Assembly: GCF_021869535.1 (NCBI RefSeq)
Contig: NW_026262701.1
Span: 102,114,001 to 102,178,000 of the forward strand
Origin: Mytilus californianus
Taxonomy: Eukaryota
Direction of reading: 5' to 3'
DNA length: 64,000 nucleotides
Part shown: positions 1 through 64,000 of the stretch, one piece after another
How the letters are laid out: each line of letters starts with the position of its first letter
How positions within the stretch are numbered: the first letter of the stretch is position 1
Translations under genes and position numbers: made by a program
Notes under the pieces: generated by a model
Seen by the model: the letters and a program-made list of their open reading frames with translations, nothing else
What the model was told of the DNA's origin: nothing
Databases searched by the model: none

Positions 1-2565
1 GGGATTGATTGTAACTAAGGGAGGCCAATTAATAAAAGCCCTTCAGACCCACCAAATATATAAAGTGCTATTTTCAAATTCATTATCACTGCATTTCTAT
101 CATTGTTTATATGTTTTGGTTTTCAGGGTTTGTTTTCTTCCACCAAGTGATTCTTATTTGACAATATAAAGCGAAAAAAAACATATGAACAATCTGTGAC
201 AGTAATATAATTTTTAAGAAAGTTCCTGAAAAGCATCAGCCCGATTTATTTGACTGAAACTAAATTTTGAAATGTCTGACACAAGCATGACAAATGAGTG
301 AATTTTTCAATAGAATTCATGGGATTAAAGGATTAGACTGGTGTATTTTGGACTATATCAATCCAAATGTCCAGACAGACAAAGGAGAAAGGGCAGGAAG
401 GCTTTAATTTGGTCTTAAAAATTGAACTCTTTGTTATATCTAAACCTATATTTACCTTCTAAACTATACAGGTTTAGATGATAAAAAGATTTTTTCTGAA
501 TGTTAATGTTCTTGTCTTTTCTCCCCAATGAGCTTATAGAGTTAGCCATACCTTTCTTGAGAGTGAAGGGATTTTATAACAGTCATCTTATTACAAAAAT
601 AAGATGTGGTATGATTGCCAATGACACATCTATCAAACAAAGTCTAAATGACATGGATTAAAGCAACTAAAGGTCTCTGTACTATGAATATGGCCATCAA
701 CACTGCAAAACCCATACCCAATAGTGAGTTATCAAACTTACTTCATGTGTTTTGATTTTTCTCAGTGTTGATTATGGTCACTTCCAGGAAATTTAGTATA
801 TTTTTTGTGTTTCTCTTTTTAATATTAAGATTAAAATATGTAATGTTTACCAGTACATGTATTTTAACTGTGCATAATGCAATAATCAAACTCGCCTAAT
901 CTGTTCCAGTAATCATCTGCATGAAACTCAATACCATCTTTTTCTTTAGTTTCTCCGCCTGTAAAATATAATTTCATAAAAGATATGGAAATTAAAAGGA
1001 ATTAAAAATAGTGTTTTACTTATCACTATGTAGTCTATTATCATGATTATGATTATTTACAGATATATCCCAAAACTTTTAATTCATTTATTGCATGTCC
1101 AGAAAGCCTTAACATGGAATTGGTGCAAGTCTAATTGAACAAACTTACACTAAACCATTACATTCTTTAAAAGCATTAAAACATGTTTTATTCTATTAAA
1201 TCAGGACATTCTACATTCTAAAGGTGAATGATTATACTTCAAGGACAGCAGAGTGAAATCTATAAGAACTCAAAATTGTATATAAACAGAAGGATATAGT
1301 CTACAATGCTAACTCAGCTAAAGTATAAAAATAGACTTTGAGCTATTTAAAGGATTAACTGTTATATTTGGAAAAAAAAAACACCTGTGGTATCAGGTTG
1401 TTCTGGCCCCAAGTAGATTCAGCCCTAAGTCAGTCTGTCCAGAGTCAATTCGTCCCCAATTCATTCCAGCCCCAGGTTGATCTGGCCCCAAGTTGACCTG
1501 GCCCCATAGTTAAGTAATGAATAATCACTATAAAAATCGAGGTTTTTGTGACAAAAAGGATTCAAGGTACATTGTAAGTGTAATTTGCACAAGAATAATT
1601 TGTGTAAATTTGGCAGGTGAATATTTTTAGGAAACAGTATTGATGATTTAATGACAACAGGTATGTAAAGTTTGTCTATTATTGGTCAACATTCAGAGGA
1701 TTTATTTTAATTTGATACAAAAAGGAGTAGGATTGGTTCTGTTTGTAAAGCAGCATCAGAATGTTGTTAAAGTTTTTTTCCTTGCTTATATAGTGTTTAC
1801 TCAATTCTCACATTTACAGATTAGGAGTTTATTACAATCCAATGAAACATATATTATGTAATCATTGTTACGACTTTTCAATATTTCTCAATTTGAGCAG
1901 TTTTTGTAACTTTAAATATAAACAAAGGTTGTATACATCAGCTTAGGTATCAGCTTGTATAGTTGTATATGTAACAATTTGTTATTACACCAGTTGAAAG
2001 ACCTGTTACAGATTAAAGTCATTTGAAATATTGCTGATTACTGTTGATTACTGTTGATGGTACTAACTTCTGTAATATATACACAATAGTCTTGATAACT
2101 TAAAATCAAAATCAACATAGATGTTTTATACTACATTATCAACCGTACTCATTTAACATGTTTAAGGGGATAAATTGTTTTGAATATAATGAAATCTTAA
2201 TATAAATCATGATTGAAAAAAAATATTGAAATAAATGTCTCCTCTAAAGAAAAACATGTAAGTGTGGGTGTTGGACAGTAGGGGCATATGTTTGTTTTAA
2301 AATGCACGTAGACTATTAAAGGGCTATATATTTGACTTGTAGTCAAGTCCCTATGATAAATGCTCCAAAACAAGCCATTAATTTTTTCAATATTTCCATG
2401 TTTTTTAATGAATTACAAGAATATATTTTTTCTTTAATATTGATCATATAAATATCTGAATAAGTTTATTAAACCTTAATACCACTACAGTATTGATTTT
2501 TTTTTTAAAGTAGGACGAACGAACCCAGGGCAAACATGTAATCAGGGCAAAGGGGCACACTGGCA

Positions 2566-2634
2566 CTTGTTTCTATCCATGGGAAGGCTGACTATCCATA
2601 TATAATAGTCGACCTTCCCATGGATAGAAACAAG
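2566..2634. repeat. Short foldback with perfect 22-bp arms
   Basis: CTTGTTTCTATCCATGGGAAGG (2566-2587) / CCTTCCCATGGATAGAAACAAG (2613-2634), plus inner GACTAT/ATAGTC. Confidence 0.9.
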
Positions 2635-2691
2635 AGGGTCGTAATGGGGGTATCTTCATGACGAATAACGGTAAAAATTCTTGCCAAATGA

Positions 2692-2972
2692 CGTTAAAAC
2701 AAGGAATTATTTGAATCTGCAATAATTATGAATTCTGGAAAATTGATTAGAAATGTATGATGAAAACTAACCCAACTAAATAGGGTTAGCCATGTGCGCA
2801 TGTCTAAGGTTAATTTTAATTTCACTATCATTTCAGTATGAACTAACTAACCCCCCTTAGCCATGCACGCATGGCTAACCCTATTTAGTTGGGTTAGTTT
2901 TCATCATAAATTAATCATCAATTTTCCAGAATTCAAAATTATTCCAGATCCAAATAATTCCTTGTTTTAACG
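2692..2972. mobile_element. Foldback element with ~118-bp inverted arms and 45-bp spacer
   Basis: 2692-2809 is nearly the reverse complement of 2855-2972. Confidence 0.85.
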
Positions 2973-3796
2973 GTATTTTTTGCTGTATGACGATAAAATG
3001 TACACTTTGTTTTAGACGTTAAAAAAATCGACAGATTTTGACGAATCACGTTAATTTTTTTCCAAAAATAACGGTAACAATAATTATTTGAGACCTCTGA
3101 CGAATCACGACAAGGATATTTTGACGAATCACGGTAAAATTTTAACCAATATGACGCTAACGGTAGCCGAAAATGGCAGTTTGACGACTGACTGTAAAGG
3201 GCATTTCTACCCTCAAACAAGTGCCTGTGTGAACAGGCCTGATACCAAGTTGTCTTTATATGGGGTCAGGGTTGTCTTCGTGGGGTTGAGGGTAGACTCA
3301 GCGTTAAATTGTCAGAGGATACAAATATCAAATGCATCATAATATTAATACAAGTCTCTGTGTGTGTGTGTATGTGTGATTTCTAGTCCTACATTTTACC
3401 AGTCAAAAAAGACTGCTAAGCACTATAGTCTATATAGAGTATAGTATATTTCACAACCACAGCATGGTCACAATCAAAAACTGAAAAAAGTGTCAGGTGT
3501 GCTTGACAACTGTCCTTTAAACTTCTTCTCTTCTTATTACGTATATATATACTGGACATTTTACCTTTCACTTGATCTACTGCTATTGCTAAATTTGTTG
3601 TTAAATTGTGGAGTAATTCAATATAAGAGTTTTCTGCCATTTCCGTGTTTGGTTTTGGAAATTAGTTACACATTCTTTTCGGACTTTCGGGGTGAATCAT
3701 TGTTTGTATGAACAATCTAGAGAAAAGAAATTCCGTTGCCAAATCTGAAATCAAACACATTCTCACCTTATAAATTAGTTTAAAGAATATTACGAG

Positions 3797-3856
3797 ATGG
3801 CTGATGATGAATTGGACGCTATAAGGGCCAGAAGAATGGCAGAACTTCAAGCTGGG
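3797..3856 (+). CDS. PDCD5: PDCD5 coding exon 1 (MADDELDAIRARRMAELQAG)
   Basis: ATG at 3797; peptide resembles the PDCD5 N-terminus MADEELEALRRQRLAELQ; GT donor at 3857, phase 0. Confidence 0.92.
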
Positions 3857-4462
3857 GTAATTTTGGACATAATGAATGAACAGATGAATTGATGATCACG
3901 ACAAACATGTGTTTTGAAATTTGATCAAATATCAACATGTACCATAGTTTGTTTGATTTTCCATTGAAAAAGTGTGAGGGTATCTACACATACACCACAG
4001 TTCCATGTCAGCCCTCTGATTGGTTTAACAGATGCTTGAAAATGGTCCTGTGGTGTATGTTATATACCTCACACTTTTAGCCAGAAACTACAATGTCACA
4101 CATTTTCTTTCCTGGAATATTTTTCAACCCTAAAAATTAAAGTGTTGGGTAGTTGTCTCATTGGTGAATACACCGTATCCTTTCTTTTTCATATAATAAG
4201 TATAACAATGAATTTTAATAACTGTAATAATGTCAGACTGTATTATTTTAAAAAAAATGAGAGACTGAACACCACATATATTAATCCTCTGATCCTACCA
4301 AAAAAGATGCACATAATTCCATATATAATGCAAACAAATTCACTTAAAAAAAAAAAGGTGCACATTATTCCATTATACAAACATTCCTTTGAATGAAAGA
4401 CACCAAACCATTCAACATAATCCACAAATACTGAATTAATCACACATACACATTGTAATTAA

Positions 4463-4755
4463 CCCTCTTGCTGCTGGAGGGACACATGTCCAAACCGGCT
4501 GTGCCGTAGGGACACATATGTCCATGTTTTAATTTATGCAAGCTTCTCATCATTGCTGTACCTCTTTCAAATAAAAGACAAAAGATTACACAGTGTAATA
4601 TTTTTCTACAATGGCTCCCAAATGTAAGGGTCATTAGGGCATGACGTCATATATCGAATGGTGTCATTGTTGAGCATGGGACGTCACAAACGTCCAGCGG
4701 TCGTATTTTCTGGCACACGAAATGCAACCTTGAAAAACAACTGGCAGCAAGAGGG
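4463..4755. mobile_element. piggyBac-like MITE (293 bp)
   Basis: Perfect 12-bp TIR CCCTCTTGCTGC / GCAGCAAGAGGG; TTAA at 4459-4462 and 4756-4759. Confidence 0.85.
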
Positions 4756-5544
4756 TTAACTTCCATTATTAGAATTGAACATGCATCCAGTCAACAAACT
4801 TTCCAAAGCCTCCTCCAGCACTATTTGATGGTTCACGATTTTCCGTTTCCATGATACTCTGTTAACGCCTACTGACTGTTCACCAAACTTTACATGTATA
4901 CATCCCTAATCTAGAGGTCTCCTGTAAAAGGATGTCACATTCAGATCACGTACAATATTCAAATACTGTTCCGTGATAATTCTTGAAAAGTACAGGGTTT
5001 TGAAGGTAGTGTTTTAAGATTTTGGCACTTAAGTTCCACTGATTCGAGTCCACCTGAAAAAATGAAATATTGACATTCAGTGACATAAAAATCATACATT
5101 GAACAAAACTACTATTGAAATATAAAACCATTTTATTTGGCCTGGATTAGGTGAATTGTAATAAGCTAACAATTTTTAGGTCATTAGTAGATTGAATTTT
5201 TTGTTGTTTTTTTTAATTGATTTTTCTACTGAAATTGAGGACTTCGTCCCCATATAATTGATGATGACATTTACTAGATGGAAAAAACAAGCAACTAATT
5301 TGAAACTCTTTTTGAATTCTGACCTTTTTTCTGTGTCTGGAGGGATTTTTCTGATTTGGCCGTCCACTGAATGTTGCGGCCAAATCAGAAAATCACTCTG
5401 GACACAGAATTCCAAAATGAATTAAACTGGTTTGCAGATCAATGTATCAAAATTATACATTTGTTACCCTCAATCTTAATTATAAGGCTTTATGGCACCA
5501 CTGTACAGAAATGTGAATCCCTCATTGATTAAGAAATAATTCAT

Positions 5545-5810
5545 GGCAGTCTTAGATTTGTTTTCATTTAACCATTGGTTGGGCATTTATATTCAAATTA
5601 TTTTGTCCTTTTTCTTTTCATTTTCATTCTATAGTGATTTAGTTTTGTACACATTATTGCAAAATGGAATTTTTTTCCACCTCTATATATTACATAGGGG
5701 CATAATCTATTTTCTAAAACTGTTTTGTTATATCTACCACTCTCAATAGCTAGTGTGCTGTTACTTATTCTTACATTGGCATATTTTTTTATCATCCTTT
5801 CTTCCATTAT
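5545..5810 (-). mobile_element. Old LINE C-terminal fragment in PDCD5 intron 1
   Basis: RISNSTLAIESGRY...RLCPY...KFHFAIMC resembles the C-terminal motif of the 26844-28544 ORF. Confidence 0.65.
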
Positions 5811-6248
5811 TGCTCCTTCAGAAGCATATTAGTCCCACATCTAGATCTCCTAGGTGTTAGATAATCTCAAAAGGTACAATGTACATCAAATCACAGAAAT
5901 GGCCTGCAAAGTCATCAAAACCCAGAAAAGGCTTGCAATGGCCCTAAAAGCAGAGCTTTATTGTCAAAACAAGGTGTAATTGATAATAAAAACTATAATT
6001 TAGAATGATTTTGTTTCCTGTATGCAAGTTCCTTGTGTAACAAAATGTTGGGTGAGTATACATGCATTGTAAATGAGACGGAAAACAAAAAAGTGTTTTA
6101 AAAATAGAAAGTTCCGTTTATTATTCAGTTTAAAAAAAGTTGTATTGAATGGATAATTCCTTTGAGGTAATTTTACTTGTTTATGACTACAAAAAGTACA
6201 AATGTATAACATTTAACATTTTGTACATTTTGTAAGTTCCATTTTTAG

Positions 6249-6360
6249 GGAGGACAGAATCAGCCGAGTCCAGAGGAGCAAGCAGAAAGACAAAGACAGA
6301 TGAGTGATATGAAAAACAGCATTCTAAGTCAAGTACTGGATCAGTCTGCTAGAGCTAGAT
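6249..6360 (+). CDS. PDCD5: PDCD5 coding exon 2 (GGQNQPSPEEQAERQRQMSDMKNSILSQVLDQSARAR)
   Basis: tttttag acceptor ends at 6248, GT donor at 6361; contains the hallmark NSILxQVLDQSARARL; phase 0 to 1. Confidence 0.95.
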
Positions 6361-7036
6361 GTAAACTTTTTAACATTATTTTAACTTACATGGTCCACTA
6401 AGGACCAGTGTGGTCATCACTTGTGAAACAGGGGCTGTTGTTGTCCCTTAACCTTAAAAAAAATCTTCTCCTCTAAAACTACTGCCAGTTAGAACAAAAC
6501 TCATCCTAAGAGTACATTTATCTAGTTTAAAAGATTTGTCAGACGATCCAACCAACAAGCATGGCCACCTTTGCTAAAACTAGAACTAACTTGTAGGGGT
6601 AAAATCATCTTCGCTAGCCAAGGGTCATGATCTGACCCGCTCCTCTTCACCCTTGTAGTAGATATGTCTTAGATTGAACACAGCCTAATACCATGAATAC
6701 TTATTGTGTAGTCTTTCAAGATTTGTTCAGATTAAAGTGATTGTTTCTGCTCAAAATATATTTATTAGTCATGTTAATTATTGCCATTAGCAGGTGACAT
6801 TTTGCTGCATTGTCTCAATCTTGTTCAGGTGGAAACTTATTAATTAATTATTTAAGTATTTGACTATAAAAATAAGTAGATTGCCAATGATACAACTCTC
6901 CACCAGAGACTTAATGATGTAAAAGTTAACAACTATAGGTCACCATTAACTTTGTTTGGACATTTACAATTTATTTCTCTTTCGTTAAAACAGTGTCATG
7001 TATTGTCTAATTTTTCATTATGCTGTTTACTTGCAG

Positions 7037-7128
7037 TAAACACAATTTCTATAGCAAAACCTGAAAAAGCAAAGATGATAGAAGGCATGTTAATGCAGAT
7101 GGCTCAAAGTGGACAGATACAAAATAAG
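7037..7128 (+). CDS. PDCD5: PDCD5 coding exon 3 (LNTISIAKPEKAKMIEGMLMQMAQSGQIQNK)
   Basis: ttgcag acceptor, GT at 7129; 92 nt, phase 1 to 0; KPEKAK..E..L.QMA..GQ motif. Confidence 0.95.
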
Positions 7129-8538
7129 GTATGTTCTAAAAAAAGGTATTGAAACAAACAAATGAATGCATACAATGTAAATGGAAAAGACTGTTACTGA
7201 AATATGTTCTCCTTAGAAATCAACTTTTATAGGATATATGACATTTGACATGCATCACTCCCAGCAAAAGGTTGATCTTTTTTGTTTAAAAACTATTTAA
7301 AAGGTTCATATATCAACTTTGTTGTTGTTTGATGTGAGAACTATACTGAAATACTCGACTTAGATCACAAATTTGAATAAGTTCATACCTTCTTGTAACT
7401 TCTACTGAAGTAAAGATCCTAGATGAACATGTTTTAACTACAACTACTGAACCTGCAACTGAACACCACAATGATCCCACTATGTATTGGCTTCCAAAAT
7501 ATTGGCTTCCAAAATTATGCAAGCAACTTTATAAATTTCTATATCTGCATACATATGTTTTACTACACATATTTCGGTTCTTCTGACTACAATTGTTAAG
7601 GAAGTTATCAAATGTTGTGACAAAGCTTATGTTAATGGTGGGATAAATATTTCTGGTATAAAACAAATCTTTTGTGAGGTCTTGGATAATCTACATTTTC
7701 ATATGCTTATTTGAAGGTTAGATTGTCTCCCTTGACAGTTATGAATTCTGAACTGTATACAATATTACCAGATAATCATATCAAACAGAAATTTTCCTGA
7801 TTACTAAAATCTGAGTTTAGTCGTTATTTGAGACCACAACCCTCCCACCTTACAATTCCTTTTTCATTAATAAAACTAACAAAAGATTTTTTTATTCTTA
7901 TTTGACATGTAAAGAAAAGATTAAAGCCATTAGTTTTTTTGTTTGAAAATATTTATGTTGGCAATAAGCTATACCATCAAGTGTTTGGTATTTTTATGGG
8001 TACTGTCTGTGCCCTTCTTATTGCATATTTATTCCCTTACTAATCTGAATTACAATTTATGACTAAACTTCACAAAAAGCCAACAAAGCAGTGAAAGCAC
8101 CACTCAATAGATATTTTTAACAATACCTTGTGATATTTTGACTATATACTCTTTGTAAACAATTCCTATTTTTCTTAATATACAATAGAAATTAAGCCAC
8201 CTTAAATCATTCTAACCAAATGCAAAGTTAATAATGACAAATGTCCTTTAAATAAATGTAGCTCACCTGACCCAAACAAAAAATCTTCTCCTTTGAATGT
8301 ACTGAGCTAATTGATACCAAACTTTACTTGAATGTTCCTAGGGAATCTAGTTTAAAACTGTGTGCAGGGTATTGATTCATAAAAACAGATGGCTGCTGTT
8401 GCTAAAAATAGAACTTAGGGATAACTGCTGTTTTTGACTAGCAAATCTGACATGGATAAAATAATCAGCAGGTCAAGGTTTATCTTAAAGGTCAAACTGC
8501 CAAAAGACAATGGAAATGTTTACAGAAATAACATATTA

Positions 8539-9047
8539 TTTTTTGCCCCCGCGTAACCCGCTGCGGGGGACATTGAAATACCGTGTGTCCGTCCGTCCGG
8601 TCTTGTTAGCCCTCCCACAGGTACAATTCTTGCCAGATTTTTATAAAACTTATACTATAGGTTAATATAAGCAATATCTCAAACAAGTTCTATAATGGTG
8701 GCCGATCGACTTTTTTAAAAGAGTTATGCCCCTTGGAAATATTAAATTTATGCAACATGGCCTCGTTAGCGCTCTCATGGGTACAATTCTTGCCATATTT
8801 TTATAAAACTTATACTATAGGTTAATATCAGCAATATCTCGGACAGGTTCTATAATGGTGGATGATCAACTTTTTTTAAAAGAGTAATGCCCCTTGGAAA
8901 TATTAAATTTGTGGAAAATGGCCTCGTTAGCGGTCTCACGGGTACAATTCTTACCAGATTTTTATAAAACTTTAAATATAGGCTACTATCAGCCATTTCT
9001 CGGACAAGTTCTATAGGGGACATTGGAACTCTGTGGACAAGTTTTTG
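8539..9047 (+). mobile_element. HINE-like (pearl/DTC84-type) element with ~160-bp tandem core
   Basis: T-rich start, GCCCCCGC..GCGGGGGACAT subterminal repeat, (GTCC)n microsatellite, monomers at 8605/8765/8926, GGGGACAT repeated near the 3' end. Confidence 0.7.
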
Positions 9048-9063
9048 AGGAAACACAATTTAA

Positions 9064-9760
9064 AGGGGCACTAGCAGCTGTCAAATTCATGTTCACCGAT
9101 TTGACTCAAATTCTCATATTTGATTTATAACATACTAAAACGTATATATCCGAATTACAATAAGTCTGAAATAAAAAGTTAAGAAAGCATGTACTCAATA
9201 ATATATATCAGAATTTCGTGTGTATTTTAGTCTAGACGCCATCTAATTAACTATCGAGATGACCTCCGAATACTGCCGATGATCACATAACCCGATGTAA
9301 ACATAAACATAAATATAAATAGATTGCGACCGTGTGCACTTGGATTTTGATAGGTCTGTTTGATTTCATGTTATAGATTAAAAAAATAAGTTAATTAACG
9401 TTTTTACCTGTAGAAGAATGATTTGTGTGGATCGAATCAGTCAACGAAATGGTTCACATTTGTTTCACTTTCAATGTTGACATTCTTTTCCTTTTAATGG
9501 CTGAACATGACTTATGCATGCGTAACCAATCTCTAGCTGATGGGTTAAATTGAAGGTCACAAGAATACGGCTTTAATGGGGTCAAATTATTCACTTGCAA
9601 GTGAATAATTCATCAGCGATATTTCTTTGCTTATTTTGACAAAACTGTACCAAAATAGCTGCTAAAAACGAATTATTATTCCATTATTTCACTTTTATTA
9701 ATGATTGAACCAAACTAAATCATATTCTAATTTTTTTCATATCTCGTAGCTAGTGCCCCT
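9064..9760. mobile_element. Kolobok-like non-autonomous element (697 bp)
   Basis: 12-bp TIR AGGGGCACTAGC / GCTAGTGCCCCT with purine-purine termini; TTAA on both sides. Confidence 0.78.
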
Positions 9761-10372
9761 TTAAAGTGAAAAAATACAAATTTTTCGCTGGTTTTTTCAT
9801 AGCGATTATTTACATTTATAGACTTTTTTCAAAAAAATTTAATAGGCTATCTTTTGAAGCATAAAGACTACATATTATTTTTTCTAGATTCAGATGTAGT
9901 TCTGTCATGGAATAGAAGTTCCTTCATCATATAAGTTCCAAGTGGAAGAAATATTCTGTAATACAGTATTTGTTCCTTACGGAATAAAGGGTATAGAATA
10001 TTTGTTCCAACAGGAACAGATATTATGACATTGTTTATAATAAGTTTCCAGGGGAACTTCTGTTAGGCAGAATAAATATAAACGTTGACAGTTCAACAAG
10101 TTCTAAATGTATACAAAATTTCTCCCAATTACTTGTACTTTACCGTAAGAAAGAAAATAAGAATTTGCAACAGGTTTCATAAAAAAGTTTTAAAAAATGA
10201 AAAAGAAAGTGATTTAATAAAATTTTTAAAAAAATGCCATAGGAAACAAAAAAGACATATAACAATCTACTTTATAGTAAACAGTTTTTGTACTAACACA
10301 TTGCACATTTTTATGCATCAAGAGCATATGAAAGATCAGTAATAATGTTTCTTAAATCTTTTAATATTTCAG

Positions 10373-10444
10373 CTTGGTGAAGATCAGTTAAAAGGATTGT
10401 TAGAAAAAGTTAGTGAGAGAACAAACAAAAAAACTACAGTAAAG
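10373..10444 (+). CDS. PDCD5: PDCD5 coding exon 4 (LGEDQLKGLLEKVSERTNKKTTVK)
   Basis: tttcag acceptor, gtatgt donor at 10445; 72 nt; ends in the conserved TTVK. Confidence 0.93.
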
Positions 10445-10562
10445 GTATGTCAAATTAATTCTATTCTAAATAAAACCATAAGGAAATTAAGTGGATGTTC
10501 ATGAGACACCAATCCTAGCATAGACTTGAAATAAGCATATGCTTGTCTCCAAGAATCAGCAC

Positions 10563-11868
10563 TTTTATTATGCCCCGTCGTAGCAGAGGGGACATTAAGG
10601 TTTATTCCATACATACGTCCCGAAATTGGTTTCCATTCTCTAACTTAAGTTTGCCTCAACCAAATGTTATGAAACTTGTACACAATGCTTATTACCAAGG
10701 CTTCCAAAACGGTCATATATTCCAGACATTTGTATAATGTCCGGTAAAAGTCCGGCTGGGCAAAGCATGAAACGGTCATCTACTTTTTAGTTTTCATGGC
10801 TTTCTGAAGAGACAGTCATTTTAACATCATTCGCGATCTTTTTGACCCAACCTTTTGCCTTTAACAGCCACACATTTCTGGTCATAAAAGTGACATGATC
10901 ATTAAGTACTATCAAAACAACCCCTACTTTAATACCTTCTCATTTTAATCAAGGCTAATTAGTTGTCGAACAGCTGAAATTTACCTATTCAGGTGACTGG
11001 TAATCTATTTTGAACCGGACATTGATCGGTCTATTCAAAGTTATTTTCTTACATTTCAGCGGTTTGCATCTAATTAATTTAGTCAAAAAGATTTAAATTA
11101 TCAGAAATACGTTTACAAATATGATTTGATGAAAAAATTAAAAAGGTGAAAATGAAAAATCGTCATAACCACGTTGTTTGAACCAGAGACATGTCTCTGT
11201 TTGAACTAGTACACATGTGCGCGTGCGCAGGTGTAAAATTTAATTATGCATCCTAATTTCTTCAAAAGATGCTTAAATTGTCATTGATACCTTTATCTCA
11301 CGTTTATTTCGAATATTTTCTTGAAGAAATAACGTAGAAAGAGCTACATACACTCATTTTGCAAACATACACGGAATTTACGTATCTGTCTCTGGTCCAT
11401 GTTTTACCATTGTCAAGATAACATCCGGTATAAGATTTTAACGAATGTAAAGTTTTTGACGTTATTTTGCAGAAATAAAGAGTATAAGGCAGATATAATT
11501 ACGCTGATGTTGCACACTTCGAATGATGCACTGCCAATTTAACAGTTTACGTCAGAACTTCGAATTTGAATCAAAGCAAGTTTAATATCGTTTTTTTTAA
11601 TGTCAATCATTGGGATGGCCAACTCAGCAACTGAATACCATAATTGCCTTTTGTTTATTTAGTCTTAAGGGATTAAAATCGGGATAATATATAAAATGTC
11701 CGGCTGGCTTAAAATATTTTTGGAAGCCCTGCTTATTACCACAAAAAATCAGATCAAGTTCGATTTTGGGTGGTGTCACTTTTACTGTTCTGGAGTTCTG
11801 CCCCTTTATAACGTTATATACAAGTGGGGGCATCATCTGTGTCCCATGGACACATTCTCCATTTATTT
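10563..11868 (+). mobile_element. HINE-like element split by the hAT insertion
   Basis: tttttattatgccccgtcg..ggggacat head and ggggcatc..ggacacattct tail; sequence is continuous across the 8-bp TSD. A related fragment lies at ~18930-19195. Confidence 0.65.
10696..11731. mobile_element. hAT-like non-autonomous element (1036 bp) nested in a HINE-like repeat
   Basis: 13/14 TIR CA(A/G)GGCTTCCAAAA; exact 8-bp TSD CTTATTAC at 10688-10695 and 11732-11739. Confidence 0.88.
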
Positions 11869-12683
11869 TATATTGCATTCCCCTTGCCCATCCTTCTGTC
11901 AATCTCTTTGTCTGTTCCCCCAACAAATATATCATCCACACTTTTCTCATACTACTGAATAAAATGACTCCATATTTGTTTAGCATCTTAGTAGTGATGA
12001 GTTGTAACATGTGTATACTTTTCAGATAATTCAGAAACCTGCTTCCTGTTTTCAAATACTATATAGAATTTTCAATACTTTGATTGAACTTATATATTTT
12101 GTCACACATTTCTGCAGTACTATTGAACATTTCTGCAGTACTATTGAACAGAATCACTTCATATTTGGTCAGCAGCTTAGTAGTGATGAGTTTTAACCTG
12201 CGAGTGCTTTTCTGATCTTTTGGAAACCTCTTTCCTGTTTTTCCATACTTTGAAATACTGGTAGGGGTATGCTAATCATGGCAACATGTGCATTATTGTT
12301 GCATGCACCTTGTCCATCAGTTCATTCATTGATTATTTTTGTCACAGTTTTTTAAGATATCATTGAACAGAATAACTTCATTTTTAGTCAGCAGTTTGTC
12401 AGAAGCGAGTTGTAATGTGTCAGACACCAGGTTCCTGTATGCCGATACTTAATATGTTGAAAGAAATGAATATGTTCAGTTGCACACTTCTATAGTACTA
12501 CTAAACAGAATGACTTTACATTTGGTCAGAAGCTTGACAGTGATGAGTTGTAAAGCCTGAGCACTTTTCAGATGAATCATATACTTTGAATTACGAGAAC
12601 TTACAGCTTTTCAATCAAAACAAATCTATTTGCGGCATCTTACAACCAAATTAAGATGGTCTAAAGTAACAATTTATGCAAAA

Positions 12684-12951
12684 GATTTGATTTTGATTTT
12701 TGGCGTTTTAACGCCACTTTTAAGCACCGTTTTTGGGCTTTTCTTGGCTTTTCTTGGCGGCCAGTTTTTATTGGTGGAGGAAGCCGGAGTGCCTGGAGAA
12801 AACCACCGACCTTCAATAAAACTGACAATCCTAGTCTATTAAGATTGGAGTCGAGTGCACCCGCACGAGCAGGGTTCGAACTCACAACCTCAGTGTTGAT
12901 GGCTAGTGATTTCAGTAGTAACTGCTTAGACCACTCGGCCACTGAGGCCCC
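12684..12951 (-). mobile_element. tRNA-derived SINE with V-domain-like core
   Basis: A box TGGCCGAGTGG, B box GAGTTCGAACC, core GGTTTTCTCCAGGCACTCCGGCTTCCTCCACC, tail AAAGTGGCGTTAAAC followed by short AAATC repeats. Confidence 0.82.
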
Positions 12952-13851
12952 TTAAGCATAAGAAATAAGGCTGTAGAATGAATTATTTGGGTCAAGATGT
13001 GCAATTTATTTCAGGCAGGCAATAATGGTAGCCTTTTTCTTAATTCCTCTGCCAGTATTGTAAACTTGGATATTTATGATGGCTCAATTTTCAGGGTACA
13101 AAGTGAGATTTGTTTTTCTGTAATTTAGCATACTGTGGATTCATTCATTTTCGTGAATACCAGTTTTTGTGGATTGATGAAAACTTGTATTTTTGTGGAT
13201 GTTAGATTTTGTGGTTTTGGCAAAGTCCTCATACTAGCCTACAGGAAGTTTGTGCTTCGTTGAACTTTTAAATTCCTGGTTTATAATCAGGAAATTCATG
13301 AAAATTGGTATCCCACAAATATTAATGAATATATAGTATGATGAAAAGCCCTTTGTGATGAGGCTTCTTGAGCTAAAAAATACCTTTTTTCACACAATCA
13401 GTTCCATGAAAATTTAGTTCTTTGCATACATTTATATATAACTCCATAGTTTTTACACCTTTATTCTATGGTCCTCTGCTCTTCCAATCAGCACAAATGG
13501 TTAAGCTCAGTCACTTGTTAAAAATTGAAACATGTCCAATATCGCTATACAGAGATTTTTTGTTTACTATTTTTGAGTACACGGATATTGACCCATTTGT
13601 TACCTGACAAATAATATAAACAATAACAAACATTCATGTTGAGTATCAAGGTATTTTCAGGAAGATTTAACAATTGAAATTTTAGTTAAAAAGAGGCATA
13701 GTTAAAAACTGTTACTTTTATTACATGTAATGAAATGCTAAAAATACAAGTAAAATTTGAGCTTGAGTTACACATCCTATACCTAATCTTTCCTGTTCAT
13801 AAAAAACCAGAACATTTTCATTTTTTTCCTGAAAAATAATGGTTATATATA

Positions 13852-14290
13852 GATTCTACCACTGCATCGAGTGTGATACGATATTTATCCACTCGAGACA
13901 GTTAAATTTTCAAATTTAAGATGCGAGGCTCGCCGAGCGTTTTAAATATTTAAAATTTAACTGTCGAGAGTGGATAAATATCGTATTACACGAGATTTGG
14001 TGGTGGAATCTGTTTCTCTAATGATTTTCAAACAATACGCAGGCAAATTTATTCCTTCTTTTCGAATGATCTGCAAAAAGATGTGTTCTTTCTATGTGAC
14101 GTCATCAGGCATGGTCGCCTTTTTTCATGCCGTCACAATAGGAAATTCAGAGGAAAGCAAGAAAATTCGACGTCATAATCGGATTTTAACCAATGAAGAA
14201 CTGAGATCAAACGAACCACACGTTGATTAAATTTTTTTCATACAATGGGTGCAGCAAGGGATAAATTGACGAAGAATTAGAGAAATATAT
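13852..14290. mobile_element. Element with long internal palindrome (Crypton-like, tentative), flanked by TA repeats
   Basis: 40-bp arms 13871-13910 / 13952-13991 (37/40 complementary) around a central GCTCGCCGAGC. Confidence 0.5.
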
Positions 14291-14519
14291 ATATATATTC
14301 CTTTCAACTCAGTAAATGTGAAATCTTCAAGAAATGAATTCATCTTGGATTTTTTATAGTCCATTACGTTTTGTTAGTTGGAGCTTTGTCATTTAACAAC
14401 TACAAATCAGCATTTTTAAAAATGAAAATCATCCCTATGGCTCATACATTTATAAGTTAGACCCTTGGTTAAAGGGATCTTTAAGCAATTCAGTAATTTC
14501 TTTTATTGTATTTTTTTAG

Positions 14520-14561
14520 TTTAAAAGAAGGGGATTAGATGACTCAGATGATGAATTTTAG
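14520..14561 (+). CDS. PDCD5: PDCD5 terminal coding exon (FKRRGLDDSDDEF*)
   Basis: tttttttag acceptor; F.RR...DSD acidic C-terminus; TAG at 14559-14561; the spliced product is 125 aa. Confidence 0.92.
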   Translation, partial: FKRRGLDDSDDEF

Positions 14562-15312
14562 GAAGATTGTGTAATACCTGCTATAATGAATGTTTCTGGA
14601 GGAAGATGTTTGACATTCTGTGATGGTTTTAAGCCAGGGGATTACAAAAACTATGAACTGTGAATGGCTTACAAATGCCTTGTTAATATTTAATGAGAAG
14701 CATGTATTTATTGTCTTTCCAAAGCAAAATATAGAACTGAGAAATTTCATAGGTAAAAATTTTATAGGTAAAAGAATGGCTTTATTGATCTCATTGTATT
14801 TGGAAGGAAATGTTTCATTTAAAAGTACAAATTGTAATATGTATGACAAGATTTCTTCATTTTAGTATATCTCCATTTTAGAAGTATTTAGTGCACATTG
14901 TGAGGGTTGAAGTAAATATAAATTATTAACAAGAGCAAAGTAATGAAACATTTAAAGATATGAATTTTACTTCGACTTGTTTTGAAATACATTTGAAATT
15001 TTAAGTAAAAAGAAATCCAAGTGTTACCCAGCATATGAATTTAATGAATTCCTAAGGAAATACCAAAAGAGAAAAGAAATATTAGGAAGCAGAGGGAAAT
15101 GTTAACAGATGTGGCATGATAACATCCCTTAAACTTTACCATTCTCATAGTTTTAATGCATTGAAATAAAAATGTTATGAAAAGAAGACATTAAGACATA
15201 TTTACCATAATTTTAATGCATAATATCTCCCAAGTCTCTAGTATTTTATATGTATTCTGCTTCATACAAGTTCAAATTCTGCAAATAACAGTGGTGTGTA
15301 GTAAGTATTCCA

Positions 15313-16883
15313 TTTTTGTCTTGCCTTGACGGAGTCAAAAAGCGAGACGTAGGTATGCTGTTTCCAGCGTTGGTGGCGGCAGCATTAACAATGTATTAGT
15401 TTGTGATTAGGTCTAGTTTATGGTGAACCACTTGTGGTAGGTCATTGATATTTGGTATGCAGTTGTATTAGTATTGGCACATCTCATTTCCATGGAGATT
15501 ATTTGGCCCTGCCCCCTCAGTCATGGTCTATTGACTTTGAAACTTTTGCTTAGTTTATACATGCATTAGTTTGTGATAAGGTCAGTTTATGGGGAACCAC
15601 TAGAGGAAGGTCAATGATATTTGGTATGCAGTTGTATAAGCATTGGCATATCTCATTTCCATGGAGATTATTTGGCTCCGCCCCCTCAGTCATGGTCTAT
15701 TGACTTTAAATGTTTTGCTTAGTTAACATGTATTAGTTTGTGATTAGGTCAGTTCAAGGGGAACCATTAGTGGTAGGCCAATGTTAATTGGTATGCAGTT
15801 GTATAAGATAAGCACATCTCTGACATTTCCATGGAGAATATTTGGCCCAGCCGCCTCAGTCATGGTCTATTGACTTTGAAACTTTTGCTTAGTTTACATG
15901 TATTAGTTTGTGATTAGATCAGTTTAAGATGAACCGCTAATGTTAAGTCAATGATATATAGTATGCAAAGGAGTAGGTTCGATAACACCCTAAAACGGCC
16001 CCTATTTCTAGCTACAATTTCAAATTAGGATTTATTGACCAATATCACAATGAATCATAGCTAATACAATGACTAGATAGAAAATATGTCTTTTTGTTGT
16101 AAATTTACGTCTATTTATGATGTCACAAATAGCACTCATTTTTATTTTCAATGAAAATTCAATGAAAACGGGTAAATTTCCAATGATTTTTCGCACAGGA
16201 AACACAGAGCACATGCGTCTACAAAAAAGCTTTTTTAACAAAATGTTTGTTATCACATTTTACATATCTGACTTGAATATTTAGTTTATCGACGTCTGCG
16301 CTCTATGTTTCCTAGGCCTTAATTTGTTTGAAATCTGGACGATTTGGTCAAATTTCGCAAAAATCTCTATTTTTGACCTTTTTGGGATGTAAAATTCAAC
16401 GCTTTAAAACTAAAACTTTGACAAAAAAAGTTCTACTTCAACTTTCTCACATGTCTTTTTATCACTTTAAAACATTTATTATCTTGAAACATTAAACTTA
16501 ATAATCGGGGCCAAATATGACCCATACCGAACTTACTCCTTTATTGGCATTTGCAAGTCTCATTTCCATGGAGATTATATAGCCCTACCCCCTCATCATG
16601 GTTCATTGACTTTGAAACTTTTACATAGTTAACAAGTTAATGTTCGTGTTTAGGTTTGTTTAAAGGGAATACCTTATTACAAGTCAATGGTATTTGGTAC
16701 GCAGTTGTATTAGCATTGGCACATCTCATTTCCATTAAGATTGTTTAGCCATGTACCTTCAGTCATGGTTCATTGACTTTGAATATTTGCATAACTAGCA
16801 TGTTAAAGTATTGCTATTTTAATTTCAACATTTGCATTATCAAAATTACAAAAAGGCGAGACATATCTCTGTGTTAACAGTTT
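15313..16883 (+). mobile_element. HINE-like element with ~169-bp tandem core
   Basis: Monomers at 15392/15562/15729/15899, resuming after 16540; GCGAGAC near both ends. Confidence 0.7.
15969..16540. mobile_element. TIR element (Kolobok-like, 572 bp) nested in a HINE-like tandem core
   Basis: 12/13 TIR AGGAGTA(G/A)GTTCG; interrupts a ~169-bp monomer; no clean TSD. Confidence 0.65.
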
Positions 16884-17455
16884 ATCTATCTATAATTACT
16901 GACTACCTCATTGTTTTGATCAAGTCATCTAGTTTAGGAATACTATAAGACCTACAGTTATGTGCTATTGTTAGAAAGAGATGTTGTTTGCTTCCAGTTT
17001 TGCAATATTATATAATATATTTATTGCTTGCTCTTTGAAAAGTATTTGTATGATCTTTTTACCAAATAAAATTTGAACTAAATGACAAACATAGTAATTT
17101 TATTGTTTTTATTCCAGGGGCCTCAGTGGCTATTTGATCTAAGTAGTTGTTTTTGCCACAAATTTGTAGAAATCTAGTATATTTTAAAAAAAAACGTGAA
17201 ATTACTGCAGAGTTTAAAGAGAAATTTTAATATTAGTGGTAACAATGGAGATTACAACTACAAAAGTTAAAATATCAAAAGTGTGAGATAAGTCAATTTC
17301 AAATTGGTCACAAGACAAGAATTGTTTATTGAAACTTAAAATCAGTCGTAAACGTTGTTTTTATGTGAGTAGATATATATATATATATGACTTAAGTTTT
17401 CACAATATGGCAACATTTTTTTGTTTTTTGGGTTAAAATATATATCATATAAAAA

Positions 17456-17675
17456 TAAAATTGAGAATGGAAATGGGGAATGTGTCAAAGAGACAACAAC
17501 CCGACCATAGAACAGACAACAGCAGAAGGTCACCAACAGGTCTTAAATGCAGCGAGAAATTCCCGCACCCGGAGGCGTCCTTCAGCTGGCCCCTAAACAA
17601 ATATATATACTAGTTCAGTGATAATGAACGCCATACTAAACTCCAAATTGTACACAAGAAACTAAAATTAAAAAT
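17456..17675 (-). mobile_element. Penelope-like family 2, copy C (terminal ~220 bp)
   Basis: Matches the first ~220 bp of copy B (from 55963) with one mismatch by eye. Confidence 0.9.
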
Positions 17676-19360
17676 ATATATCATATACATATTTATATAT
17701 ATTATATGTCAAAAATTAAAATTAAAAAAATTCTCATTTTCACAGAATTTTGTGTTTCTGACTTTGGAAATGTTGTGTGAAAATTTTGACTCATTTTAAG
17801 CACTTTTAAAAAAAGTAATATGCAATAGAAATTTTTAACTCCAAACAAACTATTGTAAGTGTTGTTTTCCTTTTGTTTTTGAGTTTACATAGACCACTCA
17901 GTCAACAAGGCCCCCTAATTTAAAGACTGAATTCTCCTCTGAACATGGTTTAAAATAAAAACTTTGGCAAATACTTGTTAATCTTAGTTCTATAATAATA
18001 TCACATCTACAAACTTGATGGAGCCCCTTGTTGCTGGAGATCAAGGTTAAGATAGTTTGATGGGAATTAGATGTGATATCATTATAGAGCTTCAACACTG
18101 AAAACATAAAAAAGTGAAGTATTCAAAAGATGATGTGGCTGTTATGGTAAAGTGATGTTGTTAAGTTTTTAGCTCACCTGGACATATGCTTGTCTGTCAG
18201 TTGTTAACTTTTAAAAAAATCTCTGAAATTACCTGGCAAATGTAATCAAACTTTACCTGAATATTCCTTATGGATTATTTAGAAAAAATTATCTAGATAT
18301 TTGATCCATCAACAAACATGGCCACTGTTGCTTAACATAGAACATATATGGGTGAAATGGCTTATAATGTATCTCAAAACTAAAGAAGTTAGGGCAACTT
18401 TGACATAGGGTAAAAATGATTAGCAGTACAAGGTGAAACTACTGAGCAATTTTCAGAAAAGAAAATTGACACATTTTTGGCGTATATCTAATAAAAACTA
18501 AAGCAAAGGGCAAAACTGTCAGAAGGTAAAATATAATCAGCAGGTTCAAAAAACCAACTTTTGCATTTTACAGAAATTATAATAGATAGGGTGAAATTGT
18601 AAACAGAAAATGTACAACTAAGGCAAATAGGCCAAAATTGTCAATTGGACATTTATAGGATTTGAATGCTCTTTGCATATTCTCTTCAAAACTATAATAG
18701 ATAGATAGAAATTTTTGACAGCAAAAAAGTAATAAGCAGGAAAAGATCTACGAAATTTCAAAAACGTCACAAGGGTAACACTAAATCCACCCCCCCCCCC
18801 CTTTTGTGAACGGGGTAAGTGAAGGGAAAGATAACATTTTATCTTTTTGATAGAAAAAAATCTGCATGACATGCAATTATTTTAGGACAAATCTTTATAT
18901 ATATAAACTAGCACAACTACACTTTTTCAACAAAACACAGATCAAGTTTGAAATTGGGCCACTTTTACTTTTACTTGAGTAATGCCCCTTTATAAATGGA
19001 AAAATTGCTAAATCTGTCGTTTCAGTTCTCTAACTTTATTTTACCTCAACTAAATGTTATGAAACTTATACACAATGTTTATAATCACAAAACGGTCTTA
19101 ACTACGTGAATCCTGCATCTGTATGTGGAAGTTGACTCATGCATATTTACAAGTGTTGGCATCTGTGGCTCATAGACACATTCTCCATTTATTTAAAACA
19201 TAGTTTCCAACAAACTCTGGTAGATTAGATATTTGCTTCTTGTTAGGTCTATTTTGGTTGCCACTCCACATGTATTTTTATACTTCTTTGTCTTTAATAA
19301 CTTTGTAGATGAAGTAATCAAGAAACAGCAGAAAATTCTGTGCATTTAATTTTGATCCTT

Positions 19361-19638
19361 GGGAGCAACATTTAACTCCAAGGAGGGGTAATGGTTTTTT
19401 GTCGGAGACAGAATTTTTTTTTCGCGCAAACATTTTTTTTTTATAGTTTTTTAATGCTATCAATCAAATTTTTTTTCTTCAAAATTTAACACTATAAGGT
19501 ATAGGGAAGATCTGGATTCAGAATATTTTTTTTGTCATCTGCTTGACCACAATACTTTGTTTCCATCAAATTGGGGATCAGAATATTTTTTTAGGAAAAT
19601 ACCATAACACCCCCCTTTGAAGTTAAATGGTCGTTCCC
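19361..19638. mobile_element. MITE with imperfect ~28-bp TIRs
   Basis: gggagcaacatttaactccaaggagggg versus cccccctttgaagttaaatggtcgttccc. Confidence 0.6.
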
Positions 19639-21573
19639 GTAATATTTAATTATATCTAGAACTGAAACACGTATATAAGTGTAGTTGTACTAGTTTATAT
19701 ATTAGATTTGTCCTTAAATATTTGCATGTCATGCAGATTGTTTTCTATCAAAAAGATAAAATGTTATCTTTCCCTTGGCTTTAATACCCCGTTTTTACCC
19801 AAAGATAATAGGCCTGTCAATATGTATTCATGTACATAGATTCAATGCACGTTTGGTAATTTACCTTGCCTGCAGTTATCTATAATGTATATATTTGGTG
19901 TCAAAATGCATGTCAAATTATCTTTAACACAGTTTGTTTCATGTTAATGAGTCCTTGTAATTACACATTCCGTTTCCACAAGTAAAATGTCAATGTTCTT
20001 GCAATAGAATACACATAAAGGTCGCAATCAAACAATTGCAAGACACTATGTGTAATTAAATTACCCTCTGCCTTTGGGACAACTATATCAACCAGATATC
20101 CAAGGACGAGAATGTAAAAAATATAGGGCACTTTACGGACTGCAACAATGAGCAACACCCGTACCATACAGCAATAAACAGTCTTGGCATGACAACATGT
20201 GAAACAATTCAAATGAGAAAACCAACGGCCTGATTAATGTTAAAACAACAAACCAAAAACAAATATGGCAGACAGCAGCCGGAATCAACGACTGAATTAC
20301 AAGATCCTGACTTAGGACAGGCAAATAAAGAATGTGTCATGGTGAAACATGTGTGTGAACGTTCAAAGCCCTTACTTAGGACAGTGGTGTAAAAGTTCAA
20401 CATAAGATCAAACTATAAAAATCATTTAGAAAAGGCTTGACTTGTCAGATTCACACTAAGCACACAAAAAGTTCTAAAAAACAGACCAAAAAATAGTCTG
20501 TTGGTTAACCAGTATAACATTTAGTTAACCAAAATATCATTTAGTATGTTTTAGAATTAATACCGCTATAAACTTGAGTTCAGTATTCCACAGAAGTATT
20601 ATCCAAGTTGTAAAATAAGGGTTATACTGGCGAGCAAAATGATAAATCCGCTTCACACAGAGCAATTGCAAAGTGCACGAATTTCTGGAATTGGGAACTC
20701 AAAGTTTAGTTTATTATATTGGTGTGTAATGACTTTATCCCTTTCTTTCGATGGGGTGGTCAAGTCCACGCCCGGCCGCCCCTCCCCTGATTCCTTCGCC
20801 TTTGGTTGTTTCTGTATTATTTCTCTTTTTATTGTTAATGATTGAATAAGTATTGTAGCGTCTAATTTCATCGTTCCAGAAACAGCAAAAGATGTATACC
20901 GAAAATAAATGTACAAGTAATGTATAATTGATAAAGACAATTATGTACACGTTCATATTCTACCAGATACAGGATGTATGCTATTATGTTCAGTATCGAT
21001 AACATTATATTAGAATCAAAGAAGAAATATAGTAGTTGTTGTGCTTGGGCGAAATTCCTTTGAACTTTCTTGTAGATATAACCGCTTACGTAATTAGCTA
21101 TACGTCAAGCTTTAATGTCACTGACAAATCGGTTATCGAATGGCCAATATAATACAAATAGGAAAATCAAGTTAACGTGCAACGCTTATAAATTTTTCAA
21201 ATACTTTAGAATCTATTCAAATGTACAATGTGTTTTTCAAAAATAACAAATACAGATCATTCTTACATATATCATAAGGATTTTATTGAATCAGATGCGC
21301 TCGAGTGTTTGCGGACTGACCATTCTATCTAACGCCGAGATAGATCAGACAGGTGTTCAGAAGCTATATATACAACTAGGCCAAAAACATTTTTACGACA
21401 ATAAATGTTAAGCGAATACCTAAGCAAAATTTACATTGAAATCAACACAGCATCGAAAGCAGTTCCAAGTGTATTAGTTGTATGACAATTTTGTACAAAG
21501 TATTGTAAGTAAAGCTATCTATTTGTTATTCGATTTTGCTTATATTCTCAAATGCAAAAAAGTAACAAATTCA

Positions 21574-22110
21574 TTTTTAGCTCACAAGTGAGCTTTTCTC
21601 ATCACTTGGCGTCCGTCGTCCGTCGTCGTCCGTCGTCGTCGTTAACTTTTTACATTTTGAACTTCTAGAGAACAAATGTCTGTCTTTGGAGAACTACTGA
21701 ATGGAATGAAACAAACATGGCATGACTGTTCCTTATGAGGTGCTGACCAAGTGTTGTTACTTTGAAGCTGATCCATCATCCAAGATGGCCGCCAGCGGGG
21801 GACTTCGTTTAACATAGGACCCTATGTACAATACATACAAATGTCTTCTTTTAGAGAACCACTGATTGAAATGAAACCAAATATGGCATGAATGTTCCTT
21901 ATGAGGTGCTGACCAAGTGTTGTTACTTTGAAGCCGATCCATCATCCAAGATGACCGCCAGCGGGGGACATAGTTTAACAATGGACCCTATGGGAAATAC
22001 ATACAAATGTCTGCTTTTAGAGAACCACTGAATGGAATGAAACCAAACTTGGCATGAATGTTCCTTATGAGGTGCTGACCAAGTGTTGTAACTTTGTAGG
22101 CGATCAATCA
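21574..22110 (+). mobile_element. HINE-like element with (CGT)n microsatellite and ~166-bp tandem core
   Basis: ttttagctcac..gtgagc head and catcacttggcgtccgtcgtc; monomers at 21689/21854/22020. A related inverted fragment lies at ~41755-41960. Confidence 0.72.
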
Positions 22111-25100
22111 TCAAATTTATATAGATTGAGATATACTGTTAACTGCAAAAATATCAAGAAAAGAAGATCTACACATAAGTCAACATGAGCAAAATTGTCA
22201 ATTGACATCTTGTTGGAGTTATTGTCCTTATAAAGTTATTTTCTACAATTTCAGAGAATTTATTGGTAATTTCTGTAAACTTTGCAAAAGTCTGCTGCTT
22301 TTGATTAAATTACGGGGCCAATATTAAACCAAATTTGGCCTCAATCATTATTAGGGTATCTGTTATAATTTTAATCTATTTTTACATGATTTCAATACAG
22401 AAATAAAGGACCCCACCCATACCCTCTAATTTGACATTAACAAACTCATAAGTTCATTGTTTAAAACCCACATACTCTTTTTTTACATTGAGACATCAAA
22501 ATGTTGCCACACTGTATTCGACTTCTTACAAACAAATGAATTATGTCCATTGGTTGAAATTCAACTTTTATTCGACTTTTTCCTCAATGGACATTCAGAC
22601 TGTTTCCTTGTTGACAGTCAATTTCTTTTCTCAGTTAAAAAAAAACTCTTTGTCTGCAGGTACAGTTTCAGAAGCCTGAAGCCTTGAAGTATGAAGAAGT
22701 AATACTTTTTGACGTCGAATTGTGAATAAATAACATACTATATAACAAGCAACAAAGCTTTAAAGTAGCAAATTAATCGAAAAATGTTAACATTGTAACA
22801 TCATTTGGTGCACACTGGAAAAGGGAAAAGGGAAATCAACTTTCAGAAAATTACGAAATCGTCAACTGCTAATGCAAAATTCGCCATGATGGCCATCATT
22901 TTCAAAATAAAAAATTATGAAGGTTTATACGGAAATTATATATACATATATAAATTCCACTGTAAATAGACACGACGTCGTGGTTTTTGTAGTTATAATT
23001 GATTTCTCAGACTGTCTTTGTAATAGGATGGGAAAAATAAATTGTATATTTTGACATCCCTATTAATTACCTTAGATTTATATTAAAATGTACTTAAATT
23101 ACTCATCACAACCCATCCAAACATTTGTACATTTTATCAACAGAAATTTATTCCTTTTAACCAATAAAAACATAGTCAAAATGCAACACTTTATTTTACC
23201 TTTACACGAAAGATATAGACATACATTATAGGTGTTTTTGACCTGCGGTTAAAATCCTGACGTAATCTAAAAGATTATTTCATTAAAGATTATTTCATAT
23301 ATGTCAAATAGGTCACCAAAATCAATAGATATATCCATATCTATGTATAGTATAGGTAAGTTATAAGTTTTATAAATTTATGAACCGTATAAACAGCGAA
23401 TATATGATTGCTATATGCTTTGAAGATTAAGTTCAAAGGTTGATCGCTTCTAACATACATAAGTTTTTATAACCAAAGGGAAGGTAGATGTATGTGTTAG
23501 TGGACTACACCATGATAAATACACGTTTATAACTTGAATGGTTTCCACAATTTTATGTTGGTGGTATGTATTTAAAGTTTATTTTAATACTTTCTCTATT
23601 TTTATTTCTAATATTTTAAATGACCTATTGATATGTTGTGTTTAATTTTAGTATTAATCTTTACAGAAAGATTTGATTTGTTAATCGTTCAATGTTTTGT
23701 TAAAATTTAAACCACCACACCTCTGTATGTAAAAATATTTTTATACACAATACATTTCCCATTTTCAATTTTAACTAATTAATAATGAATAAAATCTGAA
23801 AGCAATGTTTGAAACTTGTATTATTTTTCTTTTCAATTTGTAAGAAACGTTTATCAGTAATTTCTTATCAACAAACATTGTAAAAAGGCCCTGAAATATC
23901 TACGACTACAGTGACTGTAAAGGTGTACTTTTACCATTGGTAAAACATTTAATATTCGGACAAATTTGGATTTATAAATGATTTTCTGAACAGATCATTT
24001 AAAATTTCAAGCAAATGCAGGAATTAGCGATTACTGAAAGTCAGTGGCATATATTTCATACACACCCAGTACGACATGCAATAAGACAGATGAAAGAGTT
24101 GTTGGGGTATCTTTTTGTGGTCTTCAAATATATTATATACATCTGAAATAATATAATAACAATTACAGTTTGCCTATGCGGGCTAGTCTATCTGCTGACC
24201 TATGTCAATTCCGGAGACACTGCTATTTAGAATCTAAATGGATATATTAATTAAATGGCATCTTTCAAACAAAGACAATCAAAATATATTTAACTTTAAT
24301 AAGCCTTTAAATATTGACGTTCGTGTATGTAAGGCTCGTCAATTTGCATTATCTGTTGTTTAAACAGGTTTTAGGCCAAAACAAAAGATAATTGTGTTTA
24401 TTGCCTCCCTACCTACCATAAATTGCAATGCCCACCCTAACACACTTAAAGGATTTGGTTATGCGCTGTAAAAGTCCAGACATTTATGGTTAATCACCTT
24501 TAATAAAAGTCAACTCATACCTATATCGTTTATGAATATATCTAAAATATTTTTTTTGATCTACCTGCCTACCCAATTTTTTCTGCAAGGTGCGGACAGG
24601 AAACAAGTATATATGTCTTGGCCTTCCTAAATTCAATTGTTGGTCCTTATTTTGCTTTGTATAGAAAGCAGTAAGCTTTTGTTTCAAAAGCTAGTCTTTG
24701 TTCCGGACTATTTTCAGTCGATCAACTTTTTATCAAACTGCGGTGTCTATTTCACCCTTTATTTATTCTTTGTTTCATATTTCAGATCTGAATTCATAAT
24801 TTCACTTTTAAAAACTATTACACGAGCAATCTAGTCACAAATGAATCATAATTTAATAGAAGGATTTTTTTCTTGTGGTTTCTTTTGTTGTTGGTTTTTC
24901 CTAATTTATATGTATACATTTATTATTTAACATGTTTAAAGTTTCGGTATGGTTTGTTTTGTTTCCTGCATGATTGTTTTGTTGTTTTACTTTTTGGGGG
25001 TGGAGGGGGTTGCTTGAACTTGTTATTTTTCTTGTGTTCGTCTTTCGGAGCCCTTTACAGCTTTTTTCAGGTTCCTACTTAGGATATTGTTTTAAATGTT

Positions 25101-25930
25101 TTATTTGACTATTTGAACTATTTACATCGTTATGATTATATTTGACCTGTATGTATAGACAGCATTTACTTACACAAAAAAACAAAACAAAAGTGAGTAT
25201 GATGATGAACATAAACAAGTAATCATACATTTATACTAGGTCCTTTAAACCATGCATACAATGTGAAGTACAGATTATGGTCGATGACTTTTACATCAAA
25301 AACTCTGCACAATGAAAATATTAAAAAAAAAGAATTAATGTCCGTATGTATATTACAATATATATATATACAATCAATGGAAATATATTATATAATCTTG
25401 GCAAGGAATGTCTACCTATATTGAAACAATTAAAACATCATGGAAATAACGGTGAAAAAAACACTTTGAAAGAAACAATTCTCTTCGAAGTTAAATTATA
25501 TTCCTTAAAAGTACATAATAAAGGATAACATTGTGTACATAAATAATTTCAACAAAGAGATCCCAATGCTATTTATCACAGTAGCACAAATGACCTATGT
25601 CAAATTTGTCATAAGTACAAATCGGTACCACACGGATGTCTATATAAAGTAATTTAGTAATAACTATGTAAAAATAGTGACATATTATGGTCAAAAACTA
25701 CAAAAGTGGAATATTCCATTATTTTAGCCAGAAGCAGTTGTTGTATATTTTTACTGACACAGTTTAGGATCATCAATACTATACTATATACTATATACAT
25801 GATATCAAAATGTACGAAAAAGCAAACGTCGTAGTACTATCTATGTCTGTAATGATTTAGACCTGTCATATATTACATTTATATATTGGTGTAACCAACA
25901 GTAAATATGTCAACAAGAACAAGTTAAGAC

Positions 25931-26007
25931 TGACCCTATGTATCTACCTAGTAACAATGACCCGATGTATCTACCTAGTAAAAATGACCCGCTGTATCTA
26001 CCTAGTA
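25931..26007. repeat. 27-bp tandem repeat, ~3 copies
   Basis: Units start at 25931, 25958 and 25985 (tgaccc..tgtatctacctagta). Confidence 0.88.
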
Positions 26008-26060
26008 TGCAGAAATCTTTCCAAACAAGGGAATACAAGTTTCTTCGTCATAAATTTACA

Positions 26061-28815
26061 ACATATGGCCACCCTTAATTCCGACAGACACTATTTACAA
26101 CATATGGCCACCCTTAATCCCGACAGACCCTATTTACAACAAGATAAGATAAGATAAGATAAGATATTTTATTTCCAATTATGGGCCCCAAAGGGCATAA
26201 ACATTACAACATCAATAATTTTTTCATAATACAATACAAACAATGAGATAAAAAAAAAAAAAAGTTAAACGAGAACTATTTAAGTTCTTAAAGAATACGT
26301 AGATAAAGAATCTATAGTATGTTGTTTTTTTTAATACTAATGCATTTTATTGCAAGTGTGGTTGATATAGATAACAAACAAGCAGCCCAAAAAGAAAAAA
26401 AGAAAAATAGATATCCACATATGTATAGTACACAAAAAGTTGGATCAATTAAATATATAATAATTAGCCAAAAAGAAAGTAGAAATTAAACATGTCCATG
26501 ACTCATCCTGTGTCAGCAGCAAATAGGAAAGCATTATGGTTTCCTAAAGGCAGCTGACACCAGGGGGCGATACCTTATGGGCCATAGGCATGTAAAATGT
26601 GTGTAAATGTCTCTTTCCTACCTGTATCAAAAGCAAACAAGGAAGCATCATAGGTAACTTGAATGCAGTTGATACCAGGGGACGATGCCTCAAGGATATA
26701 AGAGAACATTTGAATAAATAATATATCTTAACAATTATTTTTTTTTTTAATCGGCTAGTATGTTTGTGATATTCAGATGAATATAATTTTCTATGTCCAA
26801 TCAAATGTATATACACACATAGATTTCCTTTAACTAATCTTCACTAAGGAAGATGTTTGTATATAAAATTACATATTATTTTAAGTAACTCAACATTTTC
26901 TACACTAAATAACCAGATAATTTTGCTTTGACTGTTCATATGATTAAAATAAGAATTATATTGTGCAATACTAGCTAACATACAATTTCTATCATCCTCA
27001 AATTTGTTACAATCAAATAGAAAATGAGCCTCATCTTCGACAGTATTGGAAGAACATTTATTACATATTCTGTTAATTCGGGGAATACCCTGATATCTAC
27101 CTAATTCTATTTGTAATCTATGAGAAGATACACGTAATTTAGTAAAACTTCTTCTAAGTTCAAAATTCTTGATCAATGTTAGATATTTTTCAAAACCAAA
27201 ATTTGTTTTATATAAAAGGTAGGTTTTCAGTTTACTGTCTGAAAATTTATCTATTTGTTTTTTCCAACAGCTAATAAACAATATTGATAGCTTGGTTTGT
27301 ATATATTTCTTAAATTTGTATAAGGATTCACAAAATGGAGCATTTATGGCATTTGTATAGTCAATACCAAGTATTTTAAAAACAACATTTATTGAACCAT
27401 ACCATGATGTTATATTCATGTGATGTAGTGTCTTTGATTGTGTATATGCCTCTTTTAATAGAGGAAAATTATTACCTAAATTCTCTAATCTATACCAGTA
27501 CAATAACATTCCTTTTATAATATTAAAATATATTGGAAATCTTCCAAGTTCAGATAACACGGCAGCATTTGTTGTTTTCTTGTGTACCCCAAGTATAAAT
27601 TTACAAAATTTTATATGAAGTTTCTCACAGGGTAAACCTGAATATAATTTTTCAAAAGATATATCTTCCTTCTTACATTTAGAGGAAAGAGAATTAAACA
27701 TCCCCCATATTTCGCTACCATATAATAAAATAGGTTTTACAGTGTGGTCAAAAACATGAATACTTGTTTTTACATCAGGATTAAGTGATAAAAGATCTTT
27801 CCTTAATTTGAAATGAGCTTTCAGGGATTTTTTGTATAGTTCATTTTGAGCATAACTGAATGAACCAGATGAGCTTAAATATAAACCTAGGTATTTGTAT
27901 TTTGAAACACATTCCAGATTTATATTCTGAAATGTGAATATCTGTTTTACATGTCTGCCTGCCTTGTTGAAAATCAGCACCTTTGTCTTATTAGTATTCA
28001 CATTGAGACACCAATCTTTGCAAAATTTATCAAGCATTCCCAGCTTTTCTCGTAGTCCTTCAGCTGATGTAGATAATAAAACAATATCATCAGCATACAT
28101 TAAACAATGTAGATCTTTGTCATTGACATTAACTGGGTCTCTAGTATCTGACAAATATCTGGGCAAATCATTTATGAATATCTTGAATAAATTCGGACTG
28201 AGGTTGTCACCTTGTTTGACTCCAATATCTAATGGGAAAAAATCACTTACTTGATTTTGAATTTTGACACATGATTTGCTAATTTCATACATACTTTTAA
28301 TAATGTTATAAAAATAAGACCCAGCCCCAATATCTAGTAGTTTAATCTTGATCCCTGTATGTATAACAGTATCAAAAGCCTTCTGAAAATCAACAAAACA
28401 GGCAAACAGTCTACCTTCTTTTGAATTACAGTATTTGTTAATAAGACAGTTTAAAATAAACATATGATCTGCAGTTCTGGCTTTCCTTGTGAATCCAATT
28501 TGACTATCATGTATAATATTATGTTCCTGAAGAAATTTGAACATATGGCCACCCTTAATCCCGACAGACCCTTTTTACAACATATGGCCACCCTTAATCC
28601 CGACAGACCCTATTTACAACATATGGGGACCCTTAATCCCGACATACCCTATTTACAACTTATAGCCACCCTTAAATCCCGACAGACCCTATTTGCAACA
28701 TATGGCCATCCTTAATCCCGACAGACCCTATTTACAACATGTGGCCACCCTTAAATCCCGACAGACCCTATTTGCAACATATGGCCATCCTTAATCCCGA
28801 CAGACCCTATTTACA
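26061..28815. repeat. 39-bp minisatellite (ACATATGGCCACCCTTAATCCCGACAGACCCTATTTACA) split by the LINE
   Basis: Two units at 26061/26100; seven units from 28541 to ~28815. Confidence 0.92.
26141..28540 (-). mobile_element. 5'-truncated non-LTR retrotransposon (RTE/RTE-X-like) with intact 566-codon RT ORF and (ATCTT)5 tail
   Basis: FVDFQKAFD, GVKQGDNLSP.LF, MYADD, YKYLG and C-terminal SHRLQIELGRY..RICNKC..EDEAHFLFDC; AATAAA followed by an (AAGAT)5 run on the + strand at 26141-26165. Confidence 0.92.
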
Positions 28816-31800
28816 CAAAATCTGACATCACTTTCATGCTACTTTCACTTTTATCTACATCCGTATGATTGTGGTGCTTTAACATGAGAATACAGATTAT
28901 TTTTTAAGAAATTTGCAGTGATGTCCACAATTGGGAAATTCAAATTTGCTCCACAGTGCATCTCTGGTTATTTATTTAGAATTTTCTAAACTTAAGCCAA
29001 TGTCTTTTTGCTTTTTTAAAAAGTTTTTGTTTTACGTTTCGATCCCAAAATAATTAGACTCAGAGTGTAATATAGAGAGTCACACATTTCTGTACACTTG
29101 TGCACTTGGTGCATCAAATACTTCTTAGAATAGTTATATAAATCTTCATTGAACTAATTAATTTGCCGAATTAACATACTACAGTAAAACCAGAGTGAAC
29201 TACTGATTCGATACTATCGGTCAGAAACATTGAGTTATAATTTCATTGAAGCTGTCTATAAATCTCTGCTTATGCATATATTTTAGTACCAAGTTTTGAC
29301 TGTATTTTTCAGGTATGTTAATTTACAGTCTTGAAGGTGAAATTCATAAAGAAAATGCTTAAATATACATACACTTAATATGTCACGTTTTTAATTAAGA
29401 ACTGTAGTTGAGCTTGTCCGTTGACTGAGACACAGTTCGGGGCCTATATATCTAGTTAACACACTCGTACATCATTACTACCGTACACGTGTGCACGTGT
29501 ATATACTATTAATGATAAGGCTCCATTTTGGAACAAATGTATTTAAAGTAACCTATAATATAAGACATATAATGTATTCAAACTAGATTATATGGCTTTT
29601 TAAAAAGTCTGTTGAAGTAACATTTGAATAAAAGCAAGATTTCGAAGTACTATCGGGCCATTACCAGTATACAAAAATATCAGTTAATACCAAAGATCTA
29701 ACTACTTATCAGGGTTATATCCCGGGTACACATATTAGACGTTAGAAGTATGAATAAAACAAAGGGAAGTACAAAACATATATCAGGCGAAATTTCTTTG
29801 TATGTACATGTAGTAAGGAGTGTATTCTTCTATCCCCTGGACATGTGTGACGCTAAAACTCTGTTGATGCCTTTCCCCACGCCCATCCCACTTTTCAGTA
29901 AACATATTAAAAGTTCGATGATAACTAAAAGATTCTGCATGCATATCAGTCTTTAATGTAAACAGCAACATTTTTGTATGCTTGTGTGGTTGGTTGGTTT
30001 GTTTTTGTTTTTGCTGTCAACTGAAATATTTCAATGAAAACGACATGAGAATTTTCCTCTATTCTAGTCCCTATACCCAACACACTCGCATAAGCATGTT
30101 CCGCGCGGCTACAAACAAAAACATTTAAATTACCCATTATTACATATGTCACTGTTAAATGTGACATCAACAGACTGTATTAAACAAAGACTATATCGTT
30201 TCGCCGAAAGAAAAATGAAATTTCTCATCACATTTAACACAATTTTCATTTTTATATACCTTTAAGATCTTATATCATCTCTAATATCCATCAGCCAAAG
30301 GCGTTACACAATAATATCTGTTTTAAACAAGGTCACTTTGAATAATAACCTTCCGAAATGTATCTAATAAGAACATTGCAGGTTTAGACACAACCAAACC
30401 TGAATGCAAAACAAATTGTACGTATAAATGGAAACATGCCCTGCATTTGTCAAGTACAATGTTTACAAAAACTCTGTTTAACTGTTATAAATTTGATAAT
30501 AAAATATGCAAATGTTTTCATTCCAATAAACTGGTTGACATTTGTTGATATATTTCGGTAATAAATATTATTGAATTCTAAGTAATTTTAAATCAGCTTT
30601 TATCCATATACATCTTGGTATTAGTATGTATATTATATCTGACAGTATTAAATTTGCTAGCTTGACATTTGCTTTCACGTAATTTGAAGAAAAAAATTAA
30701 GCTTTATTATGAAAATATATTTAACTTTTAAAGTTCAGTGAAAGGTTACACAAGCTAATTTTCAGATGAAAAAGTAAAACTGAATGGCGCTTCAATAAAA
30801 TTAAGTAACATGTGCTCGTATTCCTATTCATACTAACACCAGATATCTATTTAAAATATTTAATTCGATCGATCGCAGGTTTAATCAAATTCTTCGTTCC
30901 TATCAAATATTTGAGTAGCTGTTTCCATACTGTTGATGATTTCCGATTTGTCATCCATCATAGACAAAAGTGTTTAGTTTACACAAATTAAATATGAAAT
31001 GAGATTCGCTTATCAATTTTCGTTTTTTATTTGTCCAGGGTCGTTGTGTTCAAAATATAAGTGAAACTATCTAAAATGCGATTAGGGAGTGAAGTAAATT
31101 AAACAACAACATTTATAATGTGACATTAATATTTCAATTCACTATGAAGACTGAAATGTTTAGTCATTAATCGGCCAGAAAACCATCGTTTTACTCAGGT
31201 GTCAATATCGCAAGTACAACATTTGAAACTATTCACGGGATATAATTTTACATTCAAAACATGTAATTTCGGCATTGATTGGACTATACAATGATATTTC
31301 ATGTTGCAAGTACACAATTCAAAGAGGGAACAAACAAAAAAAGAGACAACACAGAGCGAAAAGTACACCGAATACCAACATTTCTGCTTTAAAAAGGGTC
31401 ACATTGTGCTATTTTTGTTTATTGTTTGTACATAAATTTAGTTTTAGTTTCGTGTCATGTCGGGGCCTTTTATAGGTGACTATACGGTATTGGTTTCGCT
31501 CATTGATGAAGGTCATACAGTGACCTATAGTTGTTTACAATCGGTCTTTGGTGGATAGTTGTCTCATTGGCAATCATTCCACATCTTCTTATTTCCAAGT
31601 TTATAAACTGCGATCGAACATACTGAATCTTATATATGGGAACTAATCCTATTTTTGATTCGGCAAAGGGGAGCTGTGAAAAGTCAAAGTCATTTAACCA
31701 AAAAAATTAAAAAAATGACCACTGCATAAATTGACCTTTCTTGCATGTTCTTCGTATTAGTTTATTAACTGGTTAATCGAAGGCTGACATCTCGTTATCA

Positions 31801-32094
31801 GACCAGGGTGTTTCGTAACACAAACGAAATATATCAAATAGGAAATAACTTAAATGTCAATAGAAACCAAACATCGCTATTGATCCTGGCAAAACAGTAA
31901 CTATTAAAGTGATAAAATAATTATATACCACTGCGCAAAGTGTATATTTTGGTAATTTAAAATGTACTATCACTAAAGTTTTGAGCTTCGTTTATCGATG
32001 AGTGAAACTATTTGCCATCAGTTTTCCATGAAAGTATTGTCATCTTAATTGTTAGTTTTGTTTTTTGTTTTCGTTTGTACATAAAGTCATTTTA

Positions 32095-34445
32095 AAAAAG
32101 AGAGACGAAAGATACCAAAGGGACATTCAAACTCATAAGTCGAAAATAAACTGACAACGCCATGGCTAAAAAAGAAAAGGACAAACAGACAAACAATCGT
32201 ACACAAAACACAACAAAGAAAACTAAAGACTGAGCAACACGAACCCCACCAAAACTGGAGGTGATAGCAGGTGCTCCGGAAGGGTAAGCAGATCCTGCTC
32301 CACATGTGGCACCGTCGTGTTGCTAATGTTAGTACAAACCCGGTCATAAGCCTAACTCGGTAGGTCACAGTCAGGAAAAGGTGATGGGATTGTAGTTACG
32401 ACATTAGGAACATATCCGCTATCATCTGTGAAACGGATATTCTGTAACGGTCAACCAACTCGTGATGGCGTCCGTAAAATTTACGAAGGGATAATTTCAA
32501 CTTCACCACTCGGAACTCTTGGTTTAATAGCTTCCTTGTGAGCAGCAACCCTCTATCAAGGAAATCATGATAGGAAATACAAGCCCTGGAGTATCGTATC
32601 AACTGGGAGATATATACTTTGTATGCAGGCGCTGCTGGAATGTTGCTACATAAAAATGGAAAGTTCACAATTGTGAAGCTGAAATCATCTCTTTTGTCAT
32701 AAAGTTTTGTTTTCAACCGATCCTCATTGTCAATTTCTGGATGTAAGTCAAGATATGAGGCAGACTTAACTGTGTCTGTTGTATCCTTTATCTCAAATTC
32801 GATGGGATAGATGCGTTCAACATAGTCACCAAATTTTGAATTATTTAGTGAGAGAACATCATCTTTGTAGCGGAAAGTAAAGTTAAAGGATACTGCTAAC
32901 TTCTTTTCTTTCTTCCTAAGAAGTTCCTGTATGAAGTCAGCCTCATATGAATAAAGGAACAAGTCGACAAGAAGAGGGGCACAGTTGTTTCCCATGGGAA
33001 TGCCGAATGTTTGTTGATAAACACGTCCTCCAAACGTAACAAATATGTTGTCAATCAAGAAATCAAGCATCTTGATGATGTCAGTTTCAGAGAATGTTTT
33101 GATAGGATCAGAGCGATTTTTTACAAAGTAGGATTTATCCCTCCCCTTATAAGACAAGATACTTGTATCTACGTTGGCCATTTTATTATGAAACAAAGCA
33201 GGACCAACTCTTTCAATTTGTCTTTTAGTTTGGAATGGGGAATATTTGTGTAAAGTGTAGAAAAGTCAAATGTTTTAGTACTATTGCAAGATGAAAGAGT
33301 CTTAGATTGTATGTACTCTAAAAGATCTTTGGAATTTTTTAGTATCCACATCTGATTCACGCCACCTCTAGAATAGGTAGTTTCACAATAACTTTGAAGC
33401 CCGGCTTTGATTGCTGATGAAATTGATGTTAATAATTTAAAAAGAGGTTTCCTGGAGCACTTGGAAGACCCAGCAATATACCGTTGTTTGTAAGGACACT
33501 TATGGAGTTTAGGTATCCAATACAGTGATGGAAGATCCAGTTCTTCATCTTTGGTTGAAATTCCAAAGGAACATAGAACAGACCTATGATTATCCAGGAT
33601 TTCCTCTTTAGTAAGTGTCGTGGGGTATATGTTTAGTTTCCAAGTGAATTGTCAATACCTAATTCATTTATCAAGCAGTTTATGTAATGTGATTTACACA
33701 CAAAAACGATGTTGTTTGGGGATTTATTTGCGGGGACAACAACATATTTGTCATGGAGGTAAGACAAGTGTTTAGCAACATTTGGGTCTTTAAAGATTGA
33801 TGTAGCATGGGTATTAATAGACCGTTTCAGTTTCTTAATTCTGATTTGTATTAACGACCTCACAGCCTTAATCCATTCGGAGAGAGTATCTACGTCTTCT
33901 TTGTCGCGTTTAACCCATTGCCTGGCATAATCCTTGACTGAATCCATCAGTATTTTGAAGTTGTGTTTCCAATTGATGGATTTAGGCTCACGATATTTCG
34001 GGCCTTTGGATAACACATTTCGCAGAGAAGTGTTATTGACAATGTTAAGTTCACCAGTAATAACGTGGCCAGCCGGATTATATATGAATGGGGAACTAGC
34101 ACAGGTGCAATCAGGAGTAGACTTAAAGTCGTCAATATTGAGATCCTGCAAGGCGTGTTTGTAATTGAAAATTTTAGTTGCAATTGGTTTGGTATAGGTA
34201 TAAGAAATGATAGATACAGACTGATCTTTGAAATGAGAGGTATTTTCGAATGAACTAATTTATGACGAAGGATATTGCCCAAGTTGATGGCATCGAGACC
34301 TTTGTTGGCAAAAGACAGTTTAAGAAAGGATCTTTTCTCTTTTTTATCTTTTCCAATGCGATCTGGTTTGGAAAGTCTGTGACTTGCAAACTGATGAGTT
34401 CAGGGAAAAAAGCACTACTTCGCGACATAATACGACTTCACCCTG
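32095..34445 (-). mobile_element. 5'-truncated, degraded Penelope-like retroelement, Naiad type (family 1)
   Basis: RT motifs VVVPANK, YWIPKLHK, TFDFSTLYTNIPH, GIPMG..CAP and FRYKDD. A CxC linker (PDCTCASSPF) lies upstream of the RT and no endonuclease follows it, which is the Naiad domain order. Frameshifts and a premature TAA at 33633; 3' UTR ~32095-32395. Confidence 0.88.
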
Positions 34446-36405
34446 TCACACAAAGGTGAACATGTTTATATTACAAGCGAGTGTGGACATACTATTGTAC
34501 TTTATATCATCTTAAATTTTAACTTAAGAGATATGGTGAATATATCGTAATATATGAAGAATAGTTTACAATAGAAATGTAAAAATCAAATTTTGGCAAC
34601 AGTAGTTTACCGATGTTCAAATCTCATAAATCTATAAAGAAAATACAATTCAAGATAACAAATAAAAATTGAGGAAATCACATGAACTCAAAAATGAATG
34701 TTGGTTGGGTAAGCATCGCATGCTATACATGCATCACTCGTCATAAGATTCTACACTCAGTCAAAATGGCACTATTGGGAATAGGACACAGTCGGTAAGA
34801 TTGCAGATAAGACACAAATTGGTTCAGAGATAATTGTTTTATATATCAAAATAAGTAAAATGTTTTTTGGGTCCCTAGACGTCTTATTTTGAAACGTTTT
34901 AAGCAACTTTTCAAACTTTCATTTCAGTATCAACCAGAACAAAATATATTGTGTTTATAAATGGACGACATATAAGTATGCGCACGAAAAAGTGAAATTA
35001 TAATATAAGACGTAACTAGATAGTCAAAGGGAACATTTCCATAGTTTTTCCCACCTTCGGCTGATGTAAGCATTATATTTCAGATTATTTTGTAGCCTGA
35101 AAATCAGACTGCTCTGCTGTAGACAAGAATGTGCTGTGTTATGTAACATACATATACTTATAACAACCATTTTAACTGTAGAAGAAATGATATTATAGAT
35201 AAAATTGTAGGCAAAGGGGTATATAAAATGTTAGTTTAAAATTTATTTTACTTATATAGAATGCCTTAAAAAAACTATCTAATATTTCATTCAAAAAAGG
35301 ACCAAAGGGGCATGGGATATGATGTGTTACGCTTGTATTGGCGCTCAGTATACGTAAGAGGAAATGGTAAATACTGTTCGCATCTGTAAAATTGAGCGAC
35401 GCATTTGATGTTCAAATGAACAAGTGTAGCTAATTTTGAAAATATTAAATATGAAAATAACATATTTTAAGTAGGTCATGGACGGGTTATATGCACTTAT
35501 ATATTCATGGCCGGACGGGTGACCATATTCGCTATAAACAAGTTCATTTATTACATGCCGTCTTTCTGTCAAAGATCTTATTCTACAATATATCTTTCCT
35601 TTTTTTCTATCAGATTTCATTTTTGTACTGCCTTTTATTTTTCTCCATAAAAACTATGTATGTCCATCGATTATTATATCAACAAATATCAAATACTCTA
35701 CCCAACAGTAATAAATATTAAACAAGGTGCATGAATTGTGGTAACTATATTTACGAGGACAATAACAGATAATATATTTACACATCTTACATGTGCACTT
35801 TGACATGCATAGTTTTATCGCGTGTTATAAGACTTGTATTTCGAACAACATGTATGAGTCATCAACATGTAGGTAAATATCAAAAGTACACTTTCTATAC
35901 AAACTAACCCTGATAATATCACGTATCATTTTAGGTGCTTTTATGTTAAAATAATCCGCTTGACTTAACAAATCAGCCGTATTTCGAGTTAAAAAAGTTA
36001 ATTCATTTATTCGTTTTTCAATAACGGAATCACCCCAATTTTATCACATACCATCAAAAGATTAAACATGCATTGTCCACATATGTCATCTTTTCATTGC
36101 CTTTCTGGTGATAAGCACTATTGAATTTTATTTATGTCAGATATGACATAGTAGTGTCGAATTCAGAATTTTAGAAGAAAATTAAAATAAGCTTAAATCG
36201 TAATATTTTAATTCCCTGCTATTTACCTTACTTTATAAGCACAAGAATACAGTTATCAACATCTTTACCTCTAGATGTCTATTTTTCGTGTCTTTAAGTT
36301 ACTGTCTTATTGGTGTATACCTTCAAATCTGATTTAATATATGATAGATTGGTGTTATCGCTCCCTTAGGATACCCGACCCACTGTCCTCTGTCGATCCC
36401 ATGCA

Positions 36406-36406
36406 G

Positions 36407-36441
<35 letters not shown>
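36406..36441. repeat. (TGTC)n microsatellite upstream of the alpha-kinase-like exon
   Basis: About eight TGTC units. Confidence 0.9.
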
Positions 36442-36549
36442 TCAAGACTATGCTGTGTTTGTAAAAATTTGGGACATGACGGAAACTGAATTTTCAGGAA
36501 AAAATACATGCAATAACAAATTGACTATTTAATTTTATTATTTCAGAAA

Positions 36550-39500
36550 ATGGGTAAATGGGATGTGATACAGTGGACAAGGAAATCAACAAACAGTTTA
36601 CGTGATAAACAACCAGTAAATTCCTGCTTTGGATTATATCCCCAAGTATATACGCCTACAAAATTAGTATACAAGGCTGCAATAATCTGTAATGAATTTG
36701 AAAAACCGGAAGTAGGTGTCGTCAAAGCTAGGCGATACAGACCAGGGACAGAAAGATACTGGCAGGGAGAATTGGATCAAAATCGCTATGCGCATCAAGT
36801 AGCAACCGCATTTACAGATCAAACGCTAGCTGCTAGAATAGAAATCGTGGACCAATATCTAGCACCACTCCATAGACAAACAAGTTGGGACAAAGTCTGT
36901 CTAAAACTAAAACCCCGTTATTTCAGACAGTTGTTGAAGTTCGAAATTGTGTTACTTGAAGAGGTTGTGCGAGATCTGAAGCCCTTCAAAAAGGATAAAG
37001 TTTTAGAAGCGTTTTCTCATTTTTCATATTCAGAAAGCAATGGTGAAAATTTGTTGTATGCATTTCAAGGCAACCGATTAGATGAGGGAATATATCTGCT
37101 GTTAACACCAGACATGTTAACTCATAAGTACGATATTCACAAATGGTTCCAAAAACACACATGTAATGACATTTGTGGTAAATTTAAAAAGCCATCTAGT
37201 ATTACTGAAACCGTTAATCCCATGAATATTCCAACCGACAATATGTTCTTTAACTTTCAAAACGATTCACGACCACCGAGCTACGAAGACGATATGTCCA
37301 GAGAAGCGCCAAACGAAAAGAGTAATGAGCATGCTAACCTAGAAACTACTTTTGGCGCTAAATCTTGTGATGGGTCATTTTCTGTCGTCACTGCATTAGT
37401 GCATTCCGACAGTTTGGGAAAGGATAAACCTTTGTTGAAAGAACAAACAAACAATCAGGTTGGAGAAAAATCCGTACTGACAACAGAGCAGTTACCAGTC
37501 GAGCAAAATCAAGCAGCTCATATTGACAAAGAAAGTGACAACGTGAATGTTTCTGATCAAGATTGCCTGGACGGGAGAGATAGTCTCATACATGATACTG
37601 GACCGACGGGTATCAACCTTTGTAGATTTAAAAATTTGGACGAAGATAAGCAAAGGAAAAAGACTATTTCTTTGAAAAGCGAAAACTTCCCTGGAAATGA
37701 CATTGAAGAAATAGAGGTAGGCAACTACGACATGTCTAGTTCAAAGTTTGAAGCAACAACTCTTGTGATGAGACCAAACTTTTATTGTTTAAATGTCAGT
37801 GATATTAAAAATGAAGATAAGTTGAACAGTACCGATGATAATGTGGATGTAGAAAAAAATGAACAAAATGCAAAAGTTTCCGTGGAAAATTGTTTCGGTG
37901 ATGAAGAAATTCCAAGATATGTTAACAGCTCCAGTAGAGATATAGTAACGTCATCACCATTGCCTAGTCCGAATGTGGCAAACGAAAATGATCCATCACA
38001 ACAATATATCTCCGAGCAGGAATATATCTCCAAACAGAATTCCACATGTCAAGAAAGTAGTCCGAAGTTAAGGCAACAAATTATATCTGAAGAGCATTGT
38101 CCGACTGACAATTCTGGAGATTCTGATGTGACACAGAACTATACTGAAAACAGTGAAGTAACAGTTTCTTCCAAATTATCATGTGAATCTGAACAACCAA
38201 CAGATTTTCAAACAAGCGTTTCATCTGTACAGCAACTGCCATGTCAAAATATAAATAAAATTTCACAACCAGAAATCATATCTATATGTAGTCATAATGA
38301 ACAAGATACGTATCAATCGCAACAACGGGATGAATTCCTAGAATATAAGCCTGTTGTCACTGAAGAATGGAATTCTTATTCTAATACATATTGTGAAATA
38401 CAAAATGTGGGAAATATTTCTTTGCCAACGACAGAGATCTCATCTTCGACTTCGATAGAACCAAACACATCTGACCTTGACATTTCGAATGATAGCACAC
38501 TAAGCTCCTTAGAGATGTTTGCGAGAAATTACATCATACCTGAATATGATGATAACCAAAAAAATAATTCAAATGCATGTTTGTCAATGGATTTAAAGGA
38601 AACAAATGAAGAATTGAGTACAGAGGTCACAGAAAATGTGGAAAATAGCAATACAGATGAAACAGGAGTGGAACGTATTTGTGACGAGCGCGACAAATCA
38701 TCTCCAAACACAGGAACAAATGTAGCTTTAGCAAACAACGCACTTCTTGTGAAAGAAGAACCGGAAATATCATCTACAGCAATAGAATTACAAAATAACT
38801 GTATTCATCCAATACCTACTGACTGTGCAAATTTGTCGGAAAAGGAGAGAAAAGAACCAATTTCTTTCCTTGACGAAAACGAAATTAAAGAAAACCCCGT
38901 AGAAACAATGGATCGTGTAGATTTAATGGAAAATGATAAGACCGAGCAAAATTCTTTTCTAGACAATGATGATAACGATGTACAGAAATTACTTGATGTA
39001 CAGAAGTTACTTATATCAACCTCGGATAGCGCTGATTCGATGGAAAAGGAAAAGAACGAACGCAACTCCCGTCTCAACAGCGATCCTCATAAACCATCCA
39101 ACCCAGAATTTTTGATAAAATACAATTTACACGAGTTTGTTGATCCAAACGAAAACGTAAGCTATTTTCAGTCTCCAAATTCTACTCCTGTGTCGATACC
39201 AACCACTTCAGATGTATCAGACCAAACAAGTTCACCACAAGTAAAAATTAACGAGGCAGAAGTACTTCCATTTCAACGACAAAAGCCGCTTACATCCTCA
39301 CTGCGTTCAAGTAAACAAAAACACAAGGCCAAAAGCGTTAAATTTGCAGATGATATAAATGTTGGGACGAGAAACAATATCATTGAACAGCAAACAGAAA
39401 ATAATCTGGGACAAAAACCACAAACCATGTCACCAGTGATAAAAATCACAACGTCAGATTCTACAGAAACAAAAAGTTTAGAGCCTATCAACTCGGTGGA

Positions 39501-39567
39501 TGCAAACTGGCATTCACATATTCCTTGTGAATGTTGCGACAACCAAAACATAACAGGACGAGACTGA
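36550..39567 (+). CDS. Alpha-kinase-fold protein (predicted pseudokinase), 1005 aa: N-terminal ~210-aa domain plus long acidic Ser/Thr/Asn-rich disordered tail
   Basis: Uninterrupted 1005-codon ORF. Motifs VVK(59), AFSHFSY(154-160), xFQG(172-174) and HTCNDIC(203-209) match the alpha-kinase family; ATG is 3 nt after a tttcag acceptor (36546). Confidence 0.88.
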   Translation: MGKWDVIQWTRKSTNSLRDKQPVNSCFGLYPQVYTPTKLVYKAAIICNEFEKPEVGVVKARRYRPGTERYWQGELDQNRYAHQVATAFTDQTLAARIEIVDQYLAPLHRQTSWDKVCLKLKPRYFRQLLKFEIVLLEEVVRDLKPFKKDKVLEAFSHFSYSESNGENLLYAFQGNRLDEGIYLLLTPDMLTHKYDIHKWFQKHTCNDICGKFKKPSSITETVNPMNIPTDNMFFNFQNDSRPPSYEDDMSREAPNEKSNEHANLETTFGAKSCDGSFSVVTALVHSDSLGKDKPLLKEQTNNQVGEKSVLTTEQLPVEQNQAAHIDKESDNVNVSDQDCLDGRDSLIHDTGPTGINLCRFKNLDEDKQRKKTISLKSENFPGNDIEEIEVGNYDMSSSKFEATTLVMRPNFYCLNVSDIKNEDKLNSTDDNVDVEKNEQNAKVSVENCFGDEEIPRYVNSSSRDIVTSSPLPSPNVANENDPSQQYISEQEYISKQNSTCQESSPKLRQQIISEEHCPTDNSGDSDVTQNYTENSEVTVSSKLSCESEQPTDFQTSVSSVQQLPCQNINKISQPEIISICSHNEQDTYQSQQRDEFLEYKPVVTEEWNSYSNTYCEIQNVGNISLPTTEISSSTSIEPNTSDLDISNDSTLSSLEMFARNYIIPEYDDNQKNNSNACLSMDLKETNEELSTEVTENVENSNTDETGVERICDERDKSSPNTGTNVALANNALLVKEEPEISSTAIELQNNCIHPIPTDCANLSEKERKEPISFLDENEIKENPVETMDRVDLMENDKTEQNSFLDNDDNDVQKLLDVQKLLISTSDSADSMEKEKNERNSRLNSDPHKPSNPEFLIKYNLHEFVDPNENVSYFQSPNSTPVSIPTTSDVSDQTSSPQVKINEAEVLPFQRQKPLTSSLRSSKQKHKAKSVKFADDINVGTRNNIIEQQTENNLGQKPQTMSPVIKITTSDSTETKSLEPINSVDANWHSHIPCECCDNQNITGRD

Positions 39568-42500
39568 AGAGGATATTACTTTTAAACCAATGCAGTAGAA
39601 ATTTTACAGGAAATTATTCAATGCGCACATTGGTTCGGTTCCGTGTAAATAAATAATTTACCTCGATGTTAAACACATCTTTACCAGATTTTAAGCTTTC
39701 TTATTTCTATGGCGAACCAAAAATGAGCAGGTTTTACGAACTGGTTCCTTGACTGGATTAATCAACACCGTAGATATATATACGTGTGATACTGATTTAA
39801 GCAATAACCTTTATCAGGTTTGCCTGGGACCAAAGTTTTGGCACTGACTTATATTTAGCAAAAGCAGCTTAAATTGTTTAATGGTTCACCAAACTTAAAA
39901 GTAAAAATTGTAAGTAAACTTGAACACACAAAAAAAGTTCAAAATTTAGAACACGTTATGGACCAAAGCTAGTCGTAGGCTTCAAATGTAGTTCAACGGC
40001 AAAAAAAATTAAAAATACCGTATTTCTATTCAACTTTGGTATCATGGTTCTTGGGCTGGATTGCTTAATAATTTCAAACGACGAAAATAGTGTTGTTGTA
40101 TTTCCTATTTATAGATTGGATTACGTAAACAACGTCAAGTTAAAAACATAATATTATTATGCAATTGTAAAAAAACAAAAACAAAGATGTATATCAAAAT
40201 GTTATTACATAATTACAACTGAAATTAATTATTATTTTATATGCATGTCGTGCAGTGCAATTAATTATGTAAACAAAATCAAGTTGGTAGTTTTCCCAAT
40301 CCGTGCAAATTTCCTAGCGGATGGTTGGTTAAACAGTTGGTTATGTTACAGAGGATACAGAGTTATTTTTTTAATAAATTATTTTATTTGGAGGGGGGCG
40401 GTATTTTTTTTGGTCATTTTTCAACTTGTACGCAATTTTTGTATTCCTTTCTTTTATATAAAGTAAATCAATGTTAACATAAATTAGGCTTAATACAAAA
40501 TCTGCAGCCAGTTCACCATTTGTAAAATGGCTATATTTACTTTAGTGCAGCAGAAGCCGATTTTTCAGAAGTAATTATTTGTTAATGTATTTCGTATATC
40601 GTTATGAAATTCAAGATTACTGCGATAATTAGATTCAGCTTTGAACAAAACATTATGGGTAGAAAATAAATTTCAACTTCTCAAACGCTATTCACAAAAT
40701 AAATAAATATAGTTGTGGAGAGGACCGCACAAAGACAAGAAAGACTGTCCAAGAGCGGGTATGTGGGCCGTTAGTGAGAAATCTATAATATCAGAAAATG
40801 GTCCTTTACACAAGTATACAATTGCATTTATTTTGTGAGAAACTGAAAAAATATTGAATACAAATTTGTATTAAAATCAAACGGTCCTTAATTTTCTTTA
40901 AGGGGGTAGGGTCAATTTTCACTCACTTGGTCAAAATCTAAAACGTGTCAAATCCTATTGGATTTTGAATATTAAAGAGTCTGAATTATATACAGAAAAC
41001 AAGTCTCAAAATTTTTACGTTTTCATAAAAACAAAAATTTATTCGGCGCTACATGTTGCTGTCGAAGGCAACTTGATACAAAATTGCAATTTTTTCAAGT
41101 TTTTGTTAAATTTCGCATCGAATGACGTTTCTAACCAAAATAAATTTACTTGTGTTAAATCTGCAATTTATCGCTCTACTTTAAACATAATTTTTGTTTT
41201 AGCTAGGGATGTCCTTCATAAACATTTTTTTTAAATACATACTATAAATGGACCAAAATCTGTCAAAATTGCTGTTTGAACTATATTTAGATGATTTTTA
41301 CTTAGATCAAGACAAAAAGATTTTTTGAATATGGGCCGGGTGTGAAATAAAATAAGGGGAAATTGGCTCCGCGTTGAAAGCCGTACTTTAACCTATAATT
41401 GTTTACTTTTTACACATTGTGACTTGGATGGATAGTTGTCTCATTGGCACTCATACCACATCTTCTAATTTGTATCTACCAGTCTGTTTACGTTTGAAAA
41501 TATGTTAAAGTTTTATACTTTAAAATTTTAAATTAATGAAAAAAACAAGTCACACAAATTGATACAATGAGCAATAACTGTATATTTGTTTTATGTGATA
41601 TGATTATTTTTTTCTTAATTTACTGCTTAGAATTAAAAAAAAAAAAACTATACGTCTAATTGTTTGTGATTATTTAAAAAAAATCATAGCAAAAAGGGTA
41701 GAAGAATTTTCTTTGTCAGAGATTTTCTCTATATATCTAATTATGATTTTGAGGATATCGGACATTTTTTTTTTTTACCCTACTGTTCTATTTTTAGCCC
41801 TGTCGACCATGTTGGTTGATTGGCAAGGAAAATAAATCCCTTTTTACAAAAATACCCTTGAAATTATTCAACCCAAGTTCGGTTTCAATTGGTCAAGTGG
41901 TTTAAAGAAGATTTTTAAACGCTTACGACGACGGGCGCCAAGTGATGGGAATAACTCATTACACCCATTGAGCTAATGAGAAGTTCGCATTTTCCTGTTT
42001 TATACGTTTTTCTTAAAGGTTTCAATAGCAGCAATACATGGTCACCGATTCCACCATAATGAAAAGCGAGAATTTACGCCAACGGGACAGCAACAGGTAT
42101 AGCCTTCTTTTAAAACGAATATGGTCCTGGTTTCTATGATGAAATTTATGGAAGAGCCAAATTAAATATTTTTTTTCAGCGACGGTGGTCATCATCAGCG
42201 ACAAATGTCATTGTATAGAGAGTGAATGACTCTGGAAAGCAAAATAATATAACTAGACCTGGTGACACCTGTTAAACAATGGTGATATTAGGTTTCCAGA
42301 TTTATAGTTTTTATCGCTGCTCAATTATGACCCTTGCACTGTTGGACATCGTAGTCATGCACCTTATCTCTGAATGTTCCGACTGTCACTGTCACAAGAA
42401 TTGACAATTTAAATGGGATTGCTTGATGGTGACGGTCAGATCAAGTGTCGAATAGGTATCGATCGGCTGACTATACGGTATGGGTTTTGTACATTGTTGT

Positions 42501-42895
42501 AGACTGAACGGTGACCTAAAGTTGCCAACATCTACGTTATTTTTTGTTTTTTTTGCGGATATCAGTAGTTGGCTCATTGGCAAGCATAACACCTCTTCTT
42601 ATTTTTATATAAGGTCCGTTTGAACATAGAATTGTTTCATGAAAATATGTGTTTGCTGACAACAATAACGAATAACAATATGCAGGTCTCCATTATCCGT
42701 TTGAAAACCCTGGTTTAATAAGAATTTCGCAGAAAATATTACGCAACAATTAAATCGCATTTGAACAAAGACGTTACAAGTTTGGAAGACATTAACATAT
42801 TATGACAGACAAACAGAGGTGTAATAATAATAATAAAAAACAAATGCATATTGTAACTAAATAATACTGGTATGTAAAATATATTATTTTATCTA

Positions 42896-44662
42896 TTACG
42901 AGGCTATTGTAGCTTGTTTCCGCAAAGATTTTTTTGACTTAACTTTCTTTTCACTGACACTGTCATTACATTTCGGAGATTCCGCTGCTGCAATGCCGGA
43001 TGAATATATGCTAGATTCCCGCAATGAAGTGTTAGGGAGTTCTTGTGTGTCTGAAAGTTTTTCTGATTCATTCTTATCTAAATGAGGTACTAAAATTACT
43101 TTTTCAGGTTGACTTTCAGGTGTATCGTTTATTTGTTCAGTTGACCTTTCTCTCAGATTTGATATTGGAAACATTTGCTCTTTGTTCACAACTTTAGGTA
43201 ATCTATCGGGTAGATATTGTACACTGTTACTTTCCTGAACAGGTTTTTCATGTAATTTTAACTTAGGGTCTTGTTTCTCTTTAACCGCTATTTTGGACAA
43301 ACGCAACCTCAGCTCATCTTGAACGGCCATCTTTTGAACACCATATTTATCGTCGGTATCATTTTCATTGTCTATCCTTTCTTGTTTCTTTAATTTTGGT
43401 TTTGGTTTGATTTCAGGCTTTGGTTTCACTTCGGGTTTTTGTTTGATTTCCGGTTTCGGCTTGATTTCCGGTTTTTCTGTCGATTGTGCGTTCATCTTTT
43501 TTGGCATCCTCACATTTTGAACGACCATAGTTTGAACTCTGATCGGTCTATTCTTTGTACTTGGTGAACTATGTTCAGTGTTAGTCCGTTTTAAAACATG
43601 AACATGTGAATCAGATCGATCCTTTCGGATGGCATTGTCAATATATGGTACACTTGATCGTTTAACTGACCCGTGCCTCTCTTTTTCGTCGTGTTTTTTA
43701 AGCGAACCTCGTCTCACTTTTTCATCATGTTTATGTACTGACCCCCTCCTTCCTCTTTCATCCTGTTTTGGATCTTCATGAACATAAACGGCATGCATAA
43801 TAGTGGTCACTTTTTTCTTCGATGAAGATGCCGACGATTGTTCCTGTGGTGGAGCTGATGGATTTCTCAAAATTCCAGGTGACCGGTGTGGAATTTTAAT
43901 CTGTGAAGTGTGTTCACCGGGTTCTTGAACTCGTACAGATGTTTGTCGTTGTAGTTTTAAATGCTCGCTAGGTACATGGATATCAAATAATGGTGTTTCT
44001 GTGGTAATCTTGACATCAGGCTTGCTCCAGCCAACGCACAAATCATTACAAACATGGTCGTCGAAAAATTCATTAATTTCCTTCTGTTTCTGTAATATTT
44101 TGGGAGTTAGTAAGTGGTATTCGTTGCCGCTTTTTACACCTTTGAATATGGCGATAACAGACTGATGATTTCCTTCTATAAATGAAAAATGAGAAAAGGC
44201 ATCTAAAATGATATCTCCTTCGAAGAAAACCATTGTATCCGAAAGTAAAGGTTCAATTAGCACTATTTCATCTTTTTTAAAATCGCGAAAATCGTACTGT
44301 TTCATACTCCGACAAAATTTATCCCAACGAGAATATCCTTTTAAAGGGGCAAGATATTGCTGAACAAACGTGATTTTTCCAGCCCCAGTTTTATCTGTAA
44401 AAGCACTAGCTACACCAGCAGCATGAGTATTTGAATCTAAACGAGACTCCCAGAACTGCTCCGTTCCTGCTCTGAATCTCCTGAATTTAACAATTGCTTT
44501 CTTTGGTTTGTTTAAATGTTCACCATACATAACAGCATCATAAACAAGTTGTGTGTACGTTATATCTTTGGGATAAAACCCAAAGCAAGCCCATACCGAG
44601 GGTTCGTCGTCTTTATTCTCCAACGATGCCTCAGTAAAGTGAACTATATCAAATATGCCCAT
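42896..44662 (-). CDS. Paralogous alpha-kinase-fold protein (predicted pseudokinase), 588 aa, with basic/Pro-rich disordered tail
   Basis: ORF 42896-44725, but the likely start is the ATG at 44662, 3 nt after a ttttttgcag acceptor. Motifs IVK(59), AFSHFSF, IFKG and HVCNDLC(203-209); 62/137 ungapped identities to the 36550 protein by hand count. Confidence 0.88.
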   Translation of the reverse strand: MGIFDIVHFTEASLENKDDEPSVWACFGFYPKDITYTQLVYDAVMYGEHLNKPKKAIVKFRRFRAGTEQFWESRLDSNTHAAGVASAFTDKTGAGKITFVQQYLAPLKGYSRWDKFCRSMKQYDFRDFKKDEIVLIEPLLSDTMVFFEGDIILDAFSHFSFIEGNHQSVIAIFKGVKSGNEYHLLTPKILQKQKEINEFFDDHVCNDLCVGWSKPDVKITTETPLFDIHVPSEHLKLQRQTSVRVQEPGEHTSQIKIPHRSPGILRNPSAPPQEQSSASSSKKKVTTIMHAVYVHEDPKQDERGRRGSVHKHDEKVRRGSLKKHDEKERHGSVKRSSVPYIDNAIRKDRSDSHVHVLKRTNTEHSSPSTKNRPIRVQTMVVQNVRMPKKMNAQSTEKPEIKPKPEIKQKPEVKPKPEIKPKPKLKKQERIDNENDTDDKYGVQKMAVQDELRLRLSKIAVKEKQDPKLKLHEKPVQESNSVQYLPDRLPKVVNKEQMFPISNLRERSTEQINDTPESQPEKVILVPHLDKNESEKLSDTQELPNTSLRESSIYSSGIAAAESPKCNDSVSEKKVKSKKSLRKQATIAS

Positions 44663-47600
44663 TACCTGCAAAAAATATGCAAAGGTTTCAAGAGATGGAA
44701 AATATATGTGAACTGTCATATTCATAGATCACGGACCCCCTTTTCCCTCCAATATACACACATTTCTTTTAATTCAATTATATATTACCTTGCTGACTCA
44801 GTCAATAATTCATTTTGTATTCGTGTTAAATATTAAGTCAAGTGTAGGACAAACACTGCTTTATCTTTTTAATCTTAACATTAAAATCATTGTGGATCTT
44901 CTATCGAACCATTTCTGCTGAATTAAATGGGCATGGTTACATGTAACTATCTTTTTACTTAAAATCACCATTTCGTATGATTTTTTTTTTATCTTAACTG
45001 CCCATCGCAAGGGTTATCCATTCGAAAACGGTATAGTTTTTGTTTACATTCAGGATCAAAATGCGCGAGCTTATGAAACCATGTGGAATTGGAATATTGG
45101 AGGGTATAAATAATATACTTAAAATGTTTTACAACGATTTTTCAGATATCCCCCCAAAAAATCAAATTGTTTATCATAAAGCGCTATAACAATGACATGT
45201 TTTAAAATACTTTATATATTTTGCATCGGAAAGACTACACCTATATCTTTACTTTTGAAGGAATTGGAATTTAGATTCTCATTCATTCTCATTGGTTATT
45301 TTGACAAATAATGAAAATTAACCGTAACGTTTTAAAATTGCGGTTTTGGGGCCATCTTTGAGCACTCGTGATATGGTTTCATGTTCATATTATACAAGAC
45401 ATAATGCTACTAAAACACAAAATAAAAATAATATAAAATTAGAAGATATGGTATGATTAGCCGATGAGACAACTATCCAAAGTTAATGTTTGAAGTTATC
45501 ATAGGGTAAAATCTTATTAAGTCGAAGAAGTTTTTTGAAGATGGTCATTGTGGGAAATAAATTCAGGGACATGTGTCCTACTTCTTACATATATACTGTG
45601 ATATAATTTTCCTTTCAAAACACGTGGTAAATTGACAAATTCCAAAGTAGATAAAAGTGTTTGTTTTTGCCCATTATTTAAAAAATATTTAAATTTAAAC
45701 AGGTTTTAAGTCCCCACAGAATTTCACAATGTAAAATAGTCGAAGCTTATTGATAAAATGGATACAAACGAAATCCCCAACCATTTGAATCTTGCACTCA
45801 TAATTCACTGTTCACATTTCTGCGGAAATTGGTGATAATTCTACATGGAAATATTTGTAAACGGGTTAAAACCAATAATCCTCATGATATATAATAACCC
45901 GTTTGGGATATATTATTCCTTTGGGGGTATACATTTACTGTTCGAAGGCTATTGTGATTTCGGGGGAACGATTTCAAAATGCTGTAAATTTAATAAAAGG
46001 CAACAACTTTTCTGGATACATTATACTGTTAATCAAATAAATTCTTATGAGAGATGAGAGTTGTTACCATGGTTACTATGAAAACAAAATTTACAACAAA
46101 TTTAAATATTTGGCGCTAGAAGTATAAGCTGTTTTATCTGTAACACGAAATGATATTTGCGCATTCATCTTTGATAAACCTGAACTAAATTGACCCTCTG
46201 CAATTCAAGAATCAAAACGGACAGTGGAACTATACCCACTAATCAGCTATAATCCACAATTTTCTACATAAGGAAATTCCTGTACCAAGTCAGGAATATG
46301 ACAGTCGTTTTCCATTCGTTTGATTTGTTTGAGTTTTTGATTTTGCCATTTGAAAAAGGACTTTCCGTTTTGAATTTTCCTAGGAGTTCGGTATTTTTGT
46401 TATTTTACTTTTTATACATATTTTGCATCAGAAAAGTTAACATACTCATCTCTGAAAACAGTAAAATTGAGAGTCATCAGCTAAGAGTACATGCCAAGCG
46501 GCTTCCAACACAGAGACCGTCCATCCTAAGAATTTATAACCAGCGTCAGAGGCTTATATAGAGTAAGAAAAGAGCATCATTGACCAGCGCCAAAGGCTAT
46601 ATATAGAGTAAGAAGAAAAAAGTATCATTGACCAGCAATCCATCAACTTCATCAAAATTAGATATATTACACCTCAGTCTAGATTTGGAAAAAGGGTAAT
46701 TTGGTTTTTAATTTGAAATACACCTCAGTCTAGAATTGAATTGTGTGACAAATACCAGTCAAGACAGATTACGCGAGCCACATTTGTTCAATCTTTGGGC
46801 TACAGGTATCCAGCTAAAACTGACTTGTGATGACTACACGTATCCTATATGTTTTTAGAATTTTAACTTTTAGCTGTATATATATATATATGAATGTGCT
46901 ATGTTTTGGATATGAAATAACTTTTAAAATTATAACCGGTGTATGACTTTTAGTCATATAACACCAAAACTCTAATGTTATGTTTATAATACGCAAATGT
47001 CATGTACAAAAAGCGCAAACATTCCGCGCCGTAAATATTGTTTGCACTGTAAATTTATATCCAAAAAAGGGTTAGTCCAACCATAAGAGTACATCATTTA
47101 AGGAAGGTAGGTTAGAATTTCTTTCTGTTTTGCTTTTTTTTTATAAAAAATACCGAAACTTTAGGGCAGGCATTTTGAAGCATTAAATAATAGGGTAGGT
47201 ATGGTACCCTGCGTTATTTATAACTCATTAGGGGGTTTGGTCCTAGCTTGTTGTAAAGATAAAAGAGATCCGGGTTGCTAAAACTAACATAAACGAATTG
47301 ATTTGTTGCTCACAATTCTATATAGTGTGTACGATTAAGTTAACATAGGAGGGCCAGTATAAGTGCAATATTGAAATCAAGTGTATGTTTACTAGTTTTC
47401 AGCGTGTCGCAATTATTTAAATTTTATGTCCCCACGTGAGAAGTGATTTTGATTGATTGATTGTTGCTTGCTTAATGTCCAGTTACAAATATTTCATGCA
47501 TATCCAGGACAAGACCGTCACAGTTATTTAGGAGTAATGTTAACATTACATGTTACATTAAGTCTGACAACACTGGTATTCAGACAGAATGTACGTCCTG

Positions 47601-48924
47601 ATAAAATCAATTAATTGATAGCAGTTTAGGTGTTTGTTTACTTTAAGCCAAAACTATAATCTGTCAACGCAATATATATCTATCAGAAATATATATCATG
47701 TGTATAATAGGTCACAGTTACATGTGTAAACAACGAATAAACATTAATACAACTGTGATTAAACGATACTGTGATTTAAAAGGCTAAAATAATATAACAA
47801 TCGTACATATATGAAACCTTAAATTTTGACAAACTTACCTTTGAACAATTTCACTTATACACATATCTGTACTACATTACGTTCATATATTGTCGTGGTT
47901 AAAACGCGTGAAATGTGCGATGAGGTATACAATCAGCTCATGTGCAAAGTAAAAGTAGATATTTCTGTCCCATTTATGGATACCACGTGTTTCATAGAAA
48001 ATAATGAAAACAATTTACTTTGTTTATACATTAATCCTGGCCATGTGTCACATTCCTTCGTCACAGGTGAGTTTTCATAGGTAAACTTGCGCGGGTGGAG
48101 ATATTAGTGAATTTAACATAGTCAAGTTCATTGTGTGAAACGTCGAAAAAAGGTTGTTGTAGTCTATTTATAGAACGTGAATTTTAATTTCAATGCAGCG
48201 CTATGTTCTTTATATTTCAAAAGGTAAATAAAAGTAACATCTAACAATTATTGAAGAGACGGTACGGAGTTGTATCTTCTAAATGAGATTATTAGACCGG
48301 GTATAAGCCTACAAATCAAATCAGATCAAAAGCTTTATGGTGCATATGCTAATCACCGTCTAAATGGTAGGGTTGTAGAAAACCAGAGGATAGAAGGATG
48401 AAGAGAAGAAGGACATGCAGATACAGATTTGATCAGATTTAGATGGGAGAAGTGGAAAGCAAAGAACAAATGAAAAATGTGAAAGGGTGGACAGGAAAAA
48501 GGGCCTCGGGATATACCTTCTGTTCGCCCTTTAATGAACATATATCCTTCTATAATATCACGCTGGAACTGTTCTAGATATGGTTATACTGGTACTGTGA
48601 TGAGGTGATTAAAGATGTTATAATTTCCTCCATGAAAACATCTGGTTATTTTCCTTTATTAAGGAGATGTGGTATGCTTGTCAATGAGAGAACTATCGCA
48701 CAGACACTCGACTCTGAAAAAAAATATATATACATAAACAGTCATGTACGTTTCAGTAATTAAGCTTAGTGACAGGTTTTAGGTATTGCTATGGGAACGA
48801 GTTGCAGTCCTTTAATAGCAGAATTGTGTTACCGTTACCTTGTTGATATTTTAAAATCAAGAACATTCTAATTATACTGTGGAAGTATCCTCCATGCAGA
48901 GAACTGAAATGTAGTTCAGTGGTT

Positions 48925-49157
48925 TCTGTCATATTTGTTTTTCGTAAATTTTTTTGTTATGAATTTGGCAATTATTTTTCTCAATTGAATTGTTTCATAT
49001 TTTTTATGTCGGGGCCTTTTATAGCCGACTATACGGTATGGGTTTTTCTCATTGTTGAAGACCGTACGGTTGCCTATAATTGCTTACATCCACTTCATTT
49101 GAACTTTGGTAGATAGTTGTATCATTGGCAATCATACATCATCTCCTTGTTTTTATA
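48925..49157 (+). repeat. Representative copy of an abundant 3'-anchored dispersed repeat (at least 12 copies in the window)
   Basis: Core cattgttgaag(a/g)ccgtacggtgacctat...gttgtctcattggcaatcataccacatct. Other copies at ~597-720, 6879-6950, 20140-20370, 31456-31592, 41373-41466, 42465-42608, 45443-45480, 48660-48700, 50125-50262, 50668-50805 and 58256-58372. Confidence 0.85.
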
Positions 49158-49286
49158 TTAAAGTAAATTTCTTATGATTAGCAATTATTAATGTCCTTTC
49201 AGTTGTTGAGTTGCATGATGATAATGATAAATTAGTTTTCAACGTCCAGTGGTAAATTCAACATATATATCAGGACAATAACATAG

Positions 49287-49457
49287 CAGTGGCGGATCCA
49301 GAACTTTTCATAAAGGGGGGGGGGGGCGCTGACTGACCTAAGGGGAGAGGGGGTCCGCTCCAGTCATGCTTCAGTGATTCCCTATATAATCAAATTTTTC
49401 CCACAAAAGGGGGGACCCGGGCCCCCCAGCCCCCCCCCCCCCCTGGATCCGCCTATG
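49287..49457. mobile_element. GC-rich MITE (171 bp)
   Basis: TIR core GGCGGATCCAG / CTGGATCCGCC with G and C runs; short direct repeat CATAG on both flanks. Confidence 0.8.
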
Positions 49458-51895
49458 CATAGCACTGTGATATGGATATAAACTCGAATTTTACTAGACC
49501 GTCCACGCTGAGCCGGACTTTTAACCTACCAGTTCATAAGGTAATGGCTACATGTACGGTCCGCACGAAGAAATGTCGCCCTACCAAGACCCACAATTCG
49601 GACTCCGAGCCGATAAGTCTCACCCTACCAAGACACAAAATTCTGATTCAACAAGTCTTTATTCTAACTTCTAAACGTCGCAAACTTAACGAAGAAGCAG
49701 CAAATATTTTTTTTCCAAGTCTTTATCGAACACTGACGTCAAAATCTATGTATAACTGGTAGATTAATGATTCAGGGGTTTCATTAATACTTGTATAACC
49801 TTTAATAATTCATTCAATAGTTACAAAGATTTGTTTTGAAAGTTTGGCTTTATCTGTAGAAATCTGATTACAAACGCGATGGCACCATTAGAGGTGCACT
49901 GATTGATACATTAGTCTGGAAAAACATGATTAATTTGAAATTGAGGTTTTAACTAGCTTTCAGTTACTACGAATGTACTGTAAGATCAGTACTCTGTCTC
50001 TTTTGTCTTTTATGTCAGTTATTTTTGTAGTTAATCATGATCTGATGAGTCAAGCCTTTTCTAACCGATTTTTACAGTTTGCTGTTATGTTGTGTTGTTA
50101 CACCACTGTCCAGGTTACGGGACGATTTTTTTAGCTTACTATACGGTATGAGTTATGCTCATTGTTGAAGGCCGTATGATGACCTGTAGTTTTTCACATC
50201 CTTATCATTTGATCTGTGGTGGAAAATTGTCTCATTGGCATTCACTCCACATCTCCTTATTTTCATTTTGATTTATTTTGTCTTTTGATTTTTTCCAATT
50301 GGAGAGAGACCAATTTAATTACAAAAAATCTAAATAATTAAAAAAATAATAGTAAAAGGAGATTATGAAGTAAACGTCAATGAGACATCAACCTAACATT
50401 GATTAAGAAAAAAACCAAAAGACATAAAGGGATCTATACATACTGTCTTCAACTGTAGACAAGTTCCAAGTTCCAAGTAGCAGATATTTGGTAGTCTCTA
50501 TCTTTGTTTCCAACTTAGCATCTATATGTCAATAACTAAAAAGTCCCAAGTCCAAACAAGTTGTGAAAAGTTCAATAGAGAATAGACTCAACCACTAATT
50601 TTCTGAAGAATACAAACACATTAAGATATTGCTGAAGACAACCGATGACAAGATGCCCAACTTGAAACCGGCATATTCGGTATGGGTTTTGCTCATTGTT
50701 AAAGTACGTACGCGTTCGATAACATATAGTTTCTTACTTTTACGTCATATGGTGTCTGGTGGAAAGTTGTCTCATTGGCAATCATATCACATTTTCTTAT
50801 TTTTACATTTGCCATATTGCGGAATTAAGGATTTTTTTATAACTCAACACTCACTTTCTATCTAAGGTAGTTGAATAACCAGCGGTTCATAGAAGAACGA
50901 AAGCACCTGTTTTTGGTGGGGTTCGTGTTGCTTAGTTTTTAGTTTGACTATCCCGTTGGTATTTTCCACCACTCTTTTTTAATTTCTATAATATCGTTAT
51001 TATAGACAATAAATGGAGGTACAAGTTAAACGATACTAACTGCAGCTACTGAGACCAAAGAACTTAATTAGTGGATGTATACATCACGTCTTCGTACACT
51101 CTAAAACTAAGGGGTATATTTCACACAGCAATGTCATTGACAGTACATGAAGACACGATATTGTACAATTTAGTCTATTTAAGATTTGTTTTGAAGTAAC
51201 TAGAAACCAAACAGAACATAAAAAAGTAAAATAAACTTAACTTTAACCTTACTATTATAGACTGAAAAGGAAAAGCCTGTCTTTATTTGAACCATTAAAC
51301 AACAGTGCATTACAGCGTAGTACATGCGATAAAATGAATATTATGATTAAATTGACTGGTTATATTGGGGTAATTTCAAGTTTGGCTACCCATAATACAA
51401 AGAGGTATTTTTTTTCTAAAATTACACTGAAAATTTAACAAATAGATAAAACTGGTTCTCAGGCTAGTACTAAAAGCATCATCTATTAGTTTATTCAAAC
51501 GAGTTTAGGGTGATTATAACGTAAGATATTCAATGAACTAAAGCATGCATATATACATAACTAAGTCATCTGTGTACATTTTTTTTATATTTATTAGAAT
51601 CCGTAACGTACAATCGACGAAAAATATTTCATTCGTTGATTGCTGATCGAAACTTTGCCTACTAATAACTTTCTGGTTTTTGTGTCGATGTCTACTGTTT
51701 TTGACCTTCATAAAAAAAATCAACACAGAATCATGGTGAATAATAAGTGAGACGATATAGAGCGATGCTTATTTTTTTTTTGTTGTCCATGCCTTCCAAT
51801 TAAGTTAATTAAACATTGTCAAGCCAGTTGTTCAAGGATTTCATGTATAAATTTTTTTCTTTCAGAATCGATTGATAATCTCGTTTGTTTACCTT

Positions 51896-53097
51896 CCCTT
51901 ACCGAAAAATAAGCTCTGCGGCAAACATTTGCCGCAAGTTTGCAGCAAACATTGCCGCAAGCTTGCAGCAAACATTTGCTGCAAACTTGCCGCAACCATT
52001 TTACCATGCAAATGAAGGTTGCGGCAAGCTTGCTGCAAACATAATTATGCAAATTGGATTTGCCGCAAGCTTGCGGCAATTGTATGCTGCAAGCTTGCGG
52101 CAATCGTTTGTTGCAAACTTGCGGCAAACTTGCAGGAACTACACATTATATACCAATGTCATGTGTGTAGACATATTCAATGTATCTCATTCAAATTACA
52201 CAGCAACATTTTTAAAAAATCAATTCATGCCTGTATACAAACAGTCATTGAAAGAGTTCTTGCAAACTTACGAGATTTAAGGAAATACATACATGCATTT
52301 GAGTTTTGAAAAAGGGGGCAGGGGTCATTCTCAAATGACATCATATACCTTTATTAAGAAATGAAAAAGGATAAATCTCAAATGTGTATTGAGTATAAAG
52401 CTAGGTAACAATTGCATAACAGAATTGAACTTAGTTTTAATAAACATGGTACAGTACATGTACATCAGTTACAAAATTCAAACGTATAATAGCTAAAGTT
52501 TTTCATTACACACATACATGTATATATAGTTGCTTACTTTATTATGTATGATGATAACATTAATTATTTTATTAAAACATGCAGTTCTATGAATTATTTG
52601 TACTTACAAAATTACATACTGAATATCCTTATCTATTGAACCAAAATGCCTCCTTGATCTCTTATTTGTGAAATGCATTTTCCAAACACAACCAACATGA
52701 CCTAGCCACAATTTCAAATTGATAACTTCCAGGAAGTGCCAACTAGGCATGCCCAGTCAATTTTGTGTAATTCTTGCAATGTTCTGGCAAACATATAGAA
52801 TGGTCAAAGTTTTCTGCAATCTTGCGGCAAACATATAGAATGGTCAAAGTTTTCTGCAATCTTGCGGCAAACATTCTCTATAATTTTAAACTTTCTGGCA
52901 ATCTAACGGCAAACATTGATGTTTCTGCAAACTTGCCGCAAGCTTGCAGCAAAAAGCTGCAATGTTTGCCGGAAGTTTGCAGCTAGCGGCAAACATCTGC
53001 AAACACTATTTTCTGTGTTCCTGCAAACTTTTTGTTTGCCGCAAGCTTGCAGCAAGTCTGCTGCAAGTTTGCGGCAAACAATTCAGTTTCATAAGGG
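51896..53097. mobile_element. EnSpm/CACTA-like non-autonomous element (1.2 kb) with subterminal palindrome arrays
   Basis: Termini CCCTTA..GAAA / TTTC.TAAGGG, TT on both flanks, and dense TTGCCGCAAG/CTTGCGGCAA arrays at ~51918-52135 and ~52770-53080. Confidence 0.7.
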
Positions 53098-54140
53098 TTA
53101 ACTTTCATTACAGATTTTCCTTTTGGACTTGCGCTGTGTAGTTGCCGAATTTTTAACGAGAGAAGTTATGGTTAGGATCACTGCATACGGAAAAGTAGTC
53201 GTCGAATAAAACAATAATTCAATAGCAGTACATTTTGAAGATTTAGATAAATTAAACGAGTTTCTTTTAAATAAAAGTCCATGTACACGTGTTTTATAGT
53301 AAAACTTAGCCATTCCAAGTATATAAAACATAGTTAACTTTTTTTATAGGACTTTAACAAATTATTTAACAAAAATAAAGTAACAGATTGGTTTTGTTTT
53401 ATGGTAAAGGGATGACAACTCTTATGTATAAGATGTCTAATATCAGTCTGCCATCAAAAATTCATTATACGTTTTTCACATTCGTATGTAAATTCATCAT
53501 TAGAAAGATTTTTTTAATCAAATTTGATTGCAGTTCCGGCATAACGTCTGGGTTTTTACAAATATTAGAGCAATTCGGTAAGAAGTTTGGAACAGAAACG
53601 TTACAAGAAATAATTTGAAAACATGAATAATTTCTTTAAAAACATCATATTTTTGTTTTAGATTTTGCATTGAAACTTTTCATGTTTCAAGACAGATTTA
53701 AAGGTAGGATTAAAAAAAACGGTATAAATTTGTATTTATTTGTCAAGATATTTATATATCCTTTTCAACGCCCTGTTAATGTAGTAGTTAAAGAGATGAA
53801 TTATATGAATAAACGAGTTATATGAACACACAGAAACACTTTATTATTCGTTCGATATTTAAACATAGTTTATACTCTGCATAATTTAAGCTTTAGAATT
53901 ATCTAATTGTCATTAATGAAGATAAACATTAATAATATAAAGTTCACTTGTACCCTGATGGTATTTAAAAACGAAAAGCAAAGCTCGTCTGTCCAAAGTT
54001 ATTTATAAACGTGTTACTTTACTTTACTTTACTTTATTTTGTGGTGGTCTGTGAACTTTTTTTGAAAGAGAACGTCTAAGACCTTTGTGACATTACCCGA
54101 TGCATAGCAGCACAAAAGGGGTTGTTGTTGTTGTTGTTGT

Positions 54141-55034
54141 TACAGACTACTTCATTCGTAAATATAAATCAACGTGCAGACATCTTATACGTTCAGGTAT
54201 TTCACATCCAATATTTTATGGTAATATTCTTTACAAAGCACAAAAGTGTCGGCATTCACCTCAAAAGCTAACCAAACCTTTAAACAGACTTATTCGGAAA
54301 GGATATAGTTACGATACTGTTGTCAAGTCATTAAGGATTGCATATTTTGGTATTAATATTGATTCACTCATAGGGTCTTTGCATCGGAAATAAACACATT
54401 TATTCTAAAACCAGTTGTTGGCATGATACGGGTTATGTTCTTCTCATATATTTTATGATGATATGATACTAAACCCCTAACGGGAGAGATTGTACTTGAT
54501 TTTCCTATGATGAAGACATAATCTTTCAATCAGTTTAATTGAGGTCTGGAGCTGGCATGTCAGTAACTGCTAGTAGTCCTTTGTTCATTTATGTATCATT
54601 GTCATTTTGCTTAGTTTCTTTTGTTACCTTTTCTAACTTCTGACTCGGACTTCTTTAAAACTGAGTTTTACTGTGCGTATTGTTATGTGTTTCTTTATTC
54701 TACATTGGCTAGAGGTATAGGGGGAGGGTTGAGATCTCACAAAACATGTTTAACCCCGCCGCATTTTTGCGCCTGTCTCAAGTCAGGAGCATCTGGCCTT
54801 TGTTAGTCTTGTATGTTTTTTAAATTTAGTTCATTTAAAAGTTTTGAAGTTTAGTATGACGTCCATTTTCACTGAACTAGTACACAATTTTATTTAGGGA
54901 CCAGCTGAGGACCACCTCCGGGTGCGGGATTTTCTCTCTGCGTTGAAGACCCATCGGTGGCCTTCGGCCGTTGTCTGCTCTTTGGTCGGGTTGTTGTCTC
55001 TTTGACATATTCCCCATTTCCATTCTCAATTTTA
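54141..55034 (+). mobile_element. Penelope-like family 2, copy A (ORF end plus full 3' UTR), inverted relative to copy B
   Basis: ORF-end peptide GNILYKAQKC...IDSLIGSLHR matches 56602-56820; same 3' terminus; 5' junction at a (GTT)n microsatellite (~54120-54141). Confidence 0.88.
54445..54509 (+). promoter_or_regulatory. Degenerate SECIS-like element in Penelope-like copy A
   Basis: Same ATGAT/AAA/CCC-GGG/TGAT layout; helix II has two extra mismatches. Confidence 0.55.
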
Positions 55035-55080
55035 CTTGACGTAATGTTCAACGACGTAAGGATCGATTGGTAACCCCAAT

Positions 55081-55166
55081 ATGGCAGGTGTAATTTTGTG
55101 GGCGAATATTTTGATTATCCTGTTTTGTATACCCTGGCACAAGAATCAGTCATCTGATAATTTGAA
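55081..55166 (+). CDS. Tentative orphan gene exon 1, signal-peptide-like (MAGVILWANILIILFCIPWHKNQSSDNL)
   Basis: caatATGG start context, hydrophobic h-region, strong AA|GTAAGT donor at 55167; phase 2. Confidence 0.5.
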
Positions 55167-55447
55167 GTAAGTTTATCTTTAGTTTAAATTAATTGGCACT
55201 GGTGATTTAGATAAGGAAAAGTAGTTTAGTAGATGTGGTATGAATGTAAATGGGAACTTTTGAAAAAAATAACGACGTTACGTTTCTTTCCCTAAAAAAT
55301 CTTTTAAAGAACCACTTTTATTAAGAGTGATGGGTGCATATAGAGTTTAACCTTCTATAAACAGATGATTGTTTTATACAACAATAAAACGATTTCGGAA
55401 ATATAGTCATTTTTTTTATAAACACTTCTCGTGTTCTCCTTTTATAG

Positions 55448-55502
55448 AACGGAATTCCAGATTGTTTCCAAACTGGTTTATTTAGAGTTCAGCTCCAGTC
55501 AG
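55448..55502 (+). CDS. Tentative orphan gene exon 2 (55 nt)
   Basis: Long pyrimidine tract plus tttatag acceptor; CAG|GTAGGT donor; open in the frame set by exon 1 (TEFQIVSKLVYLEFSSSQ). Confidence 0.45.
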
Positions 55503-55962
55503 GTAGGTACCTAAAGTGTTTACAATGTTTTATGATAATTTATGTAGATCCTTTTAATTAGAATAATGTCGCCTTCAAAAGAAAAAGAAACAAAGAATAA
55601 ATTTGTCTGGACTTAATTTTGTTTTATTTCCCAGCACCCCGGCTCAAATGACATCAGCATATGTGTTTGTCAGAATGTTACAAATTTACATGTTTCTTTG
55701 TTTGTCAGAATGTTACAAAAGTACATGTTTCTGTGTTTGTCAGAATGATACAAAAGTAAATGTTTGTCAAAATGTTAAAAAACTGTATGTGTCTGTGTTT
55801 GTAAGAATGTTACAAAAAGTACATGTTTTTGTGTTTGTCAGAATTTCACAAAAAGTAAAGGTTTCTGTGTTTGTCAGAATGTCACAAAAAGTACATGTGT
55901 CTGTGTTGTCAGAATTTCACAAAAAGTAAATGTTTCTGTGTTTGTCAGCATGTCACAAATAG

Positions 55963-57515
55963 TAAAATTGAGAATGGAAATGGGGAATGTGTCAAAGAGA
56001 CAACAACCCGACCATAGAACAGACAACAGCAGAAGGTCACCAACAGGTCTTCAATGCAGCGAGAAATTCCCGCACCCGGAGGCGTCCTTCAGCTGGCCCC
56101 TAAACAAATATATATACTAGTTCAGTGATAATGAACGCCATACTAAACTCCAAATTGTACACAAGAAACTAAAATTAAAAATAATACAAGACTGACAAAG
56201 GCTAGAGGCTCCTGACTTGGGACAGGCGCAAAAATGCGGCGGGGTTAAACATGTTTATGAGATCTCAACCCTCCCCTATACCTCTAGCCAATGTAGAAAA
56301 GTAAACGCATAACAATACGCACATTAAAATTCAGTTCAAGAGAAGTCCGAGTCTAATGTCAGAAGATGTAACCAAAGAAAATAAACAAAATGACAATAAT
56401 ACATAAATAACAACAGACTACTAGCAGTTAACTGACATGCCAGCTCCAGACTTCAATTAAACTGATTGAAAGATTATGTCTTCATCATATGAATATCAGG
56501 CACAATCCTTCCCGTTAGGGGTTTAGTATCATACCATCATAACATATATGAGAAGAACATAACCCGTGTCATGCCAACAACTGGTTTTTAAATAAATGTG
56601 TTTAGTGCCGATGCAAAGACCCTATAAGTGAATCAATATTAACGCCAAAATATGCAATCTTTAATGACCTGACAACAGTATCGTAACTATATCCCTTCTT
56701 AATAAGTCTATTTAAAGGTTTTGTTAGCTTCAGAGGTGAATACTGACATTTTTGTGCTTTATAAAGAATATTTCCATAAAAATTGGATGTGAAATACCTG
56801 AACGTATAAGAAGTCTGCATGTTGAGCTATATTTACGAATGATGTCCTTATACCGATGATAAAATTTAATAAATGTTTTGACTAGTTTGTGATATCGAAA
56901 ACCCTGGTGTAATAATTTTTCAGTAATACATAAATTTCTCTCGTTAAAATCTAAAACATTGTTACATACACGAGCGAATCGTACAAGTTGAGATATATAA
57001 ACACCGTAAGATAGTGACAAGGGAACGTCACCATCTAAAAATGGATAATTAACGATAGGAAATGAAAAATCATCTCTTTTATCATATATTTTAGTATTAA
57101 GCTTTCCGTTAATGATATAGATATCAAGATCGAGGAAAGGGCAGTGGTCATTGTTGGTATTAGCTTTATTTAAAGTAAGTTCAACAGGATACATTTCTTT
57201 AGTATACATACTGAAGTCGTCATTATTGAGAGCCAAAATATCATCCAAATATCTAAAAGTATTATTAAATTTGTGTATCAGATGTTGTTTCGATGGGTCT
57301 TTGCTGATTTTTGTCATAAATTGTAACTCATAGCAATACAAAAAAAGGTCCACAATAAGTGGTGCACAGTTAGTCCCCATTGGAATTCCGATAACCTGAC
57401 GATATACGGAATCTCCAAAGCGAACAAAAATGTTATCTAGTAAAAATTCAAGGGCATATATAGTATCAAAGCATGTCCAATTGACATAGTTTTTTTGTTT
57501 ATTGCTACTAAAAAA
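55963..57515 (-). mobile_element. 5'-truncated Penelope-like retroelement (Naiad-like family 2), copy B, inserted in the 35-bp satellite
   Basis: RT C-terminal half (GIPMGTNCAP, FRYLDD, YDKRDDF, SYGVYISQL), one frameshift near 56740, no C-terminal GIY-YIG, ~640-bp 3' UTR ending ...ccattctcaatttt. Confidence 0.88.
56486..56550 (-). promoter_or_regulatory. Form-2 SECIS-like element in the 3' UTR of Penelope-like copy B
   Basis: Sense strand: helix I ATATG/CATAT, core ATGAT...TGAT, 11-bp helix II GGTATGATACT/AGGATTGTGCC (one A-G mismatch), unpaired AAA, apical mini-helix CCC/GGG. Confidence 0.72.
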
Positions 57516-60500
57516 TGACATGTTTCTGTGTTTGTCAGAATGTCACAAAAAGTACAGGTTTCTCTGTTTGTCACAATGTCACAAAAAGTACATATTCTGG
57601 TATTTGTCAGAATGTCACAAAAAGTACATGTTTCTGTGTTTGTCAGAATGTCATGAAAGTACATGTGTCTGTGTTTGTCAGAGTGTCATGAAAGTACATG
57701 TGTCTGTGTTTGTCAAAATGTTACAAAAGTATATGTTTCTGTTTGTCAGAATGTTACAAAAGTACATGATTTTGTAGTTGTCAAAATATTACAAAATTTC
57801 ATGTTTCTGTTTTTGTCAAAATGTTACAAAAGTACATATTTCTCTGTTTGTCAGAATGTTACAAAAGTACATGTGTCTGTGTTTGTCAGAATGTCATGAA
57901 AGTACATGTTTCTGTGTGTGTCAAAATGTAACAAAAATACATGTGTCTGTGTTTGTCAGAATGTCATAAAAGTACATGTTTCTGTGTGTGTCAAAATGTA
58001 ACAAAAATACATGTTTCTGTGTTTGTTAAAATGTTACAAAAGACATGTTTCTGTGTTTGACAAAATGTTACAAAAAGTACATGTTACTGTGTTTGTCAGA
58101 ATGTTACAAAAGTAAATGTTCCTGTGTTTGTCAGAATGTTACAAATGTACATGTTTCTGTGTTTGTCAGAATGTTAAATAGGTACATGTTCTGGTGTTTG
58201 TCAAAATGTTACAAATGTACATATTTCTGTGATTGTCAGAATGTACTAAATATAAAAAGGAGTTGTGGTATGATTGCCAATGAGACAACTATCCACCAAA
58301 GTTCAAATGAAGTAGATGTAAGCAATTATAGGCAACCTTACGGCCTTTAACAATGAGAAAAACCCCACCGTGTGTTGAATAGGTAACCTTTCAGAATAAT
58401 AAAATTGAAAAGTTTATTTAAAGGGTTGATAAGTTTACCCGGATCGTATCTAAATTTCCGGGCTCGGTTTACAACATCACTGTAAAATTTAGGATGTGCT
58501 ATTCCGTTTGAAATAAGTTTTCTACAGGTACAGCCATACCTGCAGACGAAATCTTTGTATCTATGAAAGACATGTTTCTGAGTTTGTCAAAATGTTACAA
58601 AAGTTCGTATTTCTGCTATTAAGCACGTTACAAATGTACATGTTTCTGGGTTTTTCAGAATGTTACAAAAGAACATGTTTCTGTGTTTTTAGGAATATCA
58701 TGAAATCACATGTTTCTGTGTTTGTCAAAATATTATAAAAGAACATGTTTATGTGTTTGTCAGAATGTTAAAAATATAGATGTTTCTGTGTTTGTCAGAA
58801 TTTTACATAGATACATGTTTTTGTGTTTGTCAAAATGTTACAAATGTACATGTTACTGTGTTTGTCAAAATGTACTTAAGCACGTTACAAATGTACATGT
58901 TTCTGTGTTTTTCAAGATGTTTCAAAAGTACATGTTTCTGTGTTTGTCAGAATGTCACAAAAGCTCATGTTTCTGTGTTTTGTAAGAATGTCACAAAAGT
59001 ACATGTTTCTGTTTCTCAGAATGTTAAAAAAGAACATGTTTCTGTATTTGTCAAAATGTTACAAAAGTACATGTTTCTGGGTTTCTCAAAATGATACAAC
59101 AGTACATGTTTTTGTGTTTGTCAGAATGTCATAAAAGTACAAGTTTCTATGTCTGTCATAATGATACAAAAGTACATGTTTCTGTGTTTGTCAGAATGTT
59201 ACAAATTTACATGTTTCTGTGTTTGTTAGAATGTGACATAGGTACCTGTTTTTTTGTTTGTCAAAATGTTACAAATGTTTAGTTTCTGTGTTTGTCAGAA
59301 TGTACTTAAGCACGAAACAAATGTACATGTTTCTGTGTTTTTCAGAATGTTACAAAAGTACATGTGTCTGTGTTTGTCAGAATGTCATGAAAGTACATGT
59401 TTCTGTGTTTGTCAAAATGTTACAAAAGAACATGTTTCTGTGTTTGTCAGAATGTTACAAAAGAACATGTTTCTGTGTTTGTCAGAATGTTACAAAAGTA
59501 CATGTTTCTGTGTTTGTCAAAATGTTACATAGGTACATGTTTCTGGGTTTGTCAAAATGATACAACAGTACATGTTTCTGGGTTTGTCAAAATGTTACAA
59601 AAGTACATGTTTCTGTGTTTGTTAAAATGTTACAAAAGTACATGTTTCTGTTTTTGTCAGAATGTTACAAAAGTACATGTTTCTGTGTTTGTCAGAATGT
59701 TACATAGGTACATGTTTCTGGGTTTGTCAAAATGTTACAAAATACATGTTTCTGTGTTTGTTAAAATGTTACAAAAGCACATGTTTCTGTGTTTGTCAAA
59801 ATGTTACAAATGTACATGTTTCTGTGTTTGTCAGAATGTACTTAAGCACATTACAAATTTACATGTTTCTGTGTTTTTCAAAATGTTTCAAAAGAACATG
59901 TTTCTGTTTGTCAGAATTTCACAAAAGCTCATGTTTCTGTGTTTTGTCAGAATGTCACAAACGTACATGTTTATGTGTTTGTCAGAATGTTACAAAAGTA
60001 CATGTTTTGTGTTTGTCAGAATGTCACAAAAGTACATGATTCTGTGTTTGTCAGAATGTCATGAAAGTTCAAATTTCTGCTATTTTTCTTTATCTCATAA
60101 TGCAAAAGATACCTACTGTGATTTCTAATATTTATAGAATGAACACTATACTATTGATTTTACAAGTTTCTATGTCTGTCATAATGATACAAAAGTACAT
60201 GTTTCTGTGTTTGTCAGAATGTTACAAATTTACATGTTTCTGTGTTTGTCAGAATGTGACATAGGTACCTGTTTTTGTGTTTGTCAAAATGTTACAAATG
60301 TTTAGTTTCTGTGTTTGTCAGAATGTACTTAAGCACGAAACAAATGTACATGTTTCTGTGTTTTTCAGAATGTTACAAAAGTACGTGTGTCTGTGTTTGT
60401 CAGAATGTCATGAAAGTACATGTTTCTGTGTTTGTCAAAATGTTACAAAAGAACATGTTTCTGTGTTTGTCAGAATGTTACAAAAGTACATGTTTCTGTG

Positions 60501-61160
60501 TTTGTCAAAATGTTACATAGGTACATGTTTCTGGGTTTGTCAAAATGATACAACAGTACATGTTTCTGGGTTTGTCAAAATGTTACAAAAGTACATGTTT
60601 CTGTGTTTGTTAAAATGTTACAAAAGTACATGTTTCTGTGTTTGTCAGAATGTTACAAAAGTACTTGTTTCTGTGTTTGTCAGAATGTTACATAGGTACA
60701 TGTTTCTGGGTTTGTCAAAATGTTACAAAATACATGTTTCTGTGGTTGTTAAAATGTTACAAAAGCACATGTTTCTGTGTTTGTCAAAATGTTACAAATG
60801 TATATGTTTCTGTGTTTGTCAGAATGTACTTAAGCACATTACAAATTTACATGTTTCTGTGTTTTTCAAAATGTTTCAAAAGAACATGTTTCTGTTTGTC
60901 AGAATTTCACAAAAGCTCATGTTTCTGTGTTTTGTCAGAATGTCACAAACGTACATGTTTATGTGTTTGTCAGAATGTTACAAAAGTACATGTTTTGTGT
61001 TTGTCAGAATGTCACAAAAGTACATGATTCTGTGTTTGTCAGAATGTCATGAAAGTTCAAATTTCTGCTATTTTTTTTAATTTCATAATGCAAAAGATAC
61101 CTACTGTGATTTGTAATATTTATAGAATAAAGAATGAACACTATACTGTTGATTTTACAG

Positions 61161-61275
61161 TTTCTGAGTGTAAATGTAAGCAGTATATGGAGGGTTGCTT
61201 CAGCAGTACGTGTGATTACTGGTTTTCTGTGTTTCCTTATTTATCAAGTGGTTCTACAGTGGCGAGCTGAGAAAG
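61161..61275 (+). CDS. Tentative orphan gene exon 3 (115 nt)
   Basis: ttttacag acceptor, AAG|GTAACT donor; phase 0 to 1 frame open (FLSVNVSSIWRVASAVRVITGFLCFLIYQVVLQWRAEK); the true reading frame is ambiguous (see findings). Confidence 0.5.
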
Positions 61276-61824
61276 GTAACTATCCAAGGTCGGAAACGAA
61301 ATATAACATTATTTTGTATTCACTCAAGTTCTTTTTGTTTCAGAATATTGTTAAATACATCATGTAAATACCGAAATACTGGTCGTGCGATAGGAAATCG
61401 TTATCTTAAGTTGATACCTATCTTAGTACGAAGAGCATTTTCTTCGCCAAAAATGATTTTGTCACTAAAACAGCAACCCATCATAGACAGCTGACAAGAA
61501 ATTAATCATATAACTGTCACTCACCAGTAACAAGAAATTCCTCGTAATTTTTTCACCCACCACAGGTAATTGAAACATCAATTTGAAACAAATAAAAAAT
61601 AACGACCAATGAACTGATTAATTCGTCACTATTTTAAAAATAAACAAATCTCCACAATCACAATAAGAAAATATCTGTGAAAATGTTTTACGCGCCTTCT
61701 AAAAATGCAAAACAAAAACAGTTACACAACAACAATATCATATAGTAAATGAAACACAATGATCAGATTCACAAGACCGATACTGAAGACCAAAAGTTTT
61801 GAATACCATTATAGTAACTTTCAG

Positions 61825-61896
61825 AATTCGATTTGTTTACGGAGGGATGTAGAGATGCCAACAACCGAGTAATGCAAATCTTTAAGTTTTATAGAG
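61825..61896 (+). CDS. Tentative orphan gene exon 4 (EFDLFTEGCRDANNRVMQIFKFYR)
   Basis: ctttcag acceptor, GAG|GTATTA donor; 72 nt; only the phase-1 frame is open, matching both neighbours. Confidence 0.58.
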
Positions 61897-61938
61897 GTAT
61901 TAAACAGTTGGTTTATTGCTTATTATTATTCCTGATCC

Positions 61939-62097
61939 TGTCAAACAGTCAGATATGTTGTTTAGTAGTACCTGTTGTCGACTCTTCCTTAGATGTCAAA
62001 CAGTCAGATATGTTGTTTAGTAGTACCTGTTGTCGACTCTTCCTTAGATGTCAAACAGTCAGATATGTTGTGTAGTAGTACCTGTTGTCGACTCTTC
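61939..62097. repeat. 55-bp tandem repeat, ~2.9 near-identical copies
   Basis: Units start at 61939, 61994 and 62049. Confidence 0.92.
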
Positions 62098-62419
62098 ATG
62101 GAATAGACAAACGCACAATCTCTAAGAAATACTGAAAGATTTATCCCTATTATATACCCGGAGTGTAAAATCAAGATTTTATTAGTAGTACAATTCATTT
62201 GTATTAGTTCACAGTAGTACAATAAGCCTCTCTCTTTTTTTCACATCACAAATGGTATTGACCAAAAACTCTTAGAAATAGTCTGAATCCCTAACAAATT
62301 TCATAGTTTTTGTTTGTTAAACGTCTTGTTGAAAATATTGTATGCATATTAATGGTAAGCCGTATGAAAATACAGCTATTTCTTATTAAATATGTGTCAG
62401 TACAACATATTGATTTCAG

Positions 62420-62691
62420 ATGTTGAAACCAGATTTTCCTATCTAAAATCGCAGTCATCTTCTGTACAAGGTAGATTCAAAAGAGCCATGAAAATGATAG
62501 CTGATTTTAAAGTATACGACAATATTAAAGTCGATTTCCACACTACAAGATGCAGCTGGTTTAAAGAACTATCATTTACCAGTCGTTTTGATGCAGACGT
62601 ACTGAATGGAAAGGGGCCCATTACCGAACAAGGAACCCAGGTCCAGCTCACTATGGCTAAAGGGTTTTTAAGTAAATGTAACAACATCTAA
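62420..62691 (+). CDS. Tentative orphan gene terminal exon (DVETRFSYLK...GFLSKCNNI*)
   Basis: tttcag acceptor; 89 open codons in AT-rich surroundings; AATAAA at 62692-62697 directly after the TAA. Confidence 0.62.
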
Positions 62692-62960
62692 AATAAATTA
62701 TTTATATATATGATTTTATGTGACGCCATCTGCTATAGGGAACTAAAGGAAATAGGTTGGATGAACATTAGACAAAGGTTTAAGAGCATGAATGTGTTGC
62801 TTTCCTTTTTGAAGGCTGTTTGGAGATATGTATATCAAAGTTTGGAACTTAGCGCCAATCAAATATTTTAAAGTGTTATGACCCTTGGAGATATTAATTA
62901 TGTAGAAAATTGTATTTAAAGCTCTCTTACACCTGCATTTCTTGATATCAAAGGTATATA

Positions 62961-64000
62961 TCAGAATCAGAATAATTTATTATAGTGTCACATACCAATA
63001 TAAAACACAATGAATACATAATTACATAATATGCAATTAAAAATTAAATATTACAATTAAAATATTGGTACCCAGCCAAATTACTGACTTATGAGACACT
63101 TTAAAAATAACACATACTATAAAACAATTAAAACTTATGCATTAAAAATATCATTACGCACAATACCTTCTTCGATAAAACATGTGATGTAAAGTTTTTG
63201 CTAAAAATGGTTGAATTGCATCATTTGACATTAAGAAAACAAATTTGTCTTGTAAATCAAGATCATTAAAAGTCTCACAAATATCACCAGATTTTTTCAT
63301 TAAATCATATCTGAAATCTGCATAAAAATCGCACCTAACAAAAATGTTCTTCATCCTCAACGCAATTCTCTGTACAATATATAGAAGTACGCTCATTTAA
63401 AGGAATTTTTGGCTTGGTGTATCTACCAGTTTCAACTGCCACTTCTAAAATTGGACAAAACACGTCTATGCTGCCTATTATGAACTGGTTTTACATAAGA
63501 ACTAAATTCTAAAACATTTTTATACTTCCTATAAATACGTAATTTATTATCGTTACATTCATTTCTGTCATTAAACAATTTTTCCACCCACTCATTTTTA
63601 TCCATTTCACAGAGTTGGGATTTGATTTCTTGCAACTTATGTCTGATGAAAAAAGTATCATTAAAAACATTTTCAATACCTAAAATTTGTGCTTTCTGTA
63701 TACACTTTTTATCCCATGACCTAGAACAATCCCTACTCCACGCATGAACCTTATATGTAAGTCTCGTATCGTAAGTGTTGCTTACTCTAAGAAAAAGACG
63801 AAAAGTTTCCAAAATTTCTGCTGATTTCGTACTTTTAAGTCCCATATCACCCTGAATGGCTATATTTGACGCATTTGAAGCAGTTCCTAAGAATAACCGA
63901 CATGCTTTGTTCTGTATTACTTATACATCTCTCCAATTTATATGTCCCCAGATTCCAAAACCATATTATAGAACGGGCTCAACTACAGACCTATTAAGTT
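62961..64000 (-). mobile_element. Degraded 3' part of an RTE/RTE-X-like LINE running off the window end
   Basis: KLRIYRKYK..LEFSSYV..RRVLSNFRSGS and RCDFYADFR remnants; short TCTGA-type tail near 62961-62973. Confidence 0.75.

What the first reader, a model, noticed from the sequence alone, without database searches (positions are those of the whole stretch)
36550..44662. Pair of alpha-kinase paralogues with the same catalytic lesions and an intact zinc site: a candidate alpha-pseudokinase family
Seen: both ORFs are intact and align almost without gaps over ~210 aa (K59, H203, C205 and C209 carry the same numbers; 62/137 identities by hand). Established: active alpha-kinases (eEF2K, MHCK, TRPM7) need a Gly-rich GxxR loop, the catalytic Asp of DLQG, the Mg-binding Asp of LTDP and a GxxNLG-type loop, and bind zinc through the His of AFSH plus HxCNxxC. 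Here DLQG reads AFQG in one gene and IFKG in the other, TDP reads LTP in both, the P-loop reads TPTKLVY / TYTQLVY, and the KYNxN and GxxNLG segments are missing from both. The lysine and all four zinc ligands are kept, and both carry a shared WDKxC..FR insert. Inference: activity was lost before the duplication and the fold has since been kept for a non-catalytic (scaffold or sensor) role. I do not recognise this as a described family, and it is my best candidate for a new system in the window.
Basis: partly seen in the sequence, partly recalled or inferred. Interest (0 to 1): 0.78.

Follow-up and report, generated by a model that had tools for sequence, protein, structure and literature searches.

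The report
Mussel pair of dead alpha-kinase genes
Two neighbouring mussel genes encode proteins that keep the zinc-stabilised alpha-kinase fold but have lost every residue needed to transfer phosphate. They are conserved and transcribed, and they belong to a large, apparently undescribed group of similarly crippled alpha-kinase-like proteins found across molluscs.

Summary
Gene A (36550-39567, +) and gene B (42896-44662, -) are intact, convergent, single-coding-exon genes in a Mytilus-type genome. Each begins with a ~215-residue domain that passes the Pfam Alpha_kinase cut-off, and the two domains are 39% identical (E 9e-55).

An AlphaFold model of A (pLDDT 88) matches only alpha-kinases strongly (Z 11.7-16.7). 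The invariant Lys, the hinge Glu and all four zinc ligands are kept. Both invariant Asp residues, the P-loop Gly/Arg and the Gly-rich substrate loop are lost.

- **Fixed and selected:** the lesions are present in all nine more distant orthologues, and domain dN/dS is 0.06-0.18.
- **Transcribed:** stranded RNA-seq shows both genes transcribed from their own strands.

New here:
- The pair is the most reduced branch of a large radiation. Of the best 146 relatives, 89 lack one or both Asp, and every named one of these is a mollusc.
- The nearest kin are an oyster pair that also lack both Asp, so the loss predates the duplication.
- The "WDKxC..FR insert" is not an insert relative to close kin.

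Vertebrate ALPK3 is already published as an alpha-kinase pseudokinase, so this is a new variant of a known kind. The most likely role is a non-catalytic scaffold, but this is untested. The scan had not noted this before.

The parts
36528..36546 (+). Gene A: polypyrimidine tract and AG splice acceptor, 3 nt before the start codon. The 5' UTR therefore lies on an upstream exon.
   Evidence: Sequence reads ...ttattatttcag|aaaATG. The same acceptor sits 3 nt before the ATG in genomic contigs of A orthologues L002 and L003. The transcript-like contig L004 carries different sequence joined directly to aaaATG.
36550..39567 (+). Gene A: single coding exon, 1005 aa plus stop.
   Evidence: Intact ORF. 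Orthologues P0006-P0009 are 63-94% identical in the domain. In stranded RNA-seq run X21 the reads over 39001-41400 come from one strand only, opposite to the strand seen over gene B.
36550..37194 (+). Gene A: alpha-kinase-like domain (aa 1-215) lacking the catalytic residues.
   Evidence: Pfam PF02816 37.5 bits. AF2 model pLDDT 88, pTM 0.83. Foldseek: the top 44 hits are all alpha-kinases. VIA-align Z 11.7-16.7, against at most 6.9 for other kinases. dN/dS 0.06-0.18.
36724..36726 (+). Gene A: K59, the retained invariant ATP-phosphate lysine.
   Evidence: It aligns to the VVK/fvlK lysine of MHCK-A and the Entamoeba alpha-kinase in the profile alignment. It is invariant in all 11 mytilid sequences and present in 70 of 76 relatives.
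37060..37062 (+). Gene A: A171, at the position of the catalytic Asp (MHCK-A D756; the D of DxQG).
   Evidence: phmmer aligns A's 'yAfqG' with the engineered D756A chain 4zs4 'vAiqG'. The PDB title calls that mutant inactive. Wild-type MHCK-A has D at this position in the profile alignment.
37105..37107 (+). Gene A: T186, at the position of the Mg-binding Asp (MHCK-A D766; the D of TDP).
   Evidence: LtTP aligns to LtDP of 4kuj and tDP of MHCK-A. T186 and P187 are invariant in all 11 mytilid sequences. The D766A structure 3lmi is titled inactive.
37018..37176 (+). Gene A: zinc-module ligands H157 (37018-37020), H203 (37156-37158), C205 (37162-37164) and C209 (37174-37176).
   Evidence: H157, C205 and C209 are invariant in 76 of 76 relatives, and H203 in 75 of 76. 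They align to AFSH and HxCNxxC of MHCK-A, TRPM7 and the Entamoeba kinase.
37195..39564 (+). Gene A: 790-residue acidic tail with no recognised domain, probably disordered (pI 4.4, net charge -75), containing short conserved islands.
   Evidence: No Pfam match. Tail dN/dS is 0.30-0.40. Conserved islands are visible in the orthologue alignment.
39331..39354 (+). Gene A tail: conserved K/R-x-V-K-F-A-D-D island. It matches the RVxF-type PP1-docking consensus and is a candidate only.
   Evidence: It is the only match to [RK]x(0,1)[VI]{P}[FW] in each of the five A-clade tails, always at the same aligned place. B has none.
39517..39564 (+). Gene A: conserved C-terminus HIPCECCDN-x-NITGRD.
   Evidence: 15 of 16 residues are identical in all five A-clade proteins, despite saturated dS between them.
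39568..41400 (+). Gene A: long 3' UTR (approximate end).
   Evidence: X21 coverage continues on the same strand to about 41400. One X1 contig runs from the coding sequence to 40367. Coverage is essentially absent over 41600-42400.
42600..42895 (-). Gene B: 3' UTR (approximate).
   Evidence: X21 reads on the B strand start at about 42600. Contigs in X1 and X6 begin at 42728 and 42719.
42896..44662 (-). Gene B: single coding exon, 588 aa plus stop.
   Evidence: ORF. Orthologues P0001-P0005 are 72-96% identical in the domain. X21 reads over this exon come almost entirely from the strand opposite to that seen over gene A.
44018..44662 (-). Gene B: alpha-kinase-like domain (aa 1-215). I172 sits at the catalytic-Asp position (44147-44149) and T186 at the Mg-Asp position (44105-44107). 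K59 (44486-44488), H158, H203, C205 and C209 are kept.
   Evidence: Pfam 26.3 bits. 39% identity to A. Alignment to 4kuj. Residue table. dN/dS 0.05-0.08.
43398..43475 (-). Gene B tail: K-P-E-I-K-P type repeat (18-nt period). This repeat is the likely reason for NCBI's 'triadin-like' name.
   Evidence: TRF finds period 18 with 4.3 copies. Copy number differs among orthologues.
43772..43816 (-). Gene B tail: conserved island KKVTTIMHAVYVHED.
   Evidence: K284-H295 are invariant in 11 B-clade sequences.
44666..44680 (-). Gene B: polypyrimidine tract and AG acceptor, 3 nt before the start codon. The upstream in-frame ATG at 44725 is therefore intronic.
   Evidence: Sequence reads ...atattttttgcag|gtaATG. 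A contig in run X5 diverges from the genome at 44667. An acceptor lies 3-5 nt before the ATG in L001, L005 and L008.

Best explanation
A and B are a mytilid-specific pair of paralogous genes. Each encodes an N-terminal, zinc-stabilised alpha-kinase fold that can no longer transfer phosphate, followed by a long tail with no recognised domain.

**Shown here**
- The domain has the alpha-kinase fold.
- Lost: both invariant Asp residues, the Mg-binding Gln (kept only in the window's A and its closest orthologue P0006), the P-loop Gly/Arg, and the Gly-rich loop that alpha-kinases use to recognise substrate peptide.
- Kept: the ATP lysine, the hinge Glu and all four zinc ligands.
- The lesions are fixed in all orthologues, and the domain is under strong purifying selection.
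- Both genes are transcribed.
- The loss is older than the A/B duplication, and older than the split from oysters.

**Inferred**
- The domain now works as a non-catalytic binding module. It may bind a protein partner, possibly an active vwkA-like alpha-kinase or one of its substrates, or it may bind nucleotide without turnover.
- The tails act as scaffolds carrying short linear motifs.
  - A pairs a basic domain with a very acidic tail that holds one conserved RVxF-like (PP1-docking type) motif and a conserved Cys-rich C-terminus.
  - B pairs a neutral-to-acidic domain with a basic Lys/Pro-repeat tail.
- The reciprocal charge pattern is conserved across orthologues. It suggests that the two proteins either bind each other or serve opposite classes of partner.
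For: **Fold**
- Pfam Alpha_kinase is above its cut-off for both proteins.
- The AF2 model has pLDDT 88.
- All 44 significant Foldseek hits are alpha-kinases.
- VIA-align gives Z 11.7-16.7 with rmsd 2.8-4.3 over 177-204 residues. The next unrelated kinases score at most 6.9.

**Lesions**
- A carries Ala exactly where the engineered D756A mutant does.
- PDB titles call the D756A and D766A mutants inactive.
- The review PMC2827801 names the Lys and the two Asp as invariant catalytic residues, and the GXGXXG loop as the substrate-recognition loop.
- The two loop deletions are measured.

**Fixation and selection**
- NG86 dN/dS for the domain is 0.106, 0.179 and 0.065 on unsaturated pairs. The tails give 0.19-0.40.

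**Age of the loss**
- The careful ML tree puts A+B (100/99) as sister to the Asp-less oyster pair (99/96), inside an Asp-less radiation.
- On that tree the Mg-Asp state needs only 4 changes.

**Expression**
- Stranded RNA-seq gives strand-specific coverage of both genes, with a silent gap between them.
- Contigs spanning the genes occur in three further studies.

**Tails**
- No Pfam domain is found.
- The charge pattern is conserved across orthologues.
Against: - No biochemical data exist. Several proteins once called pseudokinases later proved active through relocated residues or different chemistry.
- The ATP lysine and the hinge Glu remain invariant, which would also fit retained nucleotide binding or an unusual activity.
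- The scaffold role, PP1 docking and A-B interplay rest only on motif and charge conservation. An RVxF-type pattern is expected about once by chance in a tail this long.
- The full-length B model was uninformative (pLDDT 30), so tail disorder is inferred from composition and the lack of domain hits.
Confidence: 0.7

Rival explanations
1. The domain is still an enzyme. It could be a kinase using relocated catalytic residues or metal-independent chemistry, or it could have been repurposed for another nucleotide-dependent reaction.
For: K59 and the hinge Glu (E137) are invariant, and the fold is under very strong purifying selection. Conserved acidic residues lie near the AFSH motif: D149 is invariant and D153 nearly so in the mytilids. 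Such rescues are known from other kinase families (my own knowledge, not tested here).
Against: Five separate catalytic elements are missing together: both Asp, the Mg-binding Gln in most orthologues, the P-loop Gly/Arg and the substrate loop. Single Asp-to-Ala changes at either position are deposited as inactive MHCK-A. The replacement residues vary between clades (A, S, I, V, and G in oysters), which is the pattern of a position released from catalytic constraint.
Confidence: 0.15
2. The domain is a nucleotide or small-molecule sensor. It binds ATP, ADP or another ligand through the retained Lys/Glu pocket without turnover, and it switches the behaviour of the tail.
For: The Lys and hinge Glu are retained and the predicted fold is intact. 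Many pseudokinases keep nucleotide binding (my own knowledge, not tested here).
Against: The P-loop Gly/Arg and both metal ligands are gone, which should weaken triphosphate binding. No pocket analysis was possible because model coordinates are not exposed by the tools.
Confidence: 0.1
3. The genes are decaying or functionless duplicates, or the lesions belong only to this haplotype or assembly.
For: Only the degeneracy of the motifs and the low-complexity tails point this way.
Against: The ORFs of 1005 and 588 codons are intact. The lesions are shared by nine orthologues, some with saturated dS. Domain dN/dS is 0.06-0.18. Transcription is strand-specific and seen in several studies.
Confidence: 0.02

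Closest known systems
[quoted passage not shown]
   Same: Both have an alpha-kinase fold retained without catalytic activity. ALPK3 serves a scaffolding and localisation role, organising myomesin at the sarcomere M-band and the nuclear envelope.
   Different: ALPK3's case rests on four conserved residues that are variant only in ALPK3, three of them in the interlobe cleft, plus phosphoproteomics. The mussel proteins have lost both invariant Asp, the P-loop Gly/Arg and the whole Gly-rich loop. The mussel domain is N-terminal and followed by a tail with no other Pfam domain. The mussel proteins arise inside a mollusc radiation, so this looks like an independent origin. I did not compare the sequences with ALPK3 directly.
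Dictyostelium MHCK-A alpha-kinase domain and its engineered D756A and D766A mutants (PDB 4zs4, 3lmi)
   Same: Same fold (Z about 15) with the same Lys and zinc ligands. Gene A naturally carries Ala at the D756 position.
   Different: MHCK-A is an active kinase with a coiled-coil region and WD repeats. The mussel proteins carry both substitutions at once and lack the GxGNLG loop and about 10 residues before AFSH.
Entamoeba histolytica alpha-kinase (PDB 4kuj)
   Same: It is the best solved-structure match by profile (E 3e-33) and by structure (Z 16.7).
   Different: 4kuj keeps DIQG and LTDP. It shares only 13-16% identity with A.
Mollusc proteins auto-named 'alpha-protein kinase vwkA-like' or 'Alpha-type protein kinase domain-containing protein' (scallops, pearl oyster, rock oyster, Aplysia, Arion, Octopus, Argonauta, chiton)
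   Same: They are the nearest sequence relatives. Most also lack one or both catalytic Asp. The oyster pair P0046/P0047 is the sister group.
   Different: Most are about 300 aa with little tail, and they keep the Gly-rich loop (median 25 residues against 15). The eight checked have no von Willebrand A domain, so the vwkA name is only a similarity label. None has been studied.

Membership tests
Alpha-kinase fold family (Pfam PF02816) | Match to the family profile above the curated cut-off | tested here: met
   37.5 bits (A) and 26.3 bits (B) against a cut-off of 21.3.
Alpha-kinase fold family (Pfam PF02816) | Three-dimensional fold of solved alpha-kinases | tested here: met
   A model with pLDDT 88 gives Foldseek E down to 9e-10 and VIA-align Z 11.7-16.7 to MHCK-A, TRPM7, eEF2K, ALPK1 and the Entamoeba kinase. 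B was not modelled successfully, but it is 39% identical to A across the whole domain.
Alpha-kinase fold family (Pfam PF02816) | C-lobe zinc module (the His of AFSH plus H-x-C-x-x-x-C) | tested here: met
   H157/158, H203, C205 and C209 are present in both proteins and invariant or nearly so in 76 relatives. Zinc binding itself was not measured.
Catalytically active alpha-kinases | Invariant ATP-binding lysine (K1648 in human TRPM7, per PMC2827801) | tested here: met
   K59 in both proteins.
Catalytically active alpha-kinases | First invariant Asp (D1767 in human TRPM7; D756 in MHCK-A) | tested here: not met
   Ala in A and Ile in B. Orthologues carry A, S, I or V.
Catalytically active alpha-kinases | Second invariant Asp, the Mg ligand (D1777 in human TRPM7; D766 in MHCK-A) | tested here: not met
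   Thr in all 11 mytilid sequences.
Catalytically active alpha-kinases | Gly-rich GXGXXG-type loop near the C-terminus, used for peptide substrate recognition | tested here: not met
   15 residues between TP and HxC against a median of 25 in relatives. The loop motif is absent.
Catalytically active alpha-kinases | Phosphotransferase activity | not testable with these tools
   Needs recombinant protein.
ALPK3-type pseudokinase | ALPK3 architecture (Ig-like domains with a C-terminal alpha-kinase domain) and orthology to ALPK3 | tested here: not met
   The domain is N-terminal and no other Pfam domain is found in either tail. The proteins nest within a mollusc clade. No direct sequence comparison with ALPK3 was run.
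vwkA (von Willebrand factor A alpha-kinase) | N-terminal vWA domain with a C-terminal alpha-kinase domain (PMC2827801) | tested here: not met
   No VWA match in A, B or the eight relatives scanned.

The most novel reading that the evidence does not exclude
Molluscs carry a large, unnamed family of zinc-stabilised alpha-kinase folds that lost catalysis early and then diversified as non-catalytic modules. It would be a second, independent and far more extensive origin of alpha-kinase pseudokinases after ALPK3. Within it, the mytilid A/B pair would work together as an oppositely charged two-protein scaffold, for example with A recruiting PP1 through its VKF motif and B acting as a basic, phospho-regulated partner.
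Probability: 0.25. Interest if true: 0.7.

Novelty: new variant of a known kind. Interest (0 to 1): 0.5.

Why it matters
Alpha-kinases are a small atypical kinase family, and only one member (ALPK3, 2022) has been argued to be a pseudokinase. This locus shows a much more radical natural loss of the catalytic machinery. Both invariant Asp, the P-loop and the substrate loop are gone, yet the fold and its zinc site have stayed under strong purifying selection.

The locus also led to a set of at least 89 sequence clusters, among the best 146 relatives, that lack one or both Asp. All the named ones are molluscs. If confirmed, this gives three things:
- a natural series for asking what an alpha-kinase fold does when it cannot phosphorylate;
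- a correction to automatic names such as "vwkA-like" and "triadin-like" in mollusc genome annotation;
- a caution for kinome counts in molluscs.

It remains a sequence-based inference with no known phenotype.

Tried and rejected
- **Single-sequence phmmer of either domain against PDB.** Hits were too weak to be significant (E 0.25-1.5). They were useful only for residue alignment. A 76-sequence profile was needed to get significance.
- **Full-length AF2 model of B from an 11-sequence alignment.** It failed (pLDDT 30), so nothing is concluded from it.
- **ESM Atlas searches.** Both were closed or gave no answer.
- **Conserved A-B adjacency.** In the 138-kb contig carrying the B orthologue P0004, no A-like gene lies within 10 kb on either side. 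In the oyster contig no second copy lies within 10 kb. Adjacency outside this genome is therefore not shown.
- **RNA-seq joints 41449/41455/41461 to 42585-42594.** I considered these as a 3' UTR intron of A. I judged them to come from a very high-copy repeat. The core at 41408-41466 has depth in the tens of thousands in contig runs, reads come from both strands, and extra letters sit at the joint.
- **Upstream in-frame ATG of B at 44725.** Rejected as the start, because it lies in the intron and all orthologues start at MG.
- **N-terminal myristoylation of the MG start.** Considered by eye only. The following residues do not fit the usual pattern as I recall it. Not tested.
- **RRGS repeats in the B tail.** They are confined to the closest Mytilus sequences, so they are not a family feature.
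- **Literature searches for a description of this subfamily.** None was found. The oyster kinome paper only lists 'alpha' among nine atypical kinases. A Mytilus 'VwkA' transcript expressed in the larval shell field (PMC9283884) could not be linked to these genes.

Full report
**What is there**

The window is AT-rich animal DNA (GC about 0.29-0.37) with retroelement debris. The region holds two long ORFs in convergent orientation:
- Gene A, 36550-39567 on the + strand, 1005 aa.
- Gene B, on the - strand, with an ORF from 44725 down to 42896.

B really starts at the ATG at 44662, giving 588 aa. All orthologues begin MG at that point. The sequence just upstream reads tttttgcag|gtaATG, a splice acceptor 3 nt before the start codon. 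Gene A has the same layout, tttcag|aaaATG.

The same acceptor sits 3-5 nt before the ATG in genomic contigs of orthologues of both genes. Two transcript-like contigs carry unrelated sequence joined right before the ATG. A contig from run X5 leaves the genome at 44667. Each gene is therefore one coding exon preceded by a non-coding 5' exon. The shared intron position argues for a DNA-level duplication rather than retroposition.

**Organism**

The 90%-identity cluster of the nearest B relative contains RefSeq proteins of Mytilus edulis, M. galloprovincialis and M. trossulus. They are named "triadin-like" or "uncharacterized", and UniProt calls one an "Alpha-type protein kinase domain-containing protein". 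The window's B protein is about 90% identical overall to the M. edulis and M. trossulus entries. The window therefore comes from a Mytilus-type mussel. The genes are predicted in public annotation but carry no functional description.

**Checking the observation**

Both proteins pass the Pfam Alpha_kinase gathering score (37.5 and 26.3 bits against 21.3). No other Pfam domain is found in either tail. A and B align over 245 residues at 39% identity with five gaps, E 9e-55.

A 76-sequence alignment gave an AlphaFold model of the A domain with mean pLDDT 88 and pTM 0.83.
- In Foldseek, all 44 matches with E at or below 0.001 are alpha-kinases: MHCK-A, the Entamoeba kinase, TRPM7, eEF2K and ALPK1.
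- In VIA-align, those score Z 11.7-16.7 (rmsd 2.8-4.3 Å over 177-204 residues). The next, unrelated kinases score 6.9 or less.

Residue-level alignments and position tables show what is kept and what is lost.

| Element | State in A and B |
|---|---|
| ATP lysine (K59) | kept |
| Hinge Glu (E137) | kept |
| Zinc ligands (H157/158, H203, C205, C209) | kept |
| First invariant Asp (MHCK-A D756) | Ala in A, Ile in B |
| Second invariant Asp, the Mg ligand (MHCK-A D766) | Thr in both |
| Mg-binding Gln | Gln in the window's A and its closest orthologue P0006, Lys or Met in the other orthologues |
| P-loop Gly | Thr |
| Segment before AFSH | about 10 residues shorter than in relatives |
| Gly-rich loop | about 10 residues shorter than in relatives |

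The review PMC2827801 names the Lys and the two Asp as the invariant catalytic residues. It describes the GXGXXG loop as the probable substrate-recognition loop and the zinc module as structural. PDB entries 4zs4 (D756A) and 3lmi (D766A) are titled as inactive MHCK-A. Gene A naturally carries Ala at the D756 position.

The WDKxC..FR stretch has 25 residues against a median of 23 in the nearest relatives. It is a variable region of the family, not a private insert.

**Are the lesions real and selected?**

Word-based searches found four A-type and five B-type orthologues, 63-94% and 72-96% identical in the domain. All lack both Asp: the A clade has A or S, the B clade has I or V, and all have T at the second position.

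I took coding sequences from the encoding contigs and computed Nei-Gojobori dN/dS.
- Domain, unsaturated pairs: 0.106, 0.179 and 0.065. More distant pairs, where dS is near saturation, give 0.05-0.08.
- Tails: 0.19-0.40.

The domain is therefore under strong purifying selection, and the tails are looser but still constrained.

**Expression**

One stranded raw-read RNA-seq run of the same organism was laid on 39001-45000.
- Reads over 39001-41400 (the end of A and a long 3' UTR) come from one strand only.
- Reads over 42600-44800 (B) come almost entirely from the opposite strand.
- Depth over 41600-42400 is essentially zero.

Three further runs from other studies hold contigs that span the B coding sequence (about 1.5 kb) and the 3' part of A. 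They have little or nothing in the gap, which is how transcript assemblies behave. Both genes are transcribed at modest, similar depth.

**The wider family, which is the main addition here**

I ran an exhaustive HMMER search of 1.84 billion representative proteins with a profile of the mytilid domains. It found 222 proteins at E ≤ 0.001. After the mytilid sequences (above 300 bits) the next full-length hit scores 109 bits, so the pair is a long branch.

I aligned the best 146 hits to the profile and read off the two Asp positions:

| State | Hits |
|---|---|
| Lack both Asp | 71 |
| Lack only the second Asp | 16 |
| Lack only the first Asp | 2 |
| Keep both Asp | 47 |
| Do not cover the sites | 10 |

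Among 76 full-length domains, the commonest residues are G or N at the first site and T or N at the second. The Lys (70/76), the Glu (71/76) and the zinc ligands (75-76/76) persist.

Every representative lacking one or both Asp that carries a source name is a mollusc:
- Bivalves: Saccostrea, Pinctada and four scallop genera.
- A chiton: Liolophura.
- Gastropods: Arion and Aplysia.
- Cephalopods: Octopus and Argonauta.

The one named representative that keeps both Asp is from a sea star. Many representatives come from unnamed assemblies, so restriction to molluscs is not proven.

A careful maximum-likelihood tree (LG+C20, 76 rows) gives these groupings:
- the A clade (support 100/99);
- the B clade (100/96);
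- A+B together (100/99, on a long stem);
- A+B as sister (99/96) to the oyster pair P0046/P0047, which has G and V at the two sites.

All of this sits inside a clade where no member keeps the second Asp. The Mg-Asp state needs only 4 changes on the tree, and the first Asp needs 10.

Three conclusions follow:
- The second Asp was lost early in this radiation.
- The first Asp was lost repeatedly.
- Both were gone before the A/B duplication. That duplication happened after the split from oysters and before the divergence of the mytilid lineages sampled.

The Gly-rich loop deletion is special to the mytilid clade, and it arose independently in a small cephalopod group. The mussel pair is therefore the most reduced form of the family.

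**The tails**

Neither tail matches any Pfam family.

A's tail has 790 residues and is Ser/Asn/Glu/Asp-rich (pI 4.4, net charge -75). Its domain is basic (net +9). B is the reverse, with a domain at net -4 and a Lys/Pro-rich tail at net +22. This reciprocal pattern holds in every orthologue.

Short conserved islands stand out in otherwise fast-evolving sequence.

In A:
- NLETTFGAKSC;
- NPEFLIKYNL;
- a K/R-x-VKFADD island. It is the only match to the RVxF-type PP1-docking pattern in each A-clade tail, always at the same aligned place;
- the C-terminus HIPCECCDN-x-NITGRD.

In B:
- LKLQRQTS;
- KKVTTIMHAVYVHED;
- a KPEIKP repeat of variable copy number;
- QKMAVQDELR;
- the C-terminus KSKKSLRKQ.

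These features fit disordered scaffold regions carrying linear motifs. The PP1 idea is a hypothesis only.

**Mechanism**

The best-supported reading (about 0.7) is that these are true pseudokinases. In this reading the alpha-kinase fold is kept as a zinc-stabilised binding module at the head of a scaffold protein.

Two alternatives remain:
- The fold is still an enzyme through relocated residues or different chemistry (about 0.15).
- The fold is a nucleotide sensor that binds without turnover (about 0.1).

Their main support is the invariant Lys and Glu. Decay or a haplotype artefact is excluded.

**Comparison with what is known**

[quoted passage not shown] That claim rests on four variant conserved residues plus phosphoproteomics (PMC9698156). 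The concept therefore exists already.

The mussel proteins differ in four ways:
- The degeneration is much more severe.
- The architecture differs, with an N-terminal domain and no other recognised domain.
- The origin differs, lying inside a mollusc radiation.
- They are not vwkA proteins, because they have no vWA domain.

I found no paper describing the mollusc Asp-less group. The paper library is incomplete, so a published description cannot be ruled out.

**Verdict**

- Novelty: a new variant of a known kind.
- Interest is moderate. The value lies mostly in the family-level pattern, and everything about function still needs experiments.
- The scan's earlier notes contain no previous record of this locus or family.

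Noticed in passing
window 41401-41600 (core about 41408-41466) and 42585-42610: A very high-copy, transcribed repeat. RNA-seq depth is about 80-100 on both strands, and summed contig depth reaches the tens of thousands. Reads join 41449-41461 directly to 42585-42594, skipping about 1.13 kb. This suggests that at this locus the repeat is split by an insertion, or that the reads come from other copies.
   Followed up: partly
window 26844-28544 (-): A 566-aa ORF with a reverse-transcriptase domain (RVT_1, 92.6 bits), probably a LINE-type retroelement remnant.
   Followed up: partly
window 32396-33196 (-), 33633-34151 (-) and 56730-57521 (-): The ORFs at 32396-33196 and 56730-57521 share motifs with each other (for example YDKRDDFSF..VN.PF) but have no Pfam hit, and the ORF at 33633-34151 also has none. 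They are probably parts of another retroelement family.
   Followed up: no
window 59397-61080 (+): Two adjacent ORFs of 243 and 267 aa built from near-identical internal repeats (MFLCLSKCYK...CFCVCQNV...). The one scanned (59397-60125) has no Pfam hit. This looks like a tandem DNA repeat that happens to stay open rather than a gene.
   Followed up: no
window 36407-36441: A perfect (TGTC)n microsatellite, 8.8 copies, about 100 nt upstream of gene A's splice acceptor.
   Followed up: no
relatives P0077, P0079 and P0103 (Argonauta and unnamed): A small cephalopod-type group of Asp-less alpha-kinase-like proteins has independently lost the Gly-rich loop and the segment before AFSH. This parallels the mytilid pair.
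   Followed up: partly
relative P0175 (Octopus sinensis, 3296 aa): A giant protein with an N-terminal Asp-less alpha-kinase-like domain (G and N at the two sites). The first 1500 residues show no other Pfam domain.
   Followed up: partly
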